Below are positions 1-64,000 of a stretch of 64,000 bases of DNA, one piece after another. Below the pieces are notes generated by a model, which saw nothing but the letters and a program-made list of their open reading frames with translations, did not search any database and was not told where the DNA came from. Both the position numbers and the translations under genes were made by a program. The first letter of the stretch is position 1. Every line of letters starts with the position of its first letter. Where the stretch lies: NCBI GenBank assembly GCA_028280285.1, contig JANQMA010000017.1:993-64992 (forward strand), in the 5' to 3' direction. This DNA comes from Candidatus Omnitrophota bacterium (lineage in GTDB: Bacteria > Omnitrophota > Gorgyraeia > Zapsychrales > Zapsychraceae).

Positions 1-2983
1 TGCTATTGATAATTTTTTTGGGAGAGGCATGTGGTTTGCAGTCGGGTGATTGTGGAAGAGTGCCGGAACAGCTGAGATTAATGGTTTCGCGTAAAAGCAT
101 TGAGGGATCAATTTTTATATTTTTTGATTTTGAAACGATGACATCATTGATTTTCGGGGCAGCCTGAAAATTATAATTTTTTTCAAAGTCCATCCAGCCG
201 TTGACACCGATATTGATGATATCACTAAACAGTTCGCCATCACTTGTAATAAGTCGTCCGTTGGCCAGAAAGAAGTTTGCCTGCGCGTCGGTAAAATGGG
301 CTTCTTTATAGTAAGGGATAACTTGACCTAAATAACCGTTTGTAACGGCAAGGTAGCCTTTGCCTTCGATGTCGCCGCGTCTTTTATATGGACCGAATCC
401 GTCAAAATAAAAGGTGAGCTGTCCGCTTAAATGCGGATGTTTTACAAGATTTTTGGCCTTGCGGTATTCCGCTAAATCAAGATTAGTTATTTTTCCATTG
501 AGTTTAAACGGCAGATCCGGGTGGGCTGCTTCAAAATTTGATAATAATACAATGGAACCTTTATAAAGCGAAGCAGTTAATTCCACTTGCGATTTATTGC
601 CTTTTTCCTGAGCGTATCCTAGATCAACAAAAATAAACGGCAAATCGTAAATTGAGAGTTCATCTGATTGAATGGCCGCCGTGATATTCCAGTTTTTCCA
701 ATCTTTAAGGGCTCCTGCCATAGAGGCCTTGATGCGCGCCTTGCCGCTTAACTTAAGATCTTTCATATGTTCTGCTATAGGTGTGATTTTGGCCAGATCG
801 GTTGTGTCCAATTGGATTTGACCGTCGAGGTTTATATTCGGATCGCGTAAATCTTTGGTTGATAAGCCTTTGGCCGTAAAGTGTGATTCATAAAAATGGC
901 CGGCAAGTCTTTGGATTTTAATATTATCTTTATGAAATTCCAGATCAGTAGCGGCTTTAAATATTGGGGAATCGAGTGTGCTTGTCAGTGTTGGTGTTTC
1001 GCCGTTTTGGAATGTGGCATTGAGTTGGTAGCGCTGGAAGTTATGATCTGTTGTTAAATTTTCGATCAGTAAACCCGATTTATCAAATGTAATTTTTCCA
1101 TTTAATTTTTCAAAAGGGTTTTTAAAAGAGGGAAGTGTCAGTGTGGCATATTTCGGTTCGAGTGTGACTTTTATGGTTGCATCTTTATAAGATTTCAGCC
1201 GGCCGATAAAATTCACACTTGCCTCGCCGACGCCATTGATCGATAGATTATCTATATTGTTTAAAACCGGCGCATATGGTTTTGCCATGGCCAAGGCTTG
1301 GGTCAAATTTAATTCTTTCGTCGATATATTAGCTTTTATATTTGGATTTTTAAAATCATTAAGATCACCATAAATGTTCAATCGCGTATTTTGTGTGATT
1401 AAGGACAGGTTTTTGGTGGTTAATTTATCGTTGGTGATACTTATCTCTCCATCAATATCGCTGATGCTCTCAACAATAGCGACGCCGTTTATAGAAGAAT
1501 TATTGGGCTTAATTTCTCCTTCATAGCTCAGGCTTTTGCCATAAGTAACTTGGCCATTTATCATCGGGCTTCCAGTTAATGTTAACTCCTCCGTCAGCTT
1601 GGCGGTAATATCAGATGCTTTAAGTGCGGCGGCTACACTCAAGCCGGTTCTACCATAGGAGATGTTAAGATTGTCAGAAGAAATGTCACCTGTAAGTACG
1701 GATTGTGCTTTATTCATTAATGTGGTGTTGTGCGAAACAAACTGGCTATTGGCTGTCACACCGCTTTTCTTCATTTCCAGATTAAGTTTATTCAGTGTTA
1801 GATCGCCGGTGTATTGCATCTGATCGTAGGTCATATCGCTTCGGTCGAGTTTGTAGTCGCCGGTTATGCTATAAGTATTTTTATCTTTGAGAAAAGATAA
1901 ATTCGTTGCGTATAGATTCGTTGTGATACGGTTATTTTCCGACGGGGTAAAGATAAGATTTTTAACAATGAGATTATTAGAAGAAACTTTGACAGTTTCT
2001 TTATTTACGGTGACTTCAGATAAAGTGCCTTTGATGTCTCCTGTCAGCCGGTTCATACCTTGCTCTGCATAATTAAATTTTTTTAAATCGATTAAAGCCT
2101 TGGCGGATATACCATTTGCATTTATGCGCAAATCAATACCGCTTATATTCAATGCGCTGCTTATAAATGAATCTTTGATTAGCGCAGTCAATTCATCGGT
2201 TATGAGTGAACCTTTTAGATCCAACTCTTTGTTTTTATAAACAAATGTAATGGCGGCCTCACGAATAAGTGCGTTTTCTAAAACGGGGGCCGACGTTGAT
2301 TTTAAATATTGCATATATTGATCGATCAAAATGTTTTTGATGTTGAGATTTCCTTCTACTATATGTGTTGCCAAATCATAACTTCCCGTTAGCTTAAGAG
2401 AAGAGCCTTTTTGAGATGTGAGTGTGTCTCCATCGAATGTAATTTTTTTATTGAGTGACAAAGATATTTCCAGATTCAAATCACTCAAGGTTTCGGTTAT
2501 TTCATTATAGTGATCAGTGAAAGTTATTTTCCCGTTTTTGATGATCAGTTTTTTAAGGATAACTGAATATTGTTTTTCTCCGCTTGGGCGTTTCAGGTGT
2601 TCAACCAAGTCGGAAAAGTTGAATGTCATATCTTCATGATAGACGATGGGAATAACAGGCCCGTTAATGTGTATGGTGGGGATGATAATGGTCTTAGTCT
2701 TGATCACATCGGCAAAGATAATATTGAAAGATAGATGGGGAATAACAAATTCCGGCACGTTTTCATCATCTTTTTTATGGAGAAAGATGTTATGAACGGC
2801 AAAACCTTTAAGAAGATCAAAGTCGATTTTCTCGACTGAGACCTTACGTCCGAGTTGTGTGCCGGCGGCCTCTTCAATGTAGGCTTTTACTTTAACAGGA
2901 AGGAAAATCTTGTTTACGTAAAAGTAGGCGATGGCGCCTAACATTATGATAGCCAACAAGATAAAGAAAATCCGACGCTTCAT
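1..2983 (-). CDS. AsmA-family/DUF748-like envelope assembly protein (partial; C-terminus runs off the window start)
   Basis: Minus-strand ORF from ATG at 2983-2981 (MKRRIFFILLAIIMLGAIAYFYVNKIFLPVKVKAY..., N-terminal signal-anchor), with an in-frame TGA 5 codons upstream. No complete ORF is listed in 1-1886 on either strand, consistent with one long ORF running off the edge. The product is repetitive beta-rich sequence typical of AsmA/TamB-like proteins. The family assignment is from motif-level resemblance only. Confidence 0.5.
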   Translation of the reverse strand, partial: MKRRIFFILLAIIMLGAIAYFYVNKIFLPVKVKAYIEEAAGTQLGRKVSVEKIDFDLLKGFAVHNIFLHKKDDENVPEFVIPHLSFNIIFADVIKTKTIIIPTIHINGPVIPIVYHEDMTFNFSDLVEHLKRPSGEKQYSVILKKLIIKNGKITFTDHYNEITETLSDLNLEISLSLNKKITFDGDTLTSQKGSSLKLTGSYDLATHIVEGNLNIKNILIDQYMQYLKSTSAPVLENALIREAAITFVYKNKELDLKGSLITDELTALIKDSFISSALNISGIDLRINANGISAKALIDLKKFNYAEQGMNRLTGDIKGTLSEVTVNKETVKVSSNNLIVKNLIFTPSENNRITTNLYATNLSFLKDKNTYSITGDYKLDRSDMTYDQMQYTGDLTLNKLNLEMKKSGVTANSQFVSHNTTLMNKAQSVLTGDISSDNLNISYGRTGLSVAAALKASDITAKLTEELTLTGSPMINGQVTYGKSLSYEGEIKPNNSSINGVAIVESISDIDGEISITNDKLTTKNLSLITQNTRLNIYGDLNDFKNPNIKANISTKELNLTQALAMAKPYAPVLNNIDNLSINGVGEASVNFIGRLKSYKDATIKVTLEPKYATLTLPSFKNPFEKLNGKITFDKSGLLIENLTTDHNFQRYQLNATFQNGETPTLTSTLDSPIFKAATDLEFHKDNIKIQRLAGHFYESHFTAKGLSTKDLRDPNINLDGQIQLDTTDLAKITPIAEHMKDLKLSGKARIKASMAGALKDWKNWNITAAIQSDELSIYDLPFIFVDLGYAQEKGNKSQVELTASLYKGSIVLLSNFEAAHPDLPFKLNGKITNLDLAEYRKAKNLVKHPHLSGQLTFYFDGFGPYKRRGDIEGKGYLAVTNGYLGQVIPYYKEAHFTDAQANFFLANGRLITSDGELFSDIINIGVNGWMDFEKNYNFQAAPKINDVIVSKSKNIKIDPSMLLRETINLSCSGTLPQSPDCKPHASPKKIINS

Positions 2984-3155
2984 GCCCAATAGTATATATC
3001 AACACATCTTTACGATCAATGTATAGTTTTATAACCTGTCTTCCAAAACAACCTACGAGGTTTAATAGGTAAAGCCCTATCGTAACCTCGTAGGTTTGCA
3101 AAGGGCCCTTGCAAATTTAAAGGTCCCATGATATTATTACTGCTCAAATTTCATT

Positions 3156-3232
3156 CGGGAAGTGGCGCAGCTGGCTAGCGTACGTGCTTTGGGAGCATGG
3201 GGTCGCGGGTTCGAATCCCGCCTTCCCGACCA
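3156..3232 (+). tRNA. tRNA-Pro (anticodon UGG)
   Basis: 77-nt cloverleaf read directly from sequence. Acceptor stem CGGGAAG/CTTCCCG, D-arm GCGC-AGCTGGCTA-GCGT, anticodon arm CGTGC-TTTGGGA-GCATG (positions 34-36 = TGG), T-arm GCGGG-TTCGAAT-CCCGC, discriminator A, encoded CCA. Confidence 0.9.
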
Positions 3233-3240
3233 TTTACCCC

Positions 3241-3283
3241 CCCGGTTGCTTTGCGGATAAGCGAAGCAGCCGGGTTTTTTTAT
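3241..3283 (+). terminator. Rho-independent terminator hairpin after tRNA-Pro (first of two in tandem)
   Basis: CCCGGTTGCTTTGCGG-loop-CGAAGCAGCCGGG stem followed by TTTTTTT. Confidence 0.6.
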
Positions 3284-3300
3284 TTCCGTTATATCACTAA

Positions 3301-3334
3301 GCGGGCAGTTCATTTGGAACTGTCCGCTTTTTTT
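3301..3334 (+). terminator. Second tandem terminator hairpin
   Basis: GCGGGCAGTTC-attt-GGAACTGTCCGC followed by TTTTTTT. Confidence 0.6.
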
Positions 3335-3718
3335 ATATTGGCGCTTTAAAAAAAGATGAAAATTGTTTTGAAACGAAAAATTTTATTACTATAATAACAT
3401 CATATTTTACGTAAATAGTTGAAAATAAAGAAGATAGAAAAAAGTTAGTCAATAGTAGAAATAAGTTAGTTTTGCTAAATTTCAGTTCTTTTTAGTTGTC
3501 CTCTGCTATATAAGTATTTAAACCGTCGAGAAGCAGAATTGTCCAGAGTTTTCGGGCAAGCTATCCTCACTTTTTCCTCGACGGTTTAAGTGCGGCTTTT
3601 CGATTGATGTTTGACATTAATAGAAAAGAGCTTGCCCCCAAATCTCCGGGCAGGCAATCATCTTTGGATCAAGCCTTTAATTACGCGTGAGTCAAGAATG
3701 AGAATACAAGAGGAAAAA

Positions 3719-4462
3719 ATGGTGAAAAGAACTTTATTATTATTAATTACTTATATTTTTATTGTTTCGGCGGCTTTTGCAGCAGAAGACAATACGCAGT
3801 GGGGTTATGAAGGAGAGACCGGCCCAGAGTACTGGGCTGAGCTTGATCCGAAGTTCTCTGGCTGCAAAGGTTTTAACCAATCCCCCATTAACATCTCCAA
3901 TACAACACGCGCCTTATTATCTGATATTACATTTGATTACCATGATGTTGTTTTCAACATGCTTAATAATGGGCATACGATTCAACTGAATTATGCCGGG
4001 GGAAGCTCTATCAGTGTTGACGGGCGCATATTTGATTTACAGCAATTTCATTTTCATTCTCCCAGCGAAAATCATATTAACGGGATGAGTTATCCCATGG
4101 AAGTTCAATTAGTTCATAAAGATGCGGATGGCAACTTAGGTGTTATCGGGGTTATGTTCAAAGAAGGGGCTGAAAACCCAATGATCAAAGGTCTATGGGG
4201 GCATTTGAAAGAGGCTGTCGTGGGGCAGGATCTTGTTAAGGAAGGTATTCAAATTAATGCATATGGCATACTTCCGAGTAATAAGGAATATTATCGTTTC
4301 AACGGGTCTTTAACCACACCACCTTGCTCTGAAGGAGTGATGTGGATGGTTATGAAAGAGCCGTTAGAAATATCTTCGAGGCAGGTGAGGCAATTTGTTA
4401 ATTTAATCGGACGCAATAACCGCCCTATACAATCGGTTAATGCGCGACCGATTCTTAGATGA
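3719..4462 (+). CDS. alpha-class carbonic anhydrase with N-terminal signal peptide
   Basis: MVKRTLLLLITYIFIVSAAFAA signal peptide. Alpha-CA hallmarks QFHFHSPSE(N)H (zinc histidines), LVH, and SLTTPPCSEGV(MW). GAGGA Shine-Dalgarno 8 nt upstream of the ATG at 3719. I reject the upstream in-frame extension from 3611. Confidence 0.85.
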   Translation: MVKRTLLLLITYIFIVSAAFAAEDNTQWGYEGETGPEYWAELDPKFSGCKGFNQSPINISNTTRALLSDITFDYHDVVFNMLNNGHTIQLNYAGGSSISVDGRIFDLQQFHFHSPSENHINGMSYPMEVQLVHKDADGNLGVIGVMFKEGAENPMIKGLWGHLKEAVVGQDLVKEGIQINAYGILPSNKEYYRFNGSLTTPPCSEGVMWMVMKEPLEISSRQVRQFVNLIGRNNRPIQSVNARPILR

Positions 4463-4508
4463 ATTTAGTTATAGATTTACATGAATGAGGAAAAACCGGG
4501 AGACAAAA

Positions 4509-7046
4509 ATGAAATTCTTTAAATTATCAGTGAGCGTCTTTGTTGCAGCGCTATTGTGTTTGGTTTGTTCAAATTTAGCCATGGCCGACAACGGTCAAGT
4601 TGCCCGGATTATCGGAAACGGAATGGGCTATAAACAGTTAAACGCACCTACAACCTTTACGGAAAATAATGAACGTGTTGCAAATAAAGTTCGTGAGGTC
4701 CATGTAAACCACGCGCCAATACAAAGTTCTCCTGAGATTATTCAACTCAGTGCACTGGATAGCGGTCGCACACAACACAATGCGAGTGTGCCATCAAATA
4801 CAGCTTCCTATTCTTCCCGACGTGCTTCTTCCCAAAAACGCGATATTCCCGGAACGCCTGTTTCTTTAATTGATTTGCATCGTTTAAAAGAACTTGATCA
4901 AAAACGCACATATCAAGTCAATGACGAGCCTTTTGTAAAAATCGGACGACCAAGTGCCGGTTTAGTGGGGTCGTTTAAAATAGCGGCCATAGTTTTAGGC
5001 CTTTTTGTTGTGCTTGGTTTTTTTCTCTATAAATCAGGTATTGTGGATAATTGGGGTATTCGCACCAAACTTTATTTTGGTTTCGGCCTGCTTATTGTCT
5101 TGGCGATTACTTTGGGTCTGATCGATCAACGTTCTTTAAATAGTACGACGGCCCAAGCACAGATTGTTAAAGAGCTGCTTTTGGCACATTCTCTTGGGAT
5201 TAAATTAGAGTCTTATCAGAATGAATTTCTTTTAGTTGGCATAGAAGGTAGAGAAAAAGTAGAGGGCATATTAAAAAAACGCCAAGAGAGTGTAGAGGAG
5301 TTGGCCCGGTTACTTCAAAAGTTTAAAAACGAAAAAATAGAACCAAAGATCATAGAAGGGGTCGACAAGATTATCGAAAGAAATGTCCGCTACGAGGCTC
5401 TGTTTAGTGGCATTGTGGAAAAGTATCGGGCTATTCGTGTCGAAAAACAAACTTTAGATGAACAGGCAACGAACATTGAACGTAATGTTGAGCAGCTGTT
5501 GCATGAGCATGAGGCTGATTTAGAAAGCTTACGGGTATCGGGAGCTTCGGATGATGAAATTGGTCTGCAAATTAGATTGATTGAAGAGTTGACGGCAATG
5601 GAGGCGTTAATCCTCAAATTAAGTCATGATCAAGTTGAATTTATGCTCGATAAACGAACAGCCCGGATTGATGAGATGGGACAGTATTTGGGAGGAATTT
5701 ATTATTATCTGGAAGAAGCAAATTATCTTATCGGACAGTCTTCAGCGAATAGTGTAAAGAAGGCCAATGATTTAAGGATGCTTAAGGCAGTGGAAGGAGA
5801 CTTGAAACAGCTTTCTACCGGTTTGACGGATGTTATTGAAAATCAACTCATTGTTGAAGCAGATAATGTTGAATCGAGTGAGATTGTTAAAAGAATGGGC
5901 GCAACACTCGAAGCCTCTGTGCAATATATTCAAGAAAAAGCCTCTCAATTGCAAGCCGCGACCGAGAAAACATCGATGATGATGATCGGTTTTGTGCTGC
6001 TGTTGGGTGCTGCGGCTTCTTATATTGTAGCCGGTGGCATTGCAGCACCTCTGCAAAAAGCTATTGATGATCTTACTAAGGGCTCGGACCAGGTGGCTTC
6101 AGTATCTAATCAAATTTCCAATGCAAGCCAACAATTATCTGAGGGAGCGACCGAACAAGCATCGAGCTTGGAGGAAACGTCGAGCTCGCTCGATGAACTA
6201 TCTTCGATGACGAAAAGCAATGCGGATAGTGCTGCGAAAGCTAATCAAATGGCTGTTGCATCTCGCAGTGAGGCTGAACAAGGTGATAAAGCTATGAAAG
6301 AAATGCAAGAAGCCATGCATGGCATCAGAGAATCATCGGATAAGATCGGAAAGATTATTAAAACGATCGAGGAAATTGCTTTTCAAACAAACTTGCTTGC
6401 GCTTAATGCCGCTGTTGAGGCCGCACGTGCCGGGGAGCACGGAAAAGGTTTTGCTGTTGTGGCTGATGAGGTTCGCAATTTGGCTCAGCGTTCCGCTGTG
6501 GCTGCGAAGGATACAGCCCAGTTGATTGAAGAGAATATTGAAAAAGCAAGAAACGGTTCAGAGATCAGTGATAAGGCAGGTAAGGCATTGACCGAAATCA
6601 TGGACAGCTCTAAAAAGGTAGCAGATGTTGTGACAGAAATAGCCACCGCCTGTAAAGAACAGGCCGAAGGGATTAGTCAGATTTCCAATGCGGTTAGTCA
6701 ATTAGATCAAGTGACGCAACGTAACGCAGCCAATGCGGAAGAAAGCGCCGCCTCATCACAAGAGCTTAATACCCAAGCAGGAACGCTTAAAGATACAGTG
6801 GGTGAATTAATTTCTTTAGTCGGTGGAGCTAATGGCAACTATCGGCAAATGTTAATTACAGATAAAAGGGCTGATGCGAATAAAGCGAGTCGTAATATTG
6901 GAAACCGTCGCGCAGCCCCAAACAAGGCGGGTGGCGTGCAGGAAACGGCCGGACATGCTCATACAACAGGAAGGCTTCCCGAGGGGCCGCAAGTAAAAAA
7001 TGCCGAAGATGTTATTCCGCTTGATGATGATTTTAAAGATTTTTAA
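4509..7046 (+). CDS. methyl-accepting chemotaxis protein (MCP) with two TM segments and a periplasmic sensor region
   Basis: [18 protein letters not shown] signal/TM, second TM ([17 protein letters not shown]), and the highly conserved MCP signalling-domain core [46 protein letters not shown] Shine-Dalgarno before the ATG at 4509; the ORF also opens at 4485. Confidence 0.9.
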
Positions 7047-7061
7047 TGCAACACATTAACT

Positions 7062-9800
7062 ATGAATATTAACGAACTCGAAGAAGCGATAAATAAATTG
7101 GCGGCAGATTTGATTCTGCTTGATTCTTTTTCTAAAGAATCGATGGATGCCTTTTCAGGAACCCTCAATATTTTAAAGACGGCTTATGAAGGGGCGCATA
7201 GTGATGTTTTTCAAAGTATCACCACAACAAGTCAACAGATTTTATCTGACATTGCCGATGAGACAGATAAGAAAACTTCTGTGATTTTGGCATGTATTGT
7301 CAGTTCACTGCAGAATCTTATTAAAGATATTAAGCAAGACGCCGATGTTTCCGGGCATGTCGATCGTTTCAAAAAGGATATCAATGCGCTTATGGGTGGC
7401 GATAATCCGGCTGAACCCCCTCAAACTAATATGGCTGAATCACAGACTAAAGCCATACCAGAATTTATTTCTAACACACAGACTTTACTCGAGGAGATCG
7501 AGGCCGATCTTTTGGATATTGAAAAAAGCGAAAATCCTCAAGATAAAGTTAACAATATATTCAGAGCGTTTCATACCCTTAAGGGTGAGTCGAATCTACT
7601 CAATTTTAAAAACCTCAATACTCTGGCACATAAAGCCGAGGATTTGCTCGAATGCATTAGATTCAATACATTGTGTGTCGATGACAATATTAACACGGTT
7701 TTATTGAAGACGGTTGATGCTGTTAAACAATTTGTTAAGGCGCTTTCCTCTGATCCTTCTTTAGCGGTCAACATAGATTTATCTGATGTGACCGCAGAAA
7801 TTGAAAATATTATCACATCAAAATTTGAGGACAATTCTGATGAAACAGAGGAAGTACAAATAATTGAAAATGAAGTACAAAAAGAAGACCAACCGGTTGA
7901 AGAAGTGTCGCTAGAGCCACAAGAGCCGCAAGAGAGTGAAGAGAAAACAGAGGAGATTGAAATAGAACCATTTACCGCTAAAGTTCCTGAGCTTGATTTA
8001 TCTGAAGGAACAGATATTCTCTCAGAATTTCTGACGGAAGCCACAGAGGATCATTTGAATAATATTGAAGACGGGATCATGACTTTAGAAAAAGATCCTC
8101 AAGATAAAGAAGCGGTTGATGCCGTCTTTAGGGCGTTTCATACCATAAAGGGTCTGGCAGGATTTTTAGAGCTCGAAGATATTCGTACGCTTGCGCATGA
8201 TTCCGAGACAATGCTTGATATGGTTCGCAAAGGCACGCTCGGGTTTGACGGCATTGTGGTTGATCTTACCTTTGAGTCGGTGGATTGTTTGAAAAAATTG
8301 TTTGAACTGCTTTCTGAACAATTGGCCAATGGCGGCGAGCTGCAAAGTCCATATTTTGATGTCGGTCGTCAAATTCAGCGACTAAGAGAAGTTATTGCAG
8401 GCAAAGTGCCTGTGTCAACAAAACCTATTGGTGAAATTTTGGTCGAGGAGGGGGATATCACATCCGACGAGTTAGAAAAGGCACTTGAAATTCAAAACAA
8501 AGAACATCCGGAGAAAAAGGTTGGCGAAATCTTACAGGATAATAATGCGGCAAGTGCCAAGGATGTTAAAAAGGCCGTGAATATTCAAAAAGGTGCGGTT
8601 GAAAATTCGATTAAAATTCGCGTGGATAAGCTTGATGCCTTGATTGATCTTGTGGGTGAATTGGTTATTAGTGAAACACAGGTGGTTCAAAATCCGGTTA
8701 TTAAACAAATAGATAATCAACGTATTGCGAAAGATTTGGCGGAAGTGGATCGCATTACACGCCGGCTGCAAGAAGTGGCGATGGGGATGCGGCTTATTCC
8801 GGTTAAGCAAACTTTTCAGAAAATGCAGCGTATTATCCGTGATCTTTCTAAAAAGTCCAACAAAGACATCGATGTGGTGTTAATCGGGGAGGATACAGAG
8901 ATCGATAAGAATATGGTCGAGCTTATTAGTGATCCGCTGGTGCATATGGTGCGTAATTCTTGTGATCATGGCATTGAGGTCGGTGATGTGAGAGAGGCGA
9001 AAGGAAAACCAAGAGCCGGTAATGTCCAGTTGGCGGCTTTCCATAAGGGTGGCAATGTTGTGATTGAAATCCGCGATGATGGAGCCGGTTTAAATAAAGA
9101 TAAGATTTTGCAAAAGGCGATTGATCGGGGATTGGTTAAGGAAGGCGAAAAGGTTCCTGATAATCGTATTTGTCATATGATTTTTGAGCCGGGCTTTTCG
9201 ACCGCTGATCAAGTGACGGACATTTCAGGACGCGGTGTAGGTATGGATGTGGTTAAGCGTAATATCGAGCAGTTAAGAGGCAAGATTGATATTACAACGG
9301 AACAAGATAAAGGATCTGTGTTTGCGATACAACTGCCCATTACGCTGGCGATTATTGAAGGGATTGTTATTTTGGTTGGCGGGGAGCGTTATATTTTGCC
9401 TATTCATTCTATATTGGAGTTTGTCCAGCCTTTGCCGAAAAACCTGATTAATATTGTCGATAAAGGAGATATTTATAAGGTGCATGAGGAAGTCTATCCT
9501 TTGGTCCGTATGGATCATTTTTTTGGGGTCTCGTCTAAGGTTAGTGATTTTGAAGAAAAGGTGATTTGTTTAGTCGAATCGGATTATGGGCGGGCTTGTT
9601 TGCTTGTTGATGAACTGCTCGGTCAACAGCAAGTGGTGATCAAAAGCCTAGGGGAGAGGTTTAAAGACGTTAGTGGGATTAGTGGTGGAGCGATTTTGGG
9701 CGACGGACAGGTGGGCCTTATTTTAGATGTCAACGGTGTTATATCCCGTGCGCGTGAAGGTTTTTCGCAGGAGGCTGAATACGCCGAGGCGTCTGTCTAA
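7062..9800 (+). CDS. cheA: chemotaxis histidine kinase CheA, apparently with two Hpt domains
   Basis: Two Hpt-like motifs (FRAFHTLKGESNLL and FRAFHTIKGLAGFLEL), a dimerisation region, an HATPase core (HGIE..., IRDDGAGL, GRGVGMDVV) and a C-terminal CheW-like domain. Confidence 0.92.
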   Translation: MNINELEEAINKLAADLILLDSFSKESMDAFSGTLNILKTAYEGAHSDVFQSITTTSQQILSDIADETDKKTSVILACIVSSLQNLIKDIKQDADVSGHVDRFKKDINALMGGDNPAEPPQTNMAESQTKAIPEFISNTQTLLEEIEADLLDIEKSENPQDKVNNIFRAFHTLKGESNLLNFKNLNTLAHKAEDLLECIRFNTLCVDDNINTVLLKTVDAVKQFVKALSSDPSLAVNIDLSDVTAEIENIITSKFEDNSDETEEVQIIENEVQKEDQPVEEVSLEPQEPQESEEKTEEIEIEPFTAKVPELDLSEGTDILSEFLTEATEDHLNNIEDGIMTLEKDPQDKEAVDAVFRAFHTIKGLAGFLELEDIRTLAHDSETMLDMVRKGTLGFDGIVVDLTFESVDCLKKLFELLSEQLANGGELQSPYFDVGRQIQRLREVIAGKVPVSTKPIGEILVEEGDITSDELEKALEIQNKEHPEKKVGEILQDNNAASAKDVKKAVNIQKGAVENSIKIRVDKLDALIDLVGELVISETQVVQNPVIKQIDNQRIAKDLAEVDRITRRLQEVAMGMRLIPVKQTFQKMQRIIRDLSKKSNKDIDVVLIGEDTEIDKNMVELISDPLVHMVRNSCDHGIEVGDVREAKGKPRAGNVQLAAFHKGGNVVIEIRDDGAGLNKDKILQKAIDRGLVKEGEKVPDNRICHMIFEPGFSTADQVTDISGRGVGMDVVKRNIEQLRGKIDITTEQDKGSVFAIQLPITLAIIEGIVILVGGERYILPIHSILEFVQPLPKNLINIVDKGDIYKVHEEVYPLVRMDHFFGVSSKVSDFEEKVICLVESDYGRACLLVDELLGQQQVVIKSLGERFKDVSGISGGAILGDGQVGLILDVNGVISRAREGFSQEAEYAEASV

Positions 9801-9824
9801 GAGTAAGTTAAGGAGAATTATGTA

Positions 9825-10328
9825 ATGCCTGATGAAAATAATGTGCAAACAAGTGCTGTGTCACAGACATCAAATCACGAAGGAAAATACCTGACCTTTG
9901 CTTTGGGCAAAGAGGATTATGGGATTGAAATACTTAAAGTGCGGGAGATTATCGGCATGATGAGTATTACCCATGTGCCGCAAGTACCTAATTATATAAA
10001 AGGGGTTATTAACCTTCGTGGCAAAGTTATTCCTATTATCAATTTGCGTGCGAAGTTCAATATGGATGAAATTGAGCACACAGCAGAAACATGTATCATT
10101 GTGGTTGATATCGATGGCATTCTCATCGGCCTTTTAATTGATAAAGTCAATGATGTGCTGAACATTAACGGTGAGAGCATTGAACCTCCACCTCAATTTG
10201 GTTCGACAATTGACACCGATTTTATTTTGGGGATCGGTAAGGTTTCGGAAAACATGAAGATTTTGCTTAATATTAACAAGGTTCTTAAGGAAGATGTCGC
10301 CGTTGCTGTTGATATAGCTAATAAGTGA
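9825..10328 (+). CDS. cheW: chemotaxis coupling protein CheW
   Basis: 167-aa single CheW-like domain (LTFALGKEDYGIEILKVREI...VINLRGKVIPIINLR) immediately after cheA. Confidence 0.9.
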   Translation: MPDENNVQTSAVSQTSNHEGKYLTFALGKEDYGIEILKVREIIGMMSITHVPQVPNYIKGVINLRGKVIPIINLRAKFNMDEIEHTAETCIIVVDIDGILIGLLIDKVNDVLNINGESIEPPPQFGSTIDTDFILGIGKVSENMKILLNINKVLKEDVAVAVDIANK

Positions 10329-10831
10329 GTAACACAAATAAAAAACTAGAATACTATAATTGCTTTATTCAACCTGGACAGGTGGTTTACAGCCAGGATC
10401 CATCATTAATTTGTGCCGTGTGTGGCAATGGTGTTGTGATTGTGTTGCATGATCGTATTAAAAAGATTGGAGGAGCAGTGCATTGTGTTTATCCTAAATT
10501 AGGACGGGGTCAAAGAGCGAGTAATTATCATGTCGATAGTGCGATTACATCTTTAGTGCAAAGCCTCAAGTCTCTTAAGGCTTCTGCAAGAAGCCTTGAG
10601 GCACAATTATTCGGTGGCGGATGTTACCGTGGGTATGAAAAAAAACGCGCGGAGAAGGTTGTCCTACGCGTCAGAAAAATTTTAAAGGGGCTTAAAATCA
10701 ACATTGTTTCGGAAGATATAGGAGGAGTCCTCGGAAGGAAGGTCGTTTTTAACACGCGCTCAGGAGAGGTTGTTGTGCATAAAACGCGAAAGGTCCGGAA
10801 AACAGATTGGATGCCTGAGTGCCTGCTTTAG
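10325..10831 (+). CDS. cheD: chemoreceptor glutamine deamidase CheD
   Basis: 168-aa CheD-family sequence (LICAVCGNGVVIVLHD...GGAVHCVYP...KVVFNTRSGEVVV). Start overlaps the cheW stop. Confidence 0.8.
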   Translation: MSNTNKKLEYYNCFIQPGQVVYSQDPSLICAVCGNGVVIVLHDRIKKIGGAVHCVYPKLGRGQRASNYHVDSAITSLVQSLKSLKASARSLEAQLFGGGCYRGYEKKRAEKVVLRVRKILKGLKINIVSEDIGGVLGRKVVFNTRSGEVVVHKTRKVRKTDWMPECLL

Positions 10832-11676
10832 AGCTAAACGATAATATATACCGGTTATTTGCAGATTTTATTTATCAGAAAAGCGGAATCGACCTGGGAG
10901 CAAATAAAAAAGGTCTGTTGAAGACGAGACTTCAAAAGCGGATCAGTGCTCTTGGGCTTAGTTCTTTTGAAGAATATTACGAGTTGGTTGTTGAGCAGAA
11001 AGATAGCGAAGAGTTAGTCGGAATGCTTGATGTGGTCTCAACGAACTATACGTTTTTCTTTAGAGAAAGGGATCATTTTGATTTTCTACTTAATGAGGGT
11101 ATTGGATGTATTGCGGAACGTAAAAATGAAACAGGCATTAAACAGCTTAGGGCATGGTGTGCGGCTTCTTCGACCGGTGAGGAAGCATATTCGATTATGA
11201 TTTGCCTTTTGGAGAAAATAAATCCAAGCCTCGGGTGGGATATTAAGATGCTGGCAACAGATATCTCGACGCAAGTGTTAGAAAAGGCAAAGAGAGGAGT
11301 TTACGGGGAAAATCAAGTTCAGAAAATGCCGAAGGCATTTGTCCATAAATATCTTGATACAGTGACTAACAAAGATAATAACCAAGCGTATCGCGTAAAA
11401 CCGATTTTGAATAATTATATTACCTATAGAAGACTTAATCTGATGAATCAGCGATTTCCTTTTAAGGGTAAATTTGATTTTATCTTCTGCCGTAATGTCA
11501 TGATTTATTTTGATCGCCCAACGCAAGAAATGCTTATTAAGAAAATGGCCTCATATTTAGAGGACGACGGGTATCTTTTTATAGGACATTCAGAGGCGCT
11601 GCCTGTTTCTTGTAAAAAGTATTTAAAGACTTTAGGGTCGGCACTTTTTCAGAAAATAAAAGGTGTTGATTTATAA
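10819..11676 (+). CDS. cheR: chemotaxis protein methyltransferase CheR
   Basis: N-terminal CheR all-alpha region plus SAM-dependent MTase motifs (ALELNDNIYRLFADFIYQKSGIDL...RAWCAASSTGEEAYSIMI...FDFIFCRNVMIYFD). Confidence 0.9.
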   Translation: MPALELNDNIYRLFADFIYQKSGIDLGANKKGLLKTRLQKRISALGLSSFEEYYELVVEQKDSEELVGMLDVVSTNYTFFFRERDHFDFLLNEGIGCIAERKNETGIKQLRAWCAASSTGEEAYSIMICLLEKINPSLGWDIKMLATDISTQVLEKAKRGVYGENQVQKMPKAFVHKYLDTVTNKDNNQAYRVKPILNNYITYRRLNLMNQRFPFKGKFDFIFCRNVMIYFDRPTQEMLIKKMASYLEDDGYLFIGHSEALPVSCKKYLKTLGSALFQKIKGVDL

Positions 11677-11696
11677 AGGGGTTAAATAAAAACACT

Positions 11697-13085
11697 ATGC
11701 GATTTTATAAAAGAATTGTTTTAGGGATGTTTTTTCTGGCGGTGCTTATGATGTATGCGTTTTATCTAGACTTTTCGATATTTCTTGAAAATAAAGAAAA
11801 TTATCAAACGACGATCGAGCAAAATAACACCGGTTGGCGTGAGATTCAAGTAATGAAGAAGGATGTGCTGGCGATAAAAACGGCCATGTATCAACTGGTA
11901 GATTGGGATGTAGCGGCTGATGCTGATTTTCGTAAAAAAGCAATTCTATCAACAATAATGGTGAAATTGCGTGATTCTCATAATCAACTACATTTGTTTT
12001 CGCTTAATGATCAAGGCCTATATGCCTCTTTAGAAAATCAAGTTTACGATCTTTTTAAGATTCGGGAAAACTCTTTTTATTACCAAAGTTTGATTGGTGG
12101 CACAAGCATACAACAAGGTGGGGAACAGATCAGTGTCTATTTACAACACCTCATGTGGGAAAATGAAAAGTGGTGGCAGGCTGCAGAGAAAAGTTTGAGC
12201 GATAACCGGGTTATAGAAACTCAGTGGCCACTCGAGCCCTTAATGACGCGCTATTTTTCCGGGGCGAAGCGGGATGAAGGGCTTATAGACTTGTTTGACC
12301 GCCTTAAAAAAAGTCGCGGTCTTATCTATCAGATGGTTGAATCGATGGAGAGAGAAGATTCCTTTACGCAGAAAGAGAATATTTTTCGCGACAATGAGTC
12401 TGTAAAACAACAGACTCACCAGGCACTTGTTGATCTGCGGGATTATTGGATGAGTCGGCAAAGCGAGTTGCAGCAAAGATGGACACTGCAATCTTCTCTG
12501 GCATTTGACTTAATTAATCAAATCGATCTATGGCTTGATGAACTGCTGGCCCAAAGAAATCAATTATTGGCTGATCAGATTATGACCAGTCAATCAGCCG
12601 ATAAAACGATCAATGAGCTTGAGCTGGGCATTACAGTATTAAATATTCTTATCATCGTCCTCATGTCTATTTTGATTATCCGGTTTTCAACGAAGTTTTT
12701 GTTTAGGTTGGATAATCTTAATGAGGGCACGCGTCAAATATGTAATGCCGCACAAGACCTTTATCAAAAGCAAATTGATGATATCCATGATATGGCGGAT
12801 GCCGTAAGCAGAAATGAACCATATATTGGTGAAAGGACCGATAGTTTAAAAAAGGACATTCGGATGACTAATAATTTGGTTGAGAATGTTGAGCTTCTCA
12901 ATGAATTGGTTTTGGATGTTAATCAAGCTGCTGGACGTAAAATGTTTTTTTTAGATCAGGACAATCATCGTGGTCCTGAGAGGCGAGGTGAGCGCGTTAA
13001 TAATAATCAACTCGAGGCATACTTTGAGAATTTAATAGGTGCTAAACAGCCACAAAAAATCCAAGCAATGCACGACGATAGGTGA
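11697..13085 (+). CDS. membrane sensor-like protein: two TM helices flanking a periplasmic domain of about 280 aa, with a short cytoplasmic tail and no recognisable output domain
   Basis: TM1 LGMFFLAVLMMYAFYL and TM2 ITVLNILIIVLMSILII read from the translation. No MCP signalling core or kinase motifs. Embedded between cheR and cheB. Confidence 0.55.
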   Translation: MRFYKRIVLGMFFLAVLMMYAFYLDFSIFLENKENYQTTIEQNNTGWREIQVMKKDVLAIKTAMYQLVDWDVAADADFRKKAILSTIMVKLRDSHNQLHLFSLNDQGLYASLENQVYDLFKIRENSFYYQSLIGGTSIQQGGEQISVYLQHLMWENEKWWQAAEKSLSDNRVIETQWPLEPLMTRYFSGAKRDEGLIDLFDRLKKSRGLIYQMVESMEREDSFTQKENIFRDNESVKQQTHQALVDLRDYWMSRQSELQQRWTLQSSLAFDLINQIDLWLDELLAQRNQLLADQIMTSQSADKTINELELGITVLNILIIVLMSILIIRFSTKFLFRLDNLNEGTRQICNAAQDLYQKQIDDIHDMADAVSRNEPYIGERTDSLKKDIRMTNNLVENVELLNELVLDVNQAAGRKMFFLDQDNHRGPERRGERVNNNQLEAYFENLIGAKQPQKIQAMHDDR

Positions 13086-13089
13086 ATAG

Positions 13090-14142
<1,053 letters not shown>

Positions 14143-14154
14143 AGGAATGTATAT

Positions 14155-14550
14155 ATGTTTCCTATTAAAAATATCATGACCAAAGATGTCGTTTCGGTTA
14201 CATCGGATACACCTATTTATGAGGCTATTGAGCAACTGGTCGTCAATAGGATCAGCGGTGTGCCGGTTGTAACGCACGATATGCGGCTGGTCGGTGTTTT
14301 AAGTGAGTGGGATGTTTTACAGTTATTAACGGAAAAGGAAGTTGGTAAAGAACGTACAGTCGAAAGCTATATGACTAAGGAAGTCATTAGTTTTGATGAA
14401 AATGAAAGCGCACTTAAAGTATGCGAATTTTTTAAAGACAGTTATAAGCGGCGTGCTCCTGTGATTAGAGATGGCAAGTTGGTTGGCGTTGTTAGTCGCC
14501 ATGATGTGATTGAATTAATTTTAAGAATACGAAGAAAGATTTCAAGATAG
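14155..14550 (+). CDS. CBS-pair domain protein
   Basis: 131 aa with two CBS motifs (IMTKDVVSV...VNRISGVPVV and MTKEVISF...RRAPVIRDGKLVGVVSRHDV). Confidence 0.75.
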   Translation: MFPIKNIMTKDVVSVTSDTPIYEAIEQLVVNRISGVPVVTHDMRLVGVLSEWDVLQLLTEKEVGKERTVESYMTKEVISFDENESALKVCEFFKDSYKRRAPVIRDGKLVGVVSRHDVIELILRIRRKISR

Positions 14551-14564
14551 AAAGGAATGGGATT

Positions 14565-14975
14565 ATGTGGAGAATTTTAGTGGTTGATGACAGTTTCACT
14601 AATCGTCAGCTTATTTTAGAAATTTTACGTGGCAAGGCAGAGTGTGATATGGCGGCCAATGGTATGGAGGCGATGACGGCGTATAAAGATTCATTAAATA
14701 ATAAACCGTACGATCTTATTTTGTTAGATGTGGCCATGCCGGAGATAAGCGGTACCGAGTTTTTAGGTCAACTAAGGGAACACGAGAAAACATCAGGCAT
14801 TGATTTAGGCGACGGCATACCGGTTATTATGGTAACGGCCTATGATAAACCTGTAATCGAGTCTTTCAATAAAGGGTGCGATGATTATATTTTAAAACCT
14901 GTGGACCCGGATGAATTACTGAGAAAAGTTGAGGATAAATTAGGCAAGGTTTCGAGCACTAATCAGGAAGAGTGA
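14565..14975 (+). CDS. CheY-like single-domain response regulator
   Basis: REC domain with the acidic pocket (VVDDS), phospho-acceptor Asp (LILLDVAMP), the T (VIMVTA) and the K (ILKP). Confidence 0.85.
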   Translation: MWRILVVDDSFTNRQLILEILRGKAECDMAANGMEAMTAYKDSLNNKPYDLILLDVAMPEISGTEFLGQLREHEKTSGIDLGDGIPVIMVTAYDKPVIESFNKGCDDYILKPVDPDELLRKVEDKLGKVSSTNQEE

Positions 14976-15907
14976 ATATGGAAGCAGAGCCGGTCGGTCC
15001 AACTGACCTTGAACGGGTTTTTCTTCTTCCGGGCGAGTATCATGTGACAGAAAAACCAAAATTTTTAGCGACACTTTTAGGATCATGTGTCGCGGTATGC
15101 CTTTATAACAAGCATAACGGGAGTGCTGCGTTGAATCATTTTGTGCGGGACAGATCATCAGCCGGTGACAATGATATAGGCCGGTTCGGAGACCTTTCGA
15201 TTAAACATATTGTCAAAGGTTTAAAAGCCTTTGATCCGGATCCTTCCCATTATGAGGCCAAAATATACGGCGGAGGTAATGTGGTTGGGCATTTGAACTT
15301 TGGTGTGAATATAGGCGCGCAAAATATTTCTGTAGCCAAAGAAGTATTGGGTGAGTTGCGTATCCCTATTGTGGAAGATGATACCGGTGGAGGACGGGGC
15401 AGAAAGATTTATTTTAACACATCTAATTTTGATGTCATGACCCGTTTTATGGGTCAGGAGAAAAGAGATTTTAGTAAGCAAGACGTCCGGGTTTTAATCG
15501 TCGATGATTCTATGCTTGTGCGTAGTGTTTTGCGTGGTGTGATTGAACAAACCCCAGGCATGAAAGTTGTTGCAGAGGCATCTGATGCTTTTGAAGCGCG
15601 CGATCTTATTATATCGACGGATCCTGATGTGATCAGTTTGGATATTGTGATGCCAAAAATCGATGGCCTTAAGTTTTTGGAAAAAATTATGGGGCATTAC
15701 CCAAAACCGGTGGTGATTGTTTCAACGATTGCCAAAAACAACTCTGATATAACGAAAAAAGCCCAGAAGCTGGGTGCTGTGGGTGTTGTCGACAAAGATG
15801 TCTTGGAGATTTATAAAGGACAGGAACGGGCCAAAAAAGAGTATATTCCCCTTTTGCGTATGGCAGCGGATCGAAAGGTTGAGAAAACAGTTAAGTATGA
15901 GCGTTAA
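14972..15907 (+). CDS. CheD-receiver fusion (N-terminal CheD domain fused to a C-terminal CheB-like REC domain)
   Basis: N-terminus HVTEKPKFLATLLGSCVAVCLYNK...IYGGGNV...GRKIYFNTSNFDV is CheD-like. C-terminus VRVLIVDDSMLVRSVL...VISLDIVMPKIDGLKFLEKIM...VVIVST is a receiver domain. Second cheD paralog in the cluster. Confidence 0.75.
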   Translation: MNMEAEPVGPTDLERVFLLPGEYHVTEKPKFLATLLGSCVAVCLYNKHNGSAALNHFVRDRSSAGDNDIGRFGDLSIKHIVKGLKAFDPDPSHYEAKIYGGGNVVGHLNFGVNIGAQNISVAKEVLGELRIPIVEDDTGGGRGRKIYFNTSNFDVMTRFMGQEKRDFSKQDVRVLIVDDSMLVRSVLRGVIEQTPGMKVVAEASDAFEARDLIISTDPDVISLDIVMPKIDGLKFLEKIMGHYPKPVVIVSTIAKNNSDITKKAQKLGAVGVVDKDVLEIYKGQERAKKEYIPLLRMAADRKVEKTVKYER

Positions 15908-16841
15908 TAAAATTCTTATTTATGAAGAAGTGGCCGATGATGTGGCCATGATCGAGTATCTTTGCAAGCAGCATGAGATGGAGCCGCATCTTGCACGTGA
16001 TTTTAGCGAGGCCGAGCATATTCTTAAAAGAGAGGATATTAGTGTTGCGGTAATTAATTACGCCCTTGAAAAGTTGACCTTAAAAAGTGATATCGCGGTT
16101 GTAGCGACAGGAGAATCAAGGCTGGAGGCCAGTATGAAGATTATTGGCTACAATCCCGTCTGTTTTATTCCTAAGCCTTTGACTTTTGCGACGATTTCAT
16201 TAGGGTTGACCAAGGCGGCCAAATCATTGTGTGAGACCAAAAGTTATCCTTCTAATGTTGTTAATGTGTTTATGATTTTAGGGGAAATGGAGGCAAAGCT
16301 TATAGCCTTAACAAAAGATGAGCATCACAATATGACTTTAAGTGAACTGGTTAAAGATCATTGTGAGGAGCATTGTCCGTTTGCATGCACCGGAAGCCAG
16401 ATGAGCCAAGACGATGAAAATGAGTATGAGGTGCTTAATTATTTTACATCCCGTGGGGCCTTATTTTGTAAACGTAAAAATATTTGTGAGCTATGGCGTT
16501 TTCATGACTGGTTGGCTGAGGATTATCCGCATCTTGTCAGTGAGCGTCCAACGGATTTGTTGCGGTGTGATTCGTTGAGTGAAGAAAAGATTGGTTTTAT
16601 GGACGGTCTGACACGGGTGATTCAAAAATATAATGACAAGATCAATTTGCTTTATGAGTTGAAGTTTGAGTATGACATGAAAAAATGTGACGCCAAAAAG
16701 GAAGGACTAGAGTTTCAAAAAGGAGATCATCTTTTTTCCAAGGCAGATGAAATTATGAATTGCACTAATTGTGCGTATTGCACAGAGCATGAATGCCCCT
16801 TGGATAAATTCTTTGAAATTTTTAAAAGGAAAGTTATTTAA
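15897..16841 (+). CDS. hypothetical protein with a degenerate REC-like N-terminus and Cys-rich C-terminal motifs
   Basis: Start reassigned to the ATG at 15897 (MSVNKILIYEE), overlapping the upstream stop. The 15774 start would overlap the upstream gene by 130 nt. Cys motifs HCEEHCPFAC and CTNCAYCTEHECP (C-x2-C-x2-C-x4-C-P, ferredoxin-like spacing but with x4). Confidence 0.5.
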   Translation: MSVNKILIYEEVADDVAMIEYLCKQHEMEPHLARDFSEAEHILKREDISVAVINYALEKLTLKSDIAVVATGESRLEASMKIIGYNPVCFIPKPLTFATISLGLTKAAKSLCETKSYPSNVVNVFMILGEMEAKLIALTKDEHHNMTLSELVKDHCEEHCPFACTGSQMSQDDENEYEVLNYFTSRGALFCKRKNICELWRFHDWLAEDYPHLVSERPTDLLRCDSLSEEKIGFMDGLTRVIQKYNDKINLLYELKFEYDMKKCDAKKEGLEFQKGDHLFSKADEIMNCTNCAYCTEHECPLDKFFEIFKRKVI

Positions 16842-16844
16842 TCA

Positions 16845-18032
16845 ATGAAAAAAATACTTATTGTCGACGACGACCCAAATACAAGAAACCTCATGAAACA
16901 AGCCCTTAAAGGTAATGAGTTTATGGAGGCCGAAAACGGCATCAAGGCGCTCGAAGTGGTGGAAGACTTCGATCCCGATCTTATATTGCTTGATCAGAGA
17001 ATGCCCGAGATGGATGGCATTATGACGCTCGATGAGCTCAATAAAAAAGGCATTGAGTTTTATTGCATTATGGTGACGGCTGAAGGGACTGTGCAGTTGG
17101 CAACCGAATCGCTTAAAAGAGGTGCGATTGATTTTATTCAAAAGCCCTTTGATATTTTTGCCTTCCAGCATGTGGTGGAAAGATCCCTGCAGTATGTAGA
17201 AGTAGAAAAAGAGCGTAAACAAGCTCAAGAGGAGTTGGTTCGTCATAAAAATCATCTCGAAGAATTGGTTAAAGAAAGAACAGCCGAGGCCGATAGGGCA
17301 AGGCTCGCTGCCGAAGATGCCAATCAGGCTAAATCGGAGTTTTTGGCGAATATGAGTCATGAGCTACGCACACCGATGCATGCGATTCTAAGTTTTGCCA
17401 AGTTTGGCGATGACCGTATCGATAAAGTAGAAAAGGAAAAACTACACACATACTTTAAAGAAATACGCGGCAGCGGGGAGAGGCTGCTGAGGCTGCTTAA
17501 TGATCTTCTCGATCTTTCTAAATTGGAGGCCGGTCAGACAACATATGAAATGAAACAAGAAAAACTCTCTATTCTTATGCAAAGAGTTATCTTGGAGCTT
17601 TCATCTGTCTGTGAAGAAAAGAAAGTTTCCGTGGTATTTCAGGAGCCGGGCTTTGATGATCAAGTTTATGCTGATGCCAGCAAAATTATTCAGGTAATGG
17701 TTAATCTATTATCCAATGCCGTTAAGTTTTCTCCGGAGGGAGAAAGCATTACGATTGATTTACAAGATGATGGGGACAACATTATATATGCCGTAATTGA
17801 TAAAGGTGTGGGTATTCCGAAAGATGAGTTAGAGCATGTGTTTGATAAGTTCGTTCAAAGTAGTAAAACAAAATCCGGAGCCGGGGGAACAGGTCTTGGG
17901 TTGGCTATTGCCAAAAAGATTGTCGTTGATCATGACGGAACGATTTGGGCTGAGGAAAATCCAGAAGGAGGTGCGATCTTTAAAATGCGTCTTCCTAAGA
18001 AAAAGCCGGAGAGTGATTTCTCAGCATCATAG
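16845..18032 (+). CDS. hybrid response regulator-histidine kinase (REC-HisKA-HATPase)
   Basis: REC (ILIVDDDPNTRN...LILLDQRMPEMDG), canonical H-box ANMSHELRTPMHAIL, N box LLSNAVKFS, G1 DKGVGI, G2 GGTGLGLAI. Confidence 0.88.
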   Translation: MKKILIVDDDPNTRNLMKQALKGNEFMEAENGIKALEVVEDFDPDLILLDQRMPEMDGIMTLDELNKKGIEFYCIMVTAEGTVQLATESLKRGAIDFIQKPFDIFAFQHVVERSLQYVEVEKERKQAQEELVRHKNHLEELVKERTAEADRARLAAEDANQAKSEFLANMSHELRTPMHAILSFAKFGDDRIDKVEKEKLHTYFKEIRGSGERLLRLLNDLLDLSKLEAGQTTYEMKQEKLSILMQRVILELSSVCEEKKVSVVFQEPGFDDQVYADASKIIQVMVNLLSNAVKFSPEGESITIDLQDDGDNIIYAVIDKGVGIPKDELEHVFDKFVQSSKTKSGAGGTGLGLAIAKKIVVDHDGTIWAEENPEGGAIFKMRLPKKKPESDFSAS

Positions 18033-18053
18033 GTAACATAAGGAGAATAAACA

Positions 18054-19136
18054 GTGCCAGATAATCATTCACGCATTCTCATTGTCGATGATGAACCGTC
18101 TAATATTGCTGTTTTAGAAAATATTTTTGAAGGAGAGTTTGTCCTTAAGTCTGTGTCTTCGGGCAAAGAAGCGCTTGAGGCGATAGAGGATTTTTATCCA
18201 GACATTGTCTTACTTGACATTATGATGCCCGGGCTTGACGGGTATGAAGTCTGCCAAAGGCTTCGTGACAGAGAAGAAACGCGCTTTACAAAAATTATAT
18301 TTGTCAGCGCCAAAGAAAAGACAGAAGACAGGCTTAAAGGTTACGGTACGGGGGCGGATGATTATATCACCAAGCCTTTTGATGCCGATGAAATAGCGGC
18401 TAAGGTGCGTATTTTTTTAAAGCTCAAATATGTCGAAGAAGTTGATGAGATCAAAAATGAATTTTTAAATATGTTTGTTAAGGAAAAAAAGACGCCTTTG
18501 CGCGAGATTTTGGGGTTTGCTTCTCTTTTAAAAAAGAGTGTCTTGCCGTCTTTTGCGGATCAGGTTTCGGTTGATGAAATCATTGAACGCGGTAATCACT
18601 TATGGGAGCTTTCTAAAAAAACAAAACTTTTGTGTGAGCTTAAACACAACAAACCATTAACGCAGCAACACCAGGAGATTAATTCCCTGATTGATATGGC
18701 TGTGGAAAATGCCAAGGCTAGATGTAAAAACAAAGATATTTCGTTTCATATACCGAATGGATTTAAACAAGAGGTTTTTCTCGATCCTTCTCTATTTGCG
18801 AAGGCTTTAGCGTATGTGATTGAGAATGCTATTGAGCATTCTCAATCCGGGGGAGAAATAACCGTTTTTTGTGAAGAGGCGGATGAACGATTTTCAGTGA
18901 AAGTTAAAGATCAAGGGCAGCGCATTGACAATAAAAATATGCGAAATATTTTTAATGAATTTGCCACGTCTAATGATAATGCTCCAGAACGTCGTGGAGG
19001 GATCAACTTAACGATTGCCAGAAGAATTGCTTGGCTTCATCAAGGGGATTTTAACATTAGCAATAATGAACATGAGGGTGTCACGTTTGAGTTTAGTTTG
19101 CCTAAAACCGTCGAAAGAGGCAGTTTAACGGATTAA
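18054..19136 (+). CDS. REC-containing histidine-kinase-like protein with degenerate H-box and G2 box (likely pseudokinase)
   Basis: REC domain intact (ILIVDDEPSNIAV...[13 protein letters not shown]). The H-box reads LNMFVKEKKTPLREILGF, where the phospho-accepting His is replaced. The ATP-lid G2 reads RRGGINLT instead of GxGxG. Start GTG at 18054 with AAGGAG Shine-Dalgarno. Confidence 0.8.
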   Translation: MPDNHSRILIVDDEPSNIAVLENIFEGEFVLKSVSSGKEALEAIEDFYPDIVLLDIMMPGLDGYEVCQRLRDREETRFTKIIFVSAKEKTEDRLKGYGTGADDYITKPFDADEIAAKVRIFLKLKYVEEVDEIKNEFLNMFVKEKKTPLREILGFASLLKKSVLPSFADQVSVDEIIERGNHLWELSKKTKLLCELKHNKPLTQQHQEINSLIDMAVENAKARCKNKDISFHIPNGFKQEVFLDPSLFAKALAYVIENAIEHSQSGGEITVFCEEADERFSVKVKDQGQRIDNKNMRNIFNEFATSNDNAPERRGGINLTIARRIAWLHQGDFNISNNEHEGVTFEFSLPKTVERGSLTD

Positions 19137-19159
19137 CGTATCTTTGGGGGAATCGACTT

Positions 19160-20248
19160 ATGGACAGCCATAATCATAGAACCAAAATTTTGGCGGTGGA
19201 TGATGAGCCGACCAACATAACGATTTTCGAAAACATCTTTGAAGATAAAAAACGCTTTGAGTTAAGAACAGCTTCTTCAGGAGAAGAGGCTTTGGGTGTG
19301 ATGCCGGTGTTCAGACCGGATGTTGTTCTTTTGGATATCATGATGCCCGGCATAGACGGTTATGAAGTTTGTCAGAAAATAAGAGATGATGAAAACCTTC
19401 GTTTTACAAAGACCATTATGGTTTCCGCGAAAGCCATGCATGAGGAGAGAATTAGAGGCTATGAGTGTGGGGCCAATGATTATGTCACCAAACCATTTGA
19501 TGAAGATGAACTTCTTATGAAAGTTGAAAGTTTCTTTCAACTGAAATTTGCTAGTGAAATTAGTCAAGTGAAAGAAAATTTGATTAAGCTTGTTTCTCAT
19601 GAGTTGCGCACCCCACTTAACGGTATTTTGGGTTTTAGTGCCTTGCTTGATAAAAGTAATACGATAGGCGAAAGCGAAAAAAGATATATCCATCAGGTGA
19701 TGGAATGCGGTAATCAGCTGCTTGAGTTTTCGCAGAAAGCCTTATTGTTGTGTGATCTAAGATCAGGCAAAGCGCTCACCAAACAGTGGTGTTCGCTTAA
19801 TGAGATTATCACAAAGATTATTGCCAAACTGAAAGTCAAAGCCTCTGAATCGAATATAACTTTTTCTTATGAGGACAAAATCGATGAAGCGGTTTTAGGT
19901 GATTCTGTTCTTATTGAGCAGGCCTTAACATTTGTTATTGAAAATGCGGTTAAATTTTCCCCGGCCAATGGGGAGGTGTCCATACTGGCACAAAGTACCG
20001 GTCATGAGTGCATCATCCATGTGCAGGATCAAGGAGAGGGGATTGATGAAAGGCGGGTCGATGAGATATTTGAGGAAATGTCGCTCGATAATATGGATAA
20101 TCACCAGGAAGGCCAAGGCCTAAGCCTTGCTATTGCACAAAGTATTATGCAGTTACATGGCGGAACATTACAGTTATCGGAAAATTCTAAAGAGGGGTGT
20201 ACGTTTACGTTTAAATTTCCACCGTCGAAAGATAGCACTGTTAAGTAG
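19160..20248 (+). CDS. hybrid response regulator-histidine kinase, paralog of 18054..19136
   Basis: Same architecture and roughly 50% identical N-terminus as the upstream gene, but with the canonical H-box [15 protein letters not shown] plus DQGEGI and GQGLSLAI. Confidence 0.85.
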
Positions 20249-20262
20249 AAATTAGGGGAAAA

Positions 20263-23118
20263 ATGAATTATTTTACGAAATATTCCGGACTTCATAAATA
20301 TGCAGGTAACAAGTACAGTATTTCGGTTATTTTGATGGTTTTAAGCGGGTTTGCCTTAACAGTCTTTGGTCTTGATATGACAAAGAAGTTTGAAAGAGAA
20401 TGGGTTAAAAAGACATTTACAAACAGGGCTCTTGAATTAAGCATGGCGATCAAAGAAGAGATTGATCTTGATTTAGAAAATCTGAACTCTATCAAAGCGT
20501 TTTACGCATCAACCGGTTATGTGAACAGGATTGAATTTAAAGAATTTACTCAACCTATTTTGGAGCGTCATCCGAGTATTCGTGCCTTGGAATGGATCCC
20601 GCGGATGACCGATGAGAACCGCGAAGAATACATCGCCAAAGCGCACGTTGACGGTCATCGCGATTTTCGCATTTTCAAAGTTACTGAGGAGGGTAATTTT
20701 ATTGAGGCCAAAGCCGGTGGAGAATACTTTCCCATCTATTATGTGGAGCCTTTTGAAGATAATAAAAAGGTTTTTGGGTTCGATGTTTCTTCAAGCCCTG
20801 TGCGCTGGAGAAGTTTGATTAAATCACTTAATACCGGCCGTATGACGGCCACCGCTCCGCTTCGCCTTTTGCAAGACGATTTCAATGAATTCGGCATTTT
20901 GGTTTTTAACCCCATTTATCAAAAGAAAACTTCGGCAAGCTTTGCGGAAGAGCGTTATAAGAATATCAAGGGCTTTGTGGTAGGGGTTTTTCATATCGCC
21001 GGTATGATTGAAGGGGTGCTGACAACGTTACAAACGCAAGGGCTTAATATTTATTTGTTTGATAGTATGGCACGAATGAAAGAACAGTTATTCTATCGTT
21101 ACGAACCGGACTTCACATCAGGTGAACAACCTGAACGTTTAGACCAATCCGCTTTGGCTATAGATGTTAAAGATTTAAGATCAGGAACATTTTACGAAGA
21201 ACATTTTCGTGTAGGCGATCACACCTGGACCATTATTTGTAAGCCATCAGAAAGTTTTATAGCTTCTTTAAAAACAAATCAGTCATGGATTCCACTGTCT
21301 ATTGCTGTGTTACTCATAGCTCTTCTCATTATATATTTTATCAGTCATACTCAAAAGTCGTCTCTGGTTGAAAACATTGTCGAGGATAGGACCAAGGAAT
21401 TGTCGGTTGTTAATGATCGCCTGGAGGAGGAGGTGGAGGAGCGCAGGGCAACGGCAGAAAATTTGGCTAGAACAATCAAGGATTTGGAGAAGGCCAAAAA
21501 AGCAGCCATGAACATTATGCGGGATTTCAGAATAGAAAAGGATAAGGCTCAGGCATTAGCGCATCAAGCCCAGGCGGCGGCTCAGGCCAAAAGCGAATTT
21601 TTAGCGAACATGTCGCATGAAATCCGCACACCGATGAATTCGATACTCGGTTTTAGTAAGCTTCTCAAGCAAACAGACCTTGATGAGGAGCAAATGGATT
21701 TTATATTGACGGTTGAATCAAGCGGGGAAGTGCTGTTGGAGTTGATCAATGATATTTTAGACTTTTCTAAAATCGAAGCCGGTAAGGTGGAGTTAGAGAA
21801 AATTGATTTTGATTTAGAGCCGCTGATTGTTGATGTTTTTAAGATGATGACATCGAAGTTCGGGGGTAAAGACATTGAAACCTATATTGATATTGCCGAT
21901 AATGTGCCTGCCCGTATTAAGGGGGATACGACACGGTTAAGACAAGTGCTTATGAATTTTTTAAGCAATGCGATTAAATTTACCTCCCAGGGAGAAATTG
22001 GAATTAAGATCAATCTTGAAGAAGAACGGGAAGATGTGTCTGCACTGCGTTTTTCTGTCAATGACACAGGGATCGGAATACCCGAGGATAAACGGGAGGA
22101 AATATTTGAGTCGTTCAGCCAGGCGGATATGTCGACCAGCCGCAAGTTTGGCGGCACTGGTCTGGGGCTTGCGATTTCCAAGGCTTTAATCACGGCTATG
22201 CAGGGAAAAGTCTGGATTGAGTCAGAGGTTGGTGTCGGTAGTAGTTTTATATTTACAGGATGTTTTGGTAAAGCAGAACCGGTTGAGACAACGGCAATTA
22301 AAAAACGCGATCTGACCGGAACAAAGATTATGATTGTCGACGATAGCGTTATGTCGCAGAAGATTTCCCAGAGACTTTGTGAGCGCTTGAAACTGGATGT
22401 TTTATCTGTGGCTGATAGCGCACCGGCGGCCTTACAGAAAATAGATGAGTTGGCCGCCGGTGACAATCTTCCTGATATTATTTTAAGCGATATCATGATG
22501 CCGCAGATGAATGGCTATGCCTTGATGAAAAAAATTAAAAGCCATACAAAGTGTGATTCTGTGAGAGTGATTGCGATGACACATAACCTTGAGCTCGGCA
22601 TTGCTAAAAAAGCTAAAGAGGAAGGCTTTGACGGGTTTTTACATAAACCTTTGGTCAAAAGTGAGCTGGAAAAAGAAATCATCACAACGTTAAGTGAAAG
22701 TCAAACAGAACTAAAGAGAACTGTTTCTTCGACCGATGAACAAGGAGCCGCGCGGGATATCAGGATTCTTGTTGTCGAAGATAATATTGCCAATCAAAAG
22801 TTGCTTAAGATTCAATTGAATAAATGGGGGTATGACAGCGACTATGTCTTTAACGGGCAAGAAGCGATTGATAAGCTTAAGGAAGATGATCAGTATGATA
22901 TTTGTCTTATGGATCTGCAAATGCCTGTGATGGGTGGCGAGGAGGCCTCGCGGATTATCCGCAAGGACGTTGATAAAGAGATTCCGATCATCGCTTTAAC
23001 GGCTAAGATTGTTGATAATGTAGAAGACGAATGCCGGGAAGCGGGCATGAATGATTATGTCAGCAAACCGATTGATGCGGATGATTTAAAGGAAAAGATT
23101 TTAAAATATACAGCGTAA
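20263..23118 (+). CDS. CHASE-domain hybrid sensor histidine kinase with two C-terminal receiver domains
   Basis: TM, periplasmic CHASE-like region ([21 protein letters not shown]...[19 protein letters not shown]...[15 protein letters not shown]), second TM, coiled coil, H-box [17 protein letters not shown], HATPase ([15 protein letters not shown]), REC1 ([11 protein letters not shown]...[12 protein letters not shown]) and REC2 ([11 protein letters not shown]...[12 protein letters not shown]). Confidence 0.88.
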
Positions 23119-23161
23119 AGCATTTACTTAAAAAATGTAAGGCAAAAGGGGAGACTGCTCT

Positions 23162-23830
23162 ATGTTACATGCACCGATACCGGAAAATGAAGTTGAACGG
23201 CTCGAATCACTCAAAAAATTAAATATTCTTGATACAGCACCGGAAGAACGTTTTGATCGCATCACGCGCTGTGCGCAAAGACTGTTTGATGTGCCTATTT
23301 CAACGATCAGTTTAGTCGACACTAATCGCGAATGGTTTAAATCATGCCAGGGGACCGACGTGACAAAAGGCGACCGGTCTATTTCTTTTTGCGGTCATGC
23401 GATGCTCGCTGATGATTTGCTGGTGATTCCCGATACACATCAGGATGAGCGTTTTAAGGATAATCCAATGGTTGTGGGAGAGCCGCACTTACGTTTTTAT
23501 GCCGGGCAGTCCTTGCGCGGGCCCGGGGCGCATCGTATAGGCACATTTTGTATTAAGGATCAGAAGCCACGGAATATGACCGATAAGGAGAAAGAAAATT
23601 TAAAAGACTTGGCTGCCTGGGTTGAATTGGAGCTTAATGCCTCTGATTTAAGTTTGGCATTGGACGAACGCAATCAAACGCTAGACAAATTAAAACACAA
23701 TAATCAGGAATTGGAAGAGATGAATGAGCTGATGATGGATCGCGAGATACGCATGGTTGAGCTAAAGACAGAAATTAACGATTTGTGCGAAAAATTAGGA
23801 GAAAAATCACGCTACGAAGTGCAAGACTAA
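23162..23830 (+). CDS. GAF-domain protein with a C-terminal coiled coil
   Basis: GAF-like N-terminus (EVERLESLKKLNILDTAPEERFDRITRCAQRLFDVPISTISLVD...FCGHAM...FYAG) and a coiled-coil tail. Confidence 0.7.
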   Translation: MLHAPIPENEVERLESLKKLNILDTAPEERFDRITRCAQRLFDVPISTISLVDTNREWFKSCQGTDVTKGDRSISFCGHAMLADDLLVIPDTHQDERFKDNPMVVGEPHLRFYAGQSLRGPGAHRIGTFCIKDQKPRNMTDKEKENLKDLAAWVELELNASDLSLALDERNQTLDKLKHNNQELEEMNELMMDREIRMVELKTEINDLCEKLGEKSRYEVQD

Positions 23831-23929
23831 ACCCGCCTGTCTTCGGTCTGGTTGTTCTGGACTTTTCTTTCCTCATCTGTTATAACGTATTAATATTTTT
23901 ACTATTATTTTAAAAATTACAAGACCACT

Positions 23930-24006
23930 GCGCCCGTAGCTCAGCTGGATAGAGCATTTGCCTTCTAAGCAAAGGGTCGCACGTTCGAATCGTGCCGGGC
24001 GCGCCA
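23930..24006 (+). tRNA. tRNA-Arg (anticodon UCU)
   Basis: Acceptor stem GCGCCCG/CGGGCGC, D-arm GCTC-AGCTGGATA-GAGC, anticodon arm TTTGC-CTTCTAA-GCAAA (positions 34-36 = TCT), T-arm GCACG-TTCGAAT-CGTGC, discriminator G, CCA. Confidence 0.9.
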
Positions 24007-24019
24007 TTCTTTTTTTCTA

Positions 24020-24976
24020 ATGAAATTTATCGGACGGATTATAACCGTTATTGCCACATTTATCCTCATCGCGTTTCTGGGCGCGATGTTTTATTTTAAT
24101 GTCTATGGTAAAGATTTTCTCACTAAATCCTTAACCGAAGCTTTTGGCCATCCGGTTGAGTTTGAAAGTATTGTTGTTAAGCCGCCGTTTGTTTTTCATC
24201 TGATTAATTTTAATATGGGTGAGAACATTAAGGCTAACAGAGTGGATATCTACCCGCGTTTCAGTTCTTTTTTTGGTAGTGCGTTTTCCATTAATCGCCT
24301 AGTCCTCAAAGAAGCAGTTATTAATTTTGTTGAGGAAAGTTTTAGCGCGCAGGATATGTTTAATCCACAGACTGTTTTAGAGCCACAAGTGTTGTTGGAT
24401 GAAGATGCGCCGAAACCTCAGCCCATTGTTCCCAGAAAAATAACAGATACCTCCGGGACATCGATTCTGTTGCAACATCTTTTTTTCGAAAACTCGACGG
24501 TGAATTACAAGGGTGCCGGGGGCCTTAGCTTTACTTTAACGAATGTTGAATTAGATGCGCAAAATATTATGCTTCCGGAGTTGGATAAGGATGTCTTTTT
24601 TAAATTAACGTCTATTTTACATGCAGAGAGAAAGCAGCTCAACAATGGACGAGTTATAGCTGAAGGGTGGCTTAATTGGAACTTGCGGAATATGCAGGCG
24701 ACACTTAAAGTTCAGGATAAAAAGCAAAAAGACGCTTTGACGGCTATTTTGAGCTCCAAAGACAATGAATTAGCGGTTAAAGGGGAGATTGTGATTAAAG
24801 ATTTTGGTATTCAGATTAAAGATGAAGAGGGGGAAGATAAATCTATTCAGAACCTTTTATCTGATGTGCTGTCAACGGTTGGGATTGATGTGGGAGCTAA
24901 ATTTAATTTTGTCACGCAAATGGATAACTTTGAAATCACCAATGTTGTTTTTTCCGGAAGCATTGTCTCGCACTAG
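24020..24976 (+). CDS. hypothetical membrane-anchored protein (N-terminal TM; possibly a small AsmA-like N-domain protein)
   Basis: 318-aa ORF with N-terminal TM IITVIATFILIAFLGAMFYF. No catalytic motifs recognised. Confidence 0.45.
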   Translation: MKFIGRIITVIATFILIAFLGAMFYFNVYGKDFLTKSLTEAFGHPVEFESIVVKPPFVFHLINFNMGENIKANRVDIYPRFSSFFGSAFSINRLVLKEAVINFVEESFSAQDMFNPQTVLEPQVLLDEDAPKPQPIVPRKITDTSGTSILLQHLFFENSTVNYKGAGGLSFTLTNVELDAQNIMLPELDKDVFFKLTSILHAERKQLNNGRVIAEGWLNWNLRNMQATLKVQDKKQKDALTAILSSKDNELAVKGEIVIKDFGIQIKDEEGEDKSIQNLLSDVLSTVGIDVGAKFNFVTQMDNFEITNVVFSGSIVSH

Positions 24977-25085
24977 GCGTCCACGGCTGTATTTTCTCCC
25001 TTGCGGGAGGATGATTTTGTGCTAAAATTATCGCTCCTTAAACATACTTTTTAATTTTTACTTTTCATTTTTCAGTTTGCTTTGT

Positions 25086-25161
25086 GGTGGCTGTGGCGCA
25101 GTGGTAGCGCATCTGATTGTGGTTCAGATGGTCGCGGGTTCGAACCCCGTCAGCCACCCCA
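25086..25161 (+). tRNA. tRNA-His (anticodon GUG) with the extra 5' G(-1)
   Basis: G(-1) + GTGGCTG acceptor stem/CAGCCAC + discriminator C + CCA. Anticodon arm TCTGA-TTGTGGT-TCAGA (positions 34-36 = GTG). T-arm GCGGG-TTCGAAC-CCCGT. Confidence 0.9.
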
Positions 25162-25172
25162 GTTGTGACACT

Positions 25173-25210
25173 CAGCGAACAGTTCTTTATTGAGCTGTTC
25201 GCTGTTTTTT
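25173..25210. terminator. Bidirectional terminator hairpin between tRNA-His (+) and the HEPN gene (-)
   Basis: AGCGAACAG...CTGTTCGCT stem followed by GTTTTTT. Confidence 0.55.
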
Positions 25211-25217
25211 ATAGGGT

Positions 25218-25451
25218 TTAACTTTGGAGTAGTTCTTCAGTTTTTTCGAGGAACGTTTGGGCTTTCGCTACTAGAGTTTCCGCACTTGATTTAGAAAATT
25301 CATTTTCATAGTCAGCATTTTCTCGAAGCGTTTTTGCCATTTGCATGGCTTCAACAAGACGGCCATCGAGCAGTTTCTCGGCAACAAAGAGCGTCTTTAA
25401 CGCAACAATGAGACAGTCTTTAAAATCTTTATCGTTTAAACTTTTTGCCAC
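25218..25451 (-). CDS. HEPN-domain protein (toxin-like partner of the adjacent nucleotidyltransferase)
   Basis: 77-aa helical protein overlapping the upstream MNT gene by 16 nt. This HEPN/MNT pair organisation matches known HEPN-MNT modules. Confidence 0.55.
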   Translation of the reverse strand: MAKSLNDKDFKDCLIVALKTLFVAEKLLDGRLVEAMQMAKTLRENADYENEFSKSSAETLVAKAQTFLEKTEELLQS

Positions 25452-25969
25452 AACGGTGTGCCTTTTTCAATTTCTTGGAAGAATACAGGTTCTTTTTTCT
25501 CCAGGCTTACATACTCTTGAGGACTTTTAAGTATTAGCTGAAGTTTGTTTTTATTTTTAAATTTATCAATAATCTCAGTCACATTTGCTTTTTGACTGCT
25601 AACCACCAGTAAATCAATATCGCTATCCTCATTGTTCGTGCCTTCAGCACAGCTCCCAAACAAAACAACTTTTTCGGCGTATGGCTGTAGCTTCTTTACA
25701 AGCGGATTAAGTAATAGTATAGTACGAAATACCTTAAATTGTCTAATGATAGCAGAGCTGTTATCTACTTGATAGAACGTCATGCGACCCTTTTTTTCAC
25801 TTTTAAGCAGATTGTTCTTTTTCAATAGATGTAGAGATTGATTGACTCCGCCAATGCTTAGACCCGTTTTTTTTGCGATTTGACTACTATAAAACGAGTC
25901 GTTTGGATGCTCACAGAGAAATTCCAGTATTTTCTGATTCATTTTTGATGAGAGTATGTCATCATTCAT
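25436..25969 (-). CDS. wHTH plus minimal nucleotidyltransferase (MNT) domain protein
   Basis: N-terminal winged-helix-like segment followed by the MNT signature LFGSCAEGTNNEDSDIDLLVV (G-S...D-x-D). Confidence 0.7.
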   Translation of the reverse strand: MNDDILSSKMNQKILEFLCEHPNDSFYSSQIAKKTGLSIGGVNQSLHLLKKNNLLKSEKKGRMTFYQVDNSSAIIRQFKVFRTILLLNPLVKKLQPYAEKVVLFGSCAEGTNNEDSDIDLLVVSSQKANVTEIIDKFKNKNKLQLILKSPQEYVSLEKKEPVFFQEIEKGTPLWQKV

Positions 25970-26198
25970 TGGTTAGCCTTTATTTTCATATATGTGAAAT
26001 TGATTTCATTAATATGAACAATAAAAATATAACGTATTTTGCGCTGAATGTCAAGCTCTGCTGCTTCGGTCAGTTTATAGTCCCCATTTAGACACCAAAC
26101 CTGTCAAATGGATTAAACAATATATTGCAGGAGTTGTAAGTGCTTGCTACTGAATAAGAAATAAGATAAAATACCCAAAATGAATTAAAAGAAAAGCC

Positions 26199-26414
26199 AT
26201 GAGAAAAGAATACGATCTGTCAAAAATGAAGTTCCGACGAAACCCTTATGCAAGCCGTTTAAAAAAGCCTGTCACTATGCGTTTAGGACAGGATGTGATC
26301 GACTATTTTAAATCTTTAGCGGCTGAGCAGGGGGTTCCTTATCAGCAGCTGATTAATATGTATTTGCGTGATTGTGTTCAGACACATCGCAAGCCCGAAT
26401 GGGTATCGCATTAG
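26199..26414 (+). CDS. BrnA-like (CopG/RHH-type) antitoxin, apparently orphan
   Basis: 71 aa. KKPVTMRLGQDVIDYFKSLAAEQGVPYQQLINMYLRD matches the BrnA/COG3514 pattern. No BrnT-like ORF is found upstream in any frame. Confidence 0.6.
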   Translation: MRKEYDLSKMKFRRNPYASRLKKPVTMRLGQDVIDYFKSLAAEQGVPYQQLINMYLRDCVQTHRKPEWVSH

Positions 26415-26416
26415 AA

Positions 26417-26941
26417 ATGATTTTATTTGAACTTTTTATTGTGTTTTTGCGTATCGGGCTTTTTGCCATCGGCGGCGCGTATTCGTTCCTGCCGCTTTTG
26501 CAAAAAGAGGTGGTTGAAAGCTACGCCTGGCTCACCAAAGAAGAGTTCCTCGAGGTTCTGGGGGTGGTTAAGATATTCCCCGGAGCAATTTCCATTAAAT
26601 TTGCGACCTACACCGGCTATAAAATGGCCGGCATTCCAGGAGCGGTGGTGGCCAATATCGCCAATTTGCTTTCTCCGGCTTTGCTTATTTTCCTGGCCAC
26701 TTTTCTCTATAATAACTATAAGAATACCCCGCAGGTCAAAGGCGCTTTTGAAATGGTTCAGGTGGCAGTGTTTGCGATGATTATTGCCGTGGCCTTTCAG
26801 TCGCTTAATGTGCATGAGCTCATCAAATGGCGCAATTTGCTTGTTATTGTGGCCGCTTTTTGCCTGTTTCTCTTTACTAAAGTCCATCCGGCCTTTATTA
26901 TTATTGGAGCCGCCCTGATCGGTAGTCTTTTTGTAAAGTAG
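26417..26941 (+). CDS. chromate transporter ChrA-family protein (short single-domain form)
   Basis: MILFELFIVFLRIGLFAIGGAYSFLPLLQKEVVESYAWLTKEEFLE matches the ChrA half-transporter N-terminal motif. Start at 26417 rather than 26372. Confidence 0.7.
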   Translation: MILFELFIVFLRIGLFAIGGAYSFLPLLQKEVVESYAWLTKEEFLEVLGVVKIFPGAISIKFATYTGYKMAGIPGAVVANIANLLSPALLIFLATFLYNNYKNTPQVKGAFEMVQVAVFAMIIAVAFQSLNVHELIKWRNLLVIVAAFCLFLFTKVHPAFIIIGAALIGSLFVK

Positions 26942-27131
26942 GGGTGGCCCCTGTTTTTTATCTTGTCTGTAAGGCGTCTTATGTTATAATGCAGACAAAA
27001 TTAAGGCCTTTTTCTCCGACGCCAGAAAGCTATACTAAGAGTATGGCTTTCTGGCGTCGGAGCCTCGTAAATGAAGAATCTATTAATGTAAGTTTGCGAG
27101 GCGTCACTGTAACCTCCAGGAGAATAGACAG

Positions 27132-27479
27132 TTGGAATTTTCCCATTATGATGAGAAGCGGGCGTATAAGCGTTTTACCAATAAGGAGCCTATACGTATT
27201 GAATTTAAGGATTGTGAGTTCTCTGCAGGTTGTCTGAGCTATGATCTCAGTGAGGGAGGCGTTAAGTTTCAACATAATGACTTTATCCCTTTGGGACAGA
27301 AAGTTCATTTAGAGGTTGGATTAAGTAATAAAGAAGTGGTTTATTGCACAGGGCGTGTGGCCTGGGTTCAAAAAATGCCCCATTCCCACCGGTATCAAAT
27401 TGGTGTTCAATTTATGGATGACAGTCTGATTTATGATGCAAGATCACGTATTCATGCCTTTTTTCAAGAGGATGAGTAA
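27132..27479 (+). CDS. PilZ-domain protein
   Basis: KRFTNKEPIRIE...(D)LSEGGVKF matches the PilZ RxxxR ... D/NxSxGG c-di-GMP-binding pattern. Confidence 0.6.
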   Translation: MEFSHYDEKRAYKRFTNKEPIRIEFKDCEFSAGCLSYDLSEGGVKFQHNDFIPLGQKVHLEVGLSNKEVVYCTGRVAWVQKMPHSHRYQIGVQFMDDSLIYDARSRIHAFFQEDE

Positions 27480-27603
27480 AAAGTAATATGGAAGTCCCTC
27501 GCAACTGAGAATTAATAGATGGTTGCTCGGGATAAATTCGCACTTATCAGTTATGTTCGCGTGTTTACGCTCCATAACTGATGTGCTCATTTAAGGAGCA
27601 AAA

Positions 27604-27798
27604 ATGGCAGACAAAAAAGATGATGATTTCGGCAAAAAATGTGCTGGAACTAAAAAACCTATTGATCGTGCGCGAAGATACTACCGTGACGGTAATTATT
27701 TTGCTAACAAAACGGCGTATATAGGCTGGCGTAATAAAGCGCGTAAAAAAGCAGCGGAAGAAGCAGCAGCAGCGCAAGAAGAGAAGCAAGAAGCTTAA
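27604..27798 (+). CDS. small basic hypothetical protein (64 aa) with a Lys/Ala/Glu-rich tail
   Basis: GGAGCA Shine-Dalgarno 7 nt upstream of the ATG. Preceded by a 10-bp-stem hairpin (27546-27582) and followed directly by the AAGTCC palindromic element. Confidence 0.45.
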   Translation: MADKKDDDFGKKCAGTKKPIDRARRYYRDGNYFANKTAYIGWRNKARKKAAEEAAAAQEEKQEA

Positions 27799-27801
27799 TT
27801 C

Positions 27802-27875
27802 GTACTTGGTACTTAGGACTTCGGACTTGGTGGAAAATATCCTAAGTACTAAGTCCCAAGTCCCAAGTCCTAGGT
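27802..27875. repeat. AAGTCC/GGACTT-family palindromic element, copy 1
   Basis: GTACTTGGTACTTAGGACTTCGGACTTGG ... CCTAAGTACTAAGTCCCAAGTCCCAAGTCCTAGG. Confidence 0.8.
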
Positions 27876-27897
27876 CCAATACAATTAATAATAAGAT

Positions 27898-28272
27898 ATG
27901 ACAAACTCCCCACAAGGTTCAGAAAGAAGAAGAGATCCCCGCCTCGAAAATAGCATTCCGCTTAAGATTGTCCAAAAAGGCATCAATATCTCGACTAATA
28001 CAGTGAATGTCAGCCGTTCCGGCGCCTATTGTACTGTTGATCAATATATCGAACCAATGACCAAGATGAAAATTGATCTTATGGTTCCTGTCCGGCAAAA
28101 CGGCAAATTTGTCAGTAAAAAGATTTCATGTGACGGCGTGGTTGTGCGTGCGGAGGAATGTGAAGATGGCAAAAGTCATAATATTGCGATCTTTTTTAAT
28201 GATATCGCGCAGAAAGATGCCGAACGTATTGCCGAATATGTGAATTCTTATCTAAAGAATGAATCGAATTGA
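27898..28272 (+). CDS. PilZ-domain protein (second paralog)
   Basis: RRRDPRLENSIPLKI ... NVSRSGAYC matches the PilZ pattern. Confidence 0.6.
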   Translation: MTNSPQGSERRRDPRLENSIPLKIVQKGINISTNTVNVSRSGAYCTVDQYIEPMTKMKIDLMVPVRQNGKFVSKKISCDGVVVRAEECEDGKSHNIAIFFNDIAQKDAERIAEYVNSYLKNESN

Positions 28273-28955
28273 GTTTATCCAGATCCACTAAAAAACCGGT
28301 TCCGGTGCTTTTTGAAAATCAGCATTTTATCGTCTTTAATAAACCCGCCAGGCTTCTTGTCATCCCGTCACCGACCGAGAAAAATAATACATTAGTTAAT
28401 ATTGTGAATCGTCAGTATGCACGTAATGATGGATCGGCCAAGCTTCATCCATGCCACCGGTTGGACAAAGACACATCCGGGGCTATTTTGTTTGCCAAGG
28501 GTAAGGCCAACCAAAAGGTGATGATGGAGGAGTTTAAAGACAGGGAAATTAAAAAAGTCTATGAGGCCTTTGTGCATGGACACCCTAAAAGAAAAAAGGC
28601 ATCGATCAGTAAGCCGATCAAGTCACTGGATCAGAAGAAATTTAAGCAAACGCGGGCCAAGCCGGCTTTAACGAATTATCAAGTGAAGAAAACCTGTGAA
28701 CACTTTAGTGTCGTCGAGGCAGAGCCTGTGACCGGACGTGCTAATCAAATACGTATTCATTTCAAAGATATCGGCCATCCGCTTGTGGGGGAGCGCAAAT
28801 ACGCCATTGCGCGGGATTATCCGGTCAAATTTAAACGTGTTGCGCTTCATGCCAGCCGTTTGGAGTTTATTGATCCACATTCGCAACAGCATGTTATTGT
28901 GGATGCTCCTCTGGCGGAAGATATGAGAGAATTTTTGGAAAAAAGTGGTCCGTGA
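28269..28955 (+). CDS. RluA-family pseudouridine synthase
   Basis: HRLDKDTSGAILFAK (catalytic Asp motif), TGRANQIRIHF and HPLVGERKYA. The last three codons and the TGA stop lie inside a GTGGTC-family palindromic element. Confidence 0.8.
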   Translation: MSLSRSTKKPVPVLFENQHFIVFNKPARLLVIPSPTEKNNTLVNIVNRQYARNDGSAKLHPCHRLDKDTSGAILFAKGKANQKVMMEEFKDREIKKVYEAFVHGHPKRKKASISKPIKSLDQKKFKQTRAKPALTNYQVKKTCEHFSVVEAEPVTGRANQIRIHFKDIGHPLVGERKYAIARDYPVKFKRVALHASRLEFIDPHSQQHVIVDAPLAEDMREFLEKSGP

Positions 28956-29012
28956 TCCGTGGTCAGTGGTCGTTTTTATGTTTGATCACAGAACACAGAC
29001 CACAGATCACTA
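28944..29012. repeat. GTGGTCYGTG-family palindromic element, copy 1 (overlaps rluA stop)
   Basis: Left arm GTGGTCCGTGATCCGTGGTCAGTGGTC, right arm GATCACAGAACACAGACCACAGATCAC. Confidence 0.85.
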
Positions 29013-29030
29013 AAATAAAGGAGGCACAAG

Positions 29031-29348
29031 GTGACAGAAGCAACTACAGAACAAGGTAAAACACTCAGTGAATTATGTGAATACTGTCATGGGATTGCAC
29101 GTGAAAAAGGTTTTTGGGATAAAGAGCGCAATGTCGGTGAGGCATTGATGCTTGTGGTTACCGAAATCGCCGAGGCCATGGAAGGTTATCGTCATGAGGA
29201 TCACGATAATTTTCGCGAGGAGATTGCCGATGCCTTTATCCGTCTTTTTGATTTCTGTGGAGGGATGGGCATTGATATCGAAGCAGAAATTATGAAAAAA
29301 TGTGCTGTTAATAAAAAACGGCCATACAAACACGGGAAAATTTGTTGA
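29031..29348 (+). CDS. MazG-like nucleotide pyrophosphohydrolase (small single-domain)
   Basis: GTG start with AAGGAGG Shine-Dalgarno. EALMLVVTEIAEAMEGYR...FREEIADAFIRLFDF is the MazG/NTP-PPase EExxE/D helix motif. Confidence 0.65.
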   Translation: MTEATTEQGKTLSELCEYCHGIAREKGFWDKERNVGEALMLVVTEIAEAMEGYRHEDHDNFREEIADAFIRLFDFCGGMGIDIEAEIMKKCAVNKKRPYKHGKIC

Positions 29349-29412
29349 TACCGAAAACAAGTGCCGGGTGCGCAGGCACCCGGTGCTTGTGACGGTTATA
29401 AGGAAATAATAG

Positions 29413-29874
29413 ATGACTATGAAAAAATTATTTTTATTATTACTCGCTTTTGTTTTAACTGGATGTTCAACCGTCAAGATTCCTGAATACATTCAGGATG
29501 AAAATCCCTACACCAAAAACTTTTTTTCTAGTTATCCTGCGACTTTAAAGGCGGTGCAAGAAGTGCTTTCTGACCTTGGCTGGGTCATTGAAGAGTTAAA
29601 AGATCCTTCCGTTTATGAAAGAAGTGAGGGCTTAGACGATCCTTTTTCTGAAAAAGTGCTTCTTATCACAGAAGTGAAGGAAAAAGCCTTTGTCGTCGGT
29701 ACACGCTACAGCCGGCTCAATGTGTATGTCTCCTCCATCGAACAAGACAAAACAGTTGTTGAGGTGCGTTTTCTCACAGTGACTGCCATGCCGTATAGCA
29801 GCATACGCAGCTATGAGCACGAGTTTAGTGCCGAGCGGATACTTAAAAAAATTGAGGAAAAATTGAGTGAATAG
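29413..29874 (+). CDS. putative lipoprotein
   Basis: Signal peptide MTMKKLFLLLLAFVLTGC with lipobox LTGC. Confidence 0.55.
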   Translation: MTMKKLFLLLLAFVLTGCSTVKIPEYIQDENPYTKNFFSSYPATLKAVQEVLSDLGWVIEELKDPSVYERSEGLDDPFSEKVLLITEVKEKAFVVGTRYSRLNVYVSSIEQDKTVVEVRFLTVTAMPYSSIRSYEHEFSAERILKKIEEKLSE

Positions 29875-29949
29875 AATTAAGGGGACACATCACTTAATTC
29901 GAAAGTAATAATTTTAAATTAATTAAGTAATGTGTCCCCTTAATTCACC

Positions 29950-31974
29950 ATGGATCAATTCAAACTAGTTTCAAAATTCAAACCTGTCACCGAACAGCTG
30001 GATGCGGTCGATAAGCTCGTTCAAAACATTAAGGGCGGCACAAAAGATCAGGTTCTCCTCGGGGTAACCGGGAGCGGTAAAACATTCACCCTCGCCAATG
30101 TGATTGAGAAGATCAACCGTCCGACGCTCGTTATAAGCCACAATAAAACCCTTGCCGCTCAACTCTATAGCGAATTTAAAGAATTCTTTCCCCATAATGC
30201 GGTTGAGTATTTCGTGAGTTATTACGACTATTATCAACCGGAAGCCTATGTTCCCCAAACCGATATTTATATCGAGAAGGATGCTTCGATCAATGACCGG
30301 CTGGACCGTCTGCGTCTTGCGTCAACCACATCGCTTATGACCAGACGTGATGTTATTATTGTGGCGAGCGTTTCTTGTATTTACAATCTTGGTTCGCCTG
30401 AAGATTATGCACAGTTTTTACTTTATTTGAATGTTGGTGATGAAATTGAGCGCGATCAGGTGCTGGAGAAGCTGGTCGACATACAGTATGAACGCAGCGA
30501 TATGGATTTTAGGCGCGGTTCTTTCCGCGTGCGTGGGGATGTGGTCGAGGTTTATCCGGCATACCGGCAGGACGGCCTTAGAATTGAATTTTTCGGGGAT
30601 GAGATTGAAAAGATCAAACAAATTCATCCGCTGACAGGTGATGTGATTGCCGAACTTGATAAAATTGCCGTGTATCCGGCGAAACATTTTATCATCGGTC
30701 ATGAGCGCATTGACGCGGCCATGGTTGAAATCGAAACAGAACTGAAAGAACAACTTAAAGTATTAAATAAAAAAGGCAAGCTCGCCGAGGCGCAAAGACT
30801 TGAGTCGCGCACGAAATACGATATGGAAATGATGAAAGAGATGGGCTATTGCAACGGGATTGAAAACTATTCACGTGTCTTATCCGGCCGCCCACCGGGG
30901 TCCAGGCCGTATTCGCTCATTGATTATTTCCCGGACGATTTTGTAACGCTGATTGATGAGTCGCATGTAACCGTTCCACAGGTTAACGGGATGTATAACG
31001 GCGACCGCGCGCGTAAAACAACGCTTGTTGATTATGGTTTCCGTCTGCCGTCGTGTTTGGATAATCGTCCGCTTAAATTTGCTGAATTTGAAAAATTAAT
31101 CAGTCAGACTATTTATGTCTCCGCTACACCCGGGCCTTATGAGCAGAAAAAAGGCAAAGGAAATCTGGTCGAGCAGATTATCCGTCCGACGGGGATTGTT
31201 GATCCGCCGATTGAAGTGCGCAAGACCGAAGGGCAAATCGATGATTTGATGAATGAAATCAAAAAGCGGGCCAAGGCCAATGAGCGTGTGCTGGTTACAA
31301 CGCTGACCAAACGAATGTCGGAAGATTTAACGGAGTATCTGCAGGATAACAGTATTAAGGTAAAATATTTGCATTCCGACATTGAAACCATTGATCGTAC
31401 GAAAATCCTGCAGGATCTGCGGCTTAAAAAATATGACTGCCTTGTCGGGGTTAACCTTTTGCGTGAAGGTTTGGATTTGCCGGAAGTCTCTCTTGTGGCG
31501 ATACTCGATGCGGATAAGCAAGGCTTTTTACGTTCGCAGACTTCACTCATTCAAACAGCCGGGCGCGCTGCGCGTAATGTCAACGGCATTGTTATTATGT
31601 ATGCCGATACGATAAGCCAAGCGATGAAAGATACGATGGCCGAGTGTGAGCGCCGGCGTAAGATCCAACTCGCGTTTAATAAAAAGCATAATGTCACACC
31701 GCAGACGATTAAGCGGGCTATCCGCCAGGGAATTGAAGTGTTGGCCGACGAGGTCGAAGAAGTGGTGCTTGATGCGGCCGGCCAGGACAAAGAAGAGTTT
31801 GCTTTTGCCAATTCAATTGCCGCACTTGAACGGGAAATGGAAAATGCGGCGCGCAATTTACAATTTGAGAAAGCCGCCAAGTTTCGTGATAGAATAAAAG
31901 CATTACAGGAAAGCCTCGGGGAGCCGTTGGCCGAGCCGAGCGTGCGTAGGCGAAGAAAGAAATCTAAAAAGTGA
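29950..31974 (+). CDS. uvrB: excinuclease ABC subunit B
   Basis: Walker [10 protein letters not shown], helicase motifs, the UvrB beta-hairpin region and a C-terminal UVR domain ([27 protein letters not shown]). The stop codon lies inside a palindromic element. Confidence 0.95.
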
Positions 31975-32030
31975 TCAGTGGTCTGTGATCACAAATATTA
32001 ACTGACCACAGAACACAGACAACAGACCAC
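31969..32030. repeat. GTGGTCYGTG-family palindromic element, copy 2 (contains the uvrB stop codon)
   Basis: GTGATCAGTGGTCTGTGATCAC ... GACCACAGAACACAGACAACAGACCAC. Confidence 0.85.
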
Positions 32031-32037
32031 AAATATT

Positions 32038-32802
32038 ATGAATATTTTAGCCATCGACATAGGCAATACCACCATTCAATCCGCGATTGTGAGCAAACGC
32101 TCGGTTAAACCGCTCACGCCTGTTAATACGAATCTTTCTGCAGCTGTGCTCAAGACAAAGCTAACCTCCGTTGCCCGTCAAGCCAAGCGGCAAGGGGGCA
32201 ATATCAAAGAAGTTATTATCTGCAGTGTTGTGCCAAAGGCATCGCAAATCGTTAAGCGCATTATGCATCAAACACTAGGTATTCAAGTCAATATTGTCGG
32301 GATCGATATGCGGGTCCCGATTAAAAACAATTACCGTCCGCAAAAAGCAGTCGGTCAAGATCGGTTGGTCGGGGCGTTTGCGGCCCAGGCTATTTACGGC
32401 ACACCGGCGATTGTCATCGATTTAGGGACGGCTATTACCTTTGATGTGATTAACAAAAAAGGCATTTATGAAGGTGGCATCATTGTGCCGGGCATTCGCC
32501 TGTCAGCCGAAAGCCTGTTTAACAAAACAGCGCTCCTTCCGAGTATAAACACCATTGAAGCCCCACGCAGCTTAATCGGACAAAGCACCAAAGAAAGTAT
32601 TCTCAGTGGTGTTTTTCATGGCTATGGCGCCATGTGCTCCGGGTTGATCGATCAGCTCAGGGCCAAAAAGTACAAAAAAGCCAAAGTCATTGTCACCGGC
32701 GGACATACCAAGCTCATGCAAAAATATATCTCGGCCAAGATCAATGTGATTGATGAACATCTGGTCTTTAAAGGGCTGTATTTGCTTTCCAAGCGCAGTT
32801 AA
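32038..32802 (+). CDS. coaX: type III pantothenate kinase
   Basis: MNILAIDIGNTTIQ... ASKHA-fold N-terminus and GGHTKLM. Confidence 0.85.
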   Translation: MNILAIDIGNTTIQSAIVSKRSVKPLTPVNTNLSAAVLKTKLTSVARQAKRQGGNIKEVIICSVVPKASQIVKRIMHQTLGIQVNIVGIDMRVPIKNNYRPQKAVGQDRLVGAFAAQAIYGTPAIVIDLGTAITFDVINKKGIYEGGIIVPGIRLSAESLFNKTALLPSINTIEAPRSLIGQSTKESILSGVFHGYGAMCSGLIDQLRAKKYKKAKVIVTGGHTKLMQKYISAKINVIDEHLVFKGLYLLSKRS

Positions 32803-32873
32803 ATCAACCACTTACATTTCAATTTCAATTCTTCTGAAAATAACTCTTGACAAAAATTGAAAATTTTCTTAAA

Positions 32874-32900
32874 TTAGCACTTCAAAAATGAGAGTGCCAG
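32874..32900 (+). promoter_or_regulatory. CIRCE-like operator (HrcA binding site) upstream of groES
   Basis: TTAGCACTT-N9-GAGTGCCAG against the consensus TTAGCACTC-N9-GAGTGCTAA. Preceded by a sigma70-like CTTGACA (32846-32852). Confidence 0.7.
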
Positions 32901-32907
32901 TTTAACT

Positions 32908-32975
32908 TTGGTACTTAGTACATGGGCCCTGGGACTTGGGTTTACCAAGTCCTAAGTCCCAAGTTCTAAGTCCAG
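32908..32975. repeat. AAGTCC/GGACTT-family palindromic element, copy 2 (in the groESL 5' UTR between CIRCE and the Shine-Dalgarno)
   Basis: GGTACTTAGTACATGGGCCCTGGGACTTGGG ... CCAAGTCCTAAGTCCCAAGTTCTAAGTCC. Confidence 0.8.
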
Positions 32976-33026
32976 TTCACCCATTACAGACCAAAATTAT
33001 TTCCAAAATAAGAAGGAGGAAGTAAA

Positions 33027-33314
33027 GTGAAAATCAAACCATTAGGAGACAGAGTATTAATCGAGCCTTTCGCGGCGGAAGAAATTACGGCGGGTGGCAT
33101 TGTTTTGCCTGATACGGCAAAAGAAAAACGTGCTGAAGGTAAAGTGATTGCTGTCGGCGCAGGGAAAACAACAGAAGACGGAAAAACAGTTCCTGTTGCA
33201 GTGAAGGTTGGCGATAAAGTGATTTACAGCCAATACGGCGGTAATGAAATTAAAGCCGATGGTAAAGATTTATTGATCGTCCGTGAAGATGATATCTACG
33301 CAGTAGTAGGTTAA
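33027..33314 (+). CDS. groES: co-chaperonin GroES
   Basis: GTG start with GGAGGA Shine-Dalgarno. [13 protein letters not shown]...GGIVLPD...GKVIAVG is a classic Cpn10. Confidence 0.95.
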
Positions 33315-33322
33315 TTATATAA

Positions 33323-34987
<1,665 letters not shown>

Positions 34988-35011
34988 TTCCTTGCGCAGG
35001 AAATAGATAAA

Positions 35012-35083
35012 TGGTGGTCTGTGTTCTGTGGTCTGTGTTCAGTTAAATGAACGACTGATCACAGATCACGGACCACAGATCAC
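35012..35083. repeat. GTGGTCYGTG-family palindromic element, copy 3 (intergenic, after groEL)
   Basis: GGTGGTCTGTGTTCTGTGGTCTGTGTTC ... GATCACAGATCACGGACCACAGATCAC. Confidence 0.85.
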
Positions 35084-35242
35084 ATAATATCACTAAAACC
35101 AGTCATTCTCGTGGCTGGTTTTATTTATATATTGACTTTTCAAAAAAATACGGTATCATATATGCTTATAATTTAGACTTAGGTTTTCTCTATATTAGAG
35201 ACTTAAGTTTATATATATCAATGGTTTAGAAAGGATTCACCC

Positions 35243-36403
35243 ATGGCCGAATGGATCGGCATTGATCGCCGGGCAAGGCGTTGTTACGGATTTGATGAAG
35301 TTTCGCTTGTCCCGGGCATGACCAGTATCAACCCGAACGAAGTTGATACCAGCTGTGAGATTGCGGGTATTAAATTCAAGGTTCCGATTCTGGCGGCGGC
35401 TATGGATGGTGTGGTCGATGTCAAATTTGCGATCGCTATGGGCAAACTTGGCGGCATCGCCGTTCTCAATCTGGACGGCGTGCAGACACGCTATGCTGAT
35501 CCCAATGAAATTTTGGGTGAAATCGTTGAGGCAACACCCGAAAAGGCCACAGAACTTCTTCAAAAGCTTTATCAACCAAAAGTCAAAACAGATTTAATCG
35601 CCAAGCGTGTCGAGGAAATTAAAAAAGCTAAGGTGCCGGCGGTTGTCAGCTGTATTCCTCAAAACGCCGAGAAGTTTTCTAAAATCGCGGCAGAGGCCGG
35701 AGCGGATTTATTTATCGTCCAGTCACAAGTATCATCCCCAACACATATCTCGACGGAATACAAGGTTGTTGATTACGGAAAATTATGCAAGGCAAGCAGT
35801 GTGCCGATTGCTATCGGTAATGCGGTTACCTATAAAATGTCACTCGAGTTGATGGAGCTTGGGGCCAGCGCGATTCTCATCGGTGTCGGGCCGGGTGCGG
35901 CGTGTACAACACGCGGTGTTTTAGGTATCGGTGTTCCGCAAATTACAGCGACGGTGGATTCGGCTGCGGCACGCGATCATTTTTATAAAAAGACAGGGAA
36001 ATACGTTCCGATTATCACCGACGGCGGTATGCGTATCGGTGGGGAGATTTGTAAAGCGTTTGCGTCGGGGGCTGACTCTGTTATGGTCGGCTCAGCGTTT
36101 GCACGGGCCGAAGAAGCGCCGGGACGCGGCTATCATTGGGGTATGGCCACATCGCATGCGAACCTGCCGCGCGGCACACGTATTTATGTGGGGACAACCG
36201 GAACAGTGGAAGAGATTTTATTTGGCCCGGCCAAGGTGGATGACGGGTCGCAGAATTTGGTTGGGGCGCTTCAGACATCCATGGGATCTTTAGGGGCAGC
36301 CAACATCAAAGCAATGCATGATGTGGAAATGATTATTGCACCATCCATACAGACCGAGGGAAAAGTTTTCCAAAAAGGTCAAGGCGTTGGGATGGGCAAG
36401 TAA
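35243..36403 (+). CDS. guaB: IMP dehydrogenase-family protein lacking the CBS subdomain
   Basis: Catalytic loop [20 protein letters not shown] with the active-site Cys. 386 aa, with no CBS pair. Immediately upstream of guaA. Confidence 0.75.
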
Positions 36404-36422
36404 AATACAAACAGGTGGTAAA

Positions 36423-38273
36423 ATGGTAAAAAAAGCGACAAAGAAAAAGGCAGTAAAAGCAAAAAAGGCTGTAAAAACCAAAGCAGCTAAACGGACAGCA
36501 GCCAAAAAGGTAGCGCCAAAGAAGACGGTTAAGACGGTAGCGAAGAAAAAAGCGGTTAAGAAGGCAGCGAAAAAGGTGGCAAAGAAGGCGCCGGCTAAAA
36601 AAACAAAACAAAAATCCGTCTCAGGTCTTAAGACACGTTTCCGTGTTAATCCTAAAAAGCGCATTGGAAAACTGCCAAAACTCAAATCCGTTAAGTCGCG
36701 TATCGGAACAACGATTAAGATTCGCAAGATCCGCAATAAAGATGTAATTATCATTCTTGATTTTGGTTCGCAATACACACAACTGATTGCCCGTCGTATT
36801 CGCGAGAATAAAGTTTATTCCAAAATCGTTCCTTATAATATTACACCGGAAGAAATACAAGAAATAAAACCAAAGGGGATTATTCTTTCCGGGGGGCCAA
36901 TTAGTGTTTATGACGAGAATGCCCCGCGTCCTAATCCGGGGATCTTTGAACTTGATTTGCCTGTACTTGGTATTTGCTACGGCATGCAGGTGATTACAGA
37001 GATGTTTAACGGTAAGGTTAAGAAAAGTGCCGAGCGGGAGTTTGGCCGCGCCGAGCTTTTTATCGACAGTAATAAAGATCTATTCCAAAATCTGCCGTCG
37101 AATTTGACATGCTGGATGAGCCATAGCGATGAGCTTAAGAAAATGCCAGACGGGTTTGTTAAGCTGGCGCATACGCTTAATGCAGATTGTGCGGCCTTTG
37201 CCAATCGCCGTAAAAAGATTTATGGTGTTCAGTTTCATCCGGAAGTTGTGCATACACAACGCGGCGAGCAAATCCTCAACAACTTTGTTTTTTCTATTTG
37301 TGGATCGCTGCCTCGCTGGACCATGGACCGTTTTATTAATGCAACGGTTAAACAGATTAAAGAAAAGGTAGGCAATAAAAAAGTCGTGCTTGGTTTAAGC
37401 GGCGGGGTGGATTCATCGGTGGCGGCTGTTCTGTTGCAAAGGGCCATTGGTAAAAAGCTGTATTGTATTTTTGTCGACAATGGATTATTGCGTAAAGGCG
37501 AGGTGGAGAAGGTCACCAAGACGTTTAAAGAGAACTTTAAAATGAATTTAACGGTGGCCAATGCCGAGAAAGGATTTTTAAAACGTCTGGCGGGCATCGA
37601 AGATCCGGAAGAAAAACGCAAAATTATCGGCGATGAATTTGTTAAAGTTTTTCTTGAAAAATCCAAGCGCGTTAAAAACGTTGGGTTTCTCGGGCAAGGT
37701 ACTTTGTATCCGGATGTGATTGAGTCGATTTCACCGACGGGCGGACCTTCGGCGGTCATCAAATCGCATCATAATGTTGGCGGTCTGCCGAAAGATTTAA
37801 AGCTCGAGTTAATCGAGCCTTTCCGTGAGTTGTTTAAAGATGAAGTACGTGCCATCGGTAAAAAAATCGATGTGCCGGAGTCCATCATTAATCGTCAACC
37901 GTTTCCAGGCCCCGGGCTTGCTGTCCGTATTCTCGGCGAGGTCACCAAAGAGCGTCTTGATATTCTGCGTGAGGCTGATCAGCGGTTCCTCGATGAGATT
38001 AAAAAGGCTGGACTTTACGATGAGATCTGGCAGGCCTTTGCCGTGCTTCTGCCGGTTAAGACAGTCGGGGTGATGGGGGATCAACGTACGTATGAAAATG
38101 TGATTGCGCTGCGCGCGGTCACATCGGTCGACGGGATGACAGCTGACTGGGCGCAGATTCCGCATGAAACACTTGCCAAAGTTTCCAACCGCATTATCAA
38201 TGAAGTGCCCGGTGTCAACCGTGTGGTCTATGATATCAGCTCCAAACCACCAGCGACGATTGAGTGGGAGTAA
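36423..38273 (+). CDS. guaA: GMP synthase (glutamine-hydrolysing) with an in-frame N-terminal Lys/Ala-rich histone-H1-like extension of about 95 aa
   Basis: GATase ([20 protein letters not shown]...CYGMQ...HPE), ATP-PPase ([10 protein letters not shown]) and the C-terminal dimerisation domain (..PATIEWE). The only upstream in-frame start is the ATG at 36423 ([15 protein letters not shown]...). There is no ATG/GTG/TTG between the KA-rich repeat and the GATase N-terminus, so the extension is translationally fused. Confidence 0.8.
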
Positions 38274-38519
38274 CTTAGTGAACAGTGAACAGAAGGGGAA
38301 TACTTCTATTCACTAGCTGTTCCCTGTTCCCTAACACATCTCTTTTCCCATCCCATTATTTTTTGCATTAATATTAATATATGTAATACTTGCAATATTA
38401 ATGAGCATTTAATTTACACGACCATAAGGAAGTGTAAATTAGAAATGCGAATTAATCCCGAGTTGCTCTCGCTAAATGTCTGCAACGAGGGATCTTACAA
38501 TCAATAAGGATTAATATTC

Positions 38520-41500
38520 GTGAAACGCACTCACTGGACATATAGATGCATTGCACTTGTCGTAAGCTGTTTATTTACAGTTACTTCGATAAATCCCGTC
38601 TATGCCCAGATGCAACCTACCCAGGCCATTGCTCCTAAACCATTGCCTTTAAATGTGTTAAGTCAACCCTATGAACCGATTTTGATCAAAGGCCTTAAGG
38701 TCAATCAGACCAATCCATTTGAGATGGAGTTTATTGTAAGTGATCCGTGGTCCGTGGTCCGTGGTCAGCGGAATACTGATCACAGACCACAGAGCACAGA
38801 CCACCTAGAGCAGGAGTCTACTCAATTAATTAAATACTTCCTTGCCGCTTTAACCACTCCCGAGCAAGACATGTGGGTCAACCTATCCCCGTATGAGAAG
38901 AATCGGATTATTCCAGAGTCATTTGGTCGGACAGAAATGGGACGGGAGCTGCTTGTACAGGACTATCTTTTAAAACAGGTTACAGCATCATTGCTTCATC
39001 CGGATGGGGAGTATGGACAAGAGTTTTGGAGTAAAATAGCAACCCAAACATCGGAGGACATACCATTAGAATTATTCAATAAGGTCTGGATCATGCCGGA
39101 TAAAGCGGTGGTGTATGAGAATGAAGGGATAGCGTATGTGGTAGAGGCGAGTCTTAAGGTTATGTTGGAGGAAGATTACCTTGCGCAGCAAAAGAGTGGT
39201 CCGTGGTCCGTGGTCAGTGATCTGTCAAAAAATACGACCACAGATCACAGAACACAGACCACACAAATCATTCGTGAAACAATCATTCCCGCTATCGAAA
39301 CCGAGGTCAACAATAGCAAGAATTTCGCCAAGCTCCGCCAGATCTATCACAGCCTCATCCTGGCGACATGGTACAAGAAAAAGATGCAAAACGCGATTTT
39401 AACCCAAGTCTATGCCGATCAAAACAAGACTAATGGTGTAAGCCACAATGATCCTAAAGCAGCTGAAAAAATCTGGCAAGAGTACACCAAGACATTTAAA
39501 GAAGGGGCGTATAACTTTATCAAAGAAGAATACGATCCACAGACTCAGCAAATCGTTCCACGGAAGTATTTCAGCGGGGGGATGGCGATGGAGGTTGTGC
39601 TATCAGAACCGGCAGCGCTTACATCACAACAACAAGAGACTATTCCCGACAACGCCTACCTCGTCCGTGTTGCGTTAAACGAATTGACTCCCGATTCTGA
39701 TAGCGCGGCAATGGTTAAGAAAAAATCAGCGGATGATTTTAAATATAATGTCAATATAAGGACCCCCAAATTACAGGATCAACTCCCAGGGTTAGCAAAA
39801 AAACGGGAACAGACAAAGAAGGCACTTATTGGTTATTTCAATCAAATGATACATCATAATCCATTTGAAATGCCGAAATTTAATGTGAATTATAATCGAA
39901 TCATGCATTTACTACGACATATGATAGGGTTTGATGCTATTGGATTCTCATTTTCTGAACAAGATCCTGATGGCTTTATTACAAAAGCTGCGGTTTCTAA
40001 TGTGCTTATCCCTTTAATTGAACAAACAAAATTTCCTTTGTCTGTTGACCGTATGACACAATTTGTATTAGAGGCAAATTTAGATAATGAACGTCAGTTT
40101 AAATATATCGAAGCGCTTAATGATTTTAAAGTTTTTGCTACTTCTTATTCGGAAGGCGCCGAAAACGCAGCGTTGACAGCGCCCGCTCCCGACCCCGCCG
40201 TGATGACGCAAGAGGAACAACTTTCTATCGATCCGGCATCACTTGCTGAGTTAGCATTGGCTATGACTGAAAAGGATGTTCAAGATATCGCTGAAGTAGC
40301 CCGGTTGATAAAACAGAACTCCGATCATTATGCAAAAATATTGCTCAAAGAATATAACCAAACCAAAGACCAATTCAAAAATCGAGAAGAAATAATAAAG
40401 ATTGACGCTGTTGTAGACGATCCGACAATCCAGAAATTAATAAAAATATTTAAACGGATAAGCCGTAAAACAGGGAAAGAAAACAGCCGTAATGTTTCGC
40501 GTAGTTTAATGGGCTTAATTTATTTCTATAAATATATAACATATTTATATAAGCCCAAATATCAAATGGATGTTATAAGTGACATATCATTAAATATACT
40601 TTTGGGGGATATAATTAGGGAAAGCAATACTAAGAGAGGCCTTAAATCTTCCACCATTCCTATAGAAGATCAAATGCGCAATGTTGTTTTAGATTTTGCC
40701 GATAATTTAGGCAATTTGGTTGGGCGGATCAATGCACTGCCAAAAGCGAACACTACAGAGTTTGCACAAGTGTGGGCCTCTATGATTAATGAGGATAATT
40801 TTACCAGGGCAGATCTTTATCAGAACATAAAATCTTTTGGCAGGGTTTTAGAAGCGCGACGCGGGCGTTTTTTAACATTCTTAAGAGCAGACCGCAGCTT
40901 AACACGTGAAGCAAAAGAAACGTTGATTCTAAAAGCGCTTGCAATGAATCAAGAAGGGAAGGATCCAAAGGCAATTGTGGATGAATTAATGCAAGTGTGG
41001 ATTCCTCAATTTAAACGCAGTGAAGCAATATATGGTGTGCTAAGGATGACCGGCTGGGAATCAGAAATTCATAGATACCAATGGGGTGAATATGCAAAAT
41101 ATGCCCCTTTTCCTGTTCGGGAAATCACCAATGTCTACCGGGATATTGTTGGTATGCATTTAGATCCTCATATTTCCTCACATGATTGGACAGAGTATGT
41201 CGGACGTCCGGCACTCTCCTGGTTTGTTCAGTGGAAAAAAATAGAAGCCATGACTCAATTGAGTTTTATACCACTTGAAGATCCGGATGGTAATTTGATT
41301 TACAATGATTTGCAGGTTAATGGGGTTATCCCCGAGGAAATTTTAAAACTTGTTTATAAGGACGTTCATCCGCTGGCAACTATTTCCGGTACAGAAGATA
41401 AAAAGTGGAGGACGGAACGATGGCAGTTATATAAGGGCCATTACTATCCACCACTCGAAAGTGAATGGATAGAGTTTGTCAAAATGCTGCTCTATTCCTC

Positions 41501-44500
41501 CCAAAATCGCTTGAAGAGTAGACGAGGCAATCATGATGCTGTCATTGTAAAGCACGCTTATAATTTAAAAATAGGCAACCTTCGTTATGATCTGTATCAG
41601 TCAAATAATTTATGGAGGCTGCAGTATCCGTATGGAGATATATCTGATCTTCCATTTTCTGATTATGGGAAGAGCCTGCAGACAGCACAAGTTCTACATG
41701 GCTTGATGATGCATCATCTTGTTGTTAAGTATGGTCTCATTAATAATGCTCCGGCTGAACATCATGATTTTATTATGCGTTTATCTGATATGTGGCAAAG
41801 TTTTGAAAACGATCTTGAGGAAACTCTTCAAAACCGGGGTTATACGCGAGAGAATTTGCGTTTGCATGTTTTGTCGAATGCTCATGGAGTCGATGGTATT
41901 AAATATCTTAGGGAATTGTTTATTAATCGTATATTTCGATTACGTGAAAAGAAAGTTACTGAGGAAATACGTAATCTTGTCGAGTCGACCCTCACTGAAG
42001 TGGATGATGTTTTAACGGAAGAATATGAAAAGAGAAAGGACGTCGAAAACGCGGCATTGATTAAACAGCGTCCAGCGTTGAGCGTAGAGCGTATAGCGGA
42101 TAGTGATATTAATCTAACCGCTAAACGCCATCCGCTAGACACTAAAACCGACCCCGCCGCGATGGTGAAACAAAATTTGGCGAACATTGACCAAAATATT
42201 TATGAGGATATTGTAGACCATCTTCTATGGCATAAGCCAAATGTGATTGTAAAAGATCATTATCGCGATATTTTAGCGCGGTTTATTCACGATAATAGAA
42301 AAAAAGAAAAAAAATTCTGGTCTCGTGAGGGTAAAAAAATATTTTCCAAAGAGCAGGTGCGCACTTTATTGGAATCTTGGCCCGGAAATAATATGCAATA
42401 TAAAGCACATGTTAATTCTTCGGGGAATAGAGAAATATCAATCATATTGCATCAAAAAATTAAACCGACTTTTACTATTGATCTTACATTTAAGAGAGAC
42501 GGACAGGTTAAGCTAGGTAAACAGTTTAAATCGCATCAAAACTATATAGTGGATAGATTAGAAGAGAGTTATGGGATCGACCGTATTGAAGCCCGTGTGA
42601 TTGCACAAATAGCACGTCGTTATTGGTTTAAAAGTGTTTTTATCCCTATGCTGCGCGAGATGGAAATTGACCATCTGCATGGTAAAAAAATAGATGAAAA
42701 ATCAACATTTTTCGCAGAGATGGGTTTTAAAGACGGTGTTTTATCTGTCGACCCCGCCGCGATGGCGGAGCAGGAGCAAGAGTCCAAAAAAGATCAATCC
42801 GCTCCGGTGTCTTTCAATGTTGGCGATGAATTGAGGAGGATTTATCATAATACAACACGTCCTAAAATTTTCAAAGTAGAAAAATGGCCTGGGCAGGCTA
42901 TACAACTACGAATGGAAGAGGATCCTCTTCCACGAGATAAACCGCCTAATTCTATTACTGATGAGGATTTGACATATCGCATATACGCATCGGTCACACA
43001 TGGGAAATCCGCGTTCTACTATCCTGTAGCGATGCGTTCGGGTATTTTTTACAAAAATGATATTGTTGATTTAACAAAAGGCTGGCAAATTACTTATAAT
43101 TACCCGGCCGTCTATAAGCTTATTCAAAACTACCGAGATAAGAATGGATATGCAAGTTATTTGGAGGCGATTGATCATCTATTAGAAAACGATGAAGAAA
43201 CCCGTAAATATGAGAAACATTTAATTAACCAAATCATTTCTTTGTTTCCGATTTTGCAAATTTTTTATGGGTTTTCATCAGATGAGCAAGTGGATGAGTA
43301 TTTTAACCAGGCCCCTCAACAATTAGAAAATAAAGGTATTGCCTCGGCTTTACTTGAATATTTAGGAAGTTATTTACCGGTTGGAACAAAAGTCAAAATT
43401 ATCGGAGCGAATCGGCCGACCGTAGAAGCTCTTAATAAGGGAACGGTATTTGAAGATACATTGCTCGGGAAAATGTATACGCGTATCGGATTTAAAGTTT
43501 TATCTATTGAACAAAAAGACGGACAAAATCCAATTGTTGTTTTCCAGAAGACAAAAAATGTAAAACCACGCGCTAAGTGGAAAGATGTAACGAAGTTAGG
43601 AGGTCACGTTTTATCCGTAGAGAGCGGTGTCGTTTCTGATTCCGAAGGTGTCGAAAACGCTGCATTGAGCAAAGTTGTCCCTGACTCTGCCGTAATGGTC
43701 GGTTTGAAAACGGATCCAATAGAGTTATCCATGGTGGAAGAAAACTATATTAGACTTTTAATAGAAAATAATTACCAGAAACAAACTTTTCAGGTGATGA
43801 TTAACGATATTAAAGATCCTGATCGAATTCACCAGCTTATGACGGAAGTCTTAAAGCGAAAAGGGTATTATCGACCAGAGATCAATAATTTTAATGATAG
43901 AAGTAGGTTTCCTTTGGAGGTTCCAGGTGATAGAGGGCTTATTTTAACGTCTATGGGTGATGGTAATGAAGATATTTTAAGATTTACGGTTGAAAGTAAT
44001 AATGTGATTATGTGGAAGCGTCCTAAAATTGGTGGTTCAAAATTGGGTGTTGCACCGGTTGCCTATGTTTGGTGGGCAACTCATCCAGAAATTAGAAAAG
44101 AGTTGTCCGGGAAGCCAATGAAGGGGTATAAGGCAGATTATAGGCAGGGGAGGGCTCTTGAAAAAGCATGGATTTTTAAAATTGCCTTACCCGATGGAGC
44201 TAAAGATTGGAACAAATATGATTATTCAGGTTCTTTTCCTGTTTGGCAAAAAGATTTAAAACAAAACGTCGAAAACGCGGCGTTGACAGAGCCTGCTCCC
44301 GATCCCGCCGCGATGGCGAAGCAGGAATTTGAACGGACTGATTCAGCGGTAGTTGCAGATCAGGAAGGACAATATATTATCCCTGGTTTTGATATTATAA
44401 AATATTCGGTTGATTCTTATGATCAAGAAAATCGAGAAGCAAGAGAAAGTCGAGAGGCAAGATATGAATTGAATGATTGGCAAGAAGGTGTTGTATTGGC

Positions 44501-46034
44501 TCAAATTGAAAATATCATTATGCAGGCACAAGAAATTGGCGATATAGATATGGAAAATTATTTAATATATGTTTTGGAACAAGGAGTTAAAAAATTTATT
44601 AAATCTGATACGTCAGAATATATTCAGGCAGTAGGTAAAACAAAAATGGACGGTCGTGAAGTTGTTTCAATAGCCGAGGAATTACTTAATCAATCAAGAT
44701 CTGATGATGACGTGAAATTATTGGTTAAATTGGTTTTAATCCATGAATTTAATCATATTCTTGATCACAAATTAAATCGTTTATCATTAAACATTATGAA
44801 ATTAGTTGACATAAATCTTATAGAACGTTCGGCCTTGATTCGTTCAGCTGCATATTTTGATGGATTTATAAAGAAAGAAGGCGATGGATTAAATGATTTT
44901 ATTGTCATGTACCGATTTGATGGCGATAAAATTATGGCTTATACTTCAACAAATTCGGAAATATCTTCTGTGAAATCAGATTATCAAAAGCCACCTGTTA
45001 TCATGCCTGGGGAAAATCGGTATACATATTATGATCAATTAGCTAGAAAAGGAAATATTGTAACGTCTGAAGAAACTGGGTCTATATATTATTATGAGTC
45101 ATATAGAAAAGGGGGTGATGACACTACACTGGAAAAAAATGGTGTCGTTTCTGAAAAAAATGGTGTCGTTTCTGATTCCGAAGGTGTTGAAAACGCTACG
45201 TTGGCAAAGGGCGCTTCCGACAATGCCGCGATGGCGGATAATTCAGATAGTGATGAGGTTTTTATAGAACAAGATAATTATACTTTTAAATATCGACGAC
45301 CAACACAAATAGCAATGGCTTCGGTAACAGTGATGAATCCCAAAGGAGTTCATGGTGGTCCTTCACAATATATAACGGGTTTGGTTAAATCGTATCAAGA
45401 TATTTGGCCACTAACGATTAAAATGAAATTTAAGGGTGAATACATTGATACGAATGATGTGAAAAATATTATGGAATTGAAAATAAAACAAGGTGATGTA
45501 TTGGAAATAGAGATGTTTGGGAGTGAAGAAGGGGCTTTAAAGTTTGTGCAAAGTATGGCCGCAAGGGTAGCTGATTCTGAAACACGTAAAAAGTATGAAG
45601 CGAAAATCACAAGACAGCCATTAAATGAGGATGACGCAGCATTGACTAAAGGTGGTATAGACTTCGACGCCTCCAAAATGGATCTAGAGATTCGGACGGA
45701 ACAAAGCCAGATGCTCGATGCTCGCCCGCCCCGCCGCTTCGCGGCGGAAGCTGCGGGCCGGGGATGCTCGATGCTAGAGGACGAAGAGTTGCGAAAAGAG
45801 TGCCTTACTAACACCTCTAGTGGTATACAGTTTAAGTTTACTCCCCAACAGATTGAGGGGATGCGCCAGAATATTACGGGCTTTAATCCGGTGATTATTA
45901 ATATCCAGCCGATTGTGAACTTGCCGTTGTTTTTGGGGTTGAATGATATTGAGGACGCGCCGGATGAGACAGAAACGGTAGAGGCAGATGGTCAGGATCT
46001 TTTAGCAAGAATGGAGGAGTATTCATATAACTAG
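38520..46034 (+). CDS. giant secreted protein (2504 aa) of unknown function, with repeated ENAAL..PAPDPAAM modules and an HEFNH motif
   Basis: Uninterrupted 7.5-kb ORF in an AT-rich genome. Signal peptide MKRTHWTYRCIALVVSCLFTVTSINPVYA-Q. HExxH at about nt 44745 (LVLIHEFNHILDH). Contains three in-frame palindromic-element insertions and 6-7 GC-rich repeat modules. Confidence 0.8.
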   Translation: MKRTHWTYRCIALVVSCLFTVTSINPVYAQMQPTQAIAPKPLPLNVLSQPYEPILIKGLKVNQTNPFEMEFIVSDPWSVVRGQRNTDHRPQSTDHLEQESTQLIKYFLAALTTPEQDMWVNLSPYEKNRIIPESFGRTEMGRELLVQDYLLKQVTASLLHPDGEYGQEFWSKIATQTSEDIPLELFNKVWIMPDKAVVYENEGIAYVVEASLKVMLEEDYLAQQKSGPWSVVSDLSKNTTTDHRTQTTQIIRETIIPAIETEVNNSKNFAKLRQIYHSLILATWYKKKMQNAILTQVYADQNKTNGVSHNDPKAAEKIWQEYTKTFKEGAYNFIKEEYDPQTQQIVPRKYFSGGMAMEVVLSEPAALTSQQQETIPDNAYLVRVALNELTPDSDSAAMVKKKSADDFKYNVNIRTPKLQDQLPGLAKKREQTKKALIGYFNQMIHHNPFEMPKFNVNYNRIMHLLRHMIGFDAIGFSFSEQDPDGFITKAAVSNVLIPLIEQTKFPLSVDRMTQFVLEANLDNERQFKYIEALNDFKVFATSYSEGAENAALTAPAPDPAVMTQEEQLSIDPASLAELALAMTEKDVQDIAEVARLIKQNSDHYAKILLKEYNQTKDQFKNREEIIKIDAVVDDPTIQKLIKIFKRISRKTGKENSRNVSRSLMGLIYFYKYITYLYKPKYQMDVISDISLNILLGDIIRESNTKRGLKSSTIPIEDQMRNVVLDFADNLGNLVGRINALPKANTTEFAQVWASMINEDNFTRADLYQNIKSFGRVLEARRGRFLTFLRADRSLTREAKETLILKALAMNQEGKDPKAIVDELMQVWIPQFKRSEAIYGVLRMTGWESEIHRYQWGEYAKYAPFPVREITNVYRDIVGMHLDPHISSHDWTEYVGRPALSWFVQWKKIEAMTQLSFIPLEDPDGNLIYNDLQVNGVIPEEILKLVYKDVHPLATISGTEDKKWRTERWQLYKGHYYPPLESEWIEFVKMLLYSSQNRLKSRRGNHDAVIVKHAYNLKIGNLRYDLYQSNNLWRLQYPYGDISDLPFSDYGKSLQTAQVLHGLMMHHLVVKYGLINNAPAEHHDFIMRLSDMWQSFENDLEETLQNRGYTRENLRLHVLSNAHGVDGIKYLRELFINRIFRLREKKVTEEIRNLVESTLTEVDDVLTEEYEKRKDVENAALIKQRPALSVERIADSDINLTAKRHPLDTKTDPAAMVKQNLANIDQNIYEDIVDHLLWHKPNVIVKDHYRDILARFIHDNRKKEKKFWSREGKKIFSKEQVRTLLESWPGNNMQYKAHVNSSGNREISIILHQKIKPTFTIDLTFKRDGQVKLGKQFKSHQNYIVDRLEESYGIDRIEARVIAQIARRYWFKSVFIPMLREMEIDHLHGKKIDEKSTFFAEMGFKDGVLSVDPAAMAEQEQESKKDQSAPVSFNVGDELRRIYHNTTRPKIFKVEKWPGQAIQLRMEEDPLPRDKPPNSITDEDLTYRIYASVTHGKSAFYYPVAMRSGIFYKNDIVDLTKGWQITYNYPAVYKLIQNYRDKNGYASYLEAIDHLLENDEETRKYEKHLINQIISLFPILQIFYGFSSDEQVDEYFNQAPQQLENKGIASALLEYLGSYLPVGTKVKIIGANRPTVEALNKGTVFEDTLLGKMYTRIGFKVLSIEQKDGQNPIVVFQKTKNVKPRAKWKDVTKLGGHVLSVESGVVSDSEGVENAALSKVVPDSAVMVGLKTDPIELSMVEENYIRLLIENNYQKQTFQVMINDIKDPDRIHQLMTEVLKRKGYYRPEINNFNDRSRFPLEVPGDRGLILTSMGDGNEDILRFTVESNNVIMWKRPKIGGSKLGVAPVAYVWWATHPEIRKELSGKPMKGYKADYRQGRALEKAWIFKIALPDGAKDWNKYDYSGSFPVWQKDLKQNVENAALTEPAPDPAAMAKQEFERTDSAVVADQEGQYIIPGFDIIKYSVDSYDQENREARESREARYELNDWQEGVVLAQIENIIMQAQEIGDIDMENYLIYVLEQGVKKFIKSDTSEYIQAVGKTKMDGREVVSIAEELLNQSRSDDDVKLLVKLVLIHEFNHILDHKLNRLSLNIMKLVDINLIERSALIRSAAYFDGFIKKEGDGLNDFIVMYRFDGDKIMAYTSTNSEISSVKSDYQKPPVIMPGENRYTYYDQLARKGNIVTSEETGSIYYYESYRKGGDDTTLEKNGVVSEKNGVVSDSEGVENATLAKGASDNAAMADNSDSDEVFIEQDNYTFKYRRPTQIAMASVTVMNPKGVHGGPSQYITGLVKSYQDIWPLTIKMKFKGEYIDTNDVKNIMELKIKQGDVLEIEMFGSEEGALKFVQSMAARVADSETRKKYEAKITRQPLNEDDAALTKGGIDFDASKMDLEIRTEQSQMLDARPPRRFAAEAAGRGCSMLEDEELRKECLTNTSSGIQFKFTPQQIEGMRQNITGFNPVIINIQPIVNLPLFLGLNDIEDAPDETETVEADGQDLLARMEEYSYN
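38741..38804. repeat. GTGGTCYGTG-family element, copy 4, in frame inside the giant ORF
   Basis: GATCCGTGGTCCGTGGTCCGTGGTCAGCGGAATACTGATCACAGACCACAGAGCACAGACCAC, translated as DPWSVVRGQRNTDHRPQSTDH. Confidence 0.85.
39196..39263. repeat. GTGGTCYGTG-family element, copy 5, in frame inside the giant ORF
   Basis: GTGGTCCGTGGTCCGTGGTCAGTGATCTG...GACCACAGATCACAGAACACAGACCAC, translated as SGPWSVVSDLSKNTTTDHRTQTTQ. Confidence 0.85.
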
Positions 46035-46066
46035 TGATAGAGTGATAAAGTGGTAGTAGTGATAGG
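46032..46066. repeat. GTGATAGAGTGATAAAGTGGTAG-family repeat copy directly after the giant-ORF stop
   Basis: CTAGTGATAGAGTGATAAAGTGGTAGTAGTGATAGG shares the tandem unit with 54638-54678. Confidence 0.65.
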
Positions 46067-46071
46067 TTGGT

Positions 46072-46278
46072 TTATTGGCTTGCTAGGAATTGTTTGACCT
46101 GATCGTGATTGCCAGCAAAGATTGCATAACAATTTGATTTATTTCTTTCAATCACAACGCGTAACTTTCCTTCAACACCTGCTTCATGAAACGGCTTTCT
46201 TAATTGTTTATAGAAGAATCGAGGTTCAGTTTGACGTGTTTTTTCCAAATTACAATTAGATTGATAATAGATTGTCAA
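46072..46278 (-). CDS. RelE/ParE-family toxin (annotated from its TTG start; the in-frame ORF extends upstream to 46373)
   Basis: The C-terminus GKLRVVIERNKSNCYAIFAGNHDQV resembles RelE/ParE. The upstream in-frame extension encodes ...LLYFSSFKRSLKKFDPNQIKVVQRTLKA, matching RelE/ParE N-termini, but it begins immediately after the antitoxin stop without an ATG/GTG/TTG. Confidence 0.45.
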   Translation of the reverse strand: MTIYYQSNCNLEKTRQTEPRFFYKQLRKPFHEAGVEGKLRVVIERNKSNCYAIFAGNHDQVKQFLASQ

Positions 46279-46373
46279 TGCTTTTAATGTACGTTGAACA
46301 ACTTTAATTTGATTGGGGTCAAATTTCTTAAGACTGCGCTTAAATGAAGAAAAATAGAGAAGAATTAAAGGTA

Positions 46374-46652
46374 TTACGTGGTTTCTTTTCCTAATTCATC
46401 AATAAATTTTTTTGTTACTTTTTTTGCTGTATGCCGTTCTTTTTTACAGATTTCTTCCATTTTTGCATATTCGGCATCGGTGTAAATTTTCTCTACCACT
46501 TCAACAGGAATAAGTTGAATTTTGTTACCTGTAATTTTTACATCAAACATGGCGCCTTCATTCAGTTCAAGGGCGGTGACGATTTTTTTAGGGATGGTGA
46601 TTTGGTTTTTGGATGTCATTGTTATGGTCATGATCAAACCCTCCTGAGACAA
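46374..46652 (-). CDS. AbrB/MazE-fold (SpoVT/AbrB) antitoxin
   Basis: MTITMTSKNQITIPKKIVTALELNEGAMFDVKITGNKIQLIPV is the swapped-hairpin AbrB pattern. Directly upstream of the RelE-like ORF. Confidence 0.65.
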   Translation of the reverse strand: MSQEGLIMTITMTSKNQITIPKKIVTALELNEGAMFDVKITGNKIQLIPVEVVEKIYTDAEYAKMEEICKKERHTAKKVTKKFIDELGKETT

Positions 46653-46798
46653 CGGTTAAATTTAACGGTCTAGATAAAGTATACCACATTTCCATAATTC
46701 CGTAAGTAAGGAAGTAAGGAATATATGATGAGCCGGGGGAACAACTGACGCAGTTGAATAGGTCCTGTTGCTATTTTGCTCTTTATATGCTATACTTT

Positions 46799-46845
46799 AT
46801 TCAGAATAATTCAGAATTACTGAATAATACTGAATTTCAGAAAAG
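46799..46845. promoter_or_regulatory. Operator-like array of ATTCAG/CTGAAT repeats in the divergent TA promoter region
   Basis: TTCAGAATAATTCAGAATTACTGAATAATACTGAATTTCAG, directly upstream of the AAGGAGA Shine-Dalgarno of the + strand antitoxin. A TATACT -10-like hexamer lies at about 46790. Confidence 0.5.
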
Positions 46846-46856
46846 GAGATAGGCCA

Positions 46857-47135
46857 ATGATTATGATACCGCCTAAATCAGTCAAATTGTGGGGACGCGG
46901 CCAGTTGACGATTCCCAAAGAGGTGCGGGAAGCTCTCAAGCTGGATGATGAGACCCAGTTAAACGTTTTTGCCGTTGGGCAGTGCCTTGTCTTGACACCC
47001 AAGCGTCTTATGCGTAAGCAGTTAGCCAAAGATGTGGCCAAGAGTATAAAAAAACAAGATCTTAAGCTTAATGATTTGTTAAGTGATCTTAAAAAGGAAC
47101 GCCGAAAATACGTTGATGAAAAATATGGAAAATAA
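46857..47135 (+). CDS. AbrB/SpoVT-family antitoxin
   Basis: LWGRGQLTIPKEVREALKLDDETQLNVFAVGQCLVLTP is the AbrB-like swapped-hairpin fold. Overlaps the downstream PIN gene. Confidence 0.65.
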   Translation: MIMIPPKSVKLWGRGQLTIPKEVREALKLDDETQLNVFAVGQCLVLTPKRLMRKQLAKDVAKSIKKQDLKLNDLLSDLKKERRKYVDEKYGK

Positions 47136-47577
47136 TCAATGGCATGTTTTTCTGGATACCAATGTTATTATTGCCGGTCTTATTTCTTCTAGAGGAGCAT
47201 CATCCGCCATTTTGGATCTAGGCGAAGCCGAAGAAATCCGTATTGTCATTAGTCAGCACGTTTTGGTTGAGGCTGACCGTGTTTTTCTTGCCAAATTTCC
47301 TGATTTGATTGTCCGGTTCCGTGAGTTTATTAAAAACTTATCTCCTTTGTTATTAGATGATCCTAGTCCTAAAGTCGTTCATGCAGCTAGTGAAGTTATT
47401 GAATCGGGCGACGCACCAATTTTAGCAGCTGTGAAGTCTGAAAATATCGATTATTTGGTAACGCTTGATACGAAACATTTCAAGACAAAAAAAGTGCGTG
47501 CATACGTCACAACCCCGATTGTTACGCCATCAGAGTTTCTTAAAGCGTTTAGAGAGTTTTGGGAAGAAGCGGGTTAA
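47116..47577 (+). CDS. PIN-domain (VapC-like) toxin
   Basis: VFLDTNVIIAG (first acidic motif) and LVTLDTKHF (distal Asp). The start overlaps the antitoxin stop. Confidence 0.65.
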   Translation: MKNMENNQWHVFLDTNVIIAGLISSRGASSAILDLGEAEEIRIVISQHVLVEADRVFLAKFPDLIVRFREFIKNLSPLLLDDPSPKVVHAASEVIESGDAPILAAVKSENIDYLVTLDTKHFKTKKVRAYVTTPIVTPSEFLKAFREFWEEAG

Positions 47578-47624
47578 TCTAAATAGTTGCCAGCCCGCAA
47601 GGGCTTTGTTATAATCCTTCCACA

Positions 47625-50600
47625 ATGAACCAAAGCAAGTTTGTCCACCTTCATGTCCACACGCAGTACAGCCTCCTCGATGGGGCCTGCCGCATTAAAG
47701 AATTAATCAAAAAGGCCAAAGAGTATGACATGCCGGCACTCGCCATCACCGATCATGGCAATATGTTCGGCGCGGTTGAGTTTTATAGGGCATGCCAAAG
47801 CGAAGGCATTAAACCGATCATCGGCTGTGAGGTGTATGTGGCGATGAACGGCTCACGGCTTGAGAAAACGCCGGCCAACCGGGCCACCAATCACCTGACA
47901 CTTTTTGTCAAAGACTTTGAAGGGTATAAAAACCTGCTTAAACTCGTCTCGACGGCCTCGATCGACGGTTTTTATTATTTCCCGCGTATTGATAAAGAGC
48001 TTCTCGCTCAGCATTCCAAAGGACTGATCTGTTCTTCCGGTTGCCTTAAAGGCGAAGTGGCCTGGCATTTGCGCGATAGCAATTACAATGCGGCGCTTAA
48101 GGCGGCCGATGAGCACCTGCGTATTTTCGGCAAAGACAATTACTACATTGAGATGATGAACCACGGCATTGATGTGCAAAAAGAGGTTAATGAGGGGCTT
48201 ATGAAAATCGCCCGCGAACTTGATGTGCCGGTGATCGCGACCAATGATGTGCATTATTTAGAGAAAAAACACGCCAAGGCCCACGAAGCATTACTTTGTA
48301 TTCAAACCCAGACCACGCTTGATGATCCGCGCCGCATGCGGCTTAATGCCGATGAGTATTATTTCAAATCAGCCGAAGAAATGACAAAACTCTTTGACTG
48401 GTGTCCCGCGGCTGTTTCTAACACTGTCAAACTTGCCGATAAATGTAACTTTGATTTTGATTTCGACACCTTTCACATGCCCAACTACACGCCACCGGGC
48501 GGCAAATCGCAGAGTGAATTCTTGCGTGAATTATGTGAAGAGGGCATTAAGACACGTTACGGCCAAGAAACCGAAGAGATCCGCGAGCGCCTTGAATACG
48601 AGTTTTCGGTGATCGAGAAGATGGGATTCATCAGTTATTTTATTATCACCTGGGATTTTATTCATTATGCCAAGGAGCACGGCATTCCGGTCGGCCCGGG
48701 CCGTGGTTCGGCCGCGGGGAGTATCGTCAGTTATCTGATCGGCATCACTGACCTTGATCCGCTTAAATATGGGCTTCTGTTTGAACGTTTTCTCAATCCT
48801 GATCGCGCCGGTATGCCGGATATCGATATCGACTTTTGTTATGAGCGCCGTCCGGAAGTTATTGAATATGTGAATCAAAAATACAGTAAAGAAAATGTCG
48901 CGCAGATCATTACGTTTGGAACGCTTCAGGCGCGCGCGGCGATCCGCGATGTCGGACGCGTTATGGGCGCCAGCTACAGTGATGTCGACCGCATCGCGAA
49001 ACTCATTCCAAACGATCTCGGCATCACCATTGATGAGGCGCTTGCCAAAGAGCCGCAGCTGCCTGATCTTATGAAAAAGGACCGCCAGGTCCGCGATATT
49101 GTGGAGATGGCCCGCACATTGGAAGGGCTTAATCGTCACACCTCCATGCATGCGGCCGGCGTTGTGATTGCCGATAAAAACCTGGTCGAATACTGTCCGA
49201 TTGTCAAAACCAATGATGGGCATATGACCACCGGCTATTCCATGAAATGGGTCGCTGAAATCGGTCTTTTGAAAATGGATTTTCTCGGCCTGCGTACACT
49301 AACCGTTATTGATGATGCGATTAAGCTTGTTAAAAAACGGCATAACATCGATATTAATCCGCAGGAAATTCCTCTCGATGATAAGAAGACGTATGACATG
49401 CTTTCCCGCGCGCGCAGTTTTGGTGTGTTCCAGCTGGAAAGTGCCGGGATGCGTGAGCTTTTAAAGAAAGTTAAACCGTCTGATTTTGAAGACATCATCT
49501 CGGTTCTTGCGCTTTATCGCCCCGGGCCGATGGGAAGCGGCATGCTTGATGATTTTATTAAGCGTAAAAGCGGGCGCGTGGCCTTTGAGTATGATCATCC
49601 CAAACTCGAGCCGGTCTTAAAAGATACTTACGGCATTATTATTTACCAAGAGCAGGTTATGCAGATTCCGGTGGTCCTTGCAGGTTTTACCCTGACACAA
49701 GCCGATCACCTGCGCCGGGCGATGAGTAAAAAGATTCAAAGCGTTATGGACCGGATGCGTACGGATTTTGTGAAGGGGTGTGTGAAGCATAGCCAGATGA
49801 CCGAGGCCAAGGCGAATGATCTTTTTGATTTGATCGATTATTTCTCCGGCTATGGCTTTAACCGCAGCCATTCAGCGGCCTATGCCTTTATTACGTTTCA
49901 AACCGCGTATCTTAAAGCCAACTATCCGGTGGAATGCATGTGCGCGATTCTTAACAGTGAGCTTAACAATACCGATAAGGTCGTTGAATATGTCAAAGAG
50001 TGTGAGGTTATGGGGATTAAAGTCTTGCCACCGGATATTAATGAAAGTTTTAAACAGTTTCATGTGGTTGATGACACAACAATCCGTTTTGGACTTCTGG
50101 CGGTTAAAAATGTTGGGTCAAGCGCCATTGATTCAATTGTGGACGGTCGCAAGGACGGAACCTATACATCGATTCAGGATGTTTGCGACAGAGTTGATTT
50201 GAGGCAAGTGAACAAAAAGGTCTTTGAAAGTTTGATTAAATCCGGCGCGGCCGACTCTTTGCAAGGATTTAGATCGCAGAAGCTGGCGATTTTAGAACGC
50301 AGCTTGGAGCTTGGCGGTAAAACGCAAAAAGAAAAGGCTGCAGGCCAAGTATCTTTTTTTGATATGATGGATGATTCGGGTGGATTTGATACGGAAACCG
50401 AAAAATTGCCTGATCTCGCGGAATGGGAAGATAATCAAAAACTTTCGTTTGAAAAAGAAGTCCTCGGATTTTATGTGAGCGGCCATCCTTTGTCGCATTA
50501 TCAAGTGGAGATTAAAGAATTTACCAATCTTACGTCCAAGTCTTTGGACCAAACGCGTGATGGCGCGGATGTGCGCATTGTCGGGATGATTTCGGCGGTT

Positions 50601-51059
50601 AAATTGACTAACACGCGTAAAAACAATGAACGCATGGCGATTATCAGGGTTGAAGATTTGGATGGGGAGGTGGAAGTTGTTATTTTTCCATCTGATTATG
50701 TGCAGCTTTCGAGTCACTTAATCGTTGGCGAGGTTGTGTTTTTGACAGGTAAGGTCAATATCCGTAATGACCGGGCGAGCATTGTTGCCTCTGATCTCAA
50801 ACGTGTGCAGGATGTTTATGATTCGATCAAGGCGATTAATGTTGATCTAAGTACCATAGATGATACTCATTTAGGAAAACTTAAGGGTAAACTCACATCT
50901 CATCCGGGGCGTGTGCCTGTTTTTCTTAATGTGCATACCAATGAACACAAAAGTGTCCAAATCCTTGTCGGAGAAGACCTTCATGTCTCGCCTAATGAAA
51001 GTTTGATGAACGAAATCAAGTCTATTGTCGGTCGTGAAAACTTTTCGGTTACGTTCTAA
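47625..51059 (+). CDS. dnaE: DNA polymerase III alpha subunit
   Basis: PHP domain (FVHLHVHTQYSLLDGA), polymerase core (GFISYFIITWDFIHYAK...PGRGSAAGS), fingers and an OB-fold C-terminus. 1144 aa. Confidence 0.97.
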   Translation: MNQSKFVHLHVHTQYSLLDGACRIKELIKKAKEYDMPALAITDHGNMFGAVEFYRACQSEGIKPIIGCEVYVAMNGSRLEKTPANRATNHLTLFVKDFEGYKNLLKLVSTASIDGFYYFPRIDKELLAQHSKGLICSSGCLKGEVAWHLRDSNYNAALKAADEHLRIFGKDNYYIEMMNHGIDVQKEVNEGLMKIARELDVPVIATNDVHYLEKKHAKAHEALLCIQTQTTLDDPRRMRLNADEYYFKSAEEMTKLFDWCPAAVSNTVKLADKCNFDFDFDTFHMPNYTPPGGKSQSEFLRELCEEGIKTRYGQETEEIRERLEYEFSVIEKMGFISYFIITWDFIHYAKEHGIPVGPGRGSAAGSIVSYLIGITDLDPLKYGLLFERFLNPDRAGMPDIDIDFCYERRPEVIEYVNQKYSKENVAQIITFGTLQARAAIRDVGRVMGASYSDVDRIAKLIPNDLGITIDEALAKEPQLPDLMKKDRQVRDIVEMARTLEGLNRHTSMHAAGVVIADKNLVEYCPIVKTNDGHMTTGYSMKWVAEIGLLKMDFLGLRTLTVIDDAIKLVKKRHNIDINPQEIPLDDKKTYDMLSRARSFGVFQLESAGMRELLKKVKPSDFEDIISVLALYRPGPMGSGMLDDFIKRKSGRVAFEYDHPKLEPVLKDTYGIIIYQEQVMQIPVVLAGFTLTQADHLRRAMSKKIQSVMDRMRTDFVKGCVKHSQMTEAKANDLFDLIDYFSGYGFNRSHSAAYAFITFQTAYLKANYPVECMCAILNSELNNTDKVVEYVKECEVMGIKVLPPDINESFKQFHVVDDTTIRFGLLAVKNVGSSAIDSIVDGRKDGTYTSIQDVCDRVDLRQVNKKVFESLIKSGAADSLQGFRSQKLAILERSLELGGKTQKEKAAGQVSFFDMMDDSGGFDTETEKLPDLAEWEDNQKLSFEKEVLGFYVSGHPLSHYQVEIKEFTNLTSKSLDQTRDGADVRIVGMISAVKLTNTRKNNERMAIIRVEDLDGEVEVVIFPSDYVQLSSHLIVGEVVFLTGKVNIRNDRASIVASDLKRVQDVYDSIKAINVDLSTIDDTHLGKLKGKLTSHPGRVPVFLNVHTNEHKSVQILVGEDLHVSPNESLMNEIKSIVGRENFSVTF

Positions 51060-51087
51060 GAGAAATAAAAGTGGTTGTAATAAATTA

Positions 51088-51172
51088 GGTTAAAGGTTTT
51101 AGGTATTAGGTTTTAGTAAAACAAATGGCTAACACCCAACGCCTGAAACCTAAAACCTTCTGTCATTTAACC
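51088..51172. repeat. GGTTAAAGGTTTTAGGT-family palindromic element, copy 1 (after dnaE)
   Basis: GGTTAAAGGTTTTAGGTATTAGGTTTTAG ... CTGAAACCTAAAACCTTC ... TTAACC. Confidence 0.75.
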
Positions 51173-51302
51173 AATCCTTGCTCCCATATTTTCCCTTGAC
51201 ACCTTAAACCATTGTTGTTACGATACTTAGCATTGATCCCCGCTTTGCCCACTTACAGCTGCGCAATGAGAATCCGGCAAAGCGAGAACAGGAGGAAATA
51301 CG

Positions 51303-51575
51303 ATGACCAAAAAGGACATTGTTCTAAAAATCACGGATATGACTGGGATTAAACAAGTTGACGTAAAACGCATAGTGCAGAAGACTTTTGATGTTATCGT
51401 CGAAAGCCTTGTCAGAGACGAAAAAGTGGAATTGCGTAACTTTGGTGTGTTTAAAATCAAAGAACGTAAAGCCCGTTTCGGACGCAACCCGCGTACTGGG
51501 GAAAGCGTACCTGTGCCGCCGCGTAAAGTCGTTATCTTTAAGCCCGGTTTAGAGATGAAACAGCGTATTAAGTAA
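51303..51575 (+). CDS. HU/IHF-family DNA-binding protein
   Basis: MTKKDIV..., the beta-arm GRNPRTGESVPVPPRKVV and FKPG. 90 aa. A TTGACA -35-like hexamer at 51198. Confidence 0.85.
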   Translation: MTKKDIVLKITDMTGIKQVDVKRIVQKTFDVIVESLVRDEKVELRNFGVFKIKERKARFGRNPRTGESVPVPPRKVVIFKPGLEMKQRIK

Positions 51576-51681
51576 TTTGGCTTAAAGGCTATTACTTACG
51601 TAAATATATCTTATTTAATAGGTTATGAAAATACCCCGCCATTTCTAAGAGTGTAGAAAGGGCGGGGTATTAAGGTTTTTT

Positions 51682-52956
51682 ATGGGTAAAAGTTTTAGTT
51701 TACCAAGAGGAACCGCCGATATTCTTCCATCTGATATTACCGCTTGGCGGTATTTGGAGTCTAGCGCGCGTCAATTTTTCTCTGTTTACAATTACAAGGA
51801 AATCAGGACACCCAACTTTGAGGAAACCGAGCTGTTTGCCCGCTCCATGGGACAGAGTAGCGATGTTGTGCAAAAGCAGATTCTGTCGCTTCGGTCCCAA
51901 AAGGCTGATGCCGCTGAAGACAGCGGGTTGGCGCTCAGACCCGAAGGCACGGCGTCTGTGGTCCGTTCCTATATCCAGAATAATGTGGACCGCAAGGAGT
52001 CTTTAAGTAAATATTTCTATATCGGGCCGATGTTTCGCGGTGAACGTCCGCAAAAGGGGCGCTTGCGCCAGTTTCATCAAATGGGTGTTGAGGCGATCGG
52101 GCCTGATTCAGCCTCTCCTTATCTGGATGCCGAGGTTATTGCCCTGGCGGTTAATCTGCTTAAAGGTTTGGGTCTTAAAGGGTTTACACTTAAGATCAAT
52201 ACATTAGGCTCAAAAGAAGATAAAGAGGCCTTTTCTAAGAAATTAAGAGAAGATTTAAAGCCGCATTTGGCCAAATTGTCCGATGAGTCCAAGCAGCGTT
52301 ATGAACGTAATGTTTTTCGTATCTTAGACAGCAAATCTAAAGAAGATAAAGCAATTGTAAAGAACTTAAAGCTTGATCATTCGTATCTTTCCAAAGAAAG
52401 TTTGGATTATTACACCAAGGTCAAAGAAAATTTAACGGCGCTGGGTGTTGCGTTTGAAGAATCGGTTGATTTGGTACGCGGACTTGATTATTACACGCAT
52501 ACAGTGTTTGAAATTTGTGATTCGTCACTTGGTGCGCAGGATGCGCTTGGAGCCGGCGGGCGTTACGGGACGCTGGTTGCGCAGCTTGGCGGCAGCGATA
52601 ATGTGGAAGCGATCGGTTTTGCGCTTGGCATGGAGCGAATACTGCTTGCTTTGGGCAAAGTGGATATTAAGCAAAGTGCACTAGATACCTTTGTGATCGC
52701 CATGGATGATGCAGCGGTGTCCTATGCCTTTCATGTATTAAATAAATTGCGTGCAAGCAATATCAGTGCCGATATGCATTTTAAAGGCGGTTCGGCGAAA
52801 AGCCAGATGCGAATCGCTAATAAGTCCGGCGCACGTTTTACAGTGATTATCGGTGCACAAGAAGTTCAAAATAAAACCGTAACCTTGAAGGATATGGATT
52901 CGGGGGAGCAGGAAGAACTCGCGCTACAGGAAGCGATAAGTAAAATAAAAAGTTAA
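51682..52956 (+). CDS. hisS: histidine--tRNA ligase
   Basis: Class II motifs (RGTADILP, FRGERPQKGRLRQFHQ, GGGRYG) and a C-terminal anticodon-binding domain. Confidence 0.92.
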   Translation: MGKSFSLPRGTADILPSDITAWRYLESSARQFFSVYNYKEIRTPNFEETELFARSMGQSSDVVQKQILSLRSQKADAAEDSGLALRPEGTASVVRSYIQNNVDRKESLSKYFYIGPMFRGERPQKGRLRQFHQMGVEAIGPDSASPYLDAEVIALAVNLLKGLGLKGFTLKINTLGSKEDKEAFSKKLREDLKPHLAKLSDESKQRYERNVFRILDSKSKEDKAIVKNLKLDHSYLSKESLDYYTKVKENLTALGVAFEESVDLVRGLDYYTHTVFEICDSSLGAQDALGAGGRYGTLVAQLGGSDNVEAIGFALGMERILLALGKVDIKQSALDTFVIAMDDAAVSYAFHVLNKLRASNISADMHFKGGSAKSQMRIANKSGARFTVIIGAQEVQNKTVTLKDMDSGEQEELALQEAISKIKS

Positions 52957-53228
52957 AAGTAAAAATTAAAAAAGAAAATTTAAAATTTAAAGAAACTGAG
53001 AAATAAAAAATAAATTAAAAATTGTATTTGGTAATTGGTATTTAGTAATTGGAGGTTAATGATTTATAAATTAGTTTCATAACGAAAACATGATTTCGAA
53101 AAATTCTATTTCAATGCTTTTATTAACTAATTACCAATTACTAACGACCAAATACAATTTTAATTTTTAAATTTATTTAACTTTTAAATTTTCTTTTTTA
53201 ATTTTTATTTCTCATTTTTAAATTATTT
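52957..53228. repeat. Long (about 270 bp) AT-rich imperfect palindrome (MITE-like) filling the hisS-aspS intergenic region
   Basis: Outer arms AAAATTAAAAAAGAAAATTTAAAA / TTTTAAATTTTCTTTTTTAATTTT. Inner arms AAAATTGTATTTGGTAATTGGTATTTAGTAATTGG / CCAATTACTAACGACCAAATACAATTTT. Confidence 0.75.
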
Positions 53229-53246
53229 AGAGAGGATTCAAGTAAG

Positions 53247-54635
53247 ATGTTAAGAACACACACCTGTGGAGAACTAAGAAAAGAACACGCCGATCAAGAG
53301 GTTACTTTGTGCGGATGGGTTGACGGACGCCGTGATCATGGAAAATTGATCTTTATTGATATCCGTGACCGATATGGCAAAACACAAGTGGTGTTTGTCC
53401 CGGCTGTCAGTAAAGAAGCGCACGCGGTGGCCGAAAAGTTAGGCCCTGAATATGTGGTGAAGATCACCGGTAAGGTTGTGGCGCGTCCGGACAAGCTAGT
53501 GAATAAAGACTTATCAACAGGCGAAGTTGAACTTTGCGCCGAAGGTTTAGAAATTCTAAATGAAAGTAAAACGCCGGTTTTTGAAATCAATGATGATGTT
53601 GATGTCGGTGAAGAACACCGCTTGACCTATCGCTATTTGGATTTGCGTCGTTCGAAAGTATTACAAGCATTAGAATTGCGTCACAGACTATGCGCTGCGA
53701 TTCACACATTTCTTGATCAAGAAGGATTTTTTGAAATTGAAACACCGGTTTTAACCAAATCAACGCCGGAAGGCGCGCGCGACTTTTTGGTGCCGGCCCG
53801 TCTCAATCCGGGCAGTTTTTATGCGCTGCCGCAGTCACCACAGCTTTTTAAACAAATGCTCATGGTTTCCGGTCTTGATAAATATTATCAAATTGTAAAG
53901 TGTTTCCGCGATGAGGACCTGCGGGCCGACCGTCAGCCGGAGTTCACACAGCTTGATATGGAGATGTCCTTTGTTAATGAAGAAGATATTTTTGATGTGA
54001 CTGAACGTATGTATAAGGCAATTTTTAAAGAAGTTAAGGGGATCGATATTCCGACGCCTTTCCCGCGCATGACGCATGCTGAGGCCATGGCCAAATACAA
54101 TTCCGATAAACCGGATTTACGCAAAGACACAAACGATGTCAATGAGTTTGCCTTTGTTTGGATTACGGAGTTTCCGATGTTTTTTAAAGACGAGGATTCC
54201 GGCCGCTGGGTGAGCGAGCATCATCCGTTTACGTCTCCTTCGGTTGAGGATATCGCAGAACTGGATCGCGAGGATAAAAGCAATATTCCGTCACGCGCTT
54301 ATGATTTGGTACTTAATGGGAACGAGATTGGCAGTGGTTCGGTGCGTATTCATAAAAAAGAACTGCAGCAGAAAATATTTGATATAATAGGTCTCGATGG
54401 GGAAGAGGCCGAAAAACGTTTCGGCTTTCTCTTAAGAGCATTTGAATACGGTGCTCCGCCGCATGCGGGTGTTGCTTACGGGGTCGACAGACTCGTTGCG
54501 ATTTTATCAGGCCTTGATTCGATCCGGGATACGATTGCTTTTCCAAAGACGCAAAAGGGAAGCTGTTTGGTAACTGATGCGCCGAGTGATGTGGATGGCG
54601 GACAATTAAAAGATCTTGGGTTAAGAACGTTATAA
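53247..54635 (+). CDS. aspS: aspartate--tRNA ligase (compact 462-aa form lacking the bacterial GAD insertion)
   Basis: N-terminal OB fold (MLRTHTCGELR...GWV...GKLIFIDIRD), class II motifs (FRDEDLRADRQPEFTQLDME, GSGSVRIH, GGVAYGVDRL). Confidence 0.88.
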   Translation: MLRTHTCGELRKEHADQEVTLCGWVDGRRDHGKLIFIDIRDRYGKTQVVFVPAVSKEAHAVAEKLGPEYVVKITGKVVARPDKLVNKDLSTGEVELCAEGLEILNESKTPVFEINDDVDVGEEHRLTYRYLDLRRSKVLQALELRHRLCAAIHTFLDQEGFFEIETPVLTKSTPEGARDFLVPARLNPGSFYALPQSPQLFKQMLMVSGLDKYYQIVKCFRDEDLRADRQPEFTQLDMEMSFVNEEDIFDVTERMYKAIFKEVKGIDIPTPFPRMTHAEAMAKYNSDKPDLRKDTNDVNEFAFVWITEFPMFFKDEDSGRWVSEHHPFTSPSVEDIAELDREDKSNIPSRAYDLVLNGNEIGSGSVRIHKKELQQKIFDIIGLDGEEAEKRFGFLLRAFEYGAPPHAGVAYGVDRLVAILSGLDSIRDTIAFPKTQKGSCLVTDAPSDVDGGQLKDLGLRTL

Positions 54636-54637
54636 AA

Positions 54638-54843
54638 AGTGATAAAGTGATAAAGTGATAAAGTGGTAGAGTGATAAAAAGGTTAAAGGTTTTAGGTTAG
54701 AGGTGAAAATAAATTTTTATTTTAACCCTTCACCTTCAACCTTTAACCAACAGTATTATTTTGATCTTTATTGTTTTTAAATTTTTTACTAGCACTTTAT
54801 CACCAATTGTTACTTTACTTATGAGTATCACTCTATCACTAAT
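54638..54843. repeat. Composite nested palindrome after aspS: GTGATAAAGTG tandem-repeat arms flanking a GGTTAAAGGTTTTAGGT-family element
   Basis: 54638-54678 (GTGATAAAGTGATAAAGTGATAAAGTGGTAGAGTGATAAAA), then 54680-54748 (GGTTAAAGGTTTTAGGTTAGAGGTG ... CACCTTCAACCTTTAACC), then 54792-54843 (CACTTTATCACC ... ATCACTCTATCACT, inverted). Confidence 0.75.
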
Positions 54844-54873
54844 CATTGTTTATTATTCAATAAGGAGCTCACT

Positions 54874-55455
54874 ATGCGGAATAAATTTTTTTTACTGCTA
54901 ATATCTATTGTGTGTATAGGTGCTTTAGCGCAGGGATGTAGTTATGTGCGCGAAGATACAGAGGTGAAACATTATCTGCAAGATAAAAAGCGTGTCGATT
55001 TAGGGATGCACGGCAATGCCGGCTATCTTCAGGGGCGACCGGCTGAAGTGTCCGGTCCGACCAAAGATACACGTAAAGTATATGTGGTTGAATTCACCAA
55101 GCCTGGCCCTGATTTAGGTTTGGACGAAGACGGCACGGTCACAAAAACAACGGTTGTTGATGATGGTGTAACTCAGGAAACAGAGGTGCGCGTGGTGGAC
55201 AGCCGTCCGAAAGTTAATATTCCGACCTTTGAAGACGAAGAAACGCCTTGGGGGATGGAAGATGATGAAATGAACGAGATTGTGAACTTTACCGAATACA
55301 CCGTCGAGAAAAACGATACCTTGCAGAAAATATCCAAAAAATTCTACAACTCCTACAGTAAATGGCCGAAAATTTATGATGTCAATCGTGAGGTCATCAA
55401 AGATCCGAATTTTGTTAAACCCGGAACAGTAATTAAAATACCTGATATTCAATAA
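54874..55455 (+). CDS. LysM-domain lipoprotein
   Basis: Lipobox LAQGCS. C-terminal LysM (YTVEKNDTLQKISKKFY...WPKIYDVNR..IKDPNFVKPGTVIKIP). Confidence 0.75.
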   Translation: MRNKFFLLLISIVCIGALAQGCSYVREDTEVKHYLQDKKRVDLGMHGNAGYLQGRPAEVSGPTKDTRKVYVVEFTKPGPDLGLDEDGTVTKTTVVDDGVTQETEVRVVDSRPKVNIPTFEDEETPWGMEDDEMNEIVNFTEYTVEKNDTLQKISKKFYNSYSKWPKIYDVNREVIKDPNFVKPGTVIKIPDIQ

Positions 55456-55456
55456 G

Positions 55457-55513
55457 CAGTTGCTCGTTGCTGGTTGCTCGTTGCTAGCAACTAGCATCAA
55501 GCAACTAGCAACT
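55457..55513. repeat. GTTGCTCGTTGCT / AGCAACTAGCAAC palindromic element after the LysM gene
   Basis: GCAGTTGCTCGTTGCTGGTTGCTCGTTGCTAGCAACTAGCATCAAGCAACTAGCAACT. Confidence 0.7.
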
Positions 55514-55523
55514 ATACATAAGC

Positions 55524-56471
55524 ATGAGCACATTAATTCAATTCGAAAGTAACAAAGACCTGCAGTCTATCTTTGGTCAGTTTGATAAAAATATTAAGCT
55601 TGTTGAAAAAGAGTTTGGTGTTGCTATTGTCCGCAAAGACACAGGTATCAAGATCAGCGGGGAAAAAGCTGATGTGGCCAACGCTACAAAACTTTTTGAA
55701 TATCTTCAAGATTTAATCGCCGATGGCTCAGGTATTAAATATCGCGATGTGGTGTATGCGATTAAGTTGTTTCAGTCTAAAGAACCGATTGATGTTCAAA
55801 AGCTTGCCAAAGGAAAAATCGAAGTTCCTATTCAAGGAACGCTTGTCACACCTAAAACAAAGGGACAGATTGAATACGTTGAAGCGATTAAGACCAATGA
55901 TATTGTCTTTGGCTGCGGACCGGCAGGGACAGGAAAGACGTATTTAGCTATGGCCATGGCGGTTAATGCCTTTAAGCGCGGGCTTGTGCGGCGTATTATT
56001 CTCACGCGTCCGGCGATTGAGGCCGGCGAAAGCCTTGGGTTCTTGCCGGGAGATATGGCCGAGAAGGTTTCGCCTTATGTGCGTCCACTGTATGATGCGC
56101 TCTATGACATGATGGATGCTGCGAAAGTTGAGGAGCTTACAGAAAAGGGTATTATTGAAGTTGCCCCGCTTGCTTTTATGCGCGGACGGACGCTTAATGA
56201 TGCCTTTGTGGTCCTTGATGAGGCGCAAAACTCAACACCGTTTCAGATGAAGATGTTTTTAACACGTCTCGGGTTTGATTCTAAAACAGTTATTACCGGG
56301 GATGTGACCCAAAGTGATTTGCCTAAAGGCACACCGAACGGCCTGGAAGATGCCTGCCGTATTCTAAAAAACATGGAAGGTATTCAATTTATTGAATTGA
56401 CCGGCGAGGATGTTGTCCGCCATGAGCTTGTCCAACGCATAATTGAGGCTTATGAACATGACGACAGTTGA
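55524..56471 (+). CDS. phoH: PhoH-like ATPase (PhoH/YbeZ)
   Basis: Walker A GPAGTGKTYLA and Walker B FVVLDEAQN. Confidence 0.9.
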   Translation: MSTLIQFESNKDLQSIFGQFDKNIKLVEKEFGVAIVRKDTGIKISGEKADVANATKLFEYLQDLIADGSGIKYRDVVYAIKLFQSKEPIDVQKLAKGKIEVPIQGTLVTPKTKGQIEYVEAIKTNDIVFGCGPAGTGKTYLAMAMAVNAFKRGLVRRIILTRPAIEAGESLGFLPGDMAEKVSPYVRPLYDALYDMMDAAKVEELTEKGIIEVAPLAFMRGRTLNDAFVVLDEAQNSTPFQMKMFLTRLGFDSKTVITGDVTQSDLPKGTPNGLEDACRILKNMEGIQFIELTGEDVVRHELVQRIIEAYEHDDS

Positions 56472-57900
56472 GACCACCAAATCACATGAGCAAATAACAA
56501 GATACGTGACAGCCACCTTTTTAGGAATTTTGTTTGTTGCTTTTTGTTATTTGATGAACTACTCATTAATACTTCCGTTGTTGGTCATACTGATGGGCGC
56601 TCATTTGCGTCTTTCGCGTAATATCAATTCGCGTATGCTGCTTAATCTTGGCTTATTATTCATGGTCATTGTGGCACTCGCGTATTTCATACAATATAAA
56701 TTTCCCAACACAACATTTGTGATCCCTGTTGCCAGTATTGGTATGTTAACGATGCTTTTATTTAATAGCTATCGATTAACATTGATTATGTCATTTGTGA
56801 CGAGTGTGTTTGTCGGCAATATGCTCGATGGTGGTTTTGGCATGATGATTATGTTTTTTTCTGGCGCTATGGTCGGTGGATATGCCGTTTATGAAGCACG
56901 GACACGAGGGCAGTTATTTACAGCGGGGCTTTTTGCCAGTGCAATACAAACTATTGCTTTAATTTTGATGTACCCTGACTCACAGAAAATTCTAGCCGGG
57001 GAGTTTATGAGTGAATATCTTTATCCGACTGTTGCCAATGGTTTTCTTTCTGCGCTTTTTGTTGTTGCGACACTAAAAATATTTGAGTCAATTTGTGGCG
57101 TTTTGACGAACTTCAGCTTGCTGGAATTATCCGACTTTAATAATCCGCTTCTTAAACGTATGATTATGGAGGCGCCGGGCACCTATCATCACAGTTTGGT
57201 TGTCAGTAACCTAGCCGAGGCTGCGTCGAATGAGATCGGGGCGAATGGACTTTTGACGCGTGTAGGTGCGTACTATCATGATATCGGCAAAATGTCGAAG
57301 CCTGAATACTTCACGGAAAATCAATTGATGGGCGGCAATAAACATGATGCGATTGAACCATCGATGAGCCGATTGGTTATTATTAATCATGTGAAAGAAG
57401 GAATTGAACTTGCTAAGAAGCATAAGTTAAATCAGGCTATCATTGATTTTATTCCGCAGCATCACGGGACATCGCTTATTTTCTATTTTCATCAAAAGGC
57501 GATTGAAGGGGCCGGTGATGTGCGTGAAGTTGATGAGGAAAATTACCGTTATCCCGGACCTAAACCGCAGACACGTGAGACCGCGATCACACTTTTGGCG
57601 GATTCGGTGGAAGGGGCCACGCGCGCGCTTGATGAGCATACACCAAGCAGTATTCAAGAGACAGTGCAGAAGGTTATCAATAATAAATTTATCGACGGGC
57701 AGCTGGATGAATGTCCACTGACACTCAAGGAAATTGACCGGATTGCTAAAACATTTACCCGCATCTTAAGCGCGATGTATCACGGACGCGTTAAATATCC
57801 TGAAAAGAAAAAAGAGAATGGACATTCAAATAGAAAATCTTCAGAAAAAGATAATTCTGAAACCAATTCCGATCAAGAACCTGGTCCAAACGGTTCTTAA
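56443..57900 (+). CDS. 7TM receptor with intracellular HD hydrolase (YqfF/PgpH-like)
   Basis: Multiple TM helices followed by the HD domain (HSLVVSNLAE...YYHDIGK...QHHGT). Confidence 0.85.
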   Translation: MRLMNMTTVETTKSHEQITRYVTATFLGILFVAFCYLMNYSLILPLLVILMGAHLRLSRNINSRMLLNLGLLFMVIVALAYFIQYKFPNTTFVIPVASIGMLTMLLFNSYRLTLIMSFVTSVFVGNMLDGGFGMMIMFFSGAMVGGYAVYEARTRGQLFTAGLFASAIQTIALILMYPDSQKILAGEFMSEYLYPTVANGFLSALFVVATLKIFESICGVLTNFSLLELSDFNNPLLKRMIMEAPGTYHHSLVVSNLAEAASNEIGANGLLTRVGAYYHDIGKMSKPEYFTENQLMGGNKHDAIEPSMSRLVIINHVKEGIELAKKHKLNQAIIDFIPQHHGTSLIFYFHQKAIEGAGDVREVDEENYRYPGPKPQTRETAITLLADSVEGATRALDEHTPSSIQETVQKVINNKFIDGQLDECPLTLKEIDRIAKTFTRILSAMYHGRVKYPEKKKENGHSNRKSSEKDNSETNSDQEPGPNGS

Positions 57901-58318
57901 AGGCGAAGGGATAAAAAGCGCTGCGCTTGATCTTGCCTTCGTTACCGCACAAAAGATACGTTCGATTAATAGCAAATATTTAAATCATCATTATGTGACG
58001 GATGTTATTACGTTTGATTACGGTGGTCCGTGGTCTGTGGTCCGTGGTCGGAGTCCTAAAATTAATACACAGAAAACAGACCACAGAAAACAGACCACTT
58101 TAAATGGTGAAATTATTATTTCCACCGATGCGGTCAGGCAGAATGCGCGCAAGTTTAAAACCAGTGAGGCATATGAGCTTGCGCTTTATCTCGTGCATGG
58201 CATTTTGCATTTGTTGGGGTATGATGATAAGACAGTGAAAGATAAGGCGGTCATGCGTGAGGCGGAGGAGAGGGTAATGGGGTATTTGGGTAAAAAAATA
58301 GATAAGGTAAACGCATGA
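57818..58318 (+). CDS. ybeY: rRNA maturation endoribonuclease YbeY carrying an in-frame palindromic-element insertion of about 25 aa
   Basis: Zinc-binding HGILHLLGYDD motif. Insert GGPWSVVRGRSPKINTQKTDHRKQTTLNG lies between VITFDY and EIIISTDAV. Confidence 0.85.
   Translation: MDIQIENLQKKIILKPIPIKNLVQTVLKGEGIKSAALDLAFVTAQKIRSINSKYLNHHYVTDVITFDYGGPWSVVRGRSPKINTQKTDHRKQTTLNGEIIISTDAVRQNARKFKTSEAYELALYLVHGILHLLGYDDKTVKDKAVMREAEERVMGYLGKKIDKVNA
58023..58098. repeat. GTGGTCYGTG-family element, copy 6, in frame inside ybeY
   Basis: GGTGGTCCGTGGTCTGTGGTCCGTGGTCGGAG...CACAGAAAACAGACCACAGAAAACAGACCAC. Confidence 0.85.
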
Positions 58319-59055
58319 TCATCACCACCCAAGGCATTGTCCTTAAATCATTCGACTTTCGTGAAACGAGTAGGATTGCGACGCTTTTTTCTAAAGACTA
58401 CGGCAAGGTCAGTGGTATCCTTAAAGGTATACGGACGGATCCGCGTAAATTCGGAAGTTCTTTAGATAAATTTTCGCTCAATGATTTTGTCTATTACAAA
58501 TACAGCCGTACAGATTTGCATCTCATCAGTCAGTGTGATTTGAAGCAATTTTATTTTCCGATCCGTCAGGATTACAAGCGTAATCTGGCTGCCAATTATG
58601 CTGTCGAGCTCATTGATGTTGTGATGCCGCAGGAACAGGCTAATAGCGATATTTTTAAGCTCTTACTTAATTATCTTGAGTCACTTGAAAGTGTTGAGGA
58701 TATCGATAAGCTGGTTCATATTTTCCAAATTAAGATGTTGGTGTTGTCAGGCTTTCGCCCGCATTTAGATTCCTGTGTCAAAACAGGCCAAATGATTAAG
58801 GGCAAAGCCAAGTTTGATTTGCGTTCCGGTGGGCTGGTGAGTATGGATTATCCCTTAGAGGACGAAGATTGTGCGGTTATCTCTAAAGGGGCGGTATCAT
58901 CACTCCTTTTTATTGAACAAAATACGTGGGAAAAGAGTTTGCGTTTGGCTTTAACCCAGCAGGTTAAAAAAGAACTTAAGTATGTGCTGAATAATTTTTT
59001 GGTGTTTCATTTGGAGCGCAAGATTAAATCGGCACGTTTGTTGCAGGGAACATGA
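58315..59055 (+). CDS. recO: DNA repair protein RecO
   Basis: N-terminal OB fold (MIITTQGIVLKSFDFRETSRIATLFSKDYGKVSGILKG) and 246 aa, in the conserved position after ybeY. Confidence 0.85.
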   Translation: MIITTQGIVLKSFDFRETSRIATLFSKDYGKVSGILKGIRTDPRKFGSSLDKFSLNDFVYYKYSRTDLHLISQCDLKQFYFPIRQDYKRNLAANYAVELIDVVMPQEQANSDIFKLLLNYLESLESVEDIDKLVHIFQIKMLVLSGFRPHLDSCVKTGQMIKGKAKFDLRSGGLVSMDYPLEDEDCAVISKGAVSSLLFIEQNTWEKSLRLALTQQVKKELKYVLNNFLVFHLERKIKSARLLQGT

Positions 59056-59148
59056 TAAATTTTGGGCCGACACATTGGTCGGCCCGTACGGGATAATGAT
59101 GATAAAAATGTAGGGGCGGAGCAATGTCTCCGCCCAAAAGGGTATTGT

Positions 59149-59598
59149 ATGAAAATCATCATTCAACGCGTCAAACAGGCCCAAGTCGATGTCGACGGGA
59201 AAACCGTCGGTCAAATCGGGGGCGGGGTGCTTGTTTTTTTAGGGGTAGCGCAAAACGATACCCAAGACGATGCCGACTATCTTGTGCGTAAAGTTTCTGA
59301 GTTGCGTATGTTTGAAGATGATGAAGGTAAGATGAACTTATCGGCTCTTGATAAGAAAAGTGAATTTCTGATTATTTCCCAGTTCACCCTTTACGGTAAT
59401 TGCGATAAAGGCAGACGTCCGAGTTTTAATGACGCCGCCAAGCCTGATATTGCCATTCCATTGTATGAATATTTTGTTAAGCAATTGCGCGGATTAGATG
59501 TGAAAGTCGAAACCGGTGAGTTTCAAGCGATGATGGATGTTAAGCTTGTGAATGACGGGCCGGTTACGTTTATTATTGAGAGCAAGAGGGATAAATAA
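59149..59598 (+). CDS. dtd: D-aminoacyl-tRNA deacylase
   Basis: MKIIIQRVKQAQVDVDGKTVGQIGGGVLVFLGV...SQFTLYG and the C-terminal ...NDGPVTF. Confidence 0.88.
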   Translation: MKIIIQRVKQAQVDVDGKTVGQIGGGVLVFLGVAQNDTQDDADYLVRKVSELRMFEDDEGKMNLSALDKKSEFLIISQFTLYGNCDKGRRPSFNDAAKPDIAIPLYEYFVKQLRGLDVKVETGEFQAMMDVKLVNDGPVTFIIESKRDK

Positions 59599-59606
59599 AA
59601 TTATCA

Positions 59607-59672
59607 CGTAGGGGCGGCTCGTGAGCCGCCCTAAAATGTCGATGAATTAGGGTCGCTCACGAGCGCCCCCTA
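59607..59672. repeat. GC-rich palindromic element after dtd (GTAGGGGCGG family)
   Basis: GTAGGGGCGGCTCGTGAGCCGCCCTA ... TAGGGTCGCTCACGAGCGCCCCCTAC. Related hairpins GGGCCGACACATTGGTCGGCCC and GTAGGGGCGGAGCAATGTCTCCGCCC lie at 59064-59135. Confidence 0.7.
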
Positions 59673-59683
59673 CAGGAATATTA

Positions 59684-60457
59684 ATGGGCATTATTGACAC
59701 CCATTGTCATTTGGACCAAATTGAGAATTTAGACGATGTTCTCCAACGGGCGACAGAGGCTAACGTTGAGGCCATTGTAGCGATTGCGATGAACCTTGAA
59801 TCGTCTAAAAATATTCTCGCTTTAAAAGAGAAGATTCAAACGCCGCAAATATGCATCGGCCTTGGCATGCATCCTGCCGAGACGAATCTTGACGAGCTCG
59901 ATGAACTGAAAACATTAATCTACGATAATAAGGATAGGCTTCATGCTATTGGTGAGATCGGCCTTGATTATTGGTACAAATGGGTGCGCAACGATGAGGC
60001 AAAAAAAGAAGAGCAGCGCAGGGCCTTTCGCGCACTTCTTGAAGTGGCACGTGATTTGGACCTTCCGGTGGTGGTTCACTCTCGAGGCGCCTGGCAAGAT
60101 GCGTATGATATGGTGTGTGATGTCGGTGTTAAAAAGTGCGTGTTTCATTGGTATGACGGATCTTTATCGGTTCTTCAAAATATTATGAAAGACGGTTATT
60201 TTGTTTCCACGACCCCTAATTTGGGTTACAATGCCAATGCGCAAGCAGCCATTAGCCAGGCGAATATCAAGCAGCTTTTAATCGAAACAGATTCTCCTGT
60301 TTATTTTTTGAACCGTAAGACGGATGAAGGATTTAAGGCCGAACCCAAAGAAGTCTGGCGCACGCTTAAGGCCTATGCCAATCTTAAAAACATAAATCAA
60401 CAAGAGGCGCTGGCCATTTTTAATGCCAATGCTAGATCGTTTTTTAATATTATTTAA
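59684..60457 (+). CDS. TatD-family metal-dependent hydrolase
   Basis: IDTHCHLD, EIGLDYW and HSR match the TatD motifs. Confidence 0.88.
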   Translation: MGIIDTHCHLDQIENLDDVLQRATEANVEAIVAIAMNLESSKNILALKEKIQTPQICIGLGMHPAETNLDELDELKTLIYDNKDRLHAIGEIGLDYWYKWVRNDEAKKEEQRRAFRALLEVARDLDLPVVVHSRGAWQDAYDMVCDVGVKKCVFHWYDGSLSVLQNIMKDGYFVSTTPNLGYNANAQAAISQANIKQLLIETDSPVYFLNRKTDEGFKAEPKEVWRTLKAYANLKNINQQEALAIFNANARSFFNII

Positions 60458-60469
60458 CCGGAGTACTGC

Positions 60470-62452
60470 ATGAAAAAAATTTTATTGATTATTTTAGTGA
60501 TCACGCTTTTAGGCGGAGGCACTTATTTGTATTTACAAAAGAGCTCACCCGCAAGTGACTTTGAAAGCATTGTGCCCGATGGACCGATCGCCTACATCGA
60601 AGTAACAGATGCCGAGAAGAATTTAAACCGTTTTATGTCTTCTCAATTTTTTGAAAGCTTGGCCAACTTGGATCCCGGGGAAGTCTCGCCGGTTAGTAAT
60701 CCCCTAAAACAGTTTAGAGAGGCTTTAGAATCGGATGAATCGATCAAATCGTTTATGACGATTGTCAAACATAAGGTTGCCTTGGTGGTCTATGATATCA
60801 ACATTGATTTTGCCCAGACAATGAAGACAACGGAATTTCCTTTGGATCAGATGTTTAAGGTGCTTGAGAGTTTTTATGTGCTCATCGAACTTGATGCTGG
60901 CATGAAGGCGGCCGAAATTATTGCCAGTGCCTTGCAGGCATTTGGCGACGGGGTAAGTGTCGAAAAAAAAGAGCATAGCGGGCACACATATCAAGTTGTT
61001 ACAGCCGGAGTGGATCAGCCGAGCATTTCTTACACACGTTTGGGTAATGTCTTGGTTGTGACCCTTGCTGAAAATGCGATGAGAAAAGCGATTGATGTCA
61101 AAAACGGTGCTCAAACTTCTTTGGCGAGTGATGCCAAGTTTCAGGCAGCGCGCAAAGACACAGCGGGAGATATTTTTGGATATTACAGTTTTGATCATCT
61201 CACGCAGCTGATGGAAACTATGTTTGCATCTGTTCCGGATGATATTGTTAAAAACCAGGCACAAAAGCAATTAACTTTTTTTGAAGGTCTGAATTATGGG
61301 GTGTTTTCCTCCGATTGGGATGAGTTTATCTCAATGCATTGGATTATAGATTATGATAGCGCCAAATTACATAAAGATTATGTCGATAATTACGAGAGTT
61401 GCGTAGGAGAGCAGAATAAGACAATCAAGTTTGTTCCGCAAGATGTGTTGGGATATTATTGGGCCGGATGTATTGACTGGAGGCAAATGCTCGAAGAAGT
61501 CAAACAAGGACTCGGACAAATCCAGAATTCTGCTGCGACCGGTGCAATGGCATTTGCCGAACCGTATCTAAACATATTGGGTAGCGACATGGGCGGATTT
61601 TTAACCGACATTGAACAAGGTGTGTTTCCTATTCCGAATTTAATGCTTTTTATCGGGTTAAATGATGTTGAAGCGGTGCAAACAATGATTGCGCCCTTTT
61701 TAGAAAGTCCGTTTGCCCGTATCGAAGCACTTGACTATGAAGGGCAAAAAGTGTTCAAGGTGCAGCTGCCGGTGAATGTGATCATGCCGGGATACGCCTT
61801 TATCGACAAGCATCTTGTTATTGCCACACACGTGAGTCAGCTACAAGAATCTATTGCTTTATCTAAAGGTAAAGGCAAGTCTCTTACTGATAATGATACA
61901 TACAAAAATATTGGGCTTGGTTCGTCGAAAGATGGCAATAGCGCACAATATTTTGAATTAAGCCGTTTAATGACAAAGTTGTTGGCTTATGAAGATTTTT
62001 CTAAAAGTATGCTCCGTCAGCAAGAAGAAAAAAAGCAAGCGTTTATGGAAGGCAGTGTTAGAAGACTTGAGGATATCCAAACGCGTATTAACCGTAAGCA
62101 AGAGGAGCTTAAGAAACAAGAAGATGAAGTTACTGCCTTGGAAGACGCCCTATTTCTTGATGAAACCAAAGGCCTTGATGTATCGGTCCAAAGGCGGACA
62201 ATTGAAGACCTGCAAAGTGATATGGCAACATTGAAAACGGATATTGAAGTTGCCCGTGAGCAAGAGGCAGACACACAGGCTATTCTTGATTCTTACACAG
62301 ATACTGTTGGTCAAACCGCATCAATAGAGGCCACATTGGATCATGTGGCAGTGCCTTTGCTCAATGCATTAAAAAACATAGATGTCTTTGCCGGAAAGGC
62401 AACCACGACCAAAGACAAGACGAAAACAAAATTCATTTTAAAGGTAAAATAA
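60470..62452 (+). CDS. hypothetical membrane-anchored protein with a C-terminal coiled coil (660 aa)
   Basis: N-terminal TM ILLIILVITLLGGGTYLYL. A long heptad-like region (EEKKQAFMEGSVRRLEDIQTRINRKQEELKKQEDEV...). Confidence 0.5.
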   Translation: MKKILLIILVITLLGGGTYLYLQKSSPASDFESIVPDGPIAYIEVTDAEKNLNRFMSSQFFESLANLDPGEVSPVSNPLKQFREALESDESIKSFMTIVKHKVALVVYDINIDFAQTMKTTEFPLDQMFKVLESFYVLIELDAGMKAAEIIASALQAFGDGVSVEKKEHSGHTYQVVTAGVDQPSISYTRLGNVLVVTLAENAMRKAIDVKNGAQTSLASDAKFQAARKDTAGDIFGYYSFDHLTQLMETMFASVPDDIVKNQAQKQLTFFEGLNYGVFSSDWDEFISMHWIIDYDSAKLHKDYVDNYESCVGEQNKTIKFVPQDVLGYYWAGCIDWRQMLEEVKQGLGQIQNSAATGAMAFAEPYLNILGSDMGGFLTDIEQGVFPIPNLMLFIGLNDVEAVQTMIAPFLESPFARIEALDYEGQKVFKVQLPVNVIMPGYAFIDKHLVIATHVSQLQESIALSKGKGKSLTDNDTYKNIGLGSSKDGNSAQYFELSRLMTKLLAYEDFSKSMLRQQEEKKQAFMEGSVRRLEDIQTRINRKQEELKKQEDEVTALEDALFLDETKGLDVSVQRRTIEDLQSDMATLKTDIEVAREQEADTQAILDSYTDTVGQTASIEATLDHVAVPLLNALKNIDVFAGKATTTKDKTKTKFILKVK

Positions 62453-62841
62453 TGACGCAGTCCCGTTACGATAAGGGGTGGGAGACGCTTGGCAATATTA
62501 ATAGTGAAGCGGGCGAACGCATCCTTAATATGCTTAAAGATATCAGTCCTGATATGGCCAAGCTTGTCATTGAGTTTCCCTATGGCGATATCTGGTCGAG
62601 AAAAGGCCTTGATATTAAAACGCGGGAATTGATTACCATTGCATCGTTGACAACATTGGGATTCCCCAAAGATCAGCTTAAGGCACATACGCACAATGCC
62701 CTTAATGCGGGTTGCAGTAAAGAAGAGATCATTGAGGTGGTTATGCAGATGAGTGTTTATGCGGGATTTCCGGCGGCGCTTAATGCGATGTTTGTGGTGA
62801 AGGAGGTCCTGGAGAGCAGGGGCTTGCTTGAGAATAGCTAA
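62452..62841 (+). CDS. carboxymuconolactone decarboxylase (AhpD-like) family protein
   Basis: TRELITIASLTTLGFPKDQLKAHTHNALNAGCSKEEIIEVVMQMSVYAGFP matches the CMD-family core. The start overlaps the upstream stop by 1 nt. Confidence 0.7.
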   Translation: MTQSRYDKGWETLGNINSEAGERILNMLKDISPDMAKLVIEFPYGDIWSRKGLDIKTRELITIASLTTLGFPKDQLKAHTHNALNAGCSKEEIIEVVMQMSVYAGFPAALNAMFVVKEVLESRGLLENS

Positions 62842-62842
62842 T

Positions 62843-62913
62843 GGTGGTCTGTGTTCCGTGTTCTGTGTTCTGTATCGTTCCAAGATGACCACTGACCACA
62901 GATCACAGACCAC
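62843..62913. repeat. GTGGTCYGTG-family palindromic element, copy 7 (intergenic, after the CMD gene)
   Basis: GGTGGTCTGTGTTCCGTGTTCTGTGTTCTG ... GACCACTGACCACAGATCACAGACCAC. Confidence 0.85.
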
Positions 62914-62936
62914 TATTATCTAGTTCATACAGCGAG

Positions 62937-63269
62937 ATGGAGCAAGGGATGGAATTTTCATACGGCCAAGGGGCATACAAAGAAGGCGCCAAAGATTTTA
63001 GCGGGCAGATTATCCTTGCCGAGCACAAACTGTTTTTAAGAGACGGGCAAACAGATATTTTAGAAACCTATGTTCCGCTTGAAAAGATTGAAGTTTTATG
63101 TAAAAAGGGAAGCGCAATGACCGTTTTTGTCCGTCCGTCACTTTATTTTCAATATGAGGCTATATTTTCCGGTGAGGCTAAGCATATTAATGAATTGGTG
63201 AAGGATATTGTGAAACGTAGAGGGTTAAAGAAGAAGTTTTGGAAGAGTGAATGGGTGGAAGTTAATTAA
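62937..63269 (+). CDS. hypothetical protein (110 aa)
   Basis: ORF only; no recognisable motifs. Confidence 0.35.
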   Translation: MEQGMEFSYGQGAYKEGAKDFSGQIILAEHKLFLRDGQTDILETYVPLEKIEVLCKKGSAMTVFVRPSLYFQYEAIFSGEAKHINELVKDIVKRRGLKKKFWKSEWVEVN

Positions 63270-63293
63270 TGATCACTTTTCAGCAAGGAATTT

Positions 63294-63479
63294 ATGACCA
63301 ATAAACGTTTAATTGTTCTACTCTTATTGCTTCTGCTCACCCAGCAAGGCTGCCTGGGGGCGCTGATCAATGCACCGTTTCAAATTATCGGTAATGTGTT
63401 TAATATGATCGGACAAATATTTGGTCTTATCGGAAAGATACCTAAGCCGCCGCCCGGCGTTATCCCAGGTGTTTTTTAG
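63294..63479 (+). CDS. small putative secreted/lipo-peptide (61 aa)
   Basis: MTNKRLIVLLLLLLLTQQGC signal-like N-terminus. Weak call. Confidence 0.3.
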   Translation: MTNKRLIVLLLLLLLTQQGCLGALINAPFQIIGNVFNMIGQIFGLIGKIPKPPPGVIPGVF

Positions 63480-63493
63480 CCGGTTAATGTTTT

Positions 63494-64000
63494 ATGTTTA
63501 AAATCACCGCCAAACAATTATTAAATCAAACCGTCCATAAAATTGAAGTTGTAGCGCCGGATATTGCGCGGCGGTTTTCAGCGGGTCAGTTTGTTACGCT
63601 CAGAGTAGAGCCGTCTTCTTATTCCGTGGCGCTGTCGACTGTCTATGTGGATCCGACTAAAGGAACTCTGGCGCTTGTTTTTGACGGGGGTCATCAAGCA
63701 TTTCAAAAGCTCGCCCGTTTAAAGATTGGTGATGAGATTTTTGCCGTACATGGACCGTTAGCACAGTCTTGCCTCCCGCTTAAATTCGGCAAAGTTTTAT
63801 GTGTCAGTGAGAATAATTTTCTTACTAATAATTTATCCCTATGCCGCGGGCTTAAAACGTTTGGTAATAAAGTTATCGGTGTAGCCGGTTTTGAAACCAA
63901 GGCGGATATTATTCTTGAACCGCAGCTTAGGGCTAATTGTGATGACGTGATGATTGTCACCAATGACGGCTCCTATGATCGTAAAGGAACATTGGTCGAT
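63494..64000 (+). CDS. PyrK-like FAD/NAD(P)-binding oxidoreductase subunit (partial; 3' end off-window)
   Basis: FAD-binding beta-barrel motif (FSAGQFVTLRV) and the start of the NAD fold (KVIGVAGFETKADII). Confidence 0.5.
   Translation, partial: MFKITAKQLLNQTVHKIEVVAPDIARRFSAGQFVTLRVEPSSYSVALSTVYVDPTKGTLALVFDGGHQAFQKLARLKIGDEIFAVHGPLAQSCLPLKFGKVLCVSENNFLTNNLSLCRGLKTFGNKVIGVAGFETKADIILEPQLRANCDDVMIVTNDGSYDRKGTLVD

What the first reader, a model, noticed from the sequence alone, without database searches (positions are those of the whole stretch)
35012..35083. RPE-like palindromic element family (GTGGTCYGTG arms): 7 copies in 64 kb, at intergenic, stop-codon and in-frame coding positions
Seven copies of a 60-75-bp element lie at 28944, 31969, 35012, 38741, 39196, 58023 and 62843. 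Each has a left arm of 2-4 tandem GTGGTCYGTG units and a right arm of the inverted units (CACAGAMCAC), so each can fold into a long hairpin. The copy density, about one per 9 kb, is high. They do not behave like simple REP elements. Three copies sit inside ORFs in frame, and two more overlap the stop codons of rluA and uvrB; the rluA copy also encodes its last residues. This is the behaviour described for Rickettsia palindromic elements, but the sequence family is unrelated. Six further hairpin families with the same architecture (tandem short repeats forming each arm) occupy most other intergenic positions. Together they suggest an active, undescribed system of selfish hairpin elements in this genome.
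Basis: partly seen in the sequence, partly recalled or inferred. Interest (0 to 1): 0.85.

Follow-up and report, generated by a model that had tools for sequence, protein, structure and literature searches.

The report
Heptamer-repeat hairpin elements in Omnitrophota
The seven sites are real copies of a small DNA repeat: about four tandem 7-base units, a short unrelated spacer, then the same units inverted. It is the kind of heptamer hairpin already noted in cyanobacteria and Geobacter, here found in an uncultured Omnitrophota genome, sometimes read in frame inside genes.

Summary
Seven 60-76-bp imperfect palindromes lie at the stated coordinates. The unit is a heptamer, GTGNTCN, not a 10-mer, with about four units per arm and an unrelated 9-14-nt loop.

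- Three copies are read in frame: one in ybeY and two in a 2,504-aa ORF.
- Two copies supply the TGA stop codons of an RluA-family gene and of uvrB.
- At least eight other tandem-repeat hairpin families lie in the same 64 kb.

The host is an Omnitrophota genome with no close relative in the databases. Empty-site and strain polymorphism tests were therefore impossible.

The architecture is not peculiar to this genome. Inverted pairs of about 4x7-nt arrays, including GTGGTCC ones, occur in contigs from other phyla. Three of those sit in frame inside conserved enzymes.

The literature already describes this kind of repeat: cyanobacterial STRR 7-bp hairpins, and paired tandem-repeat sites between and within genes in Geobacter metallireducens.

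What is conserved is the 5-base core, not the pairing at the variable positions. No target-site duplication, conserved interior or transposase was found. "RPE-like behaviour" is supported; RPE membership, "active" and "undescribed" are not.

Verdict: a new member of a known but mechanistically unexplained class. Interest is moderate.

The parts
28944..29011 (.). Family A copy 1. It overlaps the 3' end of the RluA-family gene: the last residues ...KSGP and the TGA stop lie in units 1-2. It fills most of the 75-nt gap before the next gene.
   Evidence: dG -26.8, z -4.5
31970..32031 (.). Family A copy 2. The first unit, GTGATCA, supplies the TGA stop of uvrB. The element fills the 63-nt uvrB-coaX gap.
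   Evidence: dG -15.7, z -2.9
35012..35085 (.). Family A copy 3, the flagged one. It lies in the groEL 3' UTR between the stop codon and a separate canonical terminator. It is the best-paired copy.
   Evidence: (dG -46.4, z -9.1)
35094..35123 (+). Intrinsic-terminator-like hairpin with a T-run downstream of copy 3. This, not the heptamer element, is the likely groESL terminator.
38740..38805 (.). Family A copy 4, in frame in the 2,504-aa ORF (peptide SDPWSVVRGQRNTDHRPQSTDH), at variable site 1 of the conserved N-terminal domain.
39195..39263 (.). Family A copy 5, in frame in the same ORF (SGPWSVVSDLSKNTTTDHRTQTT), at variable site 2.
58022..58099 (.). Family A copy 6, in frame in ybeY (GGPWSVVRGRSPKINTQKTDHRKQTT), in the hypervariable loop between strands 63-67 and 94-102.
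62842..62915 (.). Family A copy 7, intergenic between a CMD-family gene and a 110-aa ORF.
28269..28955 (+). RluA-family pseudouridine synthase gene (PF00849) that ends inside copy 1.
29950..31974 (+). uvrB, whose stop codon lies in copy 2.
38520..46034 (+). 2,504-aa ORF with an Omnitrophota-wide N-terminal domain. It carries four in-frame hairpin repeats (A4, A5, D, E).
57818..58318 (+). ybeY (PF02130), intact through copy 6. A public gene call truncates it to 93 aa, starting at a GTG inside the element.
27801..27880 (.). Family B hairpin: units GKACTTN on the left and the inverse AAGTMCN on the right, about 4 per arm.
32905..32975 (.). Family B second copy, in the groES 5' UTR downstream of a CIRCE-like operator.
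38275..38334 (.). Family C hairpin, (AGTGAAC)2 ... (CTGTTCC)2, just after guaA.
42073..42137 (.). Family D hairpin (units NAGCGTN), in frame inside the 2,504-aa ORF.
51085..51162 (.). Family F hairpin (units WWAGGTW, 4 per arm).
52957..53246 (.). Nested imperfect palindrome of about 290 nt, built from A/T-rich 6-7-nt arrays outside and AATTGGT arrays inside.
54680..54750 (.). Family G hairpin (AAAGGTT-type units, 4 per arm), lying inside an outer pair of arms that starts with (AAAGTGAT)5 at 54636-54678.
55458..55514 (.). Family H hairpin, (GTTGCTS)4 and its inverse, with a 3-4-nt loop.

Best explanation
The seven sites are copies of one family of tandem-heptamer hairpin repeats. Each has about four head-to-tail GTGNTCN units, a 9-14-nt A/T-rich spacer unrelated between copies, and about four inverted units.

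This is one of at least eight such families in this stretch of an Omnitrophota genome. It belongs to the same kind of repeat as the cyanobacterial STRR 7-bp hairpins and the paired tandem-repeat sites of Geobacter metallireducens.

Shown:
- The copies are real and dispersed.
- They lie inside operons at cistron boundaries, in a 3' UTR, and in frame inside genes.
- The coding copies sit in hypervariable surface loops.
- The 5-base core of every unit is conserved, whereas the loop and unit positions 4 and 7 are free and do not co-vary.

Inferred working model:
- The element is propagated or maintained at the DNA level by something that reads or re-creates the heptamer core. This could be an unknown protein or a copying process. 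It does not arise by independent local slippage, and it is not maintained by selection for base pairing alone.
- Because it sits in operons it is transcribed, and it folds into a long imperfect stem-loop. There it most likely acts like other extragenic palindromes, as a barrier to 3' exonucleases or a brake on ribosomes at the stop codon (copies 1-3).
- Copies that fall in frame in permissive loops persist as passengers, because the units carry no stop codon except the GTGATC variant. They are then shaped by protein-level selection.
For: - Reality and enrichment: (45 hits against 2.6 expected); 19 period-7 arrays against 0.25 in shuffles, and 1 array with period 8.
- Same build in all families: about 4 units per arm.
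- Architecture is heptamer-specific and general. In about 2 Mb of fetched loci there are 59 inverted pairs of period-7 arrays, 2 of period 8, 9 of period 9 and none of periods 5, 6 or 10. Mean copies per arm are 3.9 and 4.1, and the median spacer is 13 nt. About 35 of the 59 belong to the family the metagenome scan selected for.
- Examples in Omnitrophota, Nitrospirota, Verrucomicrobiota and Acidobacteriota.
- GTGGTCC-arm hairpins in at least 120 metagenome stretches. 68 of 124 matches have 2 or more units on both arms. All 6 viral hits are single-unit hairpins.
- Core conservation: GTG.TC. is kept in 270 of 275 core positions, while the loops share nothing. Positions 4 and 7 pair no better than chance: 13 Watson-Crick pairs of 54, against 18.8 in shuffles.
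- In-frame copies lie in permissive loops. In YbeY the segment is hypervariable in 30 homologues and has pLDDT below 50 in a model that is otherwise at 87.5.
- The two sites in the giant ORF are variable across the family. In other Omnitrophota they are occupied in frame by other palindromic repeats, which I confirmed as hairpins in the DNA.
- The same behaviour occurs elsewhere: in-frame heptamer hairpins in a radical-SAM protein, a TP-methylase/MazG protein and acetyl-CoA synthetase.
- Protein-level shaping: left-arm position 7 is C in 10 of 27 units, against 1 of 28 in the right arm. Nine of the 10 are in coding-overlapping copies, where C gives Pro/Arg and T would give Leu/Cys.
- No T-tract follows the elements, and a separate terminator follows copy 3.
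- Literature: STRR hairpins of 7-bp repeats between co-transcribed genes, function unknown (PMC2670836). Geobacter paired sites of 3-5 tandem 7-8-nt repeats, and (GGACCGG)4 within and between genes (PMC2700814).
Against: - There is no direct evidence for any function or for how copies arise.
- Only 64 kb of the genome was available, and no relative closer than 74% GroEL or about 55% YbeY identity exists. Empty sites, unit-number polymorphism and age could not be assessed.
- Many different cores coexist. If each needed its own recognition protein that would be unparsimonious.
- If the RNA hairpin were the selected feature, one would expect compensatory changes, and none are seen.
- Five of seven copies fold more stably as the non-transcribed strand, which argues against a simple mRNA-structure role for those copies.
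- At site 2 of the giant ORF the element-coded stretch is no longer than the linker in homologues. 'Insertion' may really be replacement.
Confidence: 0.55

Rival explanations
1. An active, non-autonomous mobile element (MITE- or RPE-like). The two arrays are terminal inverted repeats bound by a transposase encoded elsewhere in the genome, and copies insert at new sites, including into ORFs.
For: - It is multicopy, at 7 in 64 kb, with several coexisting families and nested arrangements.
- The same protein loops are occupied by different palindromic repeats in different Omnitrophota.
- The family is shared across phyla, which could reflect horizontal transfer.
- Geobacter paired sites have IS elements at a fixed distance (PMC2700814).
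- A 39-nt GC-rich hairpin sits exactly in the middle of a (GATGCTC)4 array and looks like an insertion event.
Against: - No target-site duplication or shared flank is seen.
- The interior sequences of the seven copies are unrelated, although the cores are near-invariant. This is hard to reconcile with copy-and-paste of a master element followed by neutral decay.
- No transposase was recognised in the window, but only 7 of about 60 ORFs were scanned against Pfam.
- No presence/absence evidence is available.
Confidence: 0.2
2. Host cis-regulatory DNA sites. Each arm is an array of four binding units for a nucleoid-associated or global regulatory protein, as proposed for the Geobacter paired sites. 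Hairpin potential is incidental.
For: - Sequence is conserved, not pairing.
- The number of units per arm is fixed at about 4.
- The symmetric inverted layout suits a dimeric duplex-binding protein.
- This is the interpretation given in PMC2700814.
- Heptamer repeats affect LexA- and NtcA-dependent promoter activity in Nostoc (bioRxiv 10.1101/2022.06.06.494920).
Against: - At least eight different cores in 64 kb would need many regulators.
- Copies sit inside ORFs and at 3' ends rather than at promoters.
- Intragenic copies in ybeY and in enzymes of other phyla are hard to explain as regulatory sites.
Confidence: 0.13
3. Independent local products of replication slippage (7-nt steps) and palindrome formation by intrastrand template switching at each locus, with no dispersal at all.
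For: - Heptamer arrays are over-represented generally: 68 period-7 arrays against 10 of period 8 in 1.31 Mb of unrelated loci. The literature cited in PMC4692102 says the same.
- Arm lengths correlate weakly (r 0.26).
- Long pure direct arrays exist, for example in L004.
Against: - The same 5-base core at seven loci within 64 kb, and in other phyla, cannot arise independently by chance.
- Unit number is nearly fixed at four rather than broadly distributed.
- Arms are not exact complements at the variable positions, as fresh template-switch products would be.
Confidence: 0.07
4. An ancient, functional peptide module of the host proteins, or an assembly or sequencing artefact.
For: The ORFs are uninterrupted through the elements.
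Against: - Homologues of YbeY (30 sequences) and of the giant-ORF domain (11 sequences) lack the peptide.
- The same DNA occurs in non-coding positions (copies 3 and 7).
- An independent assembly is identical over 6.6 kb.
- The peptide search found only short spurious ORFs over heptamer arrays.
Confidence: 0.03

Closest known systems
Cyanobacterial STRR (short tandemly repeated repetitive) heptamer sequences and their hairpins (Calothrix/Nostoc/Anabaena)
   Same: 7-bp units repeated in tandem, with several families per genome and many dispersed copies. They can be arranged so that they fold as a hairpin between co-transcribed genes (hupS-hupL). Function is unknown, and transcript stability or translational coupling has been proposed (PMC2670836; PMC4692102). 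Arrays of GTGGTC(A/C) units occur in Dolichospermum MAG ORFs.
   Different: The host phylum is Omnitrophota. The unit sequences differ. STRR1-3 as I recall them are CCCCAGT, TTGGTCA and CAACAGT; that is from memory and was not checked. Here several copies are read in frame inside conserved genes or supply stop codons.
Geobacter metallireducens paired tandem-repeat sites (classes 1-3) and the (GGACCGG)4 element family
   Same: Sites of 3-5 tandem 7-8-nt repeats occur in pairs on opposite strands with a variable spacer. They are multicopy and lie between genes of an operon (proB-proA). [quoted passage not shown] Window family H, (GTTGCTS)4, has nearly the class-1 consensus GTTGCTYN.
   Different: The host is in a different phylum, and class 1 has period 8. 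Those authors interpreted the sites as IHF/HU-type regulator sites and saw IS elements at a fixed distance. No IS is seen next to the copies here.
Rickettsia palindromic elements (RPE)
   Same: Palindromic repeats found in frame inside unrelated housekeeping genes. They add a peptide in a place compatible with the fold (PMC10969869; here).
   Different: RPEs are about 100-150 bp with a conserved full-length consensus and a conserved peptide per family. Here the elements are 60-76 bp and only a 5-base core per heptamer is shared. The spacers are unrelated, and there is no sequence similarity to RPEs.
REP/BIME/REPIN extragenic palindromes mobilised by RAYT transposases
   Same: Short imperfect palindromes at operon junctions and in 3' UTRs that are transcribed as part of mRNAs. 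GC-rich, GTAG-tagged REP-like doublets also occur in this window (59060-59139 and 59608-59673).
   Different: Family A has no GTAG or CGTC tag and its arms are internally periodic. Three of seven copies are intragenic. A RAYT could not be looked for in only 64 kb.
TAACTGA heptamer direct repeats of Beggiatoaceae, cyanobacteria and Bacteroidetes
   Same: One heptamer is repeated 2-6 times at many intergenic sites. The same unit is shared by unrelated phyla with no known transfer mechanism. A few sets overlap or lie within ORFs (PMC4679880).
   Different: Those are direct arrays, with one inverted case out of 170, placed just upstream of start codons. The elements here are inverted pairs.

Membership tests
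STRR-type tandem heptamer repeats | The unit is a heptanucleotide repeated head to tail. | tested here: met
   TRF period 7 for both arms of all seven copies. Unit table. Period-7 arrays: 19 observed against 0.25 in shuffles.
STRR-type tandem heptamer repeats | Dispersed multicopy families, mainly intergenic. | tested here: met
   7 copies of family A and at least 8 other families in 64 kb. 11 of 27 intergenic regions are occupied. A whole-genome count is not possible.
STRR-type tandem heptamer repeats | Able to form a hairpin between co-transcribed genes. | tested here: met
   Copies 1 and 2 fill the rluA-like/mazG-like and uvrB/coaX gaps.
STRR-type tandem heptamer repeats | Host is a filamentous cyanobacterium, with the STRR1-3 unit sequences. 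| tested here: not met
   GroEL is closest to Omnitrophota MAGs, at most 74% identity. The unit GTGNTCN is not one of the three classical units, whose sequences I recall from memory.
Geobacter paired tandem-repeat sites | 3-5 tandem 7-8-nt repeats per site, with sites paired on opposite strands and a variable spacer. | tested here: met
   against the description in PMC2700814.
Geobacter paired tandem-repeat sites | Bound by a global regulator (IHF/HU), as proposed by the authors. | not testable with these tools
   Requires binding assays.
Rickettsia palindromic elements | Conserved full-length consensus (about 100-150 bp) and a conserved encoded peptide per family. | tested here: not met
   Copies are 60-76 bp, their spacers are unrelated, and only GTG.TC. 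is shared.
Rickettsia palindromic elements | In-frame presence in unrelated protein-coding genes at structurally tolerated sites. | tested here: met
   ybeY and the 2,504-aa ORF. AlphaFold loop with pLDDT below 50.
REP/REPIN | 20-40-nt palindrome with a conserved GTAG or CGTC tag at one end. | tested here: not met
   Family A ends are GTGRTC / GAYCAC. The tag definition is taken from the abstract of PMC3733652.
REP/REPIN | A cognate RAYT (IS200/IS605-like) transposase gene in the genome. | not testable with these tools
   Only 64 kb of the genome is available, and its other contigs could not be fetched.
MITE | Target-site duplications flanking the terminal inverted repeats. | tested here: not met
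   The flanks of the seven copies show no consistent direct repeat, only A/T-rich context.
MITE | Internal sequence related between copies and to a parent IS. | tested here: not met
   Loops are unrelated. No parent IS was found, though only part of the window's ORFs was scanned.
Intrinsic (Rho-independent) terminator | GC-rich stem followed by a U-tract. | tested here: not met
   No T-run follows any family A copy on the + strand. A separate terminator-like site lies at 35094-35123.
Any Rfam RNA family | Match at the gathering score. | tested here: not met
   Only three tRNAs matched in the window.

The most novel reading that the evidence does not exclude
Inverted pairs of about four heptamers would be the footprint of one still-unknown, phylum-spanning molecular machine, such as a heptamer-reiterating copier, recombinase or transposase. 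This machine would write or maintain these elements. It would explain four things: the fixed 4x7 geometry; the invariant cores with free positions and unrelated loops; the recurrence of the same cores (GTGGTCC, GTTGCTY, CAGCTRT) in Omnitrophota, Acidobacteriota, cyanobacteria and Geobacter; and the in-frame copies in conserved enzymes.
Probability: 0.15. Interest if true: 0.85.

Novelty: new member of a known kind. Interest (0 to 1): 0.5.

Why it matters
Tandem-heptamer repeats have been known since 1990, but neither their origin nor their function has been explained. This window gives a compact, well-defined example outside cyanobacteria.

Together with the fetched loci it adds several hard constraints that any mechanism must meet:
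- The architecture is specific to period 7.
- There are about four units per arm.
- The spacer is about 13 nt and is unrelated between copies.
- The core is conserved without covariation.
- The same cores recur across phyla.
- In-frame copies occur in essential genes such as ybeY.

There is also a practical consequence. The elements mislead gene callers: ybeY was called as a 93-aa fragment starting inside the element, and heptamer arrays are called as short spurious 'proteins'.

Tried and rejected
- **Exact-protein look-ups.** Look-ups of the window's GroEL and YbeY found nothing. The only same-genome contig recovered (L081) is identical to the window, so it adds no polymorphism.
- **Close relatives.** None exist. 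The best GroEL identity is 74% and the best YbeY identity about 50-55%.
- **Idealised element peptide.** Searching 5.8 billion proteins returned only short spurious ORFs over heptamer arrays, and no census of in-frame copies.
- **Viral contigs.** There were 6 hits, all ordinary single-unit hairpins, so there is no phage link.
- **Rfam.** No family matched.
- **Terminator scan.** The elements are not terminators.
- **Target-site duplications.** None were found.
- **Strand asymmetry of folding.** The result is mixed. Copy 3 is far more stable on the transcribed strand. Five others are more stable on the opposite strand, which the Pro/Arg codon explanation accounts for. There is no clean RNA-versus-DNA verdict.
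- **Stop-free-frame test.** Applied to hairpins in high-GC contigs, it is confounded by long chance frames. Only 3 of 16 were checked by Pfam, and all 3 were confirmed.
- **'Stop-free in all frames explains coding tolerance'.** This is only partly right. The GTGATC variant gives TGA, and family D has TAG out of frame.
- **Literature.** Elhai et al. 2008, on small dispersed repeats in heptamer arrays, is not held. What I say about it is from memory and is not used as evidence.
- **16S rRNA complementarity.** GTGATCC is complementary to the 16S 3' tail GGAUCAC, but by a rough count this is not significant (p about 0.1). I kept it as a lead only.
- **Integron attC sites.** I considered these because they are imperfect palindromes with 7-nt core sites. 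I rejected the idea on sequence (no RYYYAAC/GTTRRRY) and on context (housekeeping operons, no cassettes).
Full report
**Observation.** The flagged element at 35012-35083 reads GTGGTCT GTGTTCT GTGGTCT GTGTTCA, then a 14-nt spacer, then TGATCAC AGATCAC GGACCAC AGATCAC. The pattern GTGGTCYGTG with up to 1 mismatch occurs 45 times in the window, against 2.6 expected (largest shuffle 7).

Tandem Repeats Finder reports period 7, not 10, for both arms of every copy. Written out unit by unit, each copy has 3-5 units per arm, usually 4. The units are GTGNTCN on the left and the reverse complement on the right.

All seven copies fold as long imperfect hairpins. RNA dG runs from -15.7 to -46.4 kcal/mol and z from -2.9 to -9.1 against dinucleotide shuffles. 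A Logan assembly of run SRR20820735 is 100% identical to window 53031-59637, which includes copy 6 and families G and H. The repeats are therefore not an artefact of one assembler.

**Where the copies sit.**
- Copy 1 overlaps the end of an RluA-family pseudouridine synthase gene (PF00849). Its last residues KSGP and its TGA stop are element sequence.
- Copy 2 supplies the TGA stop of uvrB in its first unit, GTGATCA, and fills the 63-nt gap before coaX.
- Copy 3 lies between the groEL stop and a separate terminator-like hairpin with a T-run at 35094-35123.
- Copy 7 is intergenic.
- Copies 4 and 5 are read in frame in a 2,504-aa ORF, and copy 6 is read in frame in ybeY.

The four copies that overlap coding sequence upstream of a stop (1, 4, 5, 6) are all read in the same codon phase, xGT GRT CCG TGG. 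This can be read directly from the sequence. The chance probability is about 0.04, so it is only suggestive.

**Are the coding copies additions to real proteins?** Yes. Pfam aligns YbeY residues 19-154 to 116 profile positions. In a 30-sequence alignment the element peptide GGPWSVVRGRSPKINTQKTDHRKQTT occupies the one hypervariable segment, between TDV(I/L)xFD and G(D/E)IIIS. None of the homologues carries the peptide.

An AlphaFold2 model has mean pLDDT 87.5. Residues 71-85 fall below 50, in a loop between strands 63-67 and 94-102.

The N-terminal domain of the giant ORF has more than 1,200 homologues, which carry Omnitrophota names wherever a source names them, at 41-56% identity. In the alignment both element peptides fall at two variable sites. 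At those same sites other Omnitrophota homologues carry other repeats in frame. P0123 has IPAKAGIH at both sites, and P0124 has VIARSQATKQS. I fetched their DNA and confirmed that these are small hairpin repeats, GTCATTCCCGCGAAAGCGGGAATCC and GTCATTGCGAGGAGCCAAGCGACGAAGCAATC.

In-frame palindromic repeats look like a lineage-wide habit.

One caveat applies. At site 2 the element-coded stretch is no longer than the linker of homologues. The event may have been a replacement rather than a simple insertion.

**Organism.** GroEL is at most 74% identical to anything among 185,579 species representatives, and the best hits are Omnitrophota MAGs. Apart from a truncated call from the same genome, no YbeY homologue exceeds about 50-55% identity among 5.8 billion proteins. 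No close relative exists, so empty sites and strain polymorphism could not be tested.

**Other families in the window.** The same build recurs with other units, each with about four units per arm and a short loop:
- GKACTTN and its inverse AAGTMCN (27801-27880, and about 32905-32975 in the groES 5' UTR)
- AGTGAAC (38275-38334)
- NAGCGTN (42073-42137, also in frame in the giant ORF)
- WWAGGTW (51085-51162 and 54680-54750)
- GTTGCTS (55458-55514)

There is also a roughly 290-nt nested palindrome made of A/T-rich and AATTGGT arrays at 52957-53246.

Arrays of at least 3 units are strongly period-specific: 19 with period 7 against 0.25 in shuffles, 1 with period 8 and none with periods 9-12. Tandem-repeat hairpins occupy 11 of 27 intergenic regions of at least 35 nt, and all 11 lie downstream of position 27,000.

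**Elsewhere.** In the 80 GroEL loci (1.31 Mb, many phyla) period-7 arrays outnumber period-8 arrays 68 to 10. Hairpins with tandem-heptamer arms, each with its own unit, occur in other Omnitrophota, Nitrospirota, Akkermansiaceae, Vicinamibacterales, Bryobacteraceae and Pyrinomonadaceae. None of these loci has the GTGGTCY family.

Of 124 matches, 68 have 2 or more in-phase units on both arms. Many have 4-6 units per arm, mostly in contigs of GC 0.55-0.72, and those contigs also carry other heptamer-hairpin families. The same scan of viral contigs gave 6 hits, all single-unit hairpins. That serves as a chance baseline and argues against a phage vehicle.

Over all fetched DNA (about 2 Mb) there are 59 inverted pairs of period-7 tandem arrays. 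There are 2 pairs of period 8, 9 of period 9, and none of periods 5, 6 or 10. Copies per arm average 3.9 and 4.1 (sd about 1), and the median spacer is 13 nt. About 35 of the 59 belong to the family I selected for.

Three of these hairpins lie in frame inside Pfam-confirmed enzymes:
- a radical-SAM protein, inside PF08497
- a TP-methylase/MazG protein
- acetyl-CoA synthetase

A search with an idealised element peptide found only short spurious ORFs over (GTGGTCC)n-type arrays. Three of these come from MAGs labelled Acidobacteria, Dolichospermum and Planctomyces.

**What is conserved.**
- In the 55 units of family A, the five positions GTG.TC. are kept in 270 of 275 cells.
- Position 4 is G/A/T and position 7 is C/T/A/G.
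- The seven spacers share nothing.
- Across the two arms, positions 4 and 7 form Watson-Crick pairs in 13 of 54 cases, against 18.8 expected from shuffling. Adding G-U pairs on either strand does not rescue this.

The conserved feature is therefore the core sequence, not complementarity.

Left-arm position 7 is C in 10 of 27 units, but in only 1 of 28 right-arm units. Nine of the 10 Cs are in the coding-overlapping copies, where C gives Pro/Arg and T would give Leu/Cys. This explains why five copies fold better as the opposite strand, while the 3'-UTR copy 3 folds far better as mRNA, -46.4 against -30.8 kcal/mol. I read this as protein-level selection acting on coding copies after they arose. 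That is an inference.

**How it most likely works.** Four points are shown:
- The family is a real, dispersed repeat.
- It lies inside operons and is therefore transcribed.
- It is not a terminator.
- It is tolerated in frame in disordered loops.

The rest is inferred. The combination of near-invariant cores with unrelated spacers and non-complementary variable positions fits poorly with neutral decay of a copy-and-paste element. It also fits poorly with selection for a hairpin alone. The same core at seven loci, and in other phyla, excludes independent slippage.

I therefore favour a DNA-level process or factor that recognises or regenerates the heptamer core. This would apply to a defined element of about 4+4 units. 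Transcript-level consequences would be typical of extragenic palindromes: 3'-end protection, or ribosome braking when the hairpin abuts the stop codon, as for copies 1-3. Those effects are known for E. coli REP sequences, which I cite from memory.

The rivals are a classical MITE- or RPE-like transposon, regulator-binding sites as proposed for Geobacter, local slippage, and an artefact or ancient peptide. The rival sections weigh each of them. None of the first three can be excluded without a complete genome, population reads or experiments.

**Comparison with what is known.**
- The closest kinds are the cyanobacterial STRR sequences. These are 7-bp repeats able to form hairpins, for example between hupS and hupL, and their function is unknown (PMC2670836; PMC4692102).
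- Equally close are the multicopy elements of Geobacter metallireducens. These are pairs of sites on opposite strands, each of 3-5 tandem 7-8-nt repeats (GTTGCTYN, TCTCCGTS[Y], MTYCTGA), for example between proB and proA. [quoted passage not shown]
- Window family H, (GTTGCTS)4, nearly matches the Geobacter class-1 consensus.
- TAACTGA direct repeats show the same puzzling cross-phylum sharing of one heptamer (PMC4679880).
- RPEs share the in-frame behaviour (PMC10969869) but fail the membership test on length and on conserved consensus.
- REP/REPIN membership fails on the GTAG/CGTC tag and on extragenic location.
- MITE membership fails on target-site duplication and on a conserved interior.
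- I found no paper on such repeats in Omnitrophota.

It is a new member, in a new phylum and with a new core, of a known but unexplained class. Interest is moderate (0.5). The specific finding is not new in kind. However, the regularities seen here across phyla sharpen an old open question. Those regularities are period 7 only, about four units per arm, conserved cores without covariation, shared cores across phyla, and in-frame copies in essential enzymes.

Noticed in passing
window 45709-45777: A 39-nt GC-rich hairpin (CCCGCCCCGCCGCTTCGCGGCGGAAGCTGCGGGCCGGGG) sits exactly in the middle of a (GATGCTC)4 direct array, in frame in the 2,504-aa ORF (peptide ...MLDARPPRRFAAEAAGRGCSMLE...). It looks like an insertion into a heptamer array.
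   Followed up: partly
window 59060-59139 and 59608-59673 (also 29349-29412, 27014-27062, 51630-51671): GC-rich hairpins of a different kind. Two are inverted doublets whose halves begin GTAGGGGCGG or GTACGGGCCG. They look like GTAG-tagged REP/REPIN elements, lying between recO and dtd and after dtd.
   Followed up: no
window 52957-53246: A nested imperfect palindrome of about 290 nt fills the whole intergenic region. Its outer arms are A/T-rich 6-7-nt arrays and its inner arms are AATTGGT-type heptamers (RNA dG about -64 kcal/mol).
   Followed up: partly
window 46032-46065 and 54636-54678: Arrays with period 8 of a related unit, (NAGTGATA)4 and (AAAGTGAT)5. The first unit of the former supplies the TAG stop of the 2,504-aa ORF. 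The latter forms the outer arm around heptamer hairpin G.
   Followed up: partly
window 36423-36744: guaA carries an in-frame N-terminal extension of about 107 residues that is Lys/Ala-rich and histone-H1-like ([17 protein letters not shown]...). It is encoded partly by 18- and 27-nt tandem repeats.
   Followed up: no
window 32874-32900: A CIRCE-like inverted repeat (TTAGCACTT-N9-GAGTGCCAG) lies just after a promoter-like site upstream of groES. Heptamer hairpin family B sits between it and the groES ribosome-binding site.
   Followed up: no
window 57818-58318 (L081 5007-5288): A public gene call truncates ybeY to 93 aa, starting at a GTG inside the element. The full 166-aa ORF overlaps the upstream 7TM-HD gene by 83 nt. 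Heptamer arrays elsewhere are called as short 'hypothetical proteins' (P0241-P0313).
   Followed up: yes
L082 1-6662 (metagenome contig Ga0163179_10008697): A 6.6-kb contig (GC 0.61) consists almost entirely of successive, changing heptamer arrays: 87 period-7 arrays by TRF. Its origin is unknown.
   Followed up: no
L004 17142-17520 (Omnitrophica WOR_2 GWF2_43_52): A pure direct array of more than 50 (GRCGATR) heptamers, interrupted by an assembly gap. This shows that long non-inverted heptamer arrays also occur in this phylum.
   Followed up: no
L208 3230-3260 and 3700-3735; L209 3670-3705 and 3915-3945: Other Omnitrophota homologues of the giant-ORF N-terminal domain carry small GTCATT...AATC hairpin repeats in frame. 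These encode IPAKAGIH, VIARSQATKQS and VIASGAKQS, and two of them lie at the same variable sites as window copies 4 and 5.
   Followed up: yes
L003 9526-9586 and 9911-9979; L067 12381-12454: An Omnitrophota MAG has two CAGCTRT-unit heptamer hairpins flanking groES. A Pyrinomonadaceae MAG has a hairpin with nearly the same unit. This is another core shared across phyla.
   Followed up: partly
window family A units; conserved 16S rRNA 3' tail: GTGATCC and GTGGTCC are complementary (with one G-U pair) to the conserved 16S 3' sequence GGAUCAC next to the anti-Shine-Dalgarno. Families G and the 8-mers resemble other pieces of the extended SD. By a rough count this is not significant (p about 0.1).
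   Followed up: no

Follow-up and report, generated by a model that had tools for sequence, protein, structure and literature searches.

The window, the whole 64-kb stretch of Omnitrophota DNA that was analysed, carries on its forward strand a guaA gene whose product has a long lysine-rich extension at its N-terminus (Table 1). The ATG of guaA lies 19 nt downstream of the TAA (36401-36403) of the preceding gene. In a first-pass annotation that gene was called guaB, with its stop at 36403; the position of the stop stands, the name does not, since the product scored 419.6 bits against TIGR01304 (cut-off 342) and 153 bits against TIGR01302, the model of canonical guaB (cut-off 481.5), and belongs with the GuaB3 family. 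Co-transcription of guaB3 with guaA is probable, and the order groEL-guaB3-guaA is kept across the Omnitrophota loci, that of the extension-less L016 included. The interval between groEL and guaB3, which holds a terminator-like hairpin followed by a promoter-like sequence, is a weak candidate for an operon boundary, the number of sites in the consensus scan being not above shuffle expectation. Rfam matches in the window were confined to three tRNAs.

Table 1. Features of the guaB3-guaA locus, numbered from the first letter of the window.
Feature	Position	Strand	Description
Terminator-like hairpin after groEL, then promoter-like TTGACT-16-TATCAT before guaB3	35094..35159	+	Consensus scan
guaB3, GuaB3-family IMPDH-related protein	35243..36403	+	386 aa, no CBS pair; IMPDH barrel aa 15-364
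Shine-Dalgarno-like GGTGG	36414..36418	+	4 nt 5' of ATG; sequence reading
guaA fusion ORF	36423..38273	+	616 aa, opened by ATG at 36423
Start codon and variable Lys-rich low-complexity tail, aa 1-67	36423..36623	+	Net charge +30
Conserved basic motif, aa 68-108	36624..36746	+	41 aa; net charge +15
Class-I glutamine amidotransferase (GATase) domain of GuaA, aa 109-295	36747..37307	+	
ATP-pyrophosphatase and C-terminal dimerisation domains of GuaA, aa 296-616, and stop	37308..38273	+	

Reading frame and distribution of the extension

From residue 109 onwards the protein is a complete GMP synthase. NF000848 aligned over its positions 1-512 with residues 109-616 and gave 819.4 bits (cut-off 400); TIGR00888 covered residues 109-294 and TIGR00884 residues 304-616 (495.7 bits). 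Pfam profiles placed a GATase domain at residues 111-290 (E = 7.7e-48), an NAD_synthase-like ATP-pyrophosphatase (ATP-PPase) region and GMP_synt_C (PF00958) at residues 524-615 (E = 6.6e-48). The class-I GATase triad (C185, H272 and E274) was invariant in an alignment of 104 orthologous sequences, as were S326, G327, G328, D330 and S331 of the SGGVDS P-loop (residues 326-331), with V329 present in at least 90%. Solved GuaA structures aligned only from residue 106, the best being 7sbc_A with 616.8 bits and another scoring 596.6 bits. Canonical GuaA (E. coli 1GPM; PDB 7SBC) aligns end to end with residues 106-616 and shares the triad, the P-loop and the dimerisation domain, whereas the window protein has in addition a 108-residue arm that is unmatched in the structures, and a basic core. 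On all three counts of family membership the window protein is thus a bona fide GuaA with its catalytic core intact.

The 108 codons ahead of the first GATase strand contain no in-frame stop, with 6 and 11 stops in the other two frames, and shuffles of this A-rich stretch remained open in 24 of 20,000 cases, with a mean of 6.2 stops. The first-pass annotation had described a lysine-rich stretch translationally fused to GuaA, with no stop between the two and with an ATG at 36423 preceded by GGTGG; each of these points agrees with the sequence, in which the 108 extra residues are in frame within a single ORF of 616 aa. Its further statement that no ATG, GTG or TTG was available for an independent guaA start has one exception, a GTG at 36576 (codon 52). 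This is the sole canonical in-frame start after 36423, lacks a convincing Shine-Dalgarno sequence, and would still leave an extension of 57 aa. An in-frame GTG falls within the tail in four loci, at a distance from the GATase strand that differs in each, and is therefore not conserved. An antisense ORF at 36290-36778 (162 aa) is a Phe/Leu-rich shadow of the lysine codons. The separately generated Logan assembly of SRR20820735, whose reads may be shared with those of the window, encodes an identical 616-aa protein.

As had been proposed alongside the first-pass annotation, the lineage was searched for N-terminal extensions of GuaA. The reading frame was kept in all of the best 120 database matches, which were 67-100% identical to the window protein, almost always 560-631 aa in length and, where named, assigned to Candidatus Omnitrophica or Omnitrophota, bar one apparently mis-binned record. 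At least 40 extra N-terminal residues were annotated in 113 of these 120 homologues (median 76, maximum 123). Shorter annotations accounted for the other 7, and the DNA was checked for three (P0071, P0102 and P0090). In each the missing part, including the motif, is encoded in frame upstream, and the annotated starts are therefore miscalls at internal Met codons.

The extension was analysed at the DNA level in 17 orthologous loci; a metagenome search with a 12-sequence alignment of the motif yielded 13 loci, and a search of genome contigs with the full protein, which returned mostly GuaA of other phyla, yielded 4 loci bearing the extension. An upstream in-frame stop could be placed in 15 of the 17, at 1-17 codons ahead of the first ATG, and in 14 of the 17 that ATG has, approximately 4-10 nt to its 5' side, a G-rich tetramer resembling a Shine-Dalgarno sequence. 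The encoded proteins begin M-[A/P/V]-K-K, and in some loci, such as L083, there is no further in-frame start codon. As a negative control, 76 GuaA loci with no more than 63% identity were collected, of which the 75 from other phyla were analysable after exclusion of the Omnitrophota locus L016. These have just 3-14 residues ahead of the first strand, which bears out the earlier remark that such a fusion to GuaA would be unusual.

Of the two parts of the extension, the tail evolves rapidly and the motif is conserved. The motif (consensus GLKTRFKVxPKKRIGRLPKLKKVRSRIAASIKVRKIRSKDV) adjoins the first GATase strand without a break and at a fixed distance, and its net charge lies between +8 and +22 among the orthologues. 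Over 91 locus pairs it gave a pS of 0.80, which is saturated, and a pN of 0.23, for a pN/pS of 0.29; the first 100 GATase codons gave a pN of 0.16 and a pN/pS of 0.19. A pN/pS of 0.29 with saturated pS indicates both that this is the frame in which the motif is translated and that purifying selection acts on it. When a profile of the motif was compared with 1.84 billion representative proteins, six matches were obtained, all of them truncated GuaA N-termini, and neither a stand-alone gene for the motif nor a fusion to another family was found in that set. Neither motif nor tail matched any family in Pfam, NCBIfam or the PDB. The sole PDB match to the motif, tau repeat R1 (6cvj, MPDLKNVKSKIGS), was attributed to chance, its per-repeat i-E-values exceeding 100. 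The 41-aa motif, which the first-pass annotation had missed, therefore appears to be new and exclusive to GuaA.

These data show that translation of guaA, in the Zapsychraceae window as in a large Omnitrophota clade, starts at the ATG at 36423 or its equivalent, and it is close to certain that the extension is an in-frame fusion to an intact GuaA, neither an artefact nor a separate histone gene. As judged from the homologues, the extension is apparently restricted to one large clade within Omnitrophota, an uncultured phylum of nanobacteria, a restriction that the first-pass annotation did not report. The extension-bearing sub-lineage includes Ca. Zapsychrus exili (P0032); the order Zapsychrales was placed in the class Velamenicoccia by Seymour et al. 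(PMC10066038).

Composition, charge and predicted structure

Residues 1-66 comprise 29 Lys, 16 Ala, 9 Val and 6 Thr. Among the 104 orthologues the tail varies between 4 and 79 aa and is unalignable between relatives, with a median lysine content of 41%; its net charge is nearly neutral in a few, the minimum being +1, and in L002 the motif is retained behind a tail of 13 aa. Alanine makes up 24% of the tail in the window protein against a median of 9% in the orthologues (range 0-29%), where Val and Thr are about as frequent as Ala and many tails are rich in K, T and V. Of the earlier description of the stretch as Lys/Ala-rich, the lysine part thus holds across the clade and the alanine part applies to this genome alone. 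The conserved property of the tail is therefore its lysine-richness, with the H1-like Lys/Ala composition peculiar to the window genome. The tail DNA contains imperfect tandem repeats (units of 12-27 nt, 2-2.7 copies), which fits turnover by slippage. The risk of poly-A slippage is low, the longest A-run being 7; the AAA:AAG ratio of 16:13 in the tail as against 31:14 in the core is not informative.

A second property, missed in the first-pass annotation, is a reversal of charge that affects the whole enzyme. The cores of the extension-bearing Omnitrophota GuaA proteins (n = 104) have a net charge of +6 to +24 and a pI of 8.8-9.7 (9.0 in the window protein), whereas those of other phyla (n = 75) have a median net charge of -12 and a median pI of 5.7 (Mann-Whitney p = 2.5e-27). 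The shift involves approximately 33 alignment columns and both catalytic domains, with the GATase domain at +5.4 compared with -4.2 in other phyla and the ATP-PPase domain at +11.9 compared with -3.0; the charge of the dimerisation domain is unchanged. With an arm of +45, the protein carries about +53 per protomer and more than +100 per dimer. A proteome-wide bias towards lysine or basic residues was ruled out, since the median pI is 5.8 over the window's 38 main ORFs and GuaA is the sole ORF of the 64 kb with at least 11 Lys in any 30 residues. Net charges of GuaB3 run from -4 to +11, neutral to mildly basic, the latter in several relatives, and part of the shift may therefore reflect something broader than GuaA.

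An extension-less Omnitrophota clade (n = 120), whose GuaA proteins have 512-515 aa and begin M(K)KD[TI], is more basic still, with core charges of +9 to +39 (median +24) and a median pI of 9.6. Because the extension-less clade is also basic, a polycationic GuaA looks to be phylum-wide, the arm having been added in one sub-lineage.

An AlphaFold2 model built on the 104-sequence alignment gave a well folded core, and for residues 1-107 a pLDDT of 32-50 (tail 32-44, motif about 48-50) with no secondary structure; no confident structure or docking of the arm onto the core was seen in the model. The N-terminal arm is accordingly predicted to be disordered. The helical (100-degree) hydrophobic moment did not exceed 0.66 and was mostly below 0.45, compared with a beta (170-degree) moment of up to 0.97, and two segments of the motif, LKTRFKV and RIxxSIKVR, show a beta-like alternation of basic and hydrophobic residues. 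An amphipathic membrane-binding helix was ruled out by the low helical moment and the helix-free model.

Comparison with known lysine-rich proteins

The first-pass annotation had referred to a histone-H1-like domain. As a family assignment this fails, the sole match of the arm being to Pfam HC2 (PF07382) at 15.1 bits, well short of the cut-off of 40 (E = 0.026); Pfam gave no Hc1 or linker-histone match, NCBIfam gave nothing relevant to the arm, and no regular conserved Lys/Ala/Pro repeats of the KPAA, S/TPKK or AKKA kinds were found. By these searches the arm is thus H1-like in composition only and lies outside every H1-like family tested.

One architectural parallel is Streptomyces DdbA, in which an N-terminal H1-like Lys-rich domain with (S/T)(A/T)AKK pentapeptide repeats is fused to a DksA-like domain, the extension alone giving DNA binding and condensation in vitro (PMC3643593). 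Both DdbA and the GuaA arm are lineage-restricted, Lys-rich N-terminal extensions of variable length on an ordinary protein. They differ in that the partner domain of DdbA acts on the transcription machinery and that of the GuaA arm is a metabolic enzyme; moreover, the arm has no conserved repeat unit, carries a non-repetitive 41-aa motif and shares no sequence homology with DdbA.

In AlgP and PhaF, KPAA domains have the nucleoid and polyphosphate (polyP) granules as their targets and space cytoplasmic bodies, AlgP associating with polyP granules and PhaF tethering a cytoplasmic body to the nucleoid (PMC9239181). Like these domains and chlamydial Hc1 and Hc2, the GuaA arm is predicted to be disordered and is strongly cationic and rich in Lys and Ala (and Pro). 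The tails of these known proteins bind DNA, and tethering by PhaF is of the kind that may be proposed for the arm. In contrast to AlgP and PhaF, the arm lacks KPAA periodicity and neither Ala nor Pro is conserved among its orthologues; it is also N-terminal to an enzyme, whereas AlgP, PhaF, Hc1 and Hc2 are dedicated nucleoid proteins.

Lys-rich appended extensions are also carried by the eukaryotic class II aminoacyl-tRNA synthetases and by MetAP2. In E. coli, RNase R and YihI bind polyP through regions rich in Lys (PMC12345225). All of these resemble the Omnitrophota GuaA in having on an enzyme core a flexible polybasic appendage, which in their case gives additional, non-specific binding to RNA, ribosomes or polyP. 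The amphipathic alpha-helix of the synthetase type was not found in the arm, for which AlphaFold2 gave no helix and beta periodicity was favoured; the synthetase extensions are helical, and no helix is predicted in the arm. Enzymes of the synthetase, MetAP2 and RNase R type, moreover, act on RNA or nascent chains, whereas GMP synthase has, to our knowledge, no macromolecular substrate. In the literature searched, neither a Lys-rich extension nor a charge reversal of GuaA has been described for Omnitrophota or elsewhere.

Possible functions of the arm

Few housekeeping enzymes are as strongly conserved as GMP synthase, and a polycationic arm under selection throughout a clade is unexpected on such a host. 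At about +53 per protomer and over +100 per dimer, binding of the protein to cellular polyanions is to be expected, and we propose that arm and basic core may together tether dimeric GuaA electrostatically to an intracellular polyanion, of which RNA or ribosomes or the nucleoid would be the most likely and polyphosphate a less likely partner. The conserved motif would provide specific docking and would fold as it binds, with the lysine tail contributing non-specific avidity, and the result would be that GMP synthesis is localised or retained at the nucleic-acid compartment of cells of approximately 0.2 µm. A second, structural role of GuaA at that compartment can be envisaged. Tethering as the function of the arm is given an even chance; the combined statement, in which a translated bipartite arm on a charge-reversed GuaA provides such a tether, is given slightly better than even.

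Several points were counted against tethering. AlphaFold2 assigns the motif no structure; a few tails are nearly neutral (minimum +1), and bulk tail charge is therefore not universally required; the charge of GuaB3 leaves room for a shift that is in part broader than GuaA; and there is no obvious reason for tethering GMP synthase in particular. A more far-reaching version, which we advance tentatively and consider a good deal less probable, is that GuaA was recruited in Omnitrophota as a polyanion-bound protein of the nucleoid or ribosome, the whole enzyme being charge-reversed across the phylum and one clade also having acquired the GuaA-exclusive 41-aa motif, for docking on nucleic acid, and a poly-Lys arm. 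Were it true, a central enzyme of purine synthesis would have a second role in association with chromatin or ribosomes, or would be partitioned through hitch-hiking on the nucleoid. Should the arm tether the enzyme at all, it would provide a clear bacterial case of spatially organised nucleotide synthesis by way of a disordered region, and a lead on the handling of low-copy enzymes in ultra-small cells.

The motif might instead be a protein-protein or intramolecular regulatory peptide that docks on an acidic partner, on GuaB3 or on GuaA's own domains, where it would control the coupling of GATase and ATP-PPase, the lysine tail then being a mere spacer or solubility bristle. Such a peptide would account for the sequence specificity of the motif, its fixed distance to the GATase strand and the purifying selection upon it, as well as for orthologues such as L002 that keep the motif behind a short or near-neutral tail, and it would sit well with the conserved guaB3-guaA synteny. 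GuaB3 is, however, not acidic, the motif was left undocked on the core in the AlphaFold2 model with a pLDDT of about 50, and regulation would explain neither why both catalytic domains have reversed their charge nor why most tails retain approximately 40% lysine. We consider this reading unlikely.

The unalignable, length-variable tail and the imperfect tandem repeats in its DNA are also what would be expected had the extension arisen as a functionless, essentially neutral low-complexity expansion through slippage of AAG/AAA-rich DNA. Neutrality is difficult to reconcile with an extension that is encoded in every clade member examined, with the constraint on the motif at saturated synonymous sites, with a lysine fraction that stays near 0.4 despite sequence turnover, and with a core charge that co-varies, and it is regarded as quite improbable. 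That the polybasic arm directs GuaA to the cytoplasmic membrane, whose inner face is anionic, is very doubtful. An arm so positively charged, with hydrophobic residues scattered through it, would suit such targeting, but the hydrophobic moment is low for a helix and high for a beta strand, no helix was modelled, the arm has no hydrophobic anchor or lipidation motif, and there is no known reason for a soluble enzyme of purine synthesis to sit there.

Finally, the first-pass annotation had offered as an alternative an independent histone-like gene that had lost its stop, with guaA initiating at a non-canonical codon; this, together with an assembly error that hides a stop or frameshift, is left with a negligible probability, for although some genomes have truncated annotations of 523-550 aa and ATT and ATC codons lie near the GATase start of the window ORF, the same in-frame architecture is shared by over 120 divergent sequences, which come from separate assemblies, the selected motif bridges the junction and runs unbroken into the GATase strand, a stand-alone homologue, for which a search had been suggested, is absent from the 1.84 billion representative proteins, and 150-218 nt of coding-like DNA would go unexplained by the truncated annotations. 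In such genomes it is the annotation pipelines that remove the extension. The 41-aa motif also provides a simple sequence marker for one sub-lineage of Omnitrophota.

Basic charge in GuaA and its partner enzyme

A second clade of Omnitrophota GuaA (homologues P0127-P0246 and the guaA locus L016) comprises 120 proteins of 512-515 aa that lack the extension and begin with M(K)KD[TI]. The cores of these proteins carry a net charge of +9 to +39 (median +24, pI 9.6), exceeding the extended GuaA cores in basicity. Since the clade without the arm has the more basic cores, the charge reversal of GuaA seems to be phylum-wide and independent of the arm.

The gene upstream of guaA, named guaB in the first-pass annotation, was reassigned to the GuaB3 family, as TIGR01304 scored above its cut-off and the canonical TIGR01302 fell far below. 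Its product lacks the CBS pair and retains a GPGAACTTR segment, Cys included, which we take to be the putative IMPDH catalytic-Cys loop. The gene order groEL-guaB3-guaA is kept across Omnitrophota. At the Omnitrophota guaA loci L001-L004 and L088-L096, to which the charge figures apply, the net charges of the adjacent GuaB3 proteins run from -4 to +11 and their median pI is 8.7, so that in many Omnitrophota GuaA's partner enzyme is mildly basic too.

Features of the window and of three further guaA loci
Feature	Coordinates	Strand	Remark
Chemotaxis and two-component gene cluster	window 4485-23830	+	long, all on one strand
GuaB3-family IMPDH-related protein, 386 aa	window 35243-36403	+	TIGR01304
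Antisense ORF, 162 aa	window 36290-36778	-	Phe/Leu-rich
ORF, 2504 aa	window 38520-46034	+	directly 3' of guaA
Unannotated guaA 5' coding DNA	L095 1387-1500		
Unannotated guaA 5' coding DNA	L096 1315-1500		
Unannotated guaA 5' coding DNA	L002 about 2840-3000		

The 5' end of guaA and the conserved motif

Public annotations of three Omnitrophota GuaA homologues (P0071, P0102 and P0090; 523-533 aa) begin at internal Met codons, leaving unannotated upstream 114-186 nt of in-frame coding DNA that encodes the conserved motif. The antisense ORF was rejected as a gene; its abundant Phe and Leu codons mirror the Lys codons on the other strand.

Within the motif, the 14 residues at GuaA aa 84-97 (window 36672-36713) are akin to the tau microtubule-binding repeat R1, MPDLKNVKSKIGS (PDB 6cvj). 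This likeness is probably a coincidence, because the per-repeat i-E-values are greater than 100. Tau R1 may nevertheless serve as an analogy, that of an extended basic peptide on an acidic polymer.

Other genes of the window

An HPr-like domain (aa 2268-2338) is the sole Pfam match in the product of the ORF that follows guaA. The peptide VENAAL[TS]xxxPD[PS]A[AV]M recurs in this protein at approximately aa 548, 1176, 1712, 1918 and 2224, and DDAALT and DPAAM mark further sites akin to it. The repeated peptide appears to be a conserved element between modules of the protein: a linker, a cleavage site or a sorting signal.

Among the genes of the chemotaxis and two-component cluster are those for an MCP, for a CheA-like kinase that carries Hpt and CheW domains, and for a hybrid histidine kinase that has a CHASE domain and receiver domains. 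Several ORFs of this cluster look as though they open with putative response-regulator N-termini.

What the first reader, a model, noticed from the sequence alone, without database searches (positions are those of the whole stretch)
38741..39263. Two in-frame copies of the same element inside the 2504-aa giant ORF
Copies at 38741-38804 and 39196-39263 read through in the ORF frame as ..SDPWSVVRGQRNTDHRPQSTDHLEQ.. and ..SGPWSVVSDLSKNTTTDHRTQTTQ... All three coding-region copies are translated in the same element frame. This suggests the other frames or orientation are counter-selected, or that the element encodes a tolerated, perhaps functional, flexible peptide.
Basis: seen in the sequence. 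Interest (0 to 1): 0.7.

Follow-up and report, generated by a model that had tools for sequence, protein, structure and literature searches.

The report
Hairpin repeats translated inside protein loops
Two copies of a small hairpin-forming DNA repeat, normally found just after genes, sit in frame inside two floppy loops of a very large protein and are read through as harmless linker peptides; this resembles what is known from Rickettsia, but here it occurs in a little-studied phylum (probably Omnitrophota), where the same loops have repeatedly captured such repeats.

Summary
The window holds seven copies of a 60-76 nt imperfect palindrome. Each has 3-4 tandem heptamers (GTGGTCY), a non-conserved loop, then 3-4 complementary heptamers (RAYCACA). 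Two copies lie in frame in the 2504-aa ORF and one in YbeY. Two more supply the stop codons of an RluA-like gene and UvrB.

Both giant-ORF copies occupy variable-length loops of a conserved N-terminal domain with more than 1300 homologues, nearly all from Omnitrophota. The closest homologues lack the peptide. An AlphaFold model places both in low-confidence coil.

About a quarter of homologues carry other palindromic repeats in the same loops. I confirmed this at DNA level in six genes. Two distant homologues carry the same heptamer-hairpin type at the same residue position.

The frame argument is weak. A 7-nt repeat encodes the same cyclic peptide in all three frames, the palindrome reads almost alike in both orientations, and one frame is closed in 6 of 7 copies. 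In-CDS copies do differ from intergenic ones, with C instead of T at the heptamer spacer (p=0.014).

Best reading: a REP/RPE-like repeat tolerated in permissive loops. This is a new variant of a known phenomenon, with moderate interest.

The parts
38740..38804 (+). In-frame copy 1 of the heptamer hairpin (GTGATCC GTGGTCC GTGGTCC GTGGTCA / loop GCGGAATACT / GATCACA GACCACA GAGCACA GACCAC). It encodes SDPWSVVRGQRNTDHRPQSTDH in loop 1 of the N-terminal domain.
   Evidence: (RNA fold -33.2 kcal/mol sense, -44.6 antisense)
39196..39262 (+). In-frame copy 2 of the heptamer hairpin. It encodes SGPWSVVSDLSKNTTTDHRTQTT in loop 2 of the N-terminal domain.
   Evidence: -26.4 sense, -35.2 antisense; arms 87% complementary
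38520..46034 (+). Giant ORF of 2504 aa with a signal-peptide-like N-terminus. It has a conserved Omnitrophota N-terminal domain (about aa 40-355, nt 38520-39584), then a repetitive C-terminal part with an HPr-like domain at aa 2268-2338.
58023..58098 (+). In-frame copy inside YbeY. It encodes GPWSVVRGRSPKINTQKTDHRKQT in the variable loop between the DVITF strand and GEIIIS.
57818..58318 (+). YbeY endoribonuclease gene carrying the third coding copy. The public gene call starts inside the element (93-aa product P0121).
28945..29010 (+). Copy overlapping the end of the RluA-like gene. It supplies the last codons and the stop (AGT GGT CCG TGA) in the same frame as the coding copies. Its right arm ends 20 nt before the next start codon.
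31971..32030 (+). Copy filling the 63-nt gap between UvrB and the type III pantothenate kinase gene. Its first heptamer GTGATCA supplies the UvrB TGA stop, in a different frame from the coding copies. Its last heptamer ends 7 nt before the next ATG.
35014..35083 (+). Intergenic copy 26 nt after the GroEL stop, with T spacers. It has the strongest sense-strand hairpin (-45 kcal/mol).
35094..35123 (+). Separate canonical intrinsic-terminator-like stem-loop with a T run, directly after the copy at 35014. This shows that the heptamer hairpin is not itself the terminator.
62844..62913 (+). Intergenic copy 391 nt after ORF 60470-62452. The overlapping minus-strand ORF 62341-62913 has no Pfam hit. 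The left arm and flank are 91% identical to the copy at 35014.

Best explanation
The two copies belong to a dispersed family of short imperfect palindromes whose arms are tandem heptamers, (GTGGTCY)3-4 and its complement. The family's usual place is the transcribed 3' end of a gene or an intercistronic gap. A few copies have ended up inside coding sequence. They survive there only where the protein tolerates them, in disordered loops of variable length, and only in a reading frame free of stops. There they are translated into a hydrophilic linker rich in Pro, Gly, Ser, Thr, His and Arg.

The element largely replaces the variable core of each loop rather than simply lengthening it. After arrival the coding copies were shaped by selection. 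T to C changes at the heptamer spacer turn Leu and Cys codons into Pro and Arg codons, and at the same time weaken the sense-strand mRNA hairpin.

The host lineage, most likely Omnitrophota, carries a high load of palindromic repeats. The three loops of this N-terminal domain are permissive enough that unrelated repeat families have entered them many times in different genomes.

Shown here: the repeat family, its hairpin potential, its positions, the in-frame translation, the loop locations, the absence from the nearest homologues, parallel cases in homologues at DNA level, and the C/T difference. Inferred: that the copies arrived by insertion or recombination from other copies (no transposase, target duplication or empty site in a close relative was found), that they are neutral or nearly so in the protein, and that intergenic copies act as 3' mRNA stem-loops.
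For: Family and non-chance occurrence.

Hairpin potential: -15 to -45 kcal/mol for all copies.

Position of non-coding copies at or just after stop codons, with two supplying the stop.

Loop location: loop 1 is 32 aa against a canonical 21, and loop 2 is 31 aa against a median of 28 (mostly 25-27) across 120 homologues. Inserts in the family cluster in only three loops. The AF2 model puts the inserts between E69-73/H93-112 and H217-225/H242-265, with pLDDT of 44-51 at their centres.

YbeY: the copy is in the variable loop relative to PDB 7y7o and 1oz9 and relative to 50%-identical homologues with 9-22 aa loops.

Absence from relatives: the nearest homologues (P0001 and others, 49-51% identity) lack the peptide.

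Parallel captures at DNA level: P0004 has the same palindrome in both loops and in a neighbouring gene. P0057 has a palindrome in both loops, P0046 has a GTAG-type REP and P0007 has another repeat. P0023 and P0037 carry a (GTGGTCA)n hairpin at the same residue position although they are not close relatives of the window protein.

Difference between coding and intergenic copies: spacer C in 9/15 against 1/11, p=0.014. The sense hairpin is weaker than the antisense hairpin in all three coding copies.

Precedent: RPEs in Rickettsia, and REPs inside genes, including at the same site in recB of two Xanthomonas species (PMC10969869, PMC3733652).
Against: No mobility signature was found: no target-site duplication, no conserved internal sequence (all seven loops differ), and no transposase identified.

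No close relative with an empty site is available, because the nearest homologues are only about 50% identical.

The element replaces the loop core instead of adding 65 nt, so simple insertion is not demonstrated.

In three homologue loci the loop copy is the only copy of its element within about 20 kb. This hints at more than passive tolerance.

Six of six CDS-overlapping copies (four here, two in homologues) share one entry phase. Permissiveness alone does not predict this, although only two frames are usually open.

The sample is small: 7 copies in 64 kb.
Confidence: 0.6

Rival explanations
1. The hairpins are kept at these positions because they act in cis on the mRNA or DNA. For example, they might pause ribosomes after the signal peptide and between structural units to aid export or folding, attenuate transcription of a 7.5-kb gene, or provide RNase processing sites. 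On this view it is the position that is selected, not merely tolerated.
For: Unrelated palindromic families occupy the same two or three loops in about a quarter of 120 homologues. Often the same element is in both loops of one gene (P0004, P0021, P0057, P0061, P0081). In L124, L245 and L247 the loop copy is the only copy of that element in about 20 kb. The same heptamer-hairpin type lies at the same residue and phase in three non-sister proteins. All hairpins remain strongly foldable.
Against: Most homologues, including the nearest ones, have no hairpin in these loops. A copy also sits in an unrelated housekeeping gene, YbeY, and one in an RsmE-like gene in L121. The coding copies carry C.A mismatches that weaken the sense-strand hairpin, the opposite of what selection for an mRNA hairpin predicts. 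P0026 has only a direct heptamer array with no hairpin at loop 2.
Confidence: 0.15
2. The heptamer tracts act as contingency (phase-variation) switches. Slipped-strand gain or loss of one 7-nt unit shifts the frame and turns the secreted giant protein off or on.
For: The unit length is 7, not a multiple of 3. The tracts lie near the 5' end of a gene for a probably secreted protein. A direct heptamer array fills loop 2 in P0026. Hairpins promote replication slippage (general knowledge).
Against: There are at most three identical consecutive units, which is few for efficient slippage. A copy lies in essential-type YbeY. An independent assembly (the Logan SRR20820735 contig) is 100% identical over the YbeY copy. 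Two tracts in one gene would need coordinated changes.
Confidence: 0.08
3. The hairpins arose in place rather than by insertion. Heptamer arrays would grow by slippage in unconstrained loop DNA, and the complementary arm would be created or homogenised by fold-back templated repair or gene conversion, gradually overwriting the loop.
For: The elements replace the loop core; the net gain is only 4-11 aa rather than about 22. All seven copies have unrelated loop sequences, and only the arm motif is shared. The window holds several other hairpin families built from different heptamers. P0026 shows a one-armed direct array at loop 2. Tandem GTGGTCY arrays without hairpins are widespread (118 of 120 loci).
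Against: The same heptamer motif, with both arms, occurs at seven unrelated places in 64 kb, and related hairpins occur in more than 120 metagenome contigs. That is hard to obtain by independent local growth. Copies 35014 and 62844 share 91% identity including the flank, which points to copying.
Confidence: 0.1

Closest known systems
Rickettsia palindromic elements (RPE; Ogata et al. 2000, 2002, as summarised in PMC10969869 and PMC3733652)
   Same: Dispersed palindromic repeats are found both between genes and in frame inside functional genes. They are translated as extra peptide segments at positions compatible with the fold. Housekeeping genes are among the hosts.
   Different: RPEs are about 100-150 bp with family-specific conserved sequence and occur in Alphaproteobacteria. 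Here the element is 60-76 nt, built of tandem heptamers with a non-conserved centre, in a probable Omnitrophota genome. It replaces loop cores rather than adding a full-length segment.
REP elements inside genes (GTAG/CGTC-tagged REPs; Di Nocera et al. 2013, PMC3733652)
   Same: They lie mostly downstream of coding regions and are probably transcribed. Some lie within genes, and different REPs lie at about the same site in recB of two Xanthomonas species. One homologue here (P0046, L247) carries a GTAG-type REP in loop 2, and the window has a GTAG-type pair at 59599-59682.
   Different: The GTGGTCY element has no GTAG or CGTC head and no heptamer-free stem, and no RAYT transposase was identified.
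Cyanobacterial STRR heptamer repeats and Beggiatoaceae TAACTGA repeats (PMC4679880; STRR unit sequences recalled from memory)
   Same: They are tandem 7-nt units dispersed mainly between genes. Their frame and stop content governs where they can overlap coding sequence. As I recall it, the STRR2 unit TTGGTCA differs by one base from GTGGTCA.
   Different: Those are mostly direct arrays, mainly upstream of genes, and TAACTGA carries stops in the forward orientation. Here the arrays are paired as inverted arms forming a hairpin, lie downstream of genes, and are stop-free.
DNA uptake sequences in coding regions (Haemophilus USS, Neisseria DUS; recalled from memory, not checked here)
   Same: Short dispersed motifs often occur as inverted pairs after genes. 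When they lie in genes, they occupy poorly conserved regions and frames that encode tolerated peptides.
   Different: There is no evidence of competence or an uptake function here, and the motif architecture differs (tandem heptamers).

Membership tests
Rickettsia palindromic elements (RPE) | Palindromic repeat inserted in frame in functional ORFs and translated | tested here: met
   Three copies are read through in conserved genes.
Rickettsia palindromic elements (RPE) | Insertion at surface or loop positions compatible with the fold | tested here: met
   The positions are variable loops in alignments and low-pLDDT coil in the AF2 model.
Rickettsia palindromic elements (RPE) | Element of about 100-150 bp belonging to sequence families RPE-1 to RPE-10 of Rickettsia | tested here: not met
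   The elements are 60-76 nt and heptamer-built. The host is probably Omnitrophota. No sequence comparison with RPE consensus sequences was run.
REP / BIME (GTAG- or CGTC-tagged, RAYT-mobilised) | Palindrome of 20-40 nt with a GTAG or CGTC tetranucleotide at one end | tested here: not met
   The ends are GTGGTC / GACCAC with A/T-rich flanks, and no GTAG or CGTC head is present.
REP / BIME (GTAG- or CGTC-tagged, RAYT-mobilised) | Located predominantly downstream of coding regions | tested here: met
   All 4 copies outside gene interiors lie at or after stop codons: 28945 and 31971 supply the stop, 35014 lies 26 nt after one, and 62844 lies 391 nt after one.
REP / BIME (GTAG- or CGTC-tagged, RAYT-mobilised) | Cognate RAYT (Y1 transposase) gene in the genome | not tested
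   Only 64 kb was available, and the Pfam scans covered 15 ORFs. None of those was a transposase.
MITE | Terminal inverted repeats flanked by a target-site duplication | tested here: not met
   The arms are inverted, but no direct duplication flanks any of the 7 copies.
MITE | Conserved internal sequence shared by copies and derived from a parent IS | tested here: not met
   The central loops of all 7 copies are unrelated. No parent IS was seen.
STRR-type heptamer simple-sequence repeats | Tandem 7-nt units dispersed in the genome | tested here: met
   TRF gives period 7 and 3.4-4.6 copies for every arm.
STRR-type heptamer simple-sequence repeats | Direct arrays in filamentous cyanobacteria | tested here: not met
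   The arrays are paired as inverted arms. The host genes are closest to Omnitrophota.
Contingency locus (simple-sequence-repeat phase variation) | Repeat-number polymorphism that shifts the reading frame | tested here: inconclusive
   One independent assembly is identical over the YbeY copy. No read-level data are available, and the tracts have at most 3 identical units.
Intrinsic (Rho-independent) terminator | G+C-rich stem-loop followed directly by a T run | tested here: not met
   On the sense strand no heptamer hairpin is called as a terminator; the only call touching one is a minus-strand match over the left arm of copy 31971. Copy 35014 is followed by a separate canonical terminator at 35094-35123.

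The most novel reading that the evidence does not exclude
The disordered loops of the Omnitrophota N-terminal domain may be preferred or selected positions for nucleic-acid hairpins, not merely permissive ones. Unrelated palindromic repeat families, including the same heptamer-hairpin type in three non-sister proteins at the same residue and codon phase, converge on identical positions. This would imply either a structure- or sequence-directed targeting mechanism for small palindromes, or a function of the mRNA hairpin, for example pacing translation of exported multi-domain proteins. Either would make palindromic repeats a regular source of loop sequence in this phylum.
Probability: 0.15. Interest if true: 0.75.

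Novelty: new variant of a known kind. Interest (0 to 1): 0.45.

Why it matters
In-frame 'protein-coding palindromes' are usually treated as a curiosity of Rickettsia. Here they occur in a different, uncultured phylum, with an element of different architecture (paired heptamer arrays). Different repeat families hit the same loops of one very large protein family in many genomes. That offers a natural experiment on how selfish or structural DNA repeats create and renew protein loop sequence.

It also has a practical side. Gene callers mis-start genes at these elements: the public call for this YbeY begins inside the repeat. Repeat-derived peptides can also be mistaken for conserved motifs.

Tried and rejected
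1. Source genome and more copies. It did not find the source genome.

2. Metagenome scan with a hairpin pattern. It also hit the limit. The median GC of the loci is 58%, and none belongs to the source. Only 2 hairpins lay in long ORFs, and both ORFs look spurious, being Arg/Ala-rich antisense ORFs.

3. Exact look-ups of window proteins to extend the contig. YbeY with the full start, ORF 60470-62452, ORF 4485-7046 and DnaE were all not on record. Only the truncated YbeY call P0121 led to a 6.6-kb Logan contig identical to the window. The listing of cluster members gave no accession.

4. Rfam: no family matches the hairpins.

5. Fold search of the N-terminal domain against the PDB: no significant match.

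6. A 30-aa query of the repeat peptide against 1.84 billion representatives. It returned only the giant protein itself and two apparently spurious short ORFs, judged by eye from their low-complexity sequences.

7. Terminator hypothesis rejected: no T run follows the hairpins, and a separate terminator follows copy 35014.

8. 'Conserved protein motif' hypothesis rejected: homologues lack the peptide, and intergenic copies exist.

9. 'Purging of stops' hypothesis rejected: the unused frames of coding copies are no more open than those of intergenic copies (3 of 6 against 4 of 12 on the + strand).

10. Orthologous single insertion at loop 2 considered unlikely. The window protein, P0023 and P0037 are not nearest relatives, and the nearest relatives of P0023 and P0037 lack the element.
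Full report
**Observation**

At 38740-38804 and 39196-39262 there are two imperfect palindromes. Each has a left arm of 3-4 tandem heptamers GTGGTCY, with G, A or T at the fourth position, then a 10-12 nt centre, then a right arm of 3-4 heptamers RAYCACA.

ORF 38520-46034 (2504 aa) reads through both as SDPWSVVRGQRNTDHRPQSTDH and SGPWSVVSDLSKNTTTDHRTQTT.

The motif GTGGTCCGTGGTC with up to 2 mismatches occurs 33 times in the window against 0.29 expected. The hits resolve into seven elements, at 28945, 31971, 35014, 38740, 39196, 58023 and 62844. All seven fold as hairpins of -15 to -45 kcal/mol.

The third coding copy lies in YbeY (57818-58318; PF02130, E=4.5e-28). In all three coding copies the first heptamer G is at codon position 2.

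**What the host gene is**

The first 355 residues of the giant ORF form a conserved domain with more than 1300 homologues, nearly all from Candidatus Omnitrophota MAGs. The best hit is 49% identical with E=1e-116.

The N-terminus looks like a Sec signal peptide (my reading of MKRTHWTYRCIALVVSCLFTVTSINPVYAQ; no predictor was run). The domain has no Pfam match and no fold match in the PDB.

The rest of the window is housekeeping, with all genes on the + strand. It includes an RluA-like gene, UvrB, CoaX, GroEL, IMPDH, GuaA, DnaE, HisS, PhoH, YbeY, RecO and Dtd.

A 6.6-kb public contig (Logan, SRR20820735) is 100% identical to window 53031-59637. The 2504-aa protein is also present in public predictions (P0241).

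**Where the copies sit in the proteins**

Across 120 homologues, loop 1 (between the FxFxxD strand and the LIKYFLA helix) is canonically 21 aa. Loop 2 (between EEDYLA and IxRExxIP) is about 25-27 aa. The window protein has 32 and 31 aa.

The repeat peptide replaces the variable core of each loop and leaves only the conserved flanks. The net gain is therefore 11 aa in loop 1 and about 4-6 aa in loop 2, not the roughly 22 aa that the element encodes.

The nearest homologues lack the peptide.

An AlphaFold2 model built on 35 sequences (mean pLDDT 73) puts both inserts in coil between secondary-structure elements. Block pLDDT falls to 51 and 44 there.

In YbeY the copy lies in the loop between DVITF and GEIIIS. 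That loop is 9-22 aa and unrelated in sequence in the closest homologues and in solved structures.

**Where the other copies sit**

- Copy 28945 supplies the last three codons and the TGA of the RluA-like gene (..KSGP*), in the same phase as the coding copies. It ends 20 nt before the next start codon.
- Copy 31971 fills the 63-nt UvrB-CoaX gap. Its first heptamer GTGATCA gives the UvrB stop, and its last heptamer ends 7 nt before the ATG.
- Copy 35014 lies 26 nt after the GroEL stop and is followed by a separate canonical terminator at 35094-35123. The heptamer hairpins are therefore not the terminators.
- Copy 62844 is intergenic.

No hairpin matches an Rfam family. The usual niche is thus the transcribed 3' end of genes, as for REP elements (PMC3733652).

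**Frame and orientation**

The cores GTGGTCY and RACCACA contain no stop in any of the six frames. Stops come only from GTGATC variants (TGA), from the TGA at the junction between the loop and the right arm, and from the centres.

Because 3 x 7 = 21, all three frames of a heptamer array encode the same cyclic peptide, (VVRGPWS)n or (DHRPQTT)n. 'Frame' therefore only describes the phase at which the array is entered.

Because the element is a near-palindrome, its reverse complement encodes almost the same peptide, so orientation is hardly a variable.

Open frames are as follows:

| Copies | Open frames |
|---|---|
| Four non-interior copies | 7 of 24 |
| Three coding copies | 10 of 18 |
| Unused + frames of coding copies | 3 of 6 |
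| + frames of non-interior copies | 4 of 12 |

Frame +2 is closed in 6 of 7 copies. With two usable frames, three of three in one frame has p of roughly 0.1-0.3.

Counting copy 28945 and the two homologue copies described below, six of six CDS-overlapping copies share the phase. This is suggestive but not independent of the same constraints.

**A real difference between coding and intergenic copies**

In the left arm the seventh (spacer) base is C in 9 of 15 heptamers of the four CDS-overlapping copies. It is C in only 1 of 11 in the intergenic ones, which mostly have T. Fisher's test gives p=0.014. The right-arm spacer is A nearly everywhere.

T to C turns CTG (Leu) into CCG (Pro) and TGT (Cys) into CGT (Arg). 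It also creates C.A mismatches on the sense strand. In all three coding copies the sense RNA hairpin is weaker than the antisense one: -33 against -45, -26 against -35, and -30 against -36 kcal/mol.

This is what selection on a translated, exposed linker would produce, and it argues that the genes are functional. Selection against a strong mRNA hairpin would produce the same pattern.

**The same loops in other genomes**

About a quarter of the 120 homologues have lengthened loops. These contain recurrent peptides, most of which I recognise from memory as translations of palindromic repeats; six genes were confirmed at DNA level below. Examples are VIARSEATKQS, VIPAKAGIH / VIPAQAGIQ, LSSPNGLIGDL, VETQNFASL, SLPLAGRAREG and GLIHQTQDKGMINHAPT.

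The same peptide is often present in both loops of one protein. Inserts of 6 or more residues occur in only three loops of the domain.

DNA-level checks:

- P0004 (L121) carries TCATCTGTCATTCCCGCGAAAGCGGGAATCCA in both loops. A related copy lies inside a neighbouring gene with a PF04452 (RNA methyltransferase) hit.
- P0057 (L246) carries a CCCTCCCCC..GGGGAGGG hairpin in both loops.
- P0046 (L247) carries a GTAG-type REP in loop 2.
- P0007 (L245) carries another repeat in loop 1.
- P0023 (L122) and P0037 (L124) carry a (GTGGTCA)n...(ACTGACC)n hairpin in loop 2, at the same residue position and phase as window copy 2.

P0023 and P0037 rank 112th and 120th of 120 in identity to the window protein, and their nearest relatives lack the element. 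Acquisition was therefore most likely parallel.

P0026 (L249), a closer relative, has a direct array AGACCAA AGACCAT AGACCAG AGACCAA in loop 2 with no inverted arm.

**Distribution of the element type**

Tandem GTGGTCY arrays are widespread across phyla, but only 2 of 120 such loci form hairpins.

A hairpin-specific pattern still found more than 120 metagenome contigs, mostly high-GC. Only two of those hairpins lay in long ORFs, and both ORFs look spurious.

Coding copies are thus a feature of the Omnitrophota-like genomes rather than of the element type in general.

**Interpretation**

The best-supported reading is a REP/RPE-like situation. A dispersed hairpin repeat lives at transcribed 3' ends of genes. 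A few copies have been fixed in frame in disordered loops, where they are translated as tolerated linkers.

This matches the Rickettsia precedent and reports of REPs inside genes. The element, however, fails the defining features of RPE (size, sequence families, host), of GTAG/CGTC REPs (no tag) and of MITEs (no target duplication, no conserved interior). The heptamer construction recalls STRR and TAACTGA repeats, but those are direct arrays.

What remains unexplained:

- how the copies spread;
- why the centres of all copies are unrelated;
- why the element overwrites the loop core;
- why the loop copy is the only copy within about 20 kb in three homologue loci.

These points keep three rivals alive: a cis-acting role of the coding hairpins, heptamer slippage as a switch, and growth in place.

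I found no mention of palindromes or hairpins inside genes in two Omnitrophota giant-gene preprints, and a full-text search for Omnitrophota with 'palindromic' and 'repeat' returned only four papers, none of which appears from its title or abstract to concern it.

**Verdict**

The 'tolerated peptide' interpretation is supported. The 'frame or orientation counter-selection' interpretation is largely a consequence of heptamer arithmetic and palindromy.

This is a new variant of a known kind, of moderate interest. The more interesting lead is the repeated, phylum-wide capture of palindromic repeats by the same loops.

Noticed in passing
window 27799-27877 and 32913-32973; 51085-51160 and 54681-54748; 55458-55513: Several other hairpin families are built from different tandem heptamers (ACTTAGG/CCAAGTC type, GGTTAAA/TTAGGTT type, GTTGCTC/CTAGCAA type). 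They lie outside the larger ORFs, and the copies at 51085, 54681 and 55458 begin within about 50 nt of a stop codon. The genome seems to build gene-end hairpins from 7-nt units in general.
   Followed up: partly
window 46026-46065 and 54631-54678: Direct 8-nt repeats (AGTGATAR) start at or right after the stop codons of the giant ORF and of the ORF ending at 54635.
   Followed up: no
window 52943-53224: A very long AT-rich inverted repeat (74-nt arms, 80% complementary, 134 nt apart), itself made of 6-7-nt tandem units, follows the HisS gene.
   Followed up: no
window 59599-59682: A GTAG-headed REP-like pair (GTAGGGGCGGCTCGTGAGCCGCCC.. / ..GCGCCCCCTAC) follows ORF 59062-59598. It has the same GTAG-headed architecture as the element found in loop 2 of homologue P0046 (L247 10685-10741).
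   Followed up: partly
window 57818-58318; P0121; L248 5007-5288: The public gene call for this YbeY is a 93-aa product that starts at a GTG inside the repeat (MVRGRSPKINTQK..). It loses the conserved N-terminal 73 residues. This is an annotation artefact caused by the element and by an 83-nt overlap with the upstream gene.
   Followed up: yes
window 58170-58205 (YbeY residues about 118-129): The YbeY metal-binding motif reads HGILHLLGYDD, with Asp where solved YbeY 7y7o has the third His (HGFLHLLGYDH). Several of the closest Omnitrophota-like homologues share this (P0122, P0132).
   Followed up: no
window 38520-39584 and homologues P0001-P0120: The N-terminal domain is a very large family restricted to Omnitrophota, with more than 1300 hits. 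It has no Pfam model and no PDB fold match. It is fused to many unrelated C-terminal domains (glycosyltransferase, kinase, methyltransferase, aldo/keto reductase, HAD and others).
   Followed up: partly
L121 6232-6290, 6706-6770 and about 3717; L246 3733-3765 and 4201-4236; L247 10685-10741; L245 10247-10279: Other Omnitrophota homologues carry unrelated palindromic repeats in frame in the same loops. In L121 a copy also lies in a neighbouring gene with a PF04452 (RNA methyltransferase) hit. A third loop (after window residue about 308) carries VIPAKAG- and VIASGAKQ-type peptides in five homologues.
   Followed up: partly
L249 about 3533-3575 (P0026 loop 2): Loop 2 of this homologue is encoded by a direct heptamer array (AGACCAA AGACCAT AGACCAG AGACCAA AGACATC). 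It resembles the right arm of the window element but has no inverted partner.
   Followed up: partly
L125-L244 (metagenome contigs), L043, L086: Hairpins built of (GTGGTCN)n arms are common in high-GC, apparently soil-derived contigs and occur in an acidobacterial and a planctomycete MAG. Apart from two that fall in apparently spurious ORFs, all lie outside long ORFs. The element type is much more widespread than the source lineage.
   Followed up: partly
window 40134-45245: The C-terminal part of the giant ORF contains diverged internal repeats of about 60-75 nt (for example 40134, 43626 and 45162) and a perfect 21-nt duplication at 45132-45175. An HPr-like domain lies at aa 2268-2338.
   Followed up: no
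L245 (1.29-Mb Omnitrophota contig, range 1142701-1164563): Many housekeeping genes are called in two or more pieces, for example the Phe-tRNA synthetase subunits and a flavoprotein. This may reflect frameshift errors of a long-read assembly or interruptions by repeats.
   Followed up: no

Follow-up and report, generated by a model that had tools for sequence, protein, structure and literature searches.

In-frame repeats of a giant Omnitrophota open reading frame are junction motifs between protein modules and probable processing sites

In this study, we found that the short repeats in a giant open reading frame (ORF) of an Omnitrophota bacterium are a peptide junction motif between the modules of a secreted modular protein of this phylum. 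The first-pass annotation had offered two readings of these repeats, a third class of in-frame-inserting DNA element or homogenised linkers with a role as recombination junctions or as processing sites. The second is essentially what the evidence shows, as the copies were found at domain boundaries, the modules that they delimit recur in other proteins, and synonymous codons are shared among the younger copies more often than expected. We infer that the repeats are the junctions and, on balance, probably also the processing sites of a modular polyprotein. The framework of the family consists of a signal peptide and a conserved N-domain of ~350 aa, then a junction and a module repeated n times, a final junction, and the conserved GGIDL C-terminal region.

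The giant ORF and its junction copies

The ORF (Table 1) is identical to the protein P0001, for which more than 2,147 homologues were found; the common part covers the N-terminal 13–20% of the query only, and the Pfam cargo behind it is very diverse. Proteins of the family have a conserved domain at the N-terminus and a conserved "GGIDL" C-terminus, with variable enzyme-like modules in between. Its members in Omnitrophota have 1,000–4,400 aa with several paralogs per genome, and no Pfam or NCBIfam model describes the family. Both hallmarks were present in the ORF, namely the signal peptide (Sec-type) with the N-domain ending in KYFSGG, and the C-terminus of the form GGIDL ... GFxPVIINIxP ... 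FLGL. Scanning a genome collection with the N-domain gave at least 80 loci; the best matches listed were 49–54% identical, and the source genome was not among the matches listed. AF2 modelled the N-domain with a pLDDT of 72.7 and a helix at 5–24, and the search against the PDB gave no fold match for it. The C-terminal region was predicted as mostly coil without a compact fold (pTM 0.29). HPr was the sole module of the ORF recognisable by Pfam, and the modules showed no homology when compared with each other.

Table 1. Positions of the ORF, its framework regions, its junction copies and the palindrome insertions, numbered along the window, i.e., the whole 64-kb stretch of DNA that was analysed.
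Feature	Position	Strand	Remarks
Giant ORF	38520-46034	+	2,504 aa, N-terminal signal peptide; Omnitrophota modular protein family
N-terminal framework domain	38520-39581	+	Ends in KYFSGG; family-conserved, 218 matches; invariant alignment columns
REP-like palindrome insertions in the N-domain	38736-38810, 39192-39268		In frame
Boundary 0, N-domain/module 1	39606-39713	+	EPAAL 39606-39620 and DSAAM 39699-39713; the "weaker copy" of the first-pass annotation
Boundary 1	40158-40244	+	AENAAL-TAPAP-DPAVM 40158-40208 and degenerate DPASL 40230-40244
Boundary 2	42042-42164	+	VENAAL 42042-42059 and DPAAM 42150-42164, halves split by an imperfect palindrome
Boundary 3	42750-42764	+	Lone DPAAM half-site
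Boundary 4	43626-43700	+	GVVSDSEG-VENAAL-SKVVP-DSAVM
Boundary 5	44268-44318	+	VENAAL-TEPAP-DPAAM
Boundary 6	45141-45236	+	Tandem 21-nt duplication (NGVVSEK/NGVVSDS), then EG-VENATL-AKGAS-DNAAM
HPr (PTS phosphocarrier) domain	45321-45533	+	PF00381 (E = 1.7e-7 for the module alone); lies between boundaries 6 and 7
Boundary 7	45630-45644	+	DDAAL half-site, two residues ahead of GGIDF
C-terminal framework region	45651-46031	+	GGIDF ... GFNPVIINIQP ... FLGL; conserved, 144 matches

There are 14 half-sites in the ORF, which fall into 8 boundaries, and most boundaries carry the doubled form [V]ENAAL-x5-D-x-A-[A/V]-M. The positions given earlier for the copies were correct to within 1–2 nt, and all copies share the frame of the ORF. 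The six to seven copies that had been counted are real and above chance, since GAAAACGCNGCGTTGAC with up to 3 mismatches gave 6 matches against 0.47 expected and CCCGAYCCCGCCGYGATG gave 4 against 0.07; the half-sites EPAAL at 39606, DPASL at 40230 and DDAAL at 45630 had been missed. The DNA identity of about 85% had been overstated; it holds for the pair 40158 and 44268 (boundaries 1 and 5, 86%), but the other pairs of full 51-nt copies are lower, the range being 61–86%. The contrast in GC content (about 60% against about 35%) had also been overstated, as the copies have 48–77% GC and the ORF has 39%. The additional 5' extension described for two copies was found at 43626-43653 and 45162-45189 with 96% identity, and we noted a third copy of it in tandem, shifted by 21 nt, at 45141-45168. 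The inverted repeat CGCGGCG/CGCCGCG, which had been placed in the core, is perfect in one copy (44268) and in no other. The copy at boundary 2 is split by an imperfect palindrome of ~81 nt (42066-42146, folding z = -2.66), and no second copy of this palindrome occurs within the window. In the AF2 models, the pLDDT was below 50 for most of residues 349–400 (boundary 0) and 50–54 around boundary 7, so the linkers are predicted to be disordered.

A family-wide junction motif between exchangeable modules

Each repeat in the ORF corresponds to one or two copies of a junction motif whose family-wide core, [D/E]-x-A-(A/M)-[L/M], precedes a small residue. This motif is positioned after the N-domain, between every pair of modules and ahead of GGIDL. 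In 68 complete proteins, D.A[AMVT][LM] was observed 85 times compared with 11.8 expected. D.AM occurred within 50 aa downstream of YFSGG in 105 of 214 relatives compared with 8 of 214 in the control, and within 25 aa upstream of GGIDL in 67 of 186 relatives; the family consensus also has DxAM ahead of GGIDL. The residue following D.AM[LM] was small in 78% of cases against a background of 31% (p = 2e-33). No Pfam envelope spanned the motif in the seven proteins checked, which covered HPr, four REC domains, deaminase, UDPGP, isocitrate lyase, aldolase, malate synthase, a three-domain PPDK, methyltransferase and HTH. The joint chance probability of these motif-free envelopes is ~1e-4 by a rough estimate, and the REC domain starts 2–6 residues downstream of the motif.

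The form of the motif varies between genomes and is common to the paralogs in one genome, being DxAML, SSP[V/I] or, in the ORF studied here, ENAAL-x5-DPAAM. The counts of DxAML and SSP[VI] per genome were 34:0, 17:1 and 10:0 in some genomes versus 0:13, 0:7 and 1:7 in others (chi-square p = 1e-17). The first Ser of SSP[VI] was encoded by both TCN and AGT codons, and the Leu of DxAML by both CTN and TTG codons. As both codon families are used for Leu and Ser, selection acts on the junction peptide.

The modules behave as exchangeable cassettes. Homologues of module M2 in P0004, P0005 and P0122, and the homologue of module M4 in P0008, carry [D/N]xAM on both flanks, and they sit in different neighbourhoods in these family members. 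In alignments with the M2 homologues, the degenerate DPASL of boundary 1 falls on their DRAML and DAAMI. The closest relatives bearing the linker are P0002 and P0007. P0002 has the linker (IENAALTEAAPDSAAM), the N-domain (64%) and the C-domain in common with the ORF, and no module. The search with the middle region returned two homologues only, and the boundary statistics come from few module families. The same peptide at the same positions in homologues, named in the first-pass annotation as an argument against a DNA element, was seen for the core motif at the M2 and M4 boundaries; the comparison covered the DNA of two of these homologues. Signal peptides of the Tat, Sec or lipobox type started at the motif Met in 18 of 643 cases in the relatives, compared with 44 of 8,440 for other internal Met (p = 1.5e-7).

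A lineage-specific linker form and its codons

The 17-residue form of the linker appears to be private to the lineage of this genome. A 30-aa linker profile searched against 1.84 billion protein representatives retrieved nothing but the query itself and a single spurious repeat protein, and a word-indexed protein search with the doubled linker gave no candidate. Back-translated ENAA[L/F]-x5-DxA[A/V]M gave no Omnitrophota copy in metagenome contigs, and all 38 matches obtained (38/38) belonged to unrelated proteins, such as the aldo-keto-reductase-like "ENAALFDFxLDxAAM".

At the DNA level, boundaries 1 and 5 shared 9 of 12 synonymous codons (p = 0.0014), and the 5' extensions of boundaries 4 and 6 shared 11 of 12 (p = 1e-4). 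The linker frequencies of AAC, CCC and TTG were 0.67, 0.64 and 0.60, compared with at most 0.30, 0.19 and 0.25 elsewhere. The diverged copies use other codons, such as CTT for Leu in EPAAL and GAT..GCG GCA in DSAAM. The sharing of codons by the younger copies points to recent duplication or gene conversion. We consider it likely that the extended form of 15–17 residues is young and lineage-specific, and that it was spread and homogenised among the boundaries by duplication or short-tract gene conversion, which would lead to the shared codons. Some position-specific codons (AAC 5/5, TTG 6/6, GCC 6/7, CCC 4/4) were found alongside variable third positions of Ala, and from these codons there may be some nucleotide-level constraint on the linker.

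The peptide composition together with the gene-wide codon usage predicts 47–60% GC for the copies, suggesting that their GC-richness comes mainly from the Ala/Pro/Asp composition. In the ORF, the N-domain (GC3 0.49) and the C-domain (0.55) exceeded the modules (0.31), and the family-wide values showed the same order of framework over cargo (0.53, 0.52 and 0.43, respectively). The GC3 of the framework was 0.49–0.51 compared with 0.40–0.41 expected, independent of site conservation. Selection for translational accuracy was rejected as the sole cause of the GC3-rich codons, as the GC3 of the whole N-domain is raised whatever the conservation of the column.

Processing, alternative readings and related systems

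The proposed processing would depend on a factor acting in trans and co-evolving with the motif, for which a protease cleaving at or beside the A-M/A-L bond is the likeliest candidate; cleavage would release complete module proteins. We hold this part tentatively, at slightly below even chances; it draws on the genome-specific forms of the motif and on the signal peptides that start at the motif Met. Neither Pfam nor NCBIfam found a peptidase in the ORF, and the protease candidate is limited to an HExxH module with a sub-threshold match to Tox-MPTase3 (E = 0.017). The genome-specific forms could also have arisen through lineage-specific expansion and concerted evolution with no trans factor, and the signal peptides found behind the motif might be non-functional remnants of fused genes.

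The repeats might instead be a passive, flexible Ala/Pro-rich linker and recombination junction, with the DNA providing microhomology for cassette swaps among paralogs and the product remaining an intact, tethered multi-enzyme scaffold. In agreement with this explanation, family members differ by the reshuffling of modules on a constant framework, young copies share codons and the linkers are predicted to be disordered; the GC3 raised across whole framework regions would also fit GC-biased gene conversion among paralogous framework segments. However, the core in most lineages has 4–5 residues (12–15 nt) with variable codons and unrelated flanks, a length at which homologous recombination would not work. 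What stays invariant is D, A and M/L with a small residue behind them rather than generic Ala/Pro, and a passive linker explains neither the genome-specific forms across non-homologous modules nor the signal peptides starting at the motif Met. We regard the passive linker as unlikely. It is much less probable that the motif provides internal translation starts, at the ATG of DxAM/DPAAM and the TTG of ENAAL, by which the modules would also be made as separate proteins from a stop-less message. The sequence upstream is without a Shine-Dalgarno-like element and reads CCCGACCCCGCCGCG, the residues ahead of Met are conserved at the amino-acid level, and the SSP[V/I] form has no Met, its last codon being GTT, GTA, GTC, ATT or ATA. 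It is true that the motif ends in Met, from which complete signal peptides begin, that Leu is TTG in 6 of 6 [E/D]xA[A/T]L sites compared with 26% gene-wide, and that Ala before Met is GCC or GCG in 79% compared with 68% of other Ala-Met pairs. The use of other codons by the diverged copies (including the CTT of EPAAL) and by SSP[V/I] weakened the idea of TTG and ATG as required start codons.

The reading as a mobile or self-copying in-frame DNA element, similar to the Rickettsia palindromic element (RPE) and repeatedly inserted in the ORF, is the most improbable. The copies in the window are confined to one gene, in a single frame and a single orientation, and always at a module boundary; there were none outside the ORF on both strands of the 56 kb of flanking window, or in the six frames of the 64-kb window. 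They have no terminal repeats and form no hairpin or stable fold, and the idea of an RNA or DNA hairpin was discarded as the four full copies gave z = -1.1 to +0.6 with no shared fold. Their core is an ancient, phylum-wide peptide motif conserved across hundreds of Omnitrophota proteins with different codons, and the extended profile is absent from the protein representatives and metagenome contigs searched. An insertion would account for the position of the extended cassette at the M2 boundary, where it looks like an addition upstream of the older, degenerate DPASL, and for the codon sharing above expectation, and the ORF does host genuine in-frame palindromic elements.

The junction and processing reading has a parallel in the multifunctional autoprocessing RTX (MARTX) toxins of Vibrio. 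These are very large exported proteins with conserved ends. Their central part is a variable series of effector or enzyme modules that are unrelated to each other and are exchanged between relatives through recombination. Their unstructured inter-module linkers are cut after Leu and before a small residue by an internal cysteine protease domain (Peptidase_C80), so that the modules are released, and they carry a type I secretion signal. The family of the ORF likewise has conserved N- and C-regions, variable unrelated modules and exchange between relatives, and its putative cleavage motif ends in L/M with a small residue next in most cases. In contrast, the ORF has no RTX repeats by Pfam and no Peptidase_C80 by Pfam or NCBIfam, its signal peptide is Sec-type and not a type I secretion signal, and its junction is a defined motif (D-x-A-M/A-L/M) whose form varies by genome. 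As modules, the family carries enzymes and regulators of the housekeeping type, and some of these have a signal peptide of their own.

A short conserved peptide at the border between a constant region and an exchangeable module is also known from polymorphic toxins, such as VENN in CdiA (PT-VENN) and PxxxxDPxGL in Rhs, where its conservation probably makes it easier for modules to be swapped. There is a superficial resemblance of VENAAL to VENN. There are many junctions per protein here and one there, and the modules here are not recognisable toxins. Pfam gave no match to PT-VENN (PF04829, tested to E <= 1 on any segment), Rhs or FHA in the ORF, and no immunity gene was seen among the neighbours checked (guaB, guaA, a PIN-domain gene and dnaE).

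Omnitrophota encode very many large or giant proteins that string cytoplasmic-type enzymes behind a signal peptide, and whether these stay intact or are cut, and where, is at issue. Nielsen and Lui (2026, bioRxiv 10.64898/2026.06.07.730766) and West-Roberts et al. (2023, bioRxiv 10.1101/2023.11.21.568195) reported giant "multi-enzyme" proteins of at least 10,000 to 20,000 aa in this phylum, for which post-translational cleavage has been proposed; West-Roberts et al. noted that information on the cleavage points was lacking. The family studied here shares with them the phylum, the cargo Pfams (methyltransferase, HATPase, GNAT, HAD, REC, PPDK and radical SAM), and a signal peptide with internal hydrophobic segments, whereas neither paper mentions a conserved N/C framework or a junction motif. 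The boundary-restricted, enriched motif gives concrete candidate cutting sites and a rule by which such proteins can be divided into modules when their structures are predicted or they are annotated. It also suggests that what is predicted as internal "transmembrane helices" in these proteins may be the signal peptides of modules. It is possible, although somewhat doubtful, that the modular and giant "multi-enzyme" proteins of Omnitrophota are true polyproteins, in effect operons fused in one ORF with a junction that co-evolves with a genome-encoded protease releasing the modules. A short junction peptide would then connect proteins that are each complete, some of them having a Tat, Sec or lipoprotein signal peptide of their own, and the young, nucleotide-similar copies in the ORF would record an ongoing cassette exchange at the junctions.

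The repeats form a protein-level feature that is separate from the genuine in-frame palindromic elements of the same gene. A REP-like palindrome family in the window has intergenic copies and two in-frame copies, and its GTGGTCYGTG.../...CACAGACCAC elements fit the in-frame palindromic class (RPE, REP/MITE). Both those insertions and the ENAAL/DPAAM copies are repeats of 50–150 nt in frame within a coding sequence, but the ENAAL/DPAAM copies have no palindrome, no intergenic copies in the window and a constraint at the peptide level.

The module-boundary motif of a modular protein family

The repeats are the motif that marks module boundaries in a family of modular proteins. The giant ORF, the one 7.5-kb ORF in the window, encodes a protein with exactly the sequence of P0001, which comes from an NCBI MAG contig, and more than 2,147 homologues of P0001 were found, of which the named ones are nearly all from Omnitrophota. 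A genome-collection scan revealed at least 80 Omnitrophota loci with family members, with several paralogs per genome. Homology covers the N-terminal 13–20% of the query and the C-terminal region, which reads GGIDL...IKFHxDPAMLxQLQNAPGFxPVIINIQP, and nothing else is common. The cargo between these framework ends is highly diverse (methyltransferases, HATPase, GNAT, HAD, REC, PPDK, triose-phosphate isomerase, radical SAM and others). No model of the framework domains exists in Pfam or NCBIfam; the AF2 model of the N-domain (pLDDT 72.7) had no fold match in the PDB, and the C-terminal region was predicted to be mostly coil. The family genes often lie in tandem, with 3–5 paralogs per 20-kb locus (loci L043, L048, L028 and L039), and in one MAG among these, members of >3,000 aa stand back-to-back.

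Every repeat copy listed in the first-pass annotation exists in frame in the giant ORF, and two 17–18-nt consensus probes gave 6 and 4 matches where chance predicts 0.47 and 0.07. A six-frame peptide scan of the 64 kb found [E/D][N/D]A[A/T]L and D[P/S/N]A[A/V]M confined to this ORF, where relaxed patterns gave 14 half-sites forming eight boundaries (B0–B7). ENAAL and DPAAM each fit acidic-x-A-A-[L/M], so the boundaries in the window have a doubled motif; the arrangement xxAAL-x5/6/10-DPAAM also occurs in the homologues P0002 and P0007. The DNA identity of about 85% that had been claimed held for the pair 40158/44268 (86%) but not overall, as the four full 51-nt copies ranged from 61 to 86%, and the GC content of the ORF was 39% rather than about 35%. 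The copies were GC-rich (48–77%), although peptide composition and gene-wide codon usage alone predict 47–60%, and the 7-nt inverted repeat was perfect in a single copy. An imperfect palindrome of ~81 nt, coding for KQRPALSVERIADSDINLTAKRHPLDTK, interrupts the second linker (B2); the 142-nt region around it folds better than shuffles (z = -2.66), and no second copy was found in the window.

Features of the window (amino acid numbering refers to the giant-ORF protein)
Feature	Position (nt)	Residues or remark
Giant ORF	38520-46034	+ strand, 2,504 aa
B0		EPAAL363 ... DSAAM394
B1		ENAAL548-x5-DPAVM558 + DPASL571
B2		ENAAL1176 ... DPAAM1211
B2 palindrome	42066-42146	
B3		DPAAM1411
B4		ENAAL1712-x5-DSAVM1722
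B5		ENAAL1918-x5-DPAAM1928
Module 6	44316-45188	aa 1933-2223
Tandem duplication	45141-45182	21 nt, directly 5' of linker 6
B6		ENATL2224-x5-DNAAM2234
B7		DDAAL2371, then GGIDF
REP-like copies between long ORFs	28941-29016, 31971-32036, 35010-35089, 58019-58104, 62840-62919	
REP-like copies in frame, N-domain	38736-38810, 39192-39268	encode SDPWSVVRGQRNTDHRPQSTDH and SGPWSVVSDLSKNTTTDHRTQTT
8-nt tandem repeats	46033-46054, 54638-54683	
hisS	51682-52956	
AT-rich inverted repeat	52943-53224	74-nt arms, 134 nt apart

A set of 68 complete family proteins, all from other genomes, contained D.A[AMVT][LM] 85 times against 11.8 expected. D.AM was found within 50 residues after the N-domain YFSGG in 105 of 214 proteins (8 of 214 for a random window) and within 25 residues before GGIDL in 67 of 186, and in 78% of cases D.AM[LM] was followed by a small residue (S, G, A, T or V), compared with a background of 31% (p = 2e-33). 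The suggestion that the repeats sit at domain boundaries was borne out, as all Pfam envelopes lay between consecutive motifs and none contained a motif, with a joint chance probability roughly estimated at ~1e-4. This applied to HPr in the giant ORF, to deaminase, UDPGP and REC at loci L039, L052 and L080, and to isocitrate lyase, aldolase, malate synthase, a complete three-domain PPDK, methyltransferase, REC and HTH in L010, L003 and P0030; REC domains start 2–6 residues past the motif.

The modules of the giant-ORF protein have no mutual homology. Of the seven, just two yielded homologues in the searches, M2 (in P0004, P0005 and P0122) and M4 (in P0008), and [D/N]xAM stands on both sides of each homologous block while the neighbouring modules differ. 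The minimal member, P0122, consists of the N-domain, DRAML, M2, NEAMI and GGIDL. DPASL571 of P0001 aligned with DRAML and DAAMI of the M2-bearing relatives, which places ENAAL-x5-DPAVM immediately upstream of a junction that is older and degenerate.

Codon usage and GC content

The linker codons depart from the usage of every other compartment: AAC stood at 0.67 in the linkers and at 0.28, 0.30 and 0.18 in the N-domain, other genes and modules, respectively; in the same order, the values were 0.64, 0.19, 0.08 and 0.09 for CCC and 0.60, 0.14, 0.18 and 0.25 for TTG. Copies 40158 and 44268 share 9 of 12 codons against 4.2 expected (p = 0.0014), which is marginal under linker-specific codon usage (p = 0.07), and the GVVSDSEGVENA extension of 43626/45162 shares 11 of 12 (p = 1e-4). 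Such sharing among the younger copies is probably the result of recent duplication or short-tract gene conversion. Diverged copies use different codons (EPAAL363 with CTT; DSAAM394 with GAT ... GCG GCA), and since the linker copies form a graded series, no specific codons are required. The tandem duplication beside linker 6, GGTGTCGTTTCTGAAAAAAAT / GGTGTCGTTTCTGATTCCGAA, points to a recent slippage or duplication event at this linker and shows that local duplication is active.

The motif D and A favour GC-ending codons family-wide (p = 2e-5 and 3e-15), partly as a general Ala-before-Met context effect. In the giant ORF (38520-46031), GC3 was 0.49 for the N-domain and 0.55 for the C-domain but 0.31 for the modules; the family means were 0.53, 0.52 and, for cargo, 0.43 (64 genes in L001-L080), and in 58 of 64 proteins the N-domain had a higher value than the middle region. 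Conserved residues as the sole source of the raised framework GC3 were rejected, as the rise is regional and independent of conserved columns. Either of two causes would account for the gap: GC-biased conversion between paralogous segments of the framework, or a foreign origin or relaxed selection of the AT-rich cargo. Thus AT-rich cassettes sit between framework segments, rather than GC-rich elements having been put into an AT-rich gene.

Possible function of the junction

The motif form is common to paralogs within a genome and differs across genomes (contingency test, p = 1e-17). DxAML occurs 34 times across three proteins of one MAG and 17 times across six of another, D.AVL is the form in a third, and other MAGs carry 13, 7 and 7 copies of SSP[V/I]. 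In SSP[V/I], TCN and AGT codons both serve for the first Ser; in DxAML, CTN and TTG both serve for the Leu. The flanks vary freely, as does the x position, and the constraint is therefore on the peptide. A 30-residue linker profile run against 1.84 billion representatives matched P0001 and one spurious repeat protein, and the back-translated linker DNA pattern had no Omnitrophota copy in metagenome contigs, so the extended linker form appears, on these sequence searches, to be private to the lineage.

Complete signal peptides start at the motif Met in relatives (P0007, P0073, P0074, P0032, P0115, L004, L023, L052 and others) in 18 of 643 cases, against 44 of 8,440 for other internal Mets (p = 1.5e-7). 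They include Tat examples (DRAM-MTRRNFLSSSVAAGIGL; DPAAM-NRRKFVKTAVSAAGA), a lipobox example (DPAM-KSSKTIKNGIIGAIAAAITSSLSGC) and Sec-type peptides. As the modules are frequently whole enzymes, a module resembles a complete precursor protein starting at that Met, and internal 'TM helices' of giant Omnitrophota proteins may be module signal peptides.

Recognition of the motif in trans, probably by a protease that would release the modules, is the most likely function of the junction, given that non-homologous modules share genome-specific forms, that a small residue follows the motif and that its surroundings are predicted to be disordered. Cleavage itself has, in our judgement, slightly less than an even chance, and we infer both a factor that recognises the motif and a route of secretion. 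It is unlikely that translation starts internally at the junction ATG or TTG, because no Shine-Dalgarno-like sequence is present there and SSP[V/I] has no start codon. A passive linker or recombination site is less likely than trans recognition; in most lineages, homologous recombination would need more than the 12–15-nt core with its variable codons. A mobile DNA element inserting in frame, one of the explanations in the first-pass annotation, is highly improbable and found no support: within the 64 kb the copies occur in the giant ORF alone, and the full copies did not fold unusually (z = -1.1 to +0.6).

The nearest functional analogue is the architecture of MARTX toxins. In these, the ends are conserved, the internal modules can be swapped and the linkers are cut after Leu. 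The giant-ORF family likewise has conserved ends and exchangeable internal modules, but RTX repeats and the cysteine protease domain were not detected here (Pfam, NCBIfam). The polymorphic-toxin demarcation motifs VENN and DPxGL are a second analogue; Pfam detected no PT-VENN domain in the giant-ORF protein. Papers on Omnitrophota giant proteins (bioRxiv 10.64898/2026.06.07.730766; 10.1101/2023.11.21.568195) described the same cargo repertoire and proposed cleavage, the latter giving the cleavage points as unknown; neither reported a junction motif, and a literature text search for the motif strings returned nothing relevant. Pfam and NCBIfam revealed no peptidase in the giant-ORF protein. Module 6 has LIHEFNHILDH, an HExxH motif, together with a match to the Pfam family Tox-MPTase3 that stays below threshold (E = 0.017), and may be a metallopeptidase module.

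Other repeats in the window

A REP-like palindromic family (GTGGTCYGTGRTC... / ...GAYCACAGACCAC) has five copies between long ORFs and two in the giant ORF, both in stretches where the family consensus varies. In contrast to the ENAAL/DPAAM repeats, it appears to be a true DNA element able to sit in frame. Tandem 8-nt repeats (AGTGATAA/AGTGGTAG) overlap the last two bases of the giant-ORF stop codon and run on downstream, and a second set begins directly after an ORF ending at 54635. The arms of the large AT-rich inverted repeat are 80% complementary, and the first begins within the 3' end of hisS, with the repeat extending downstream.
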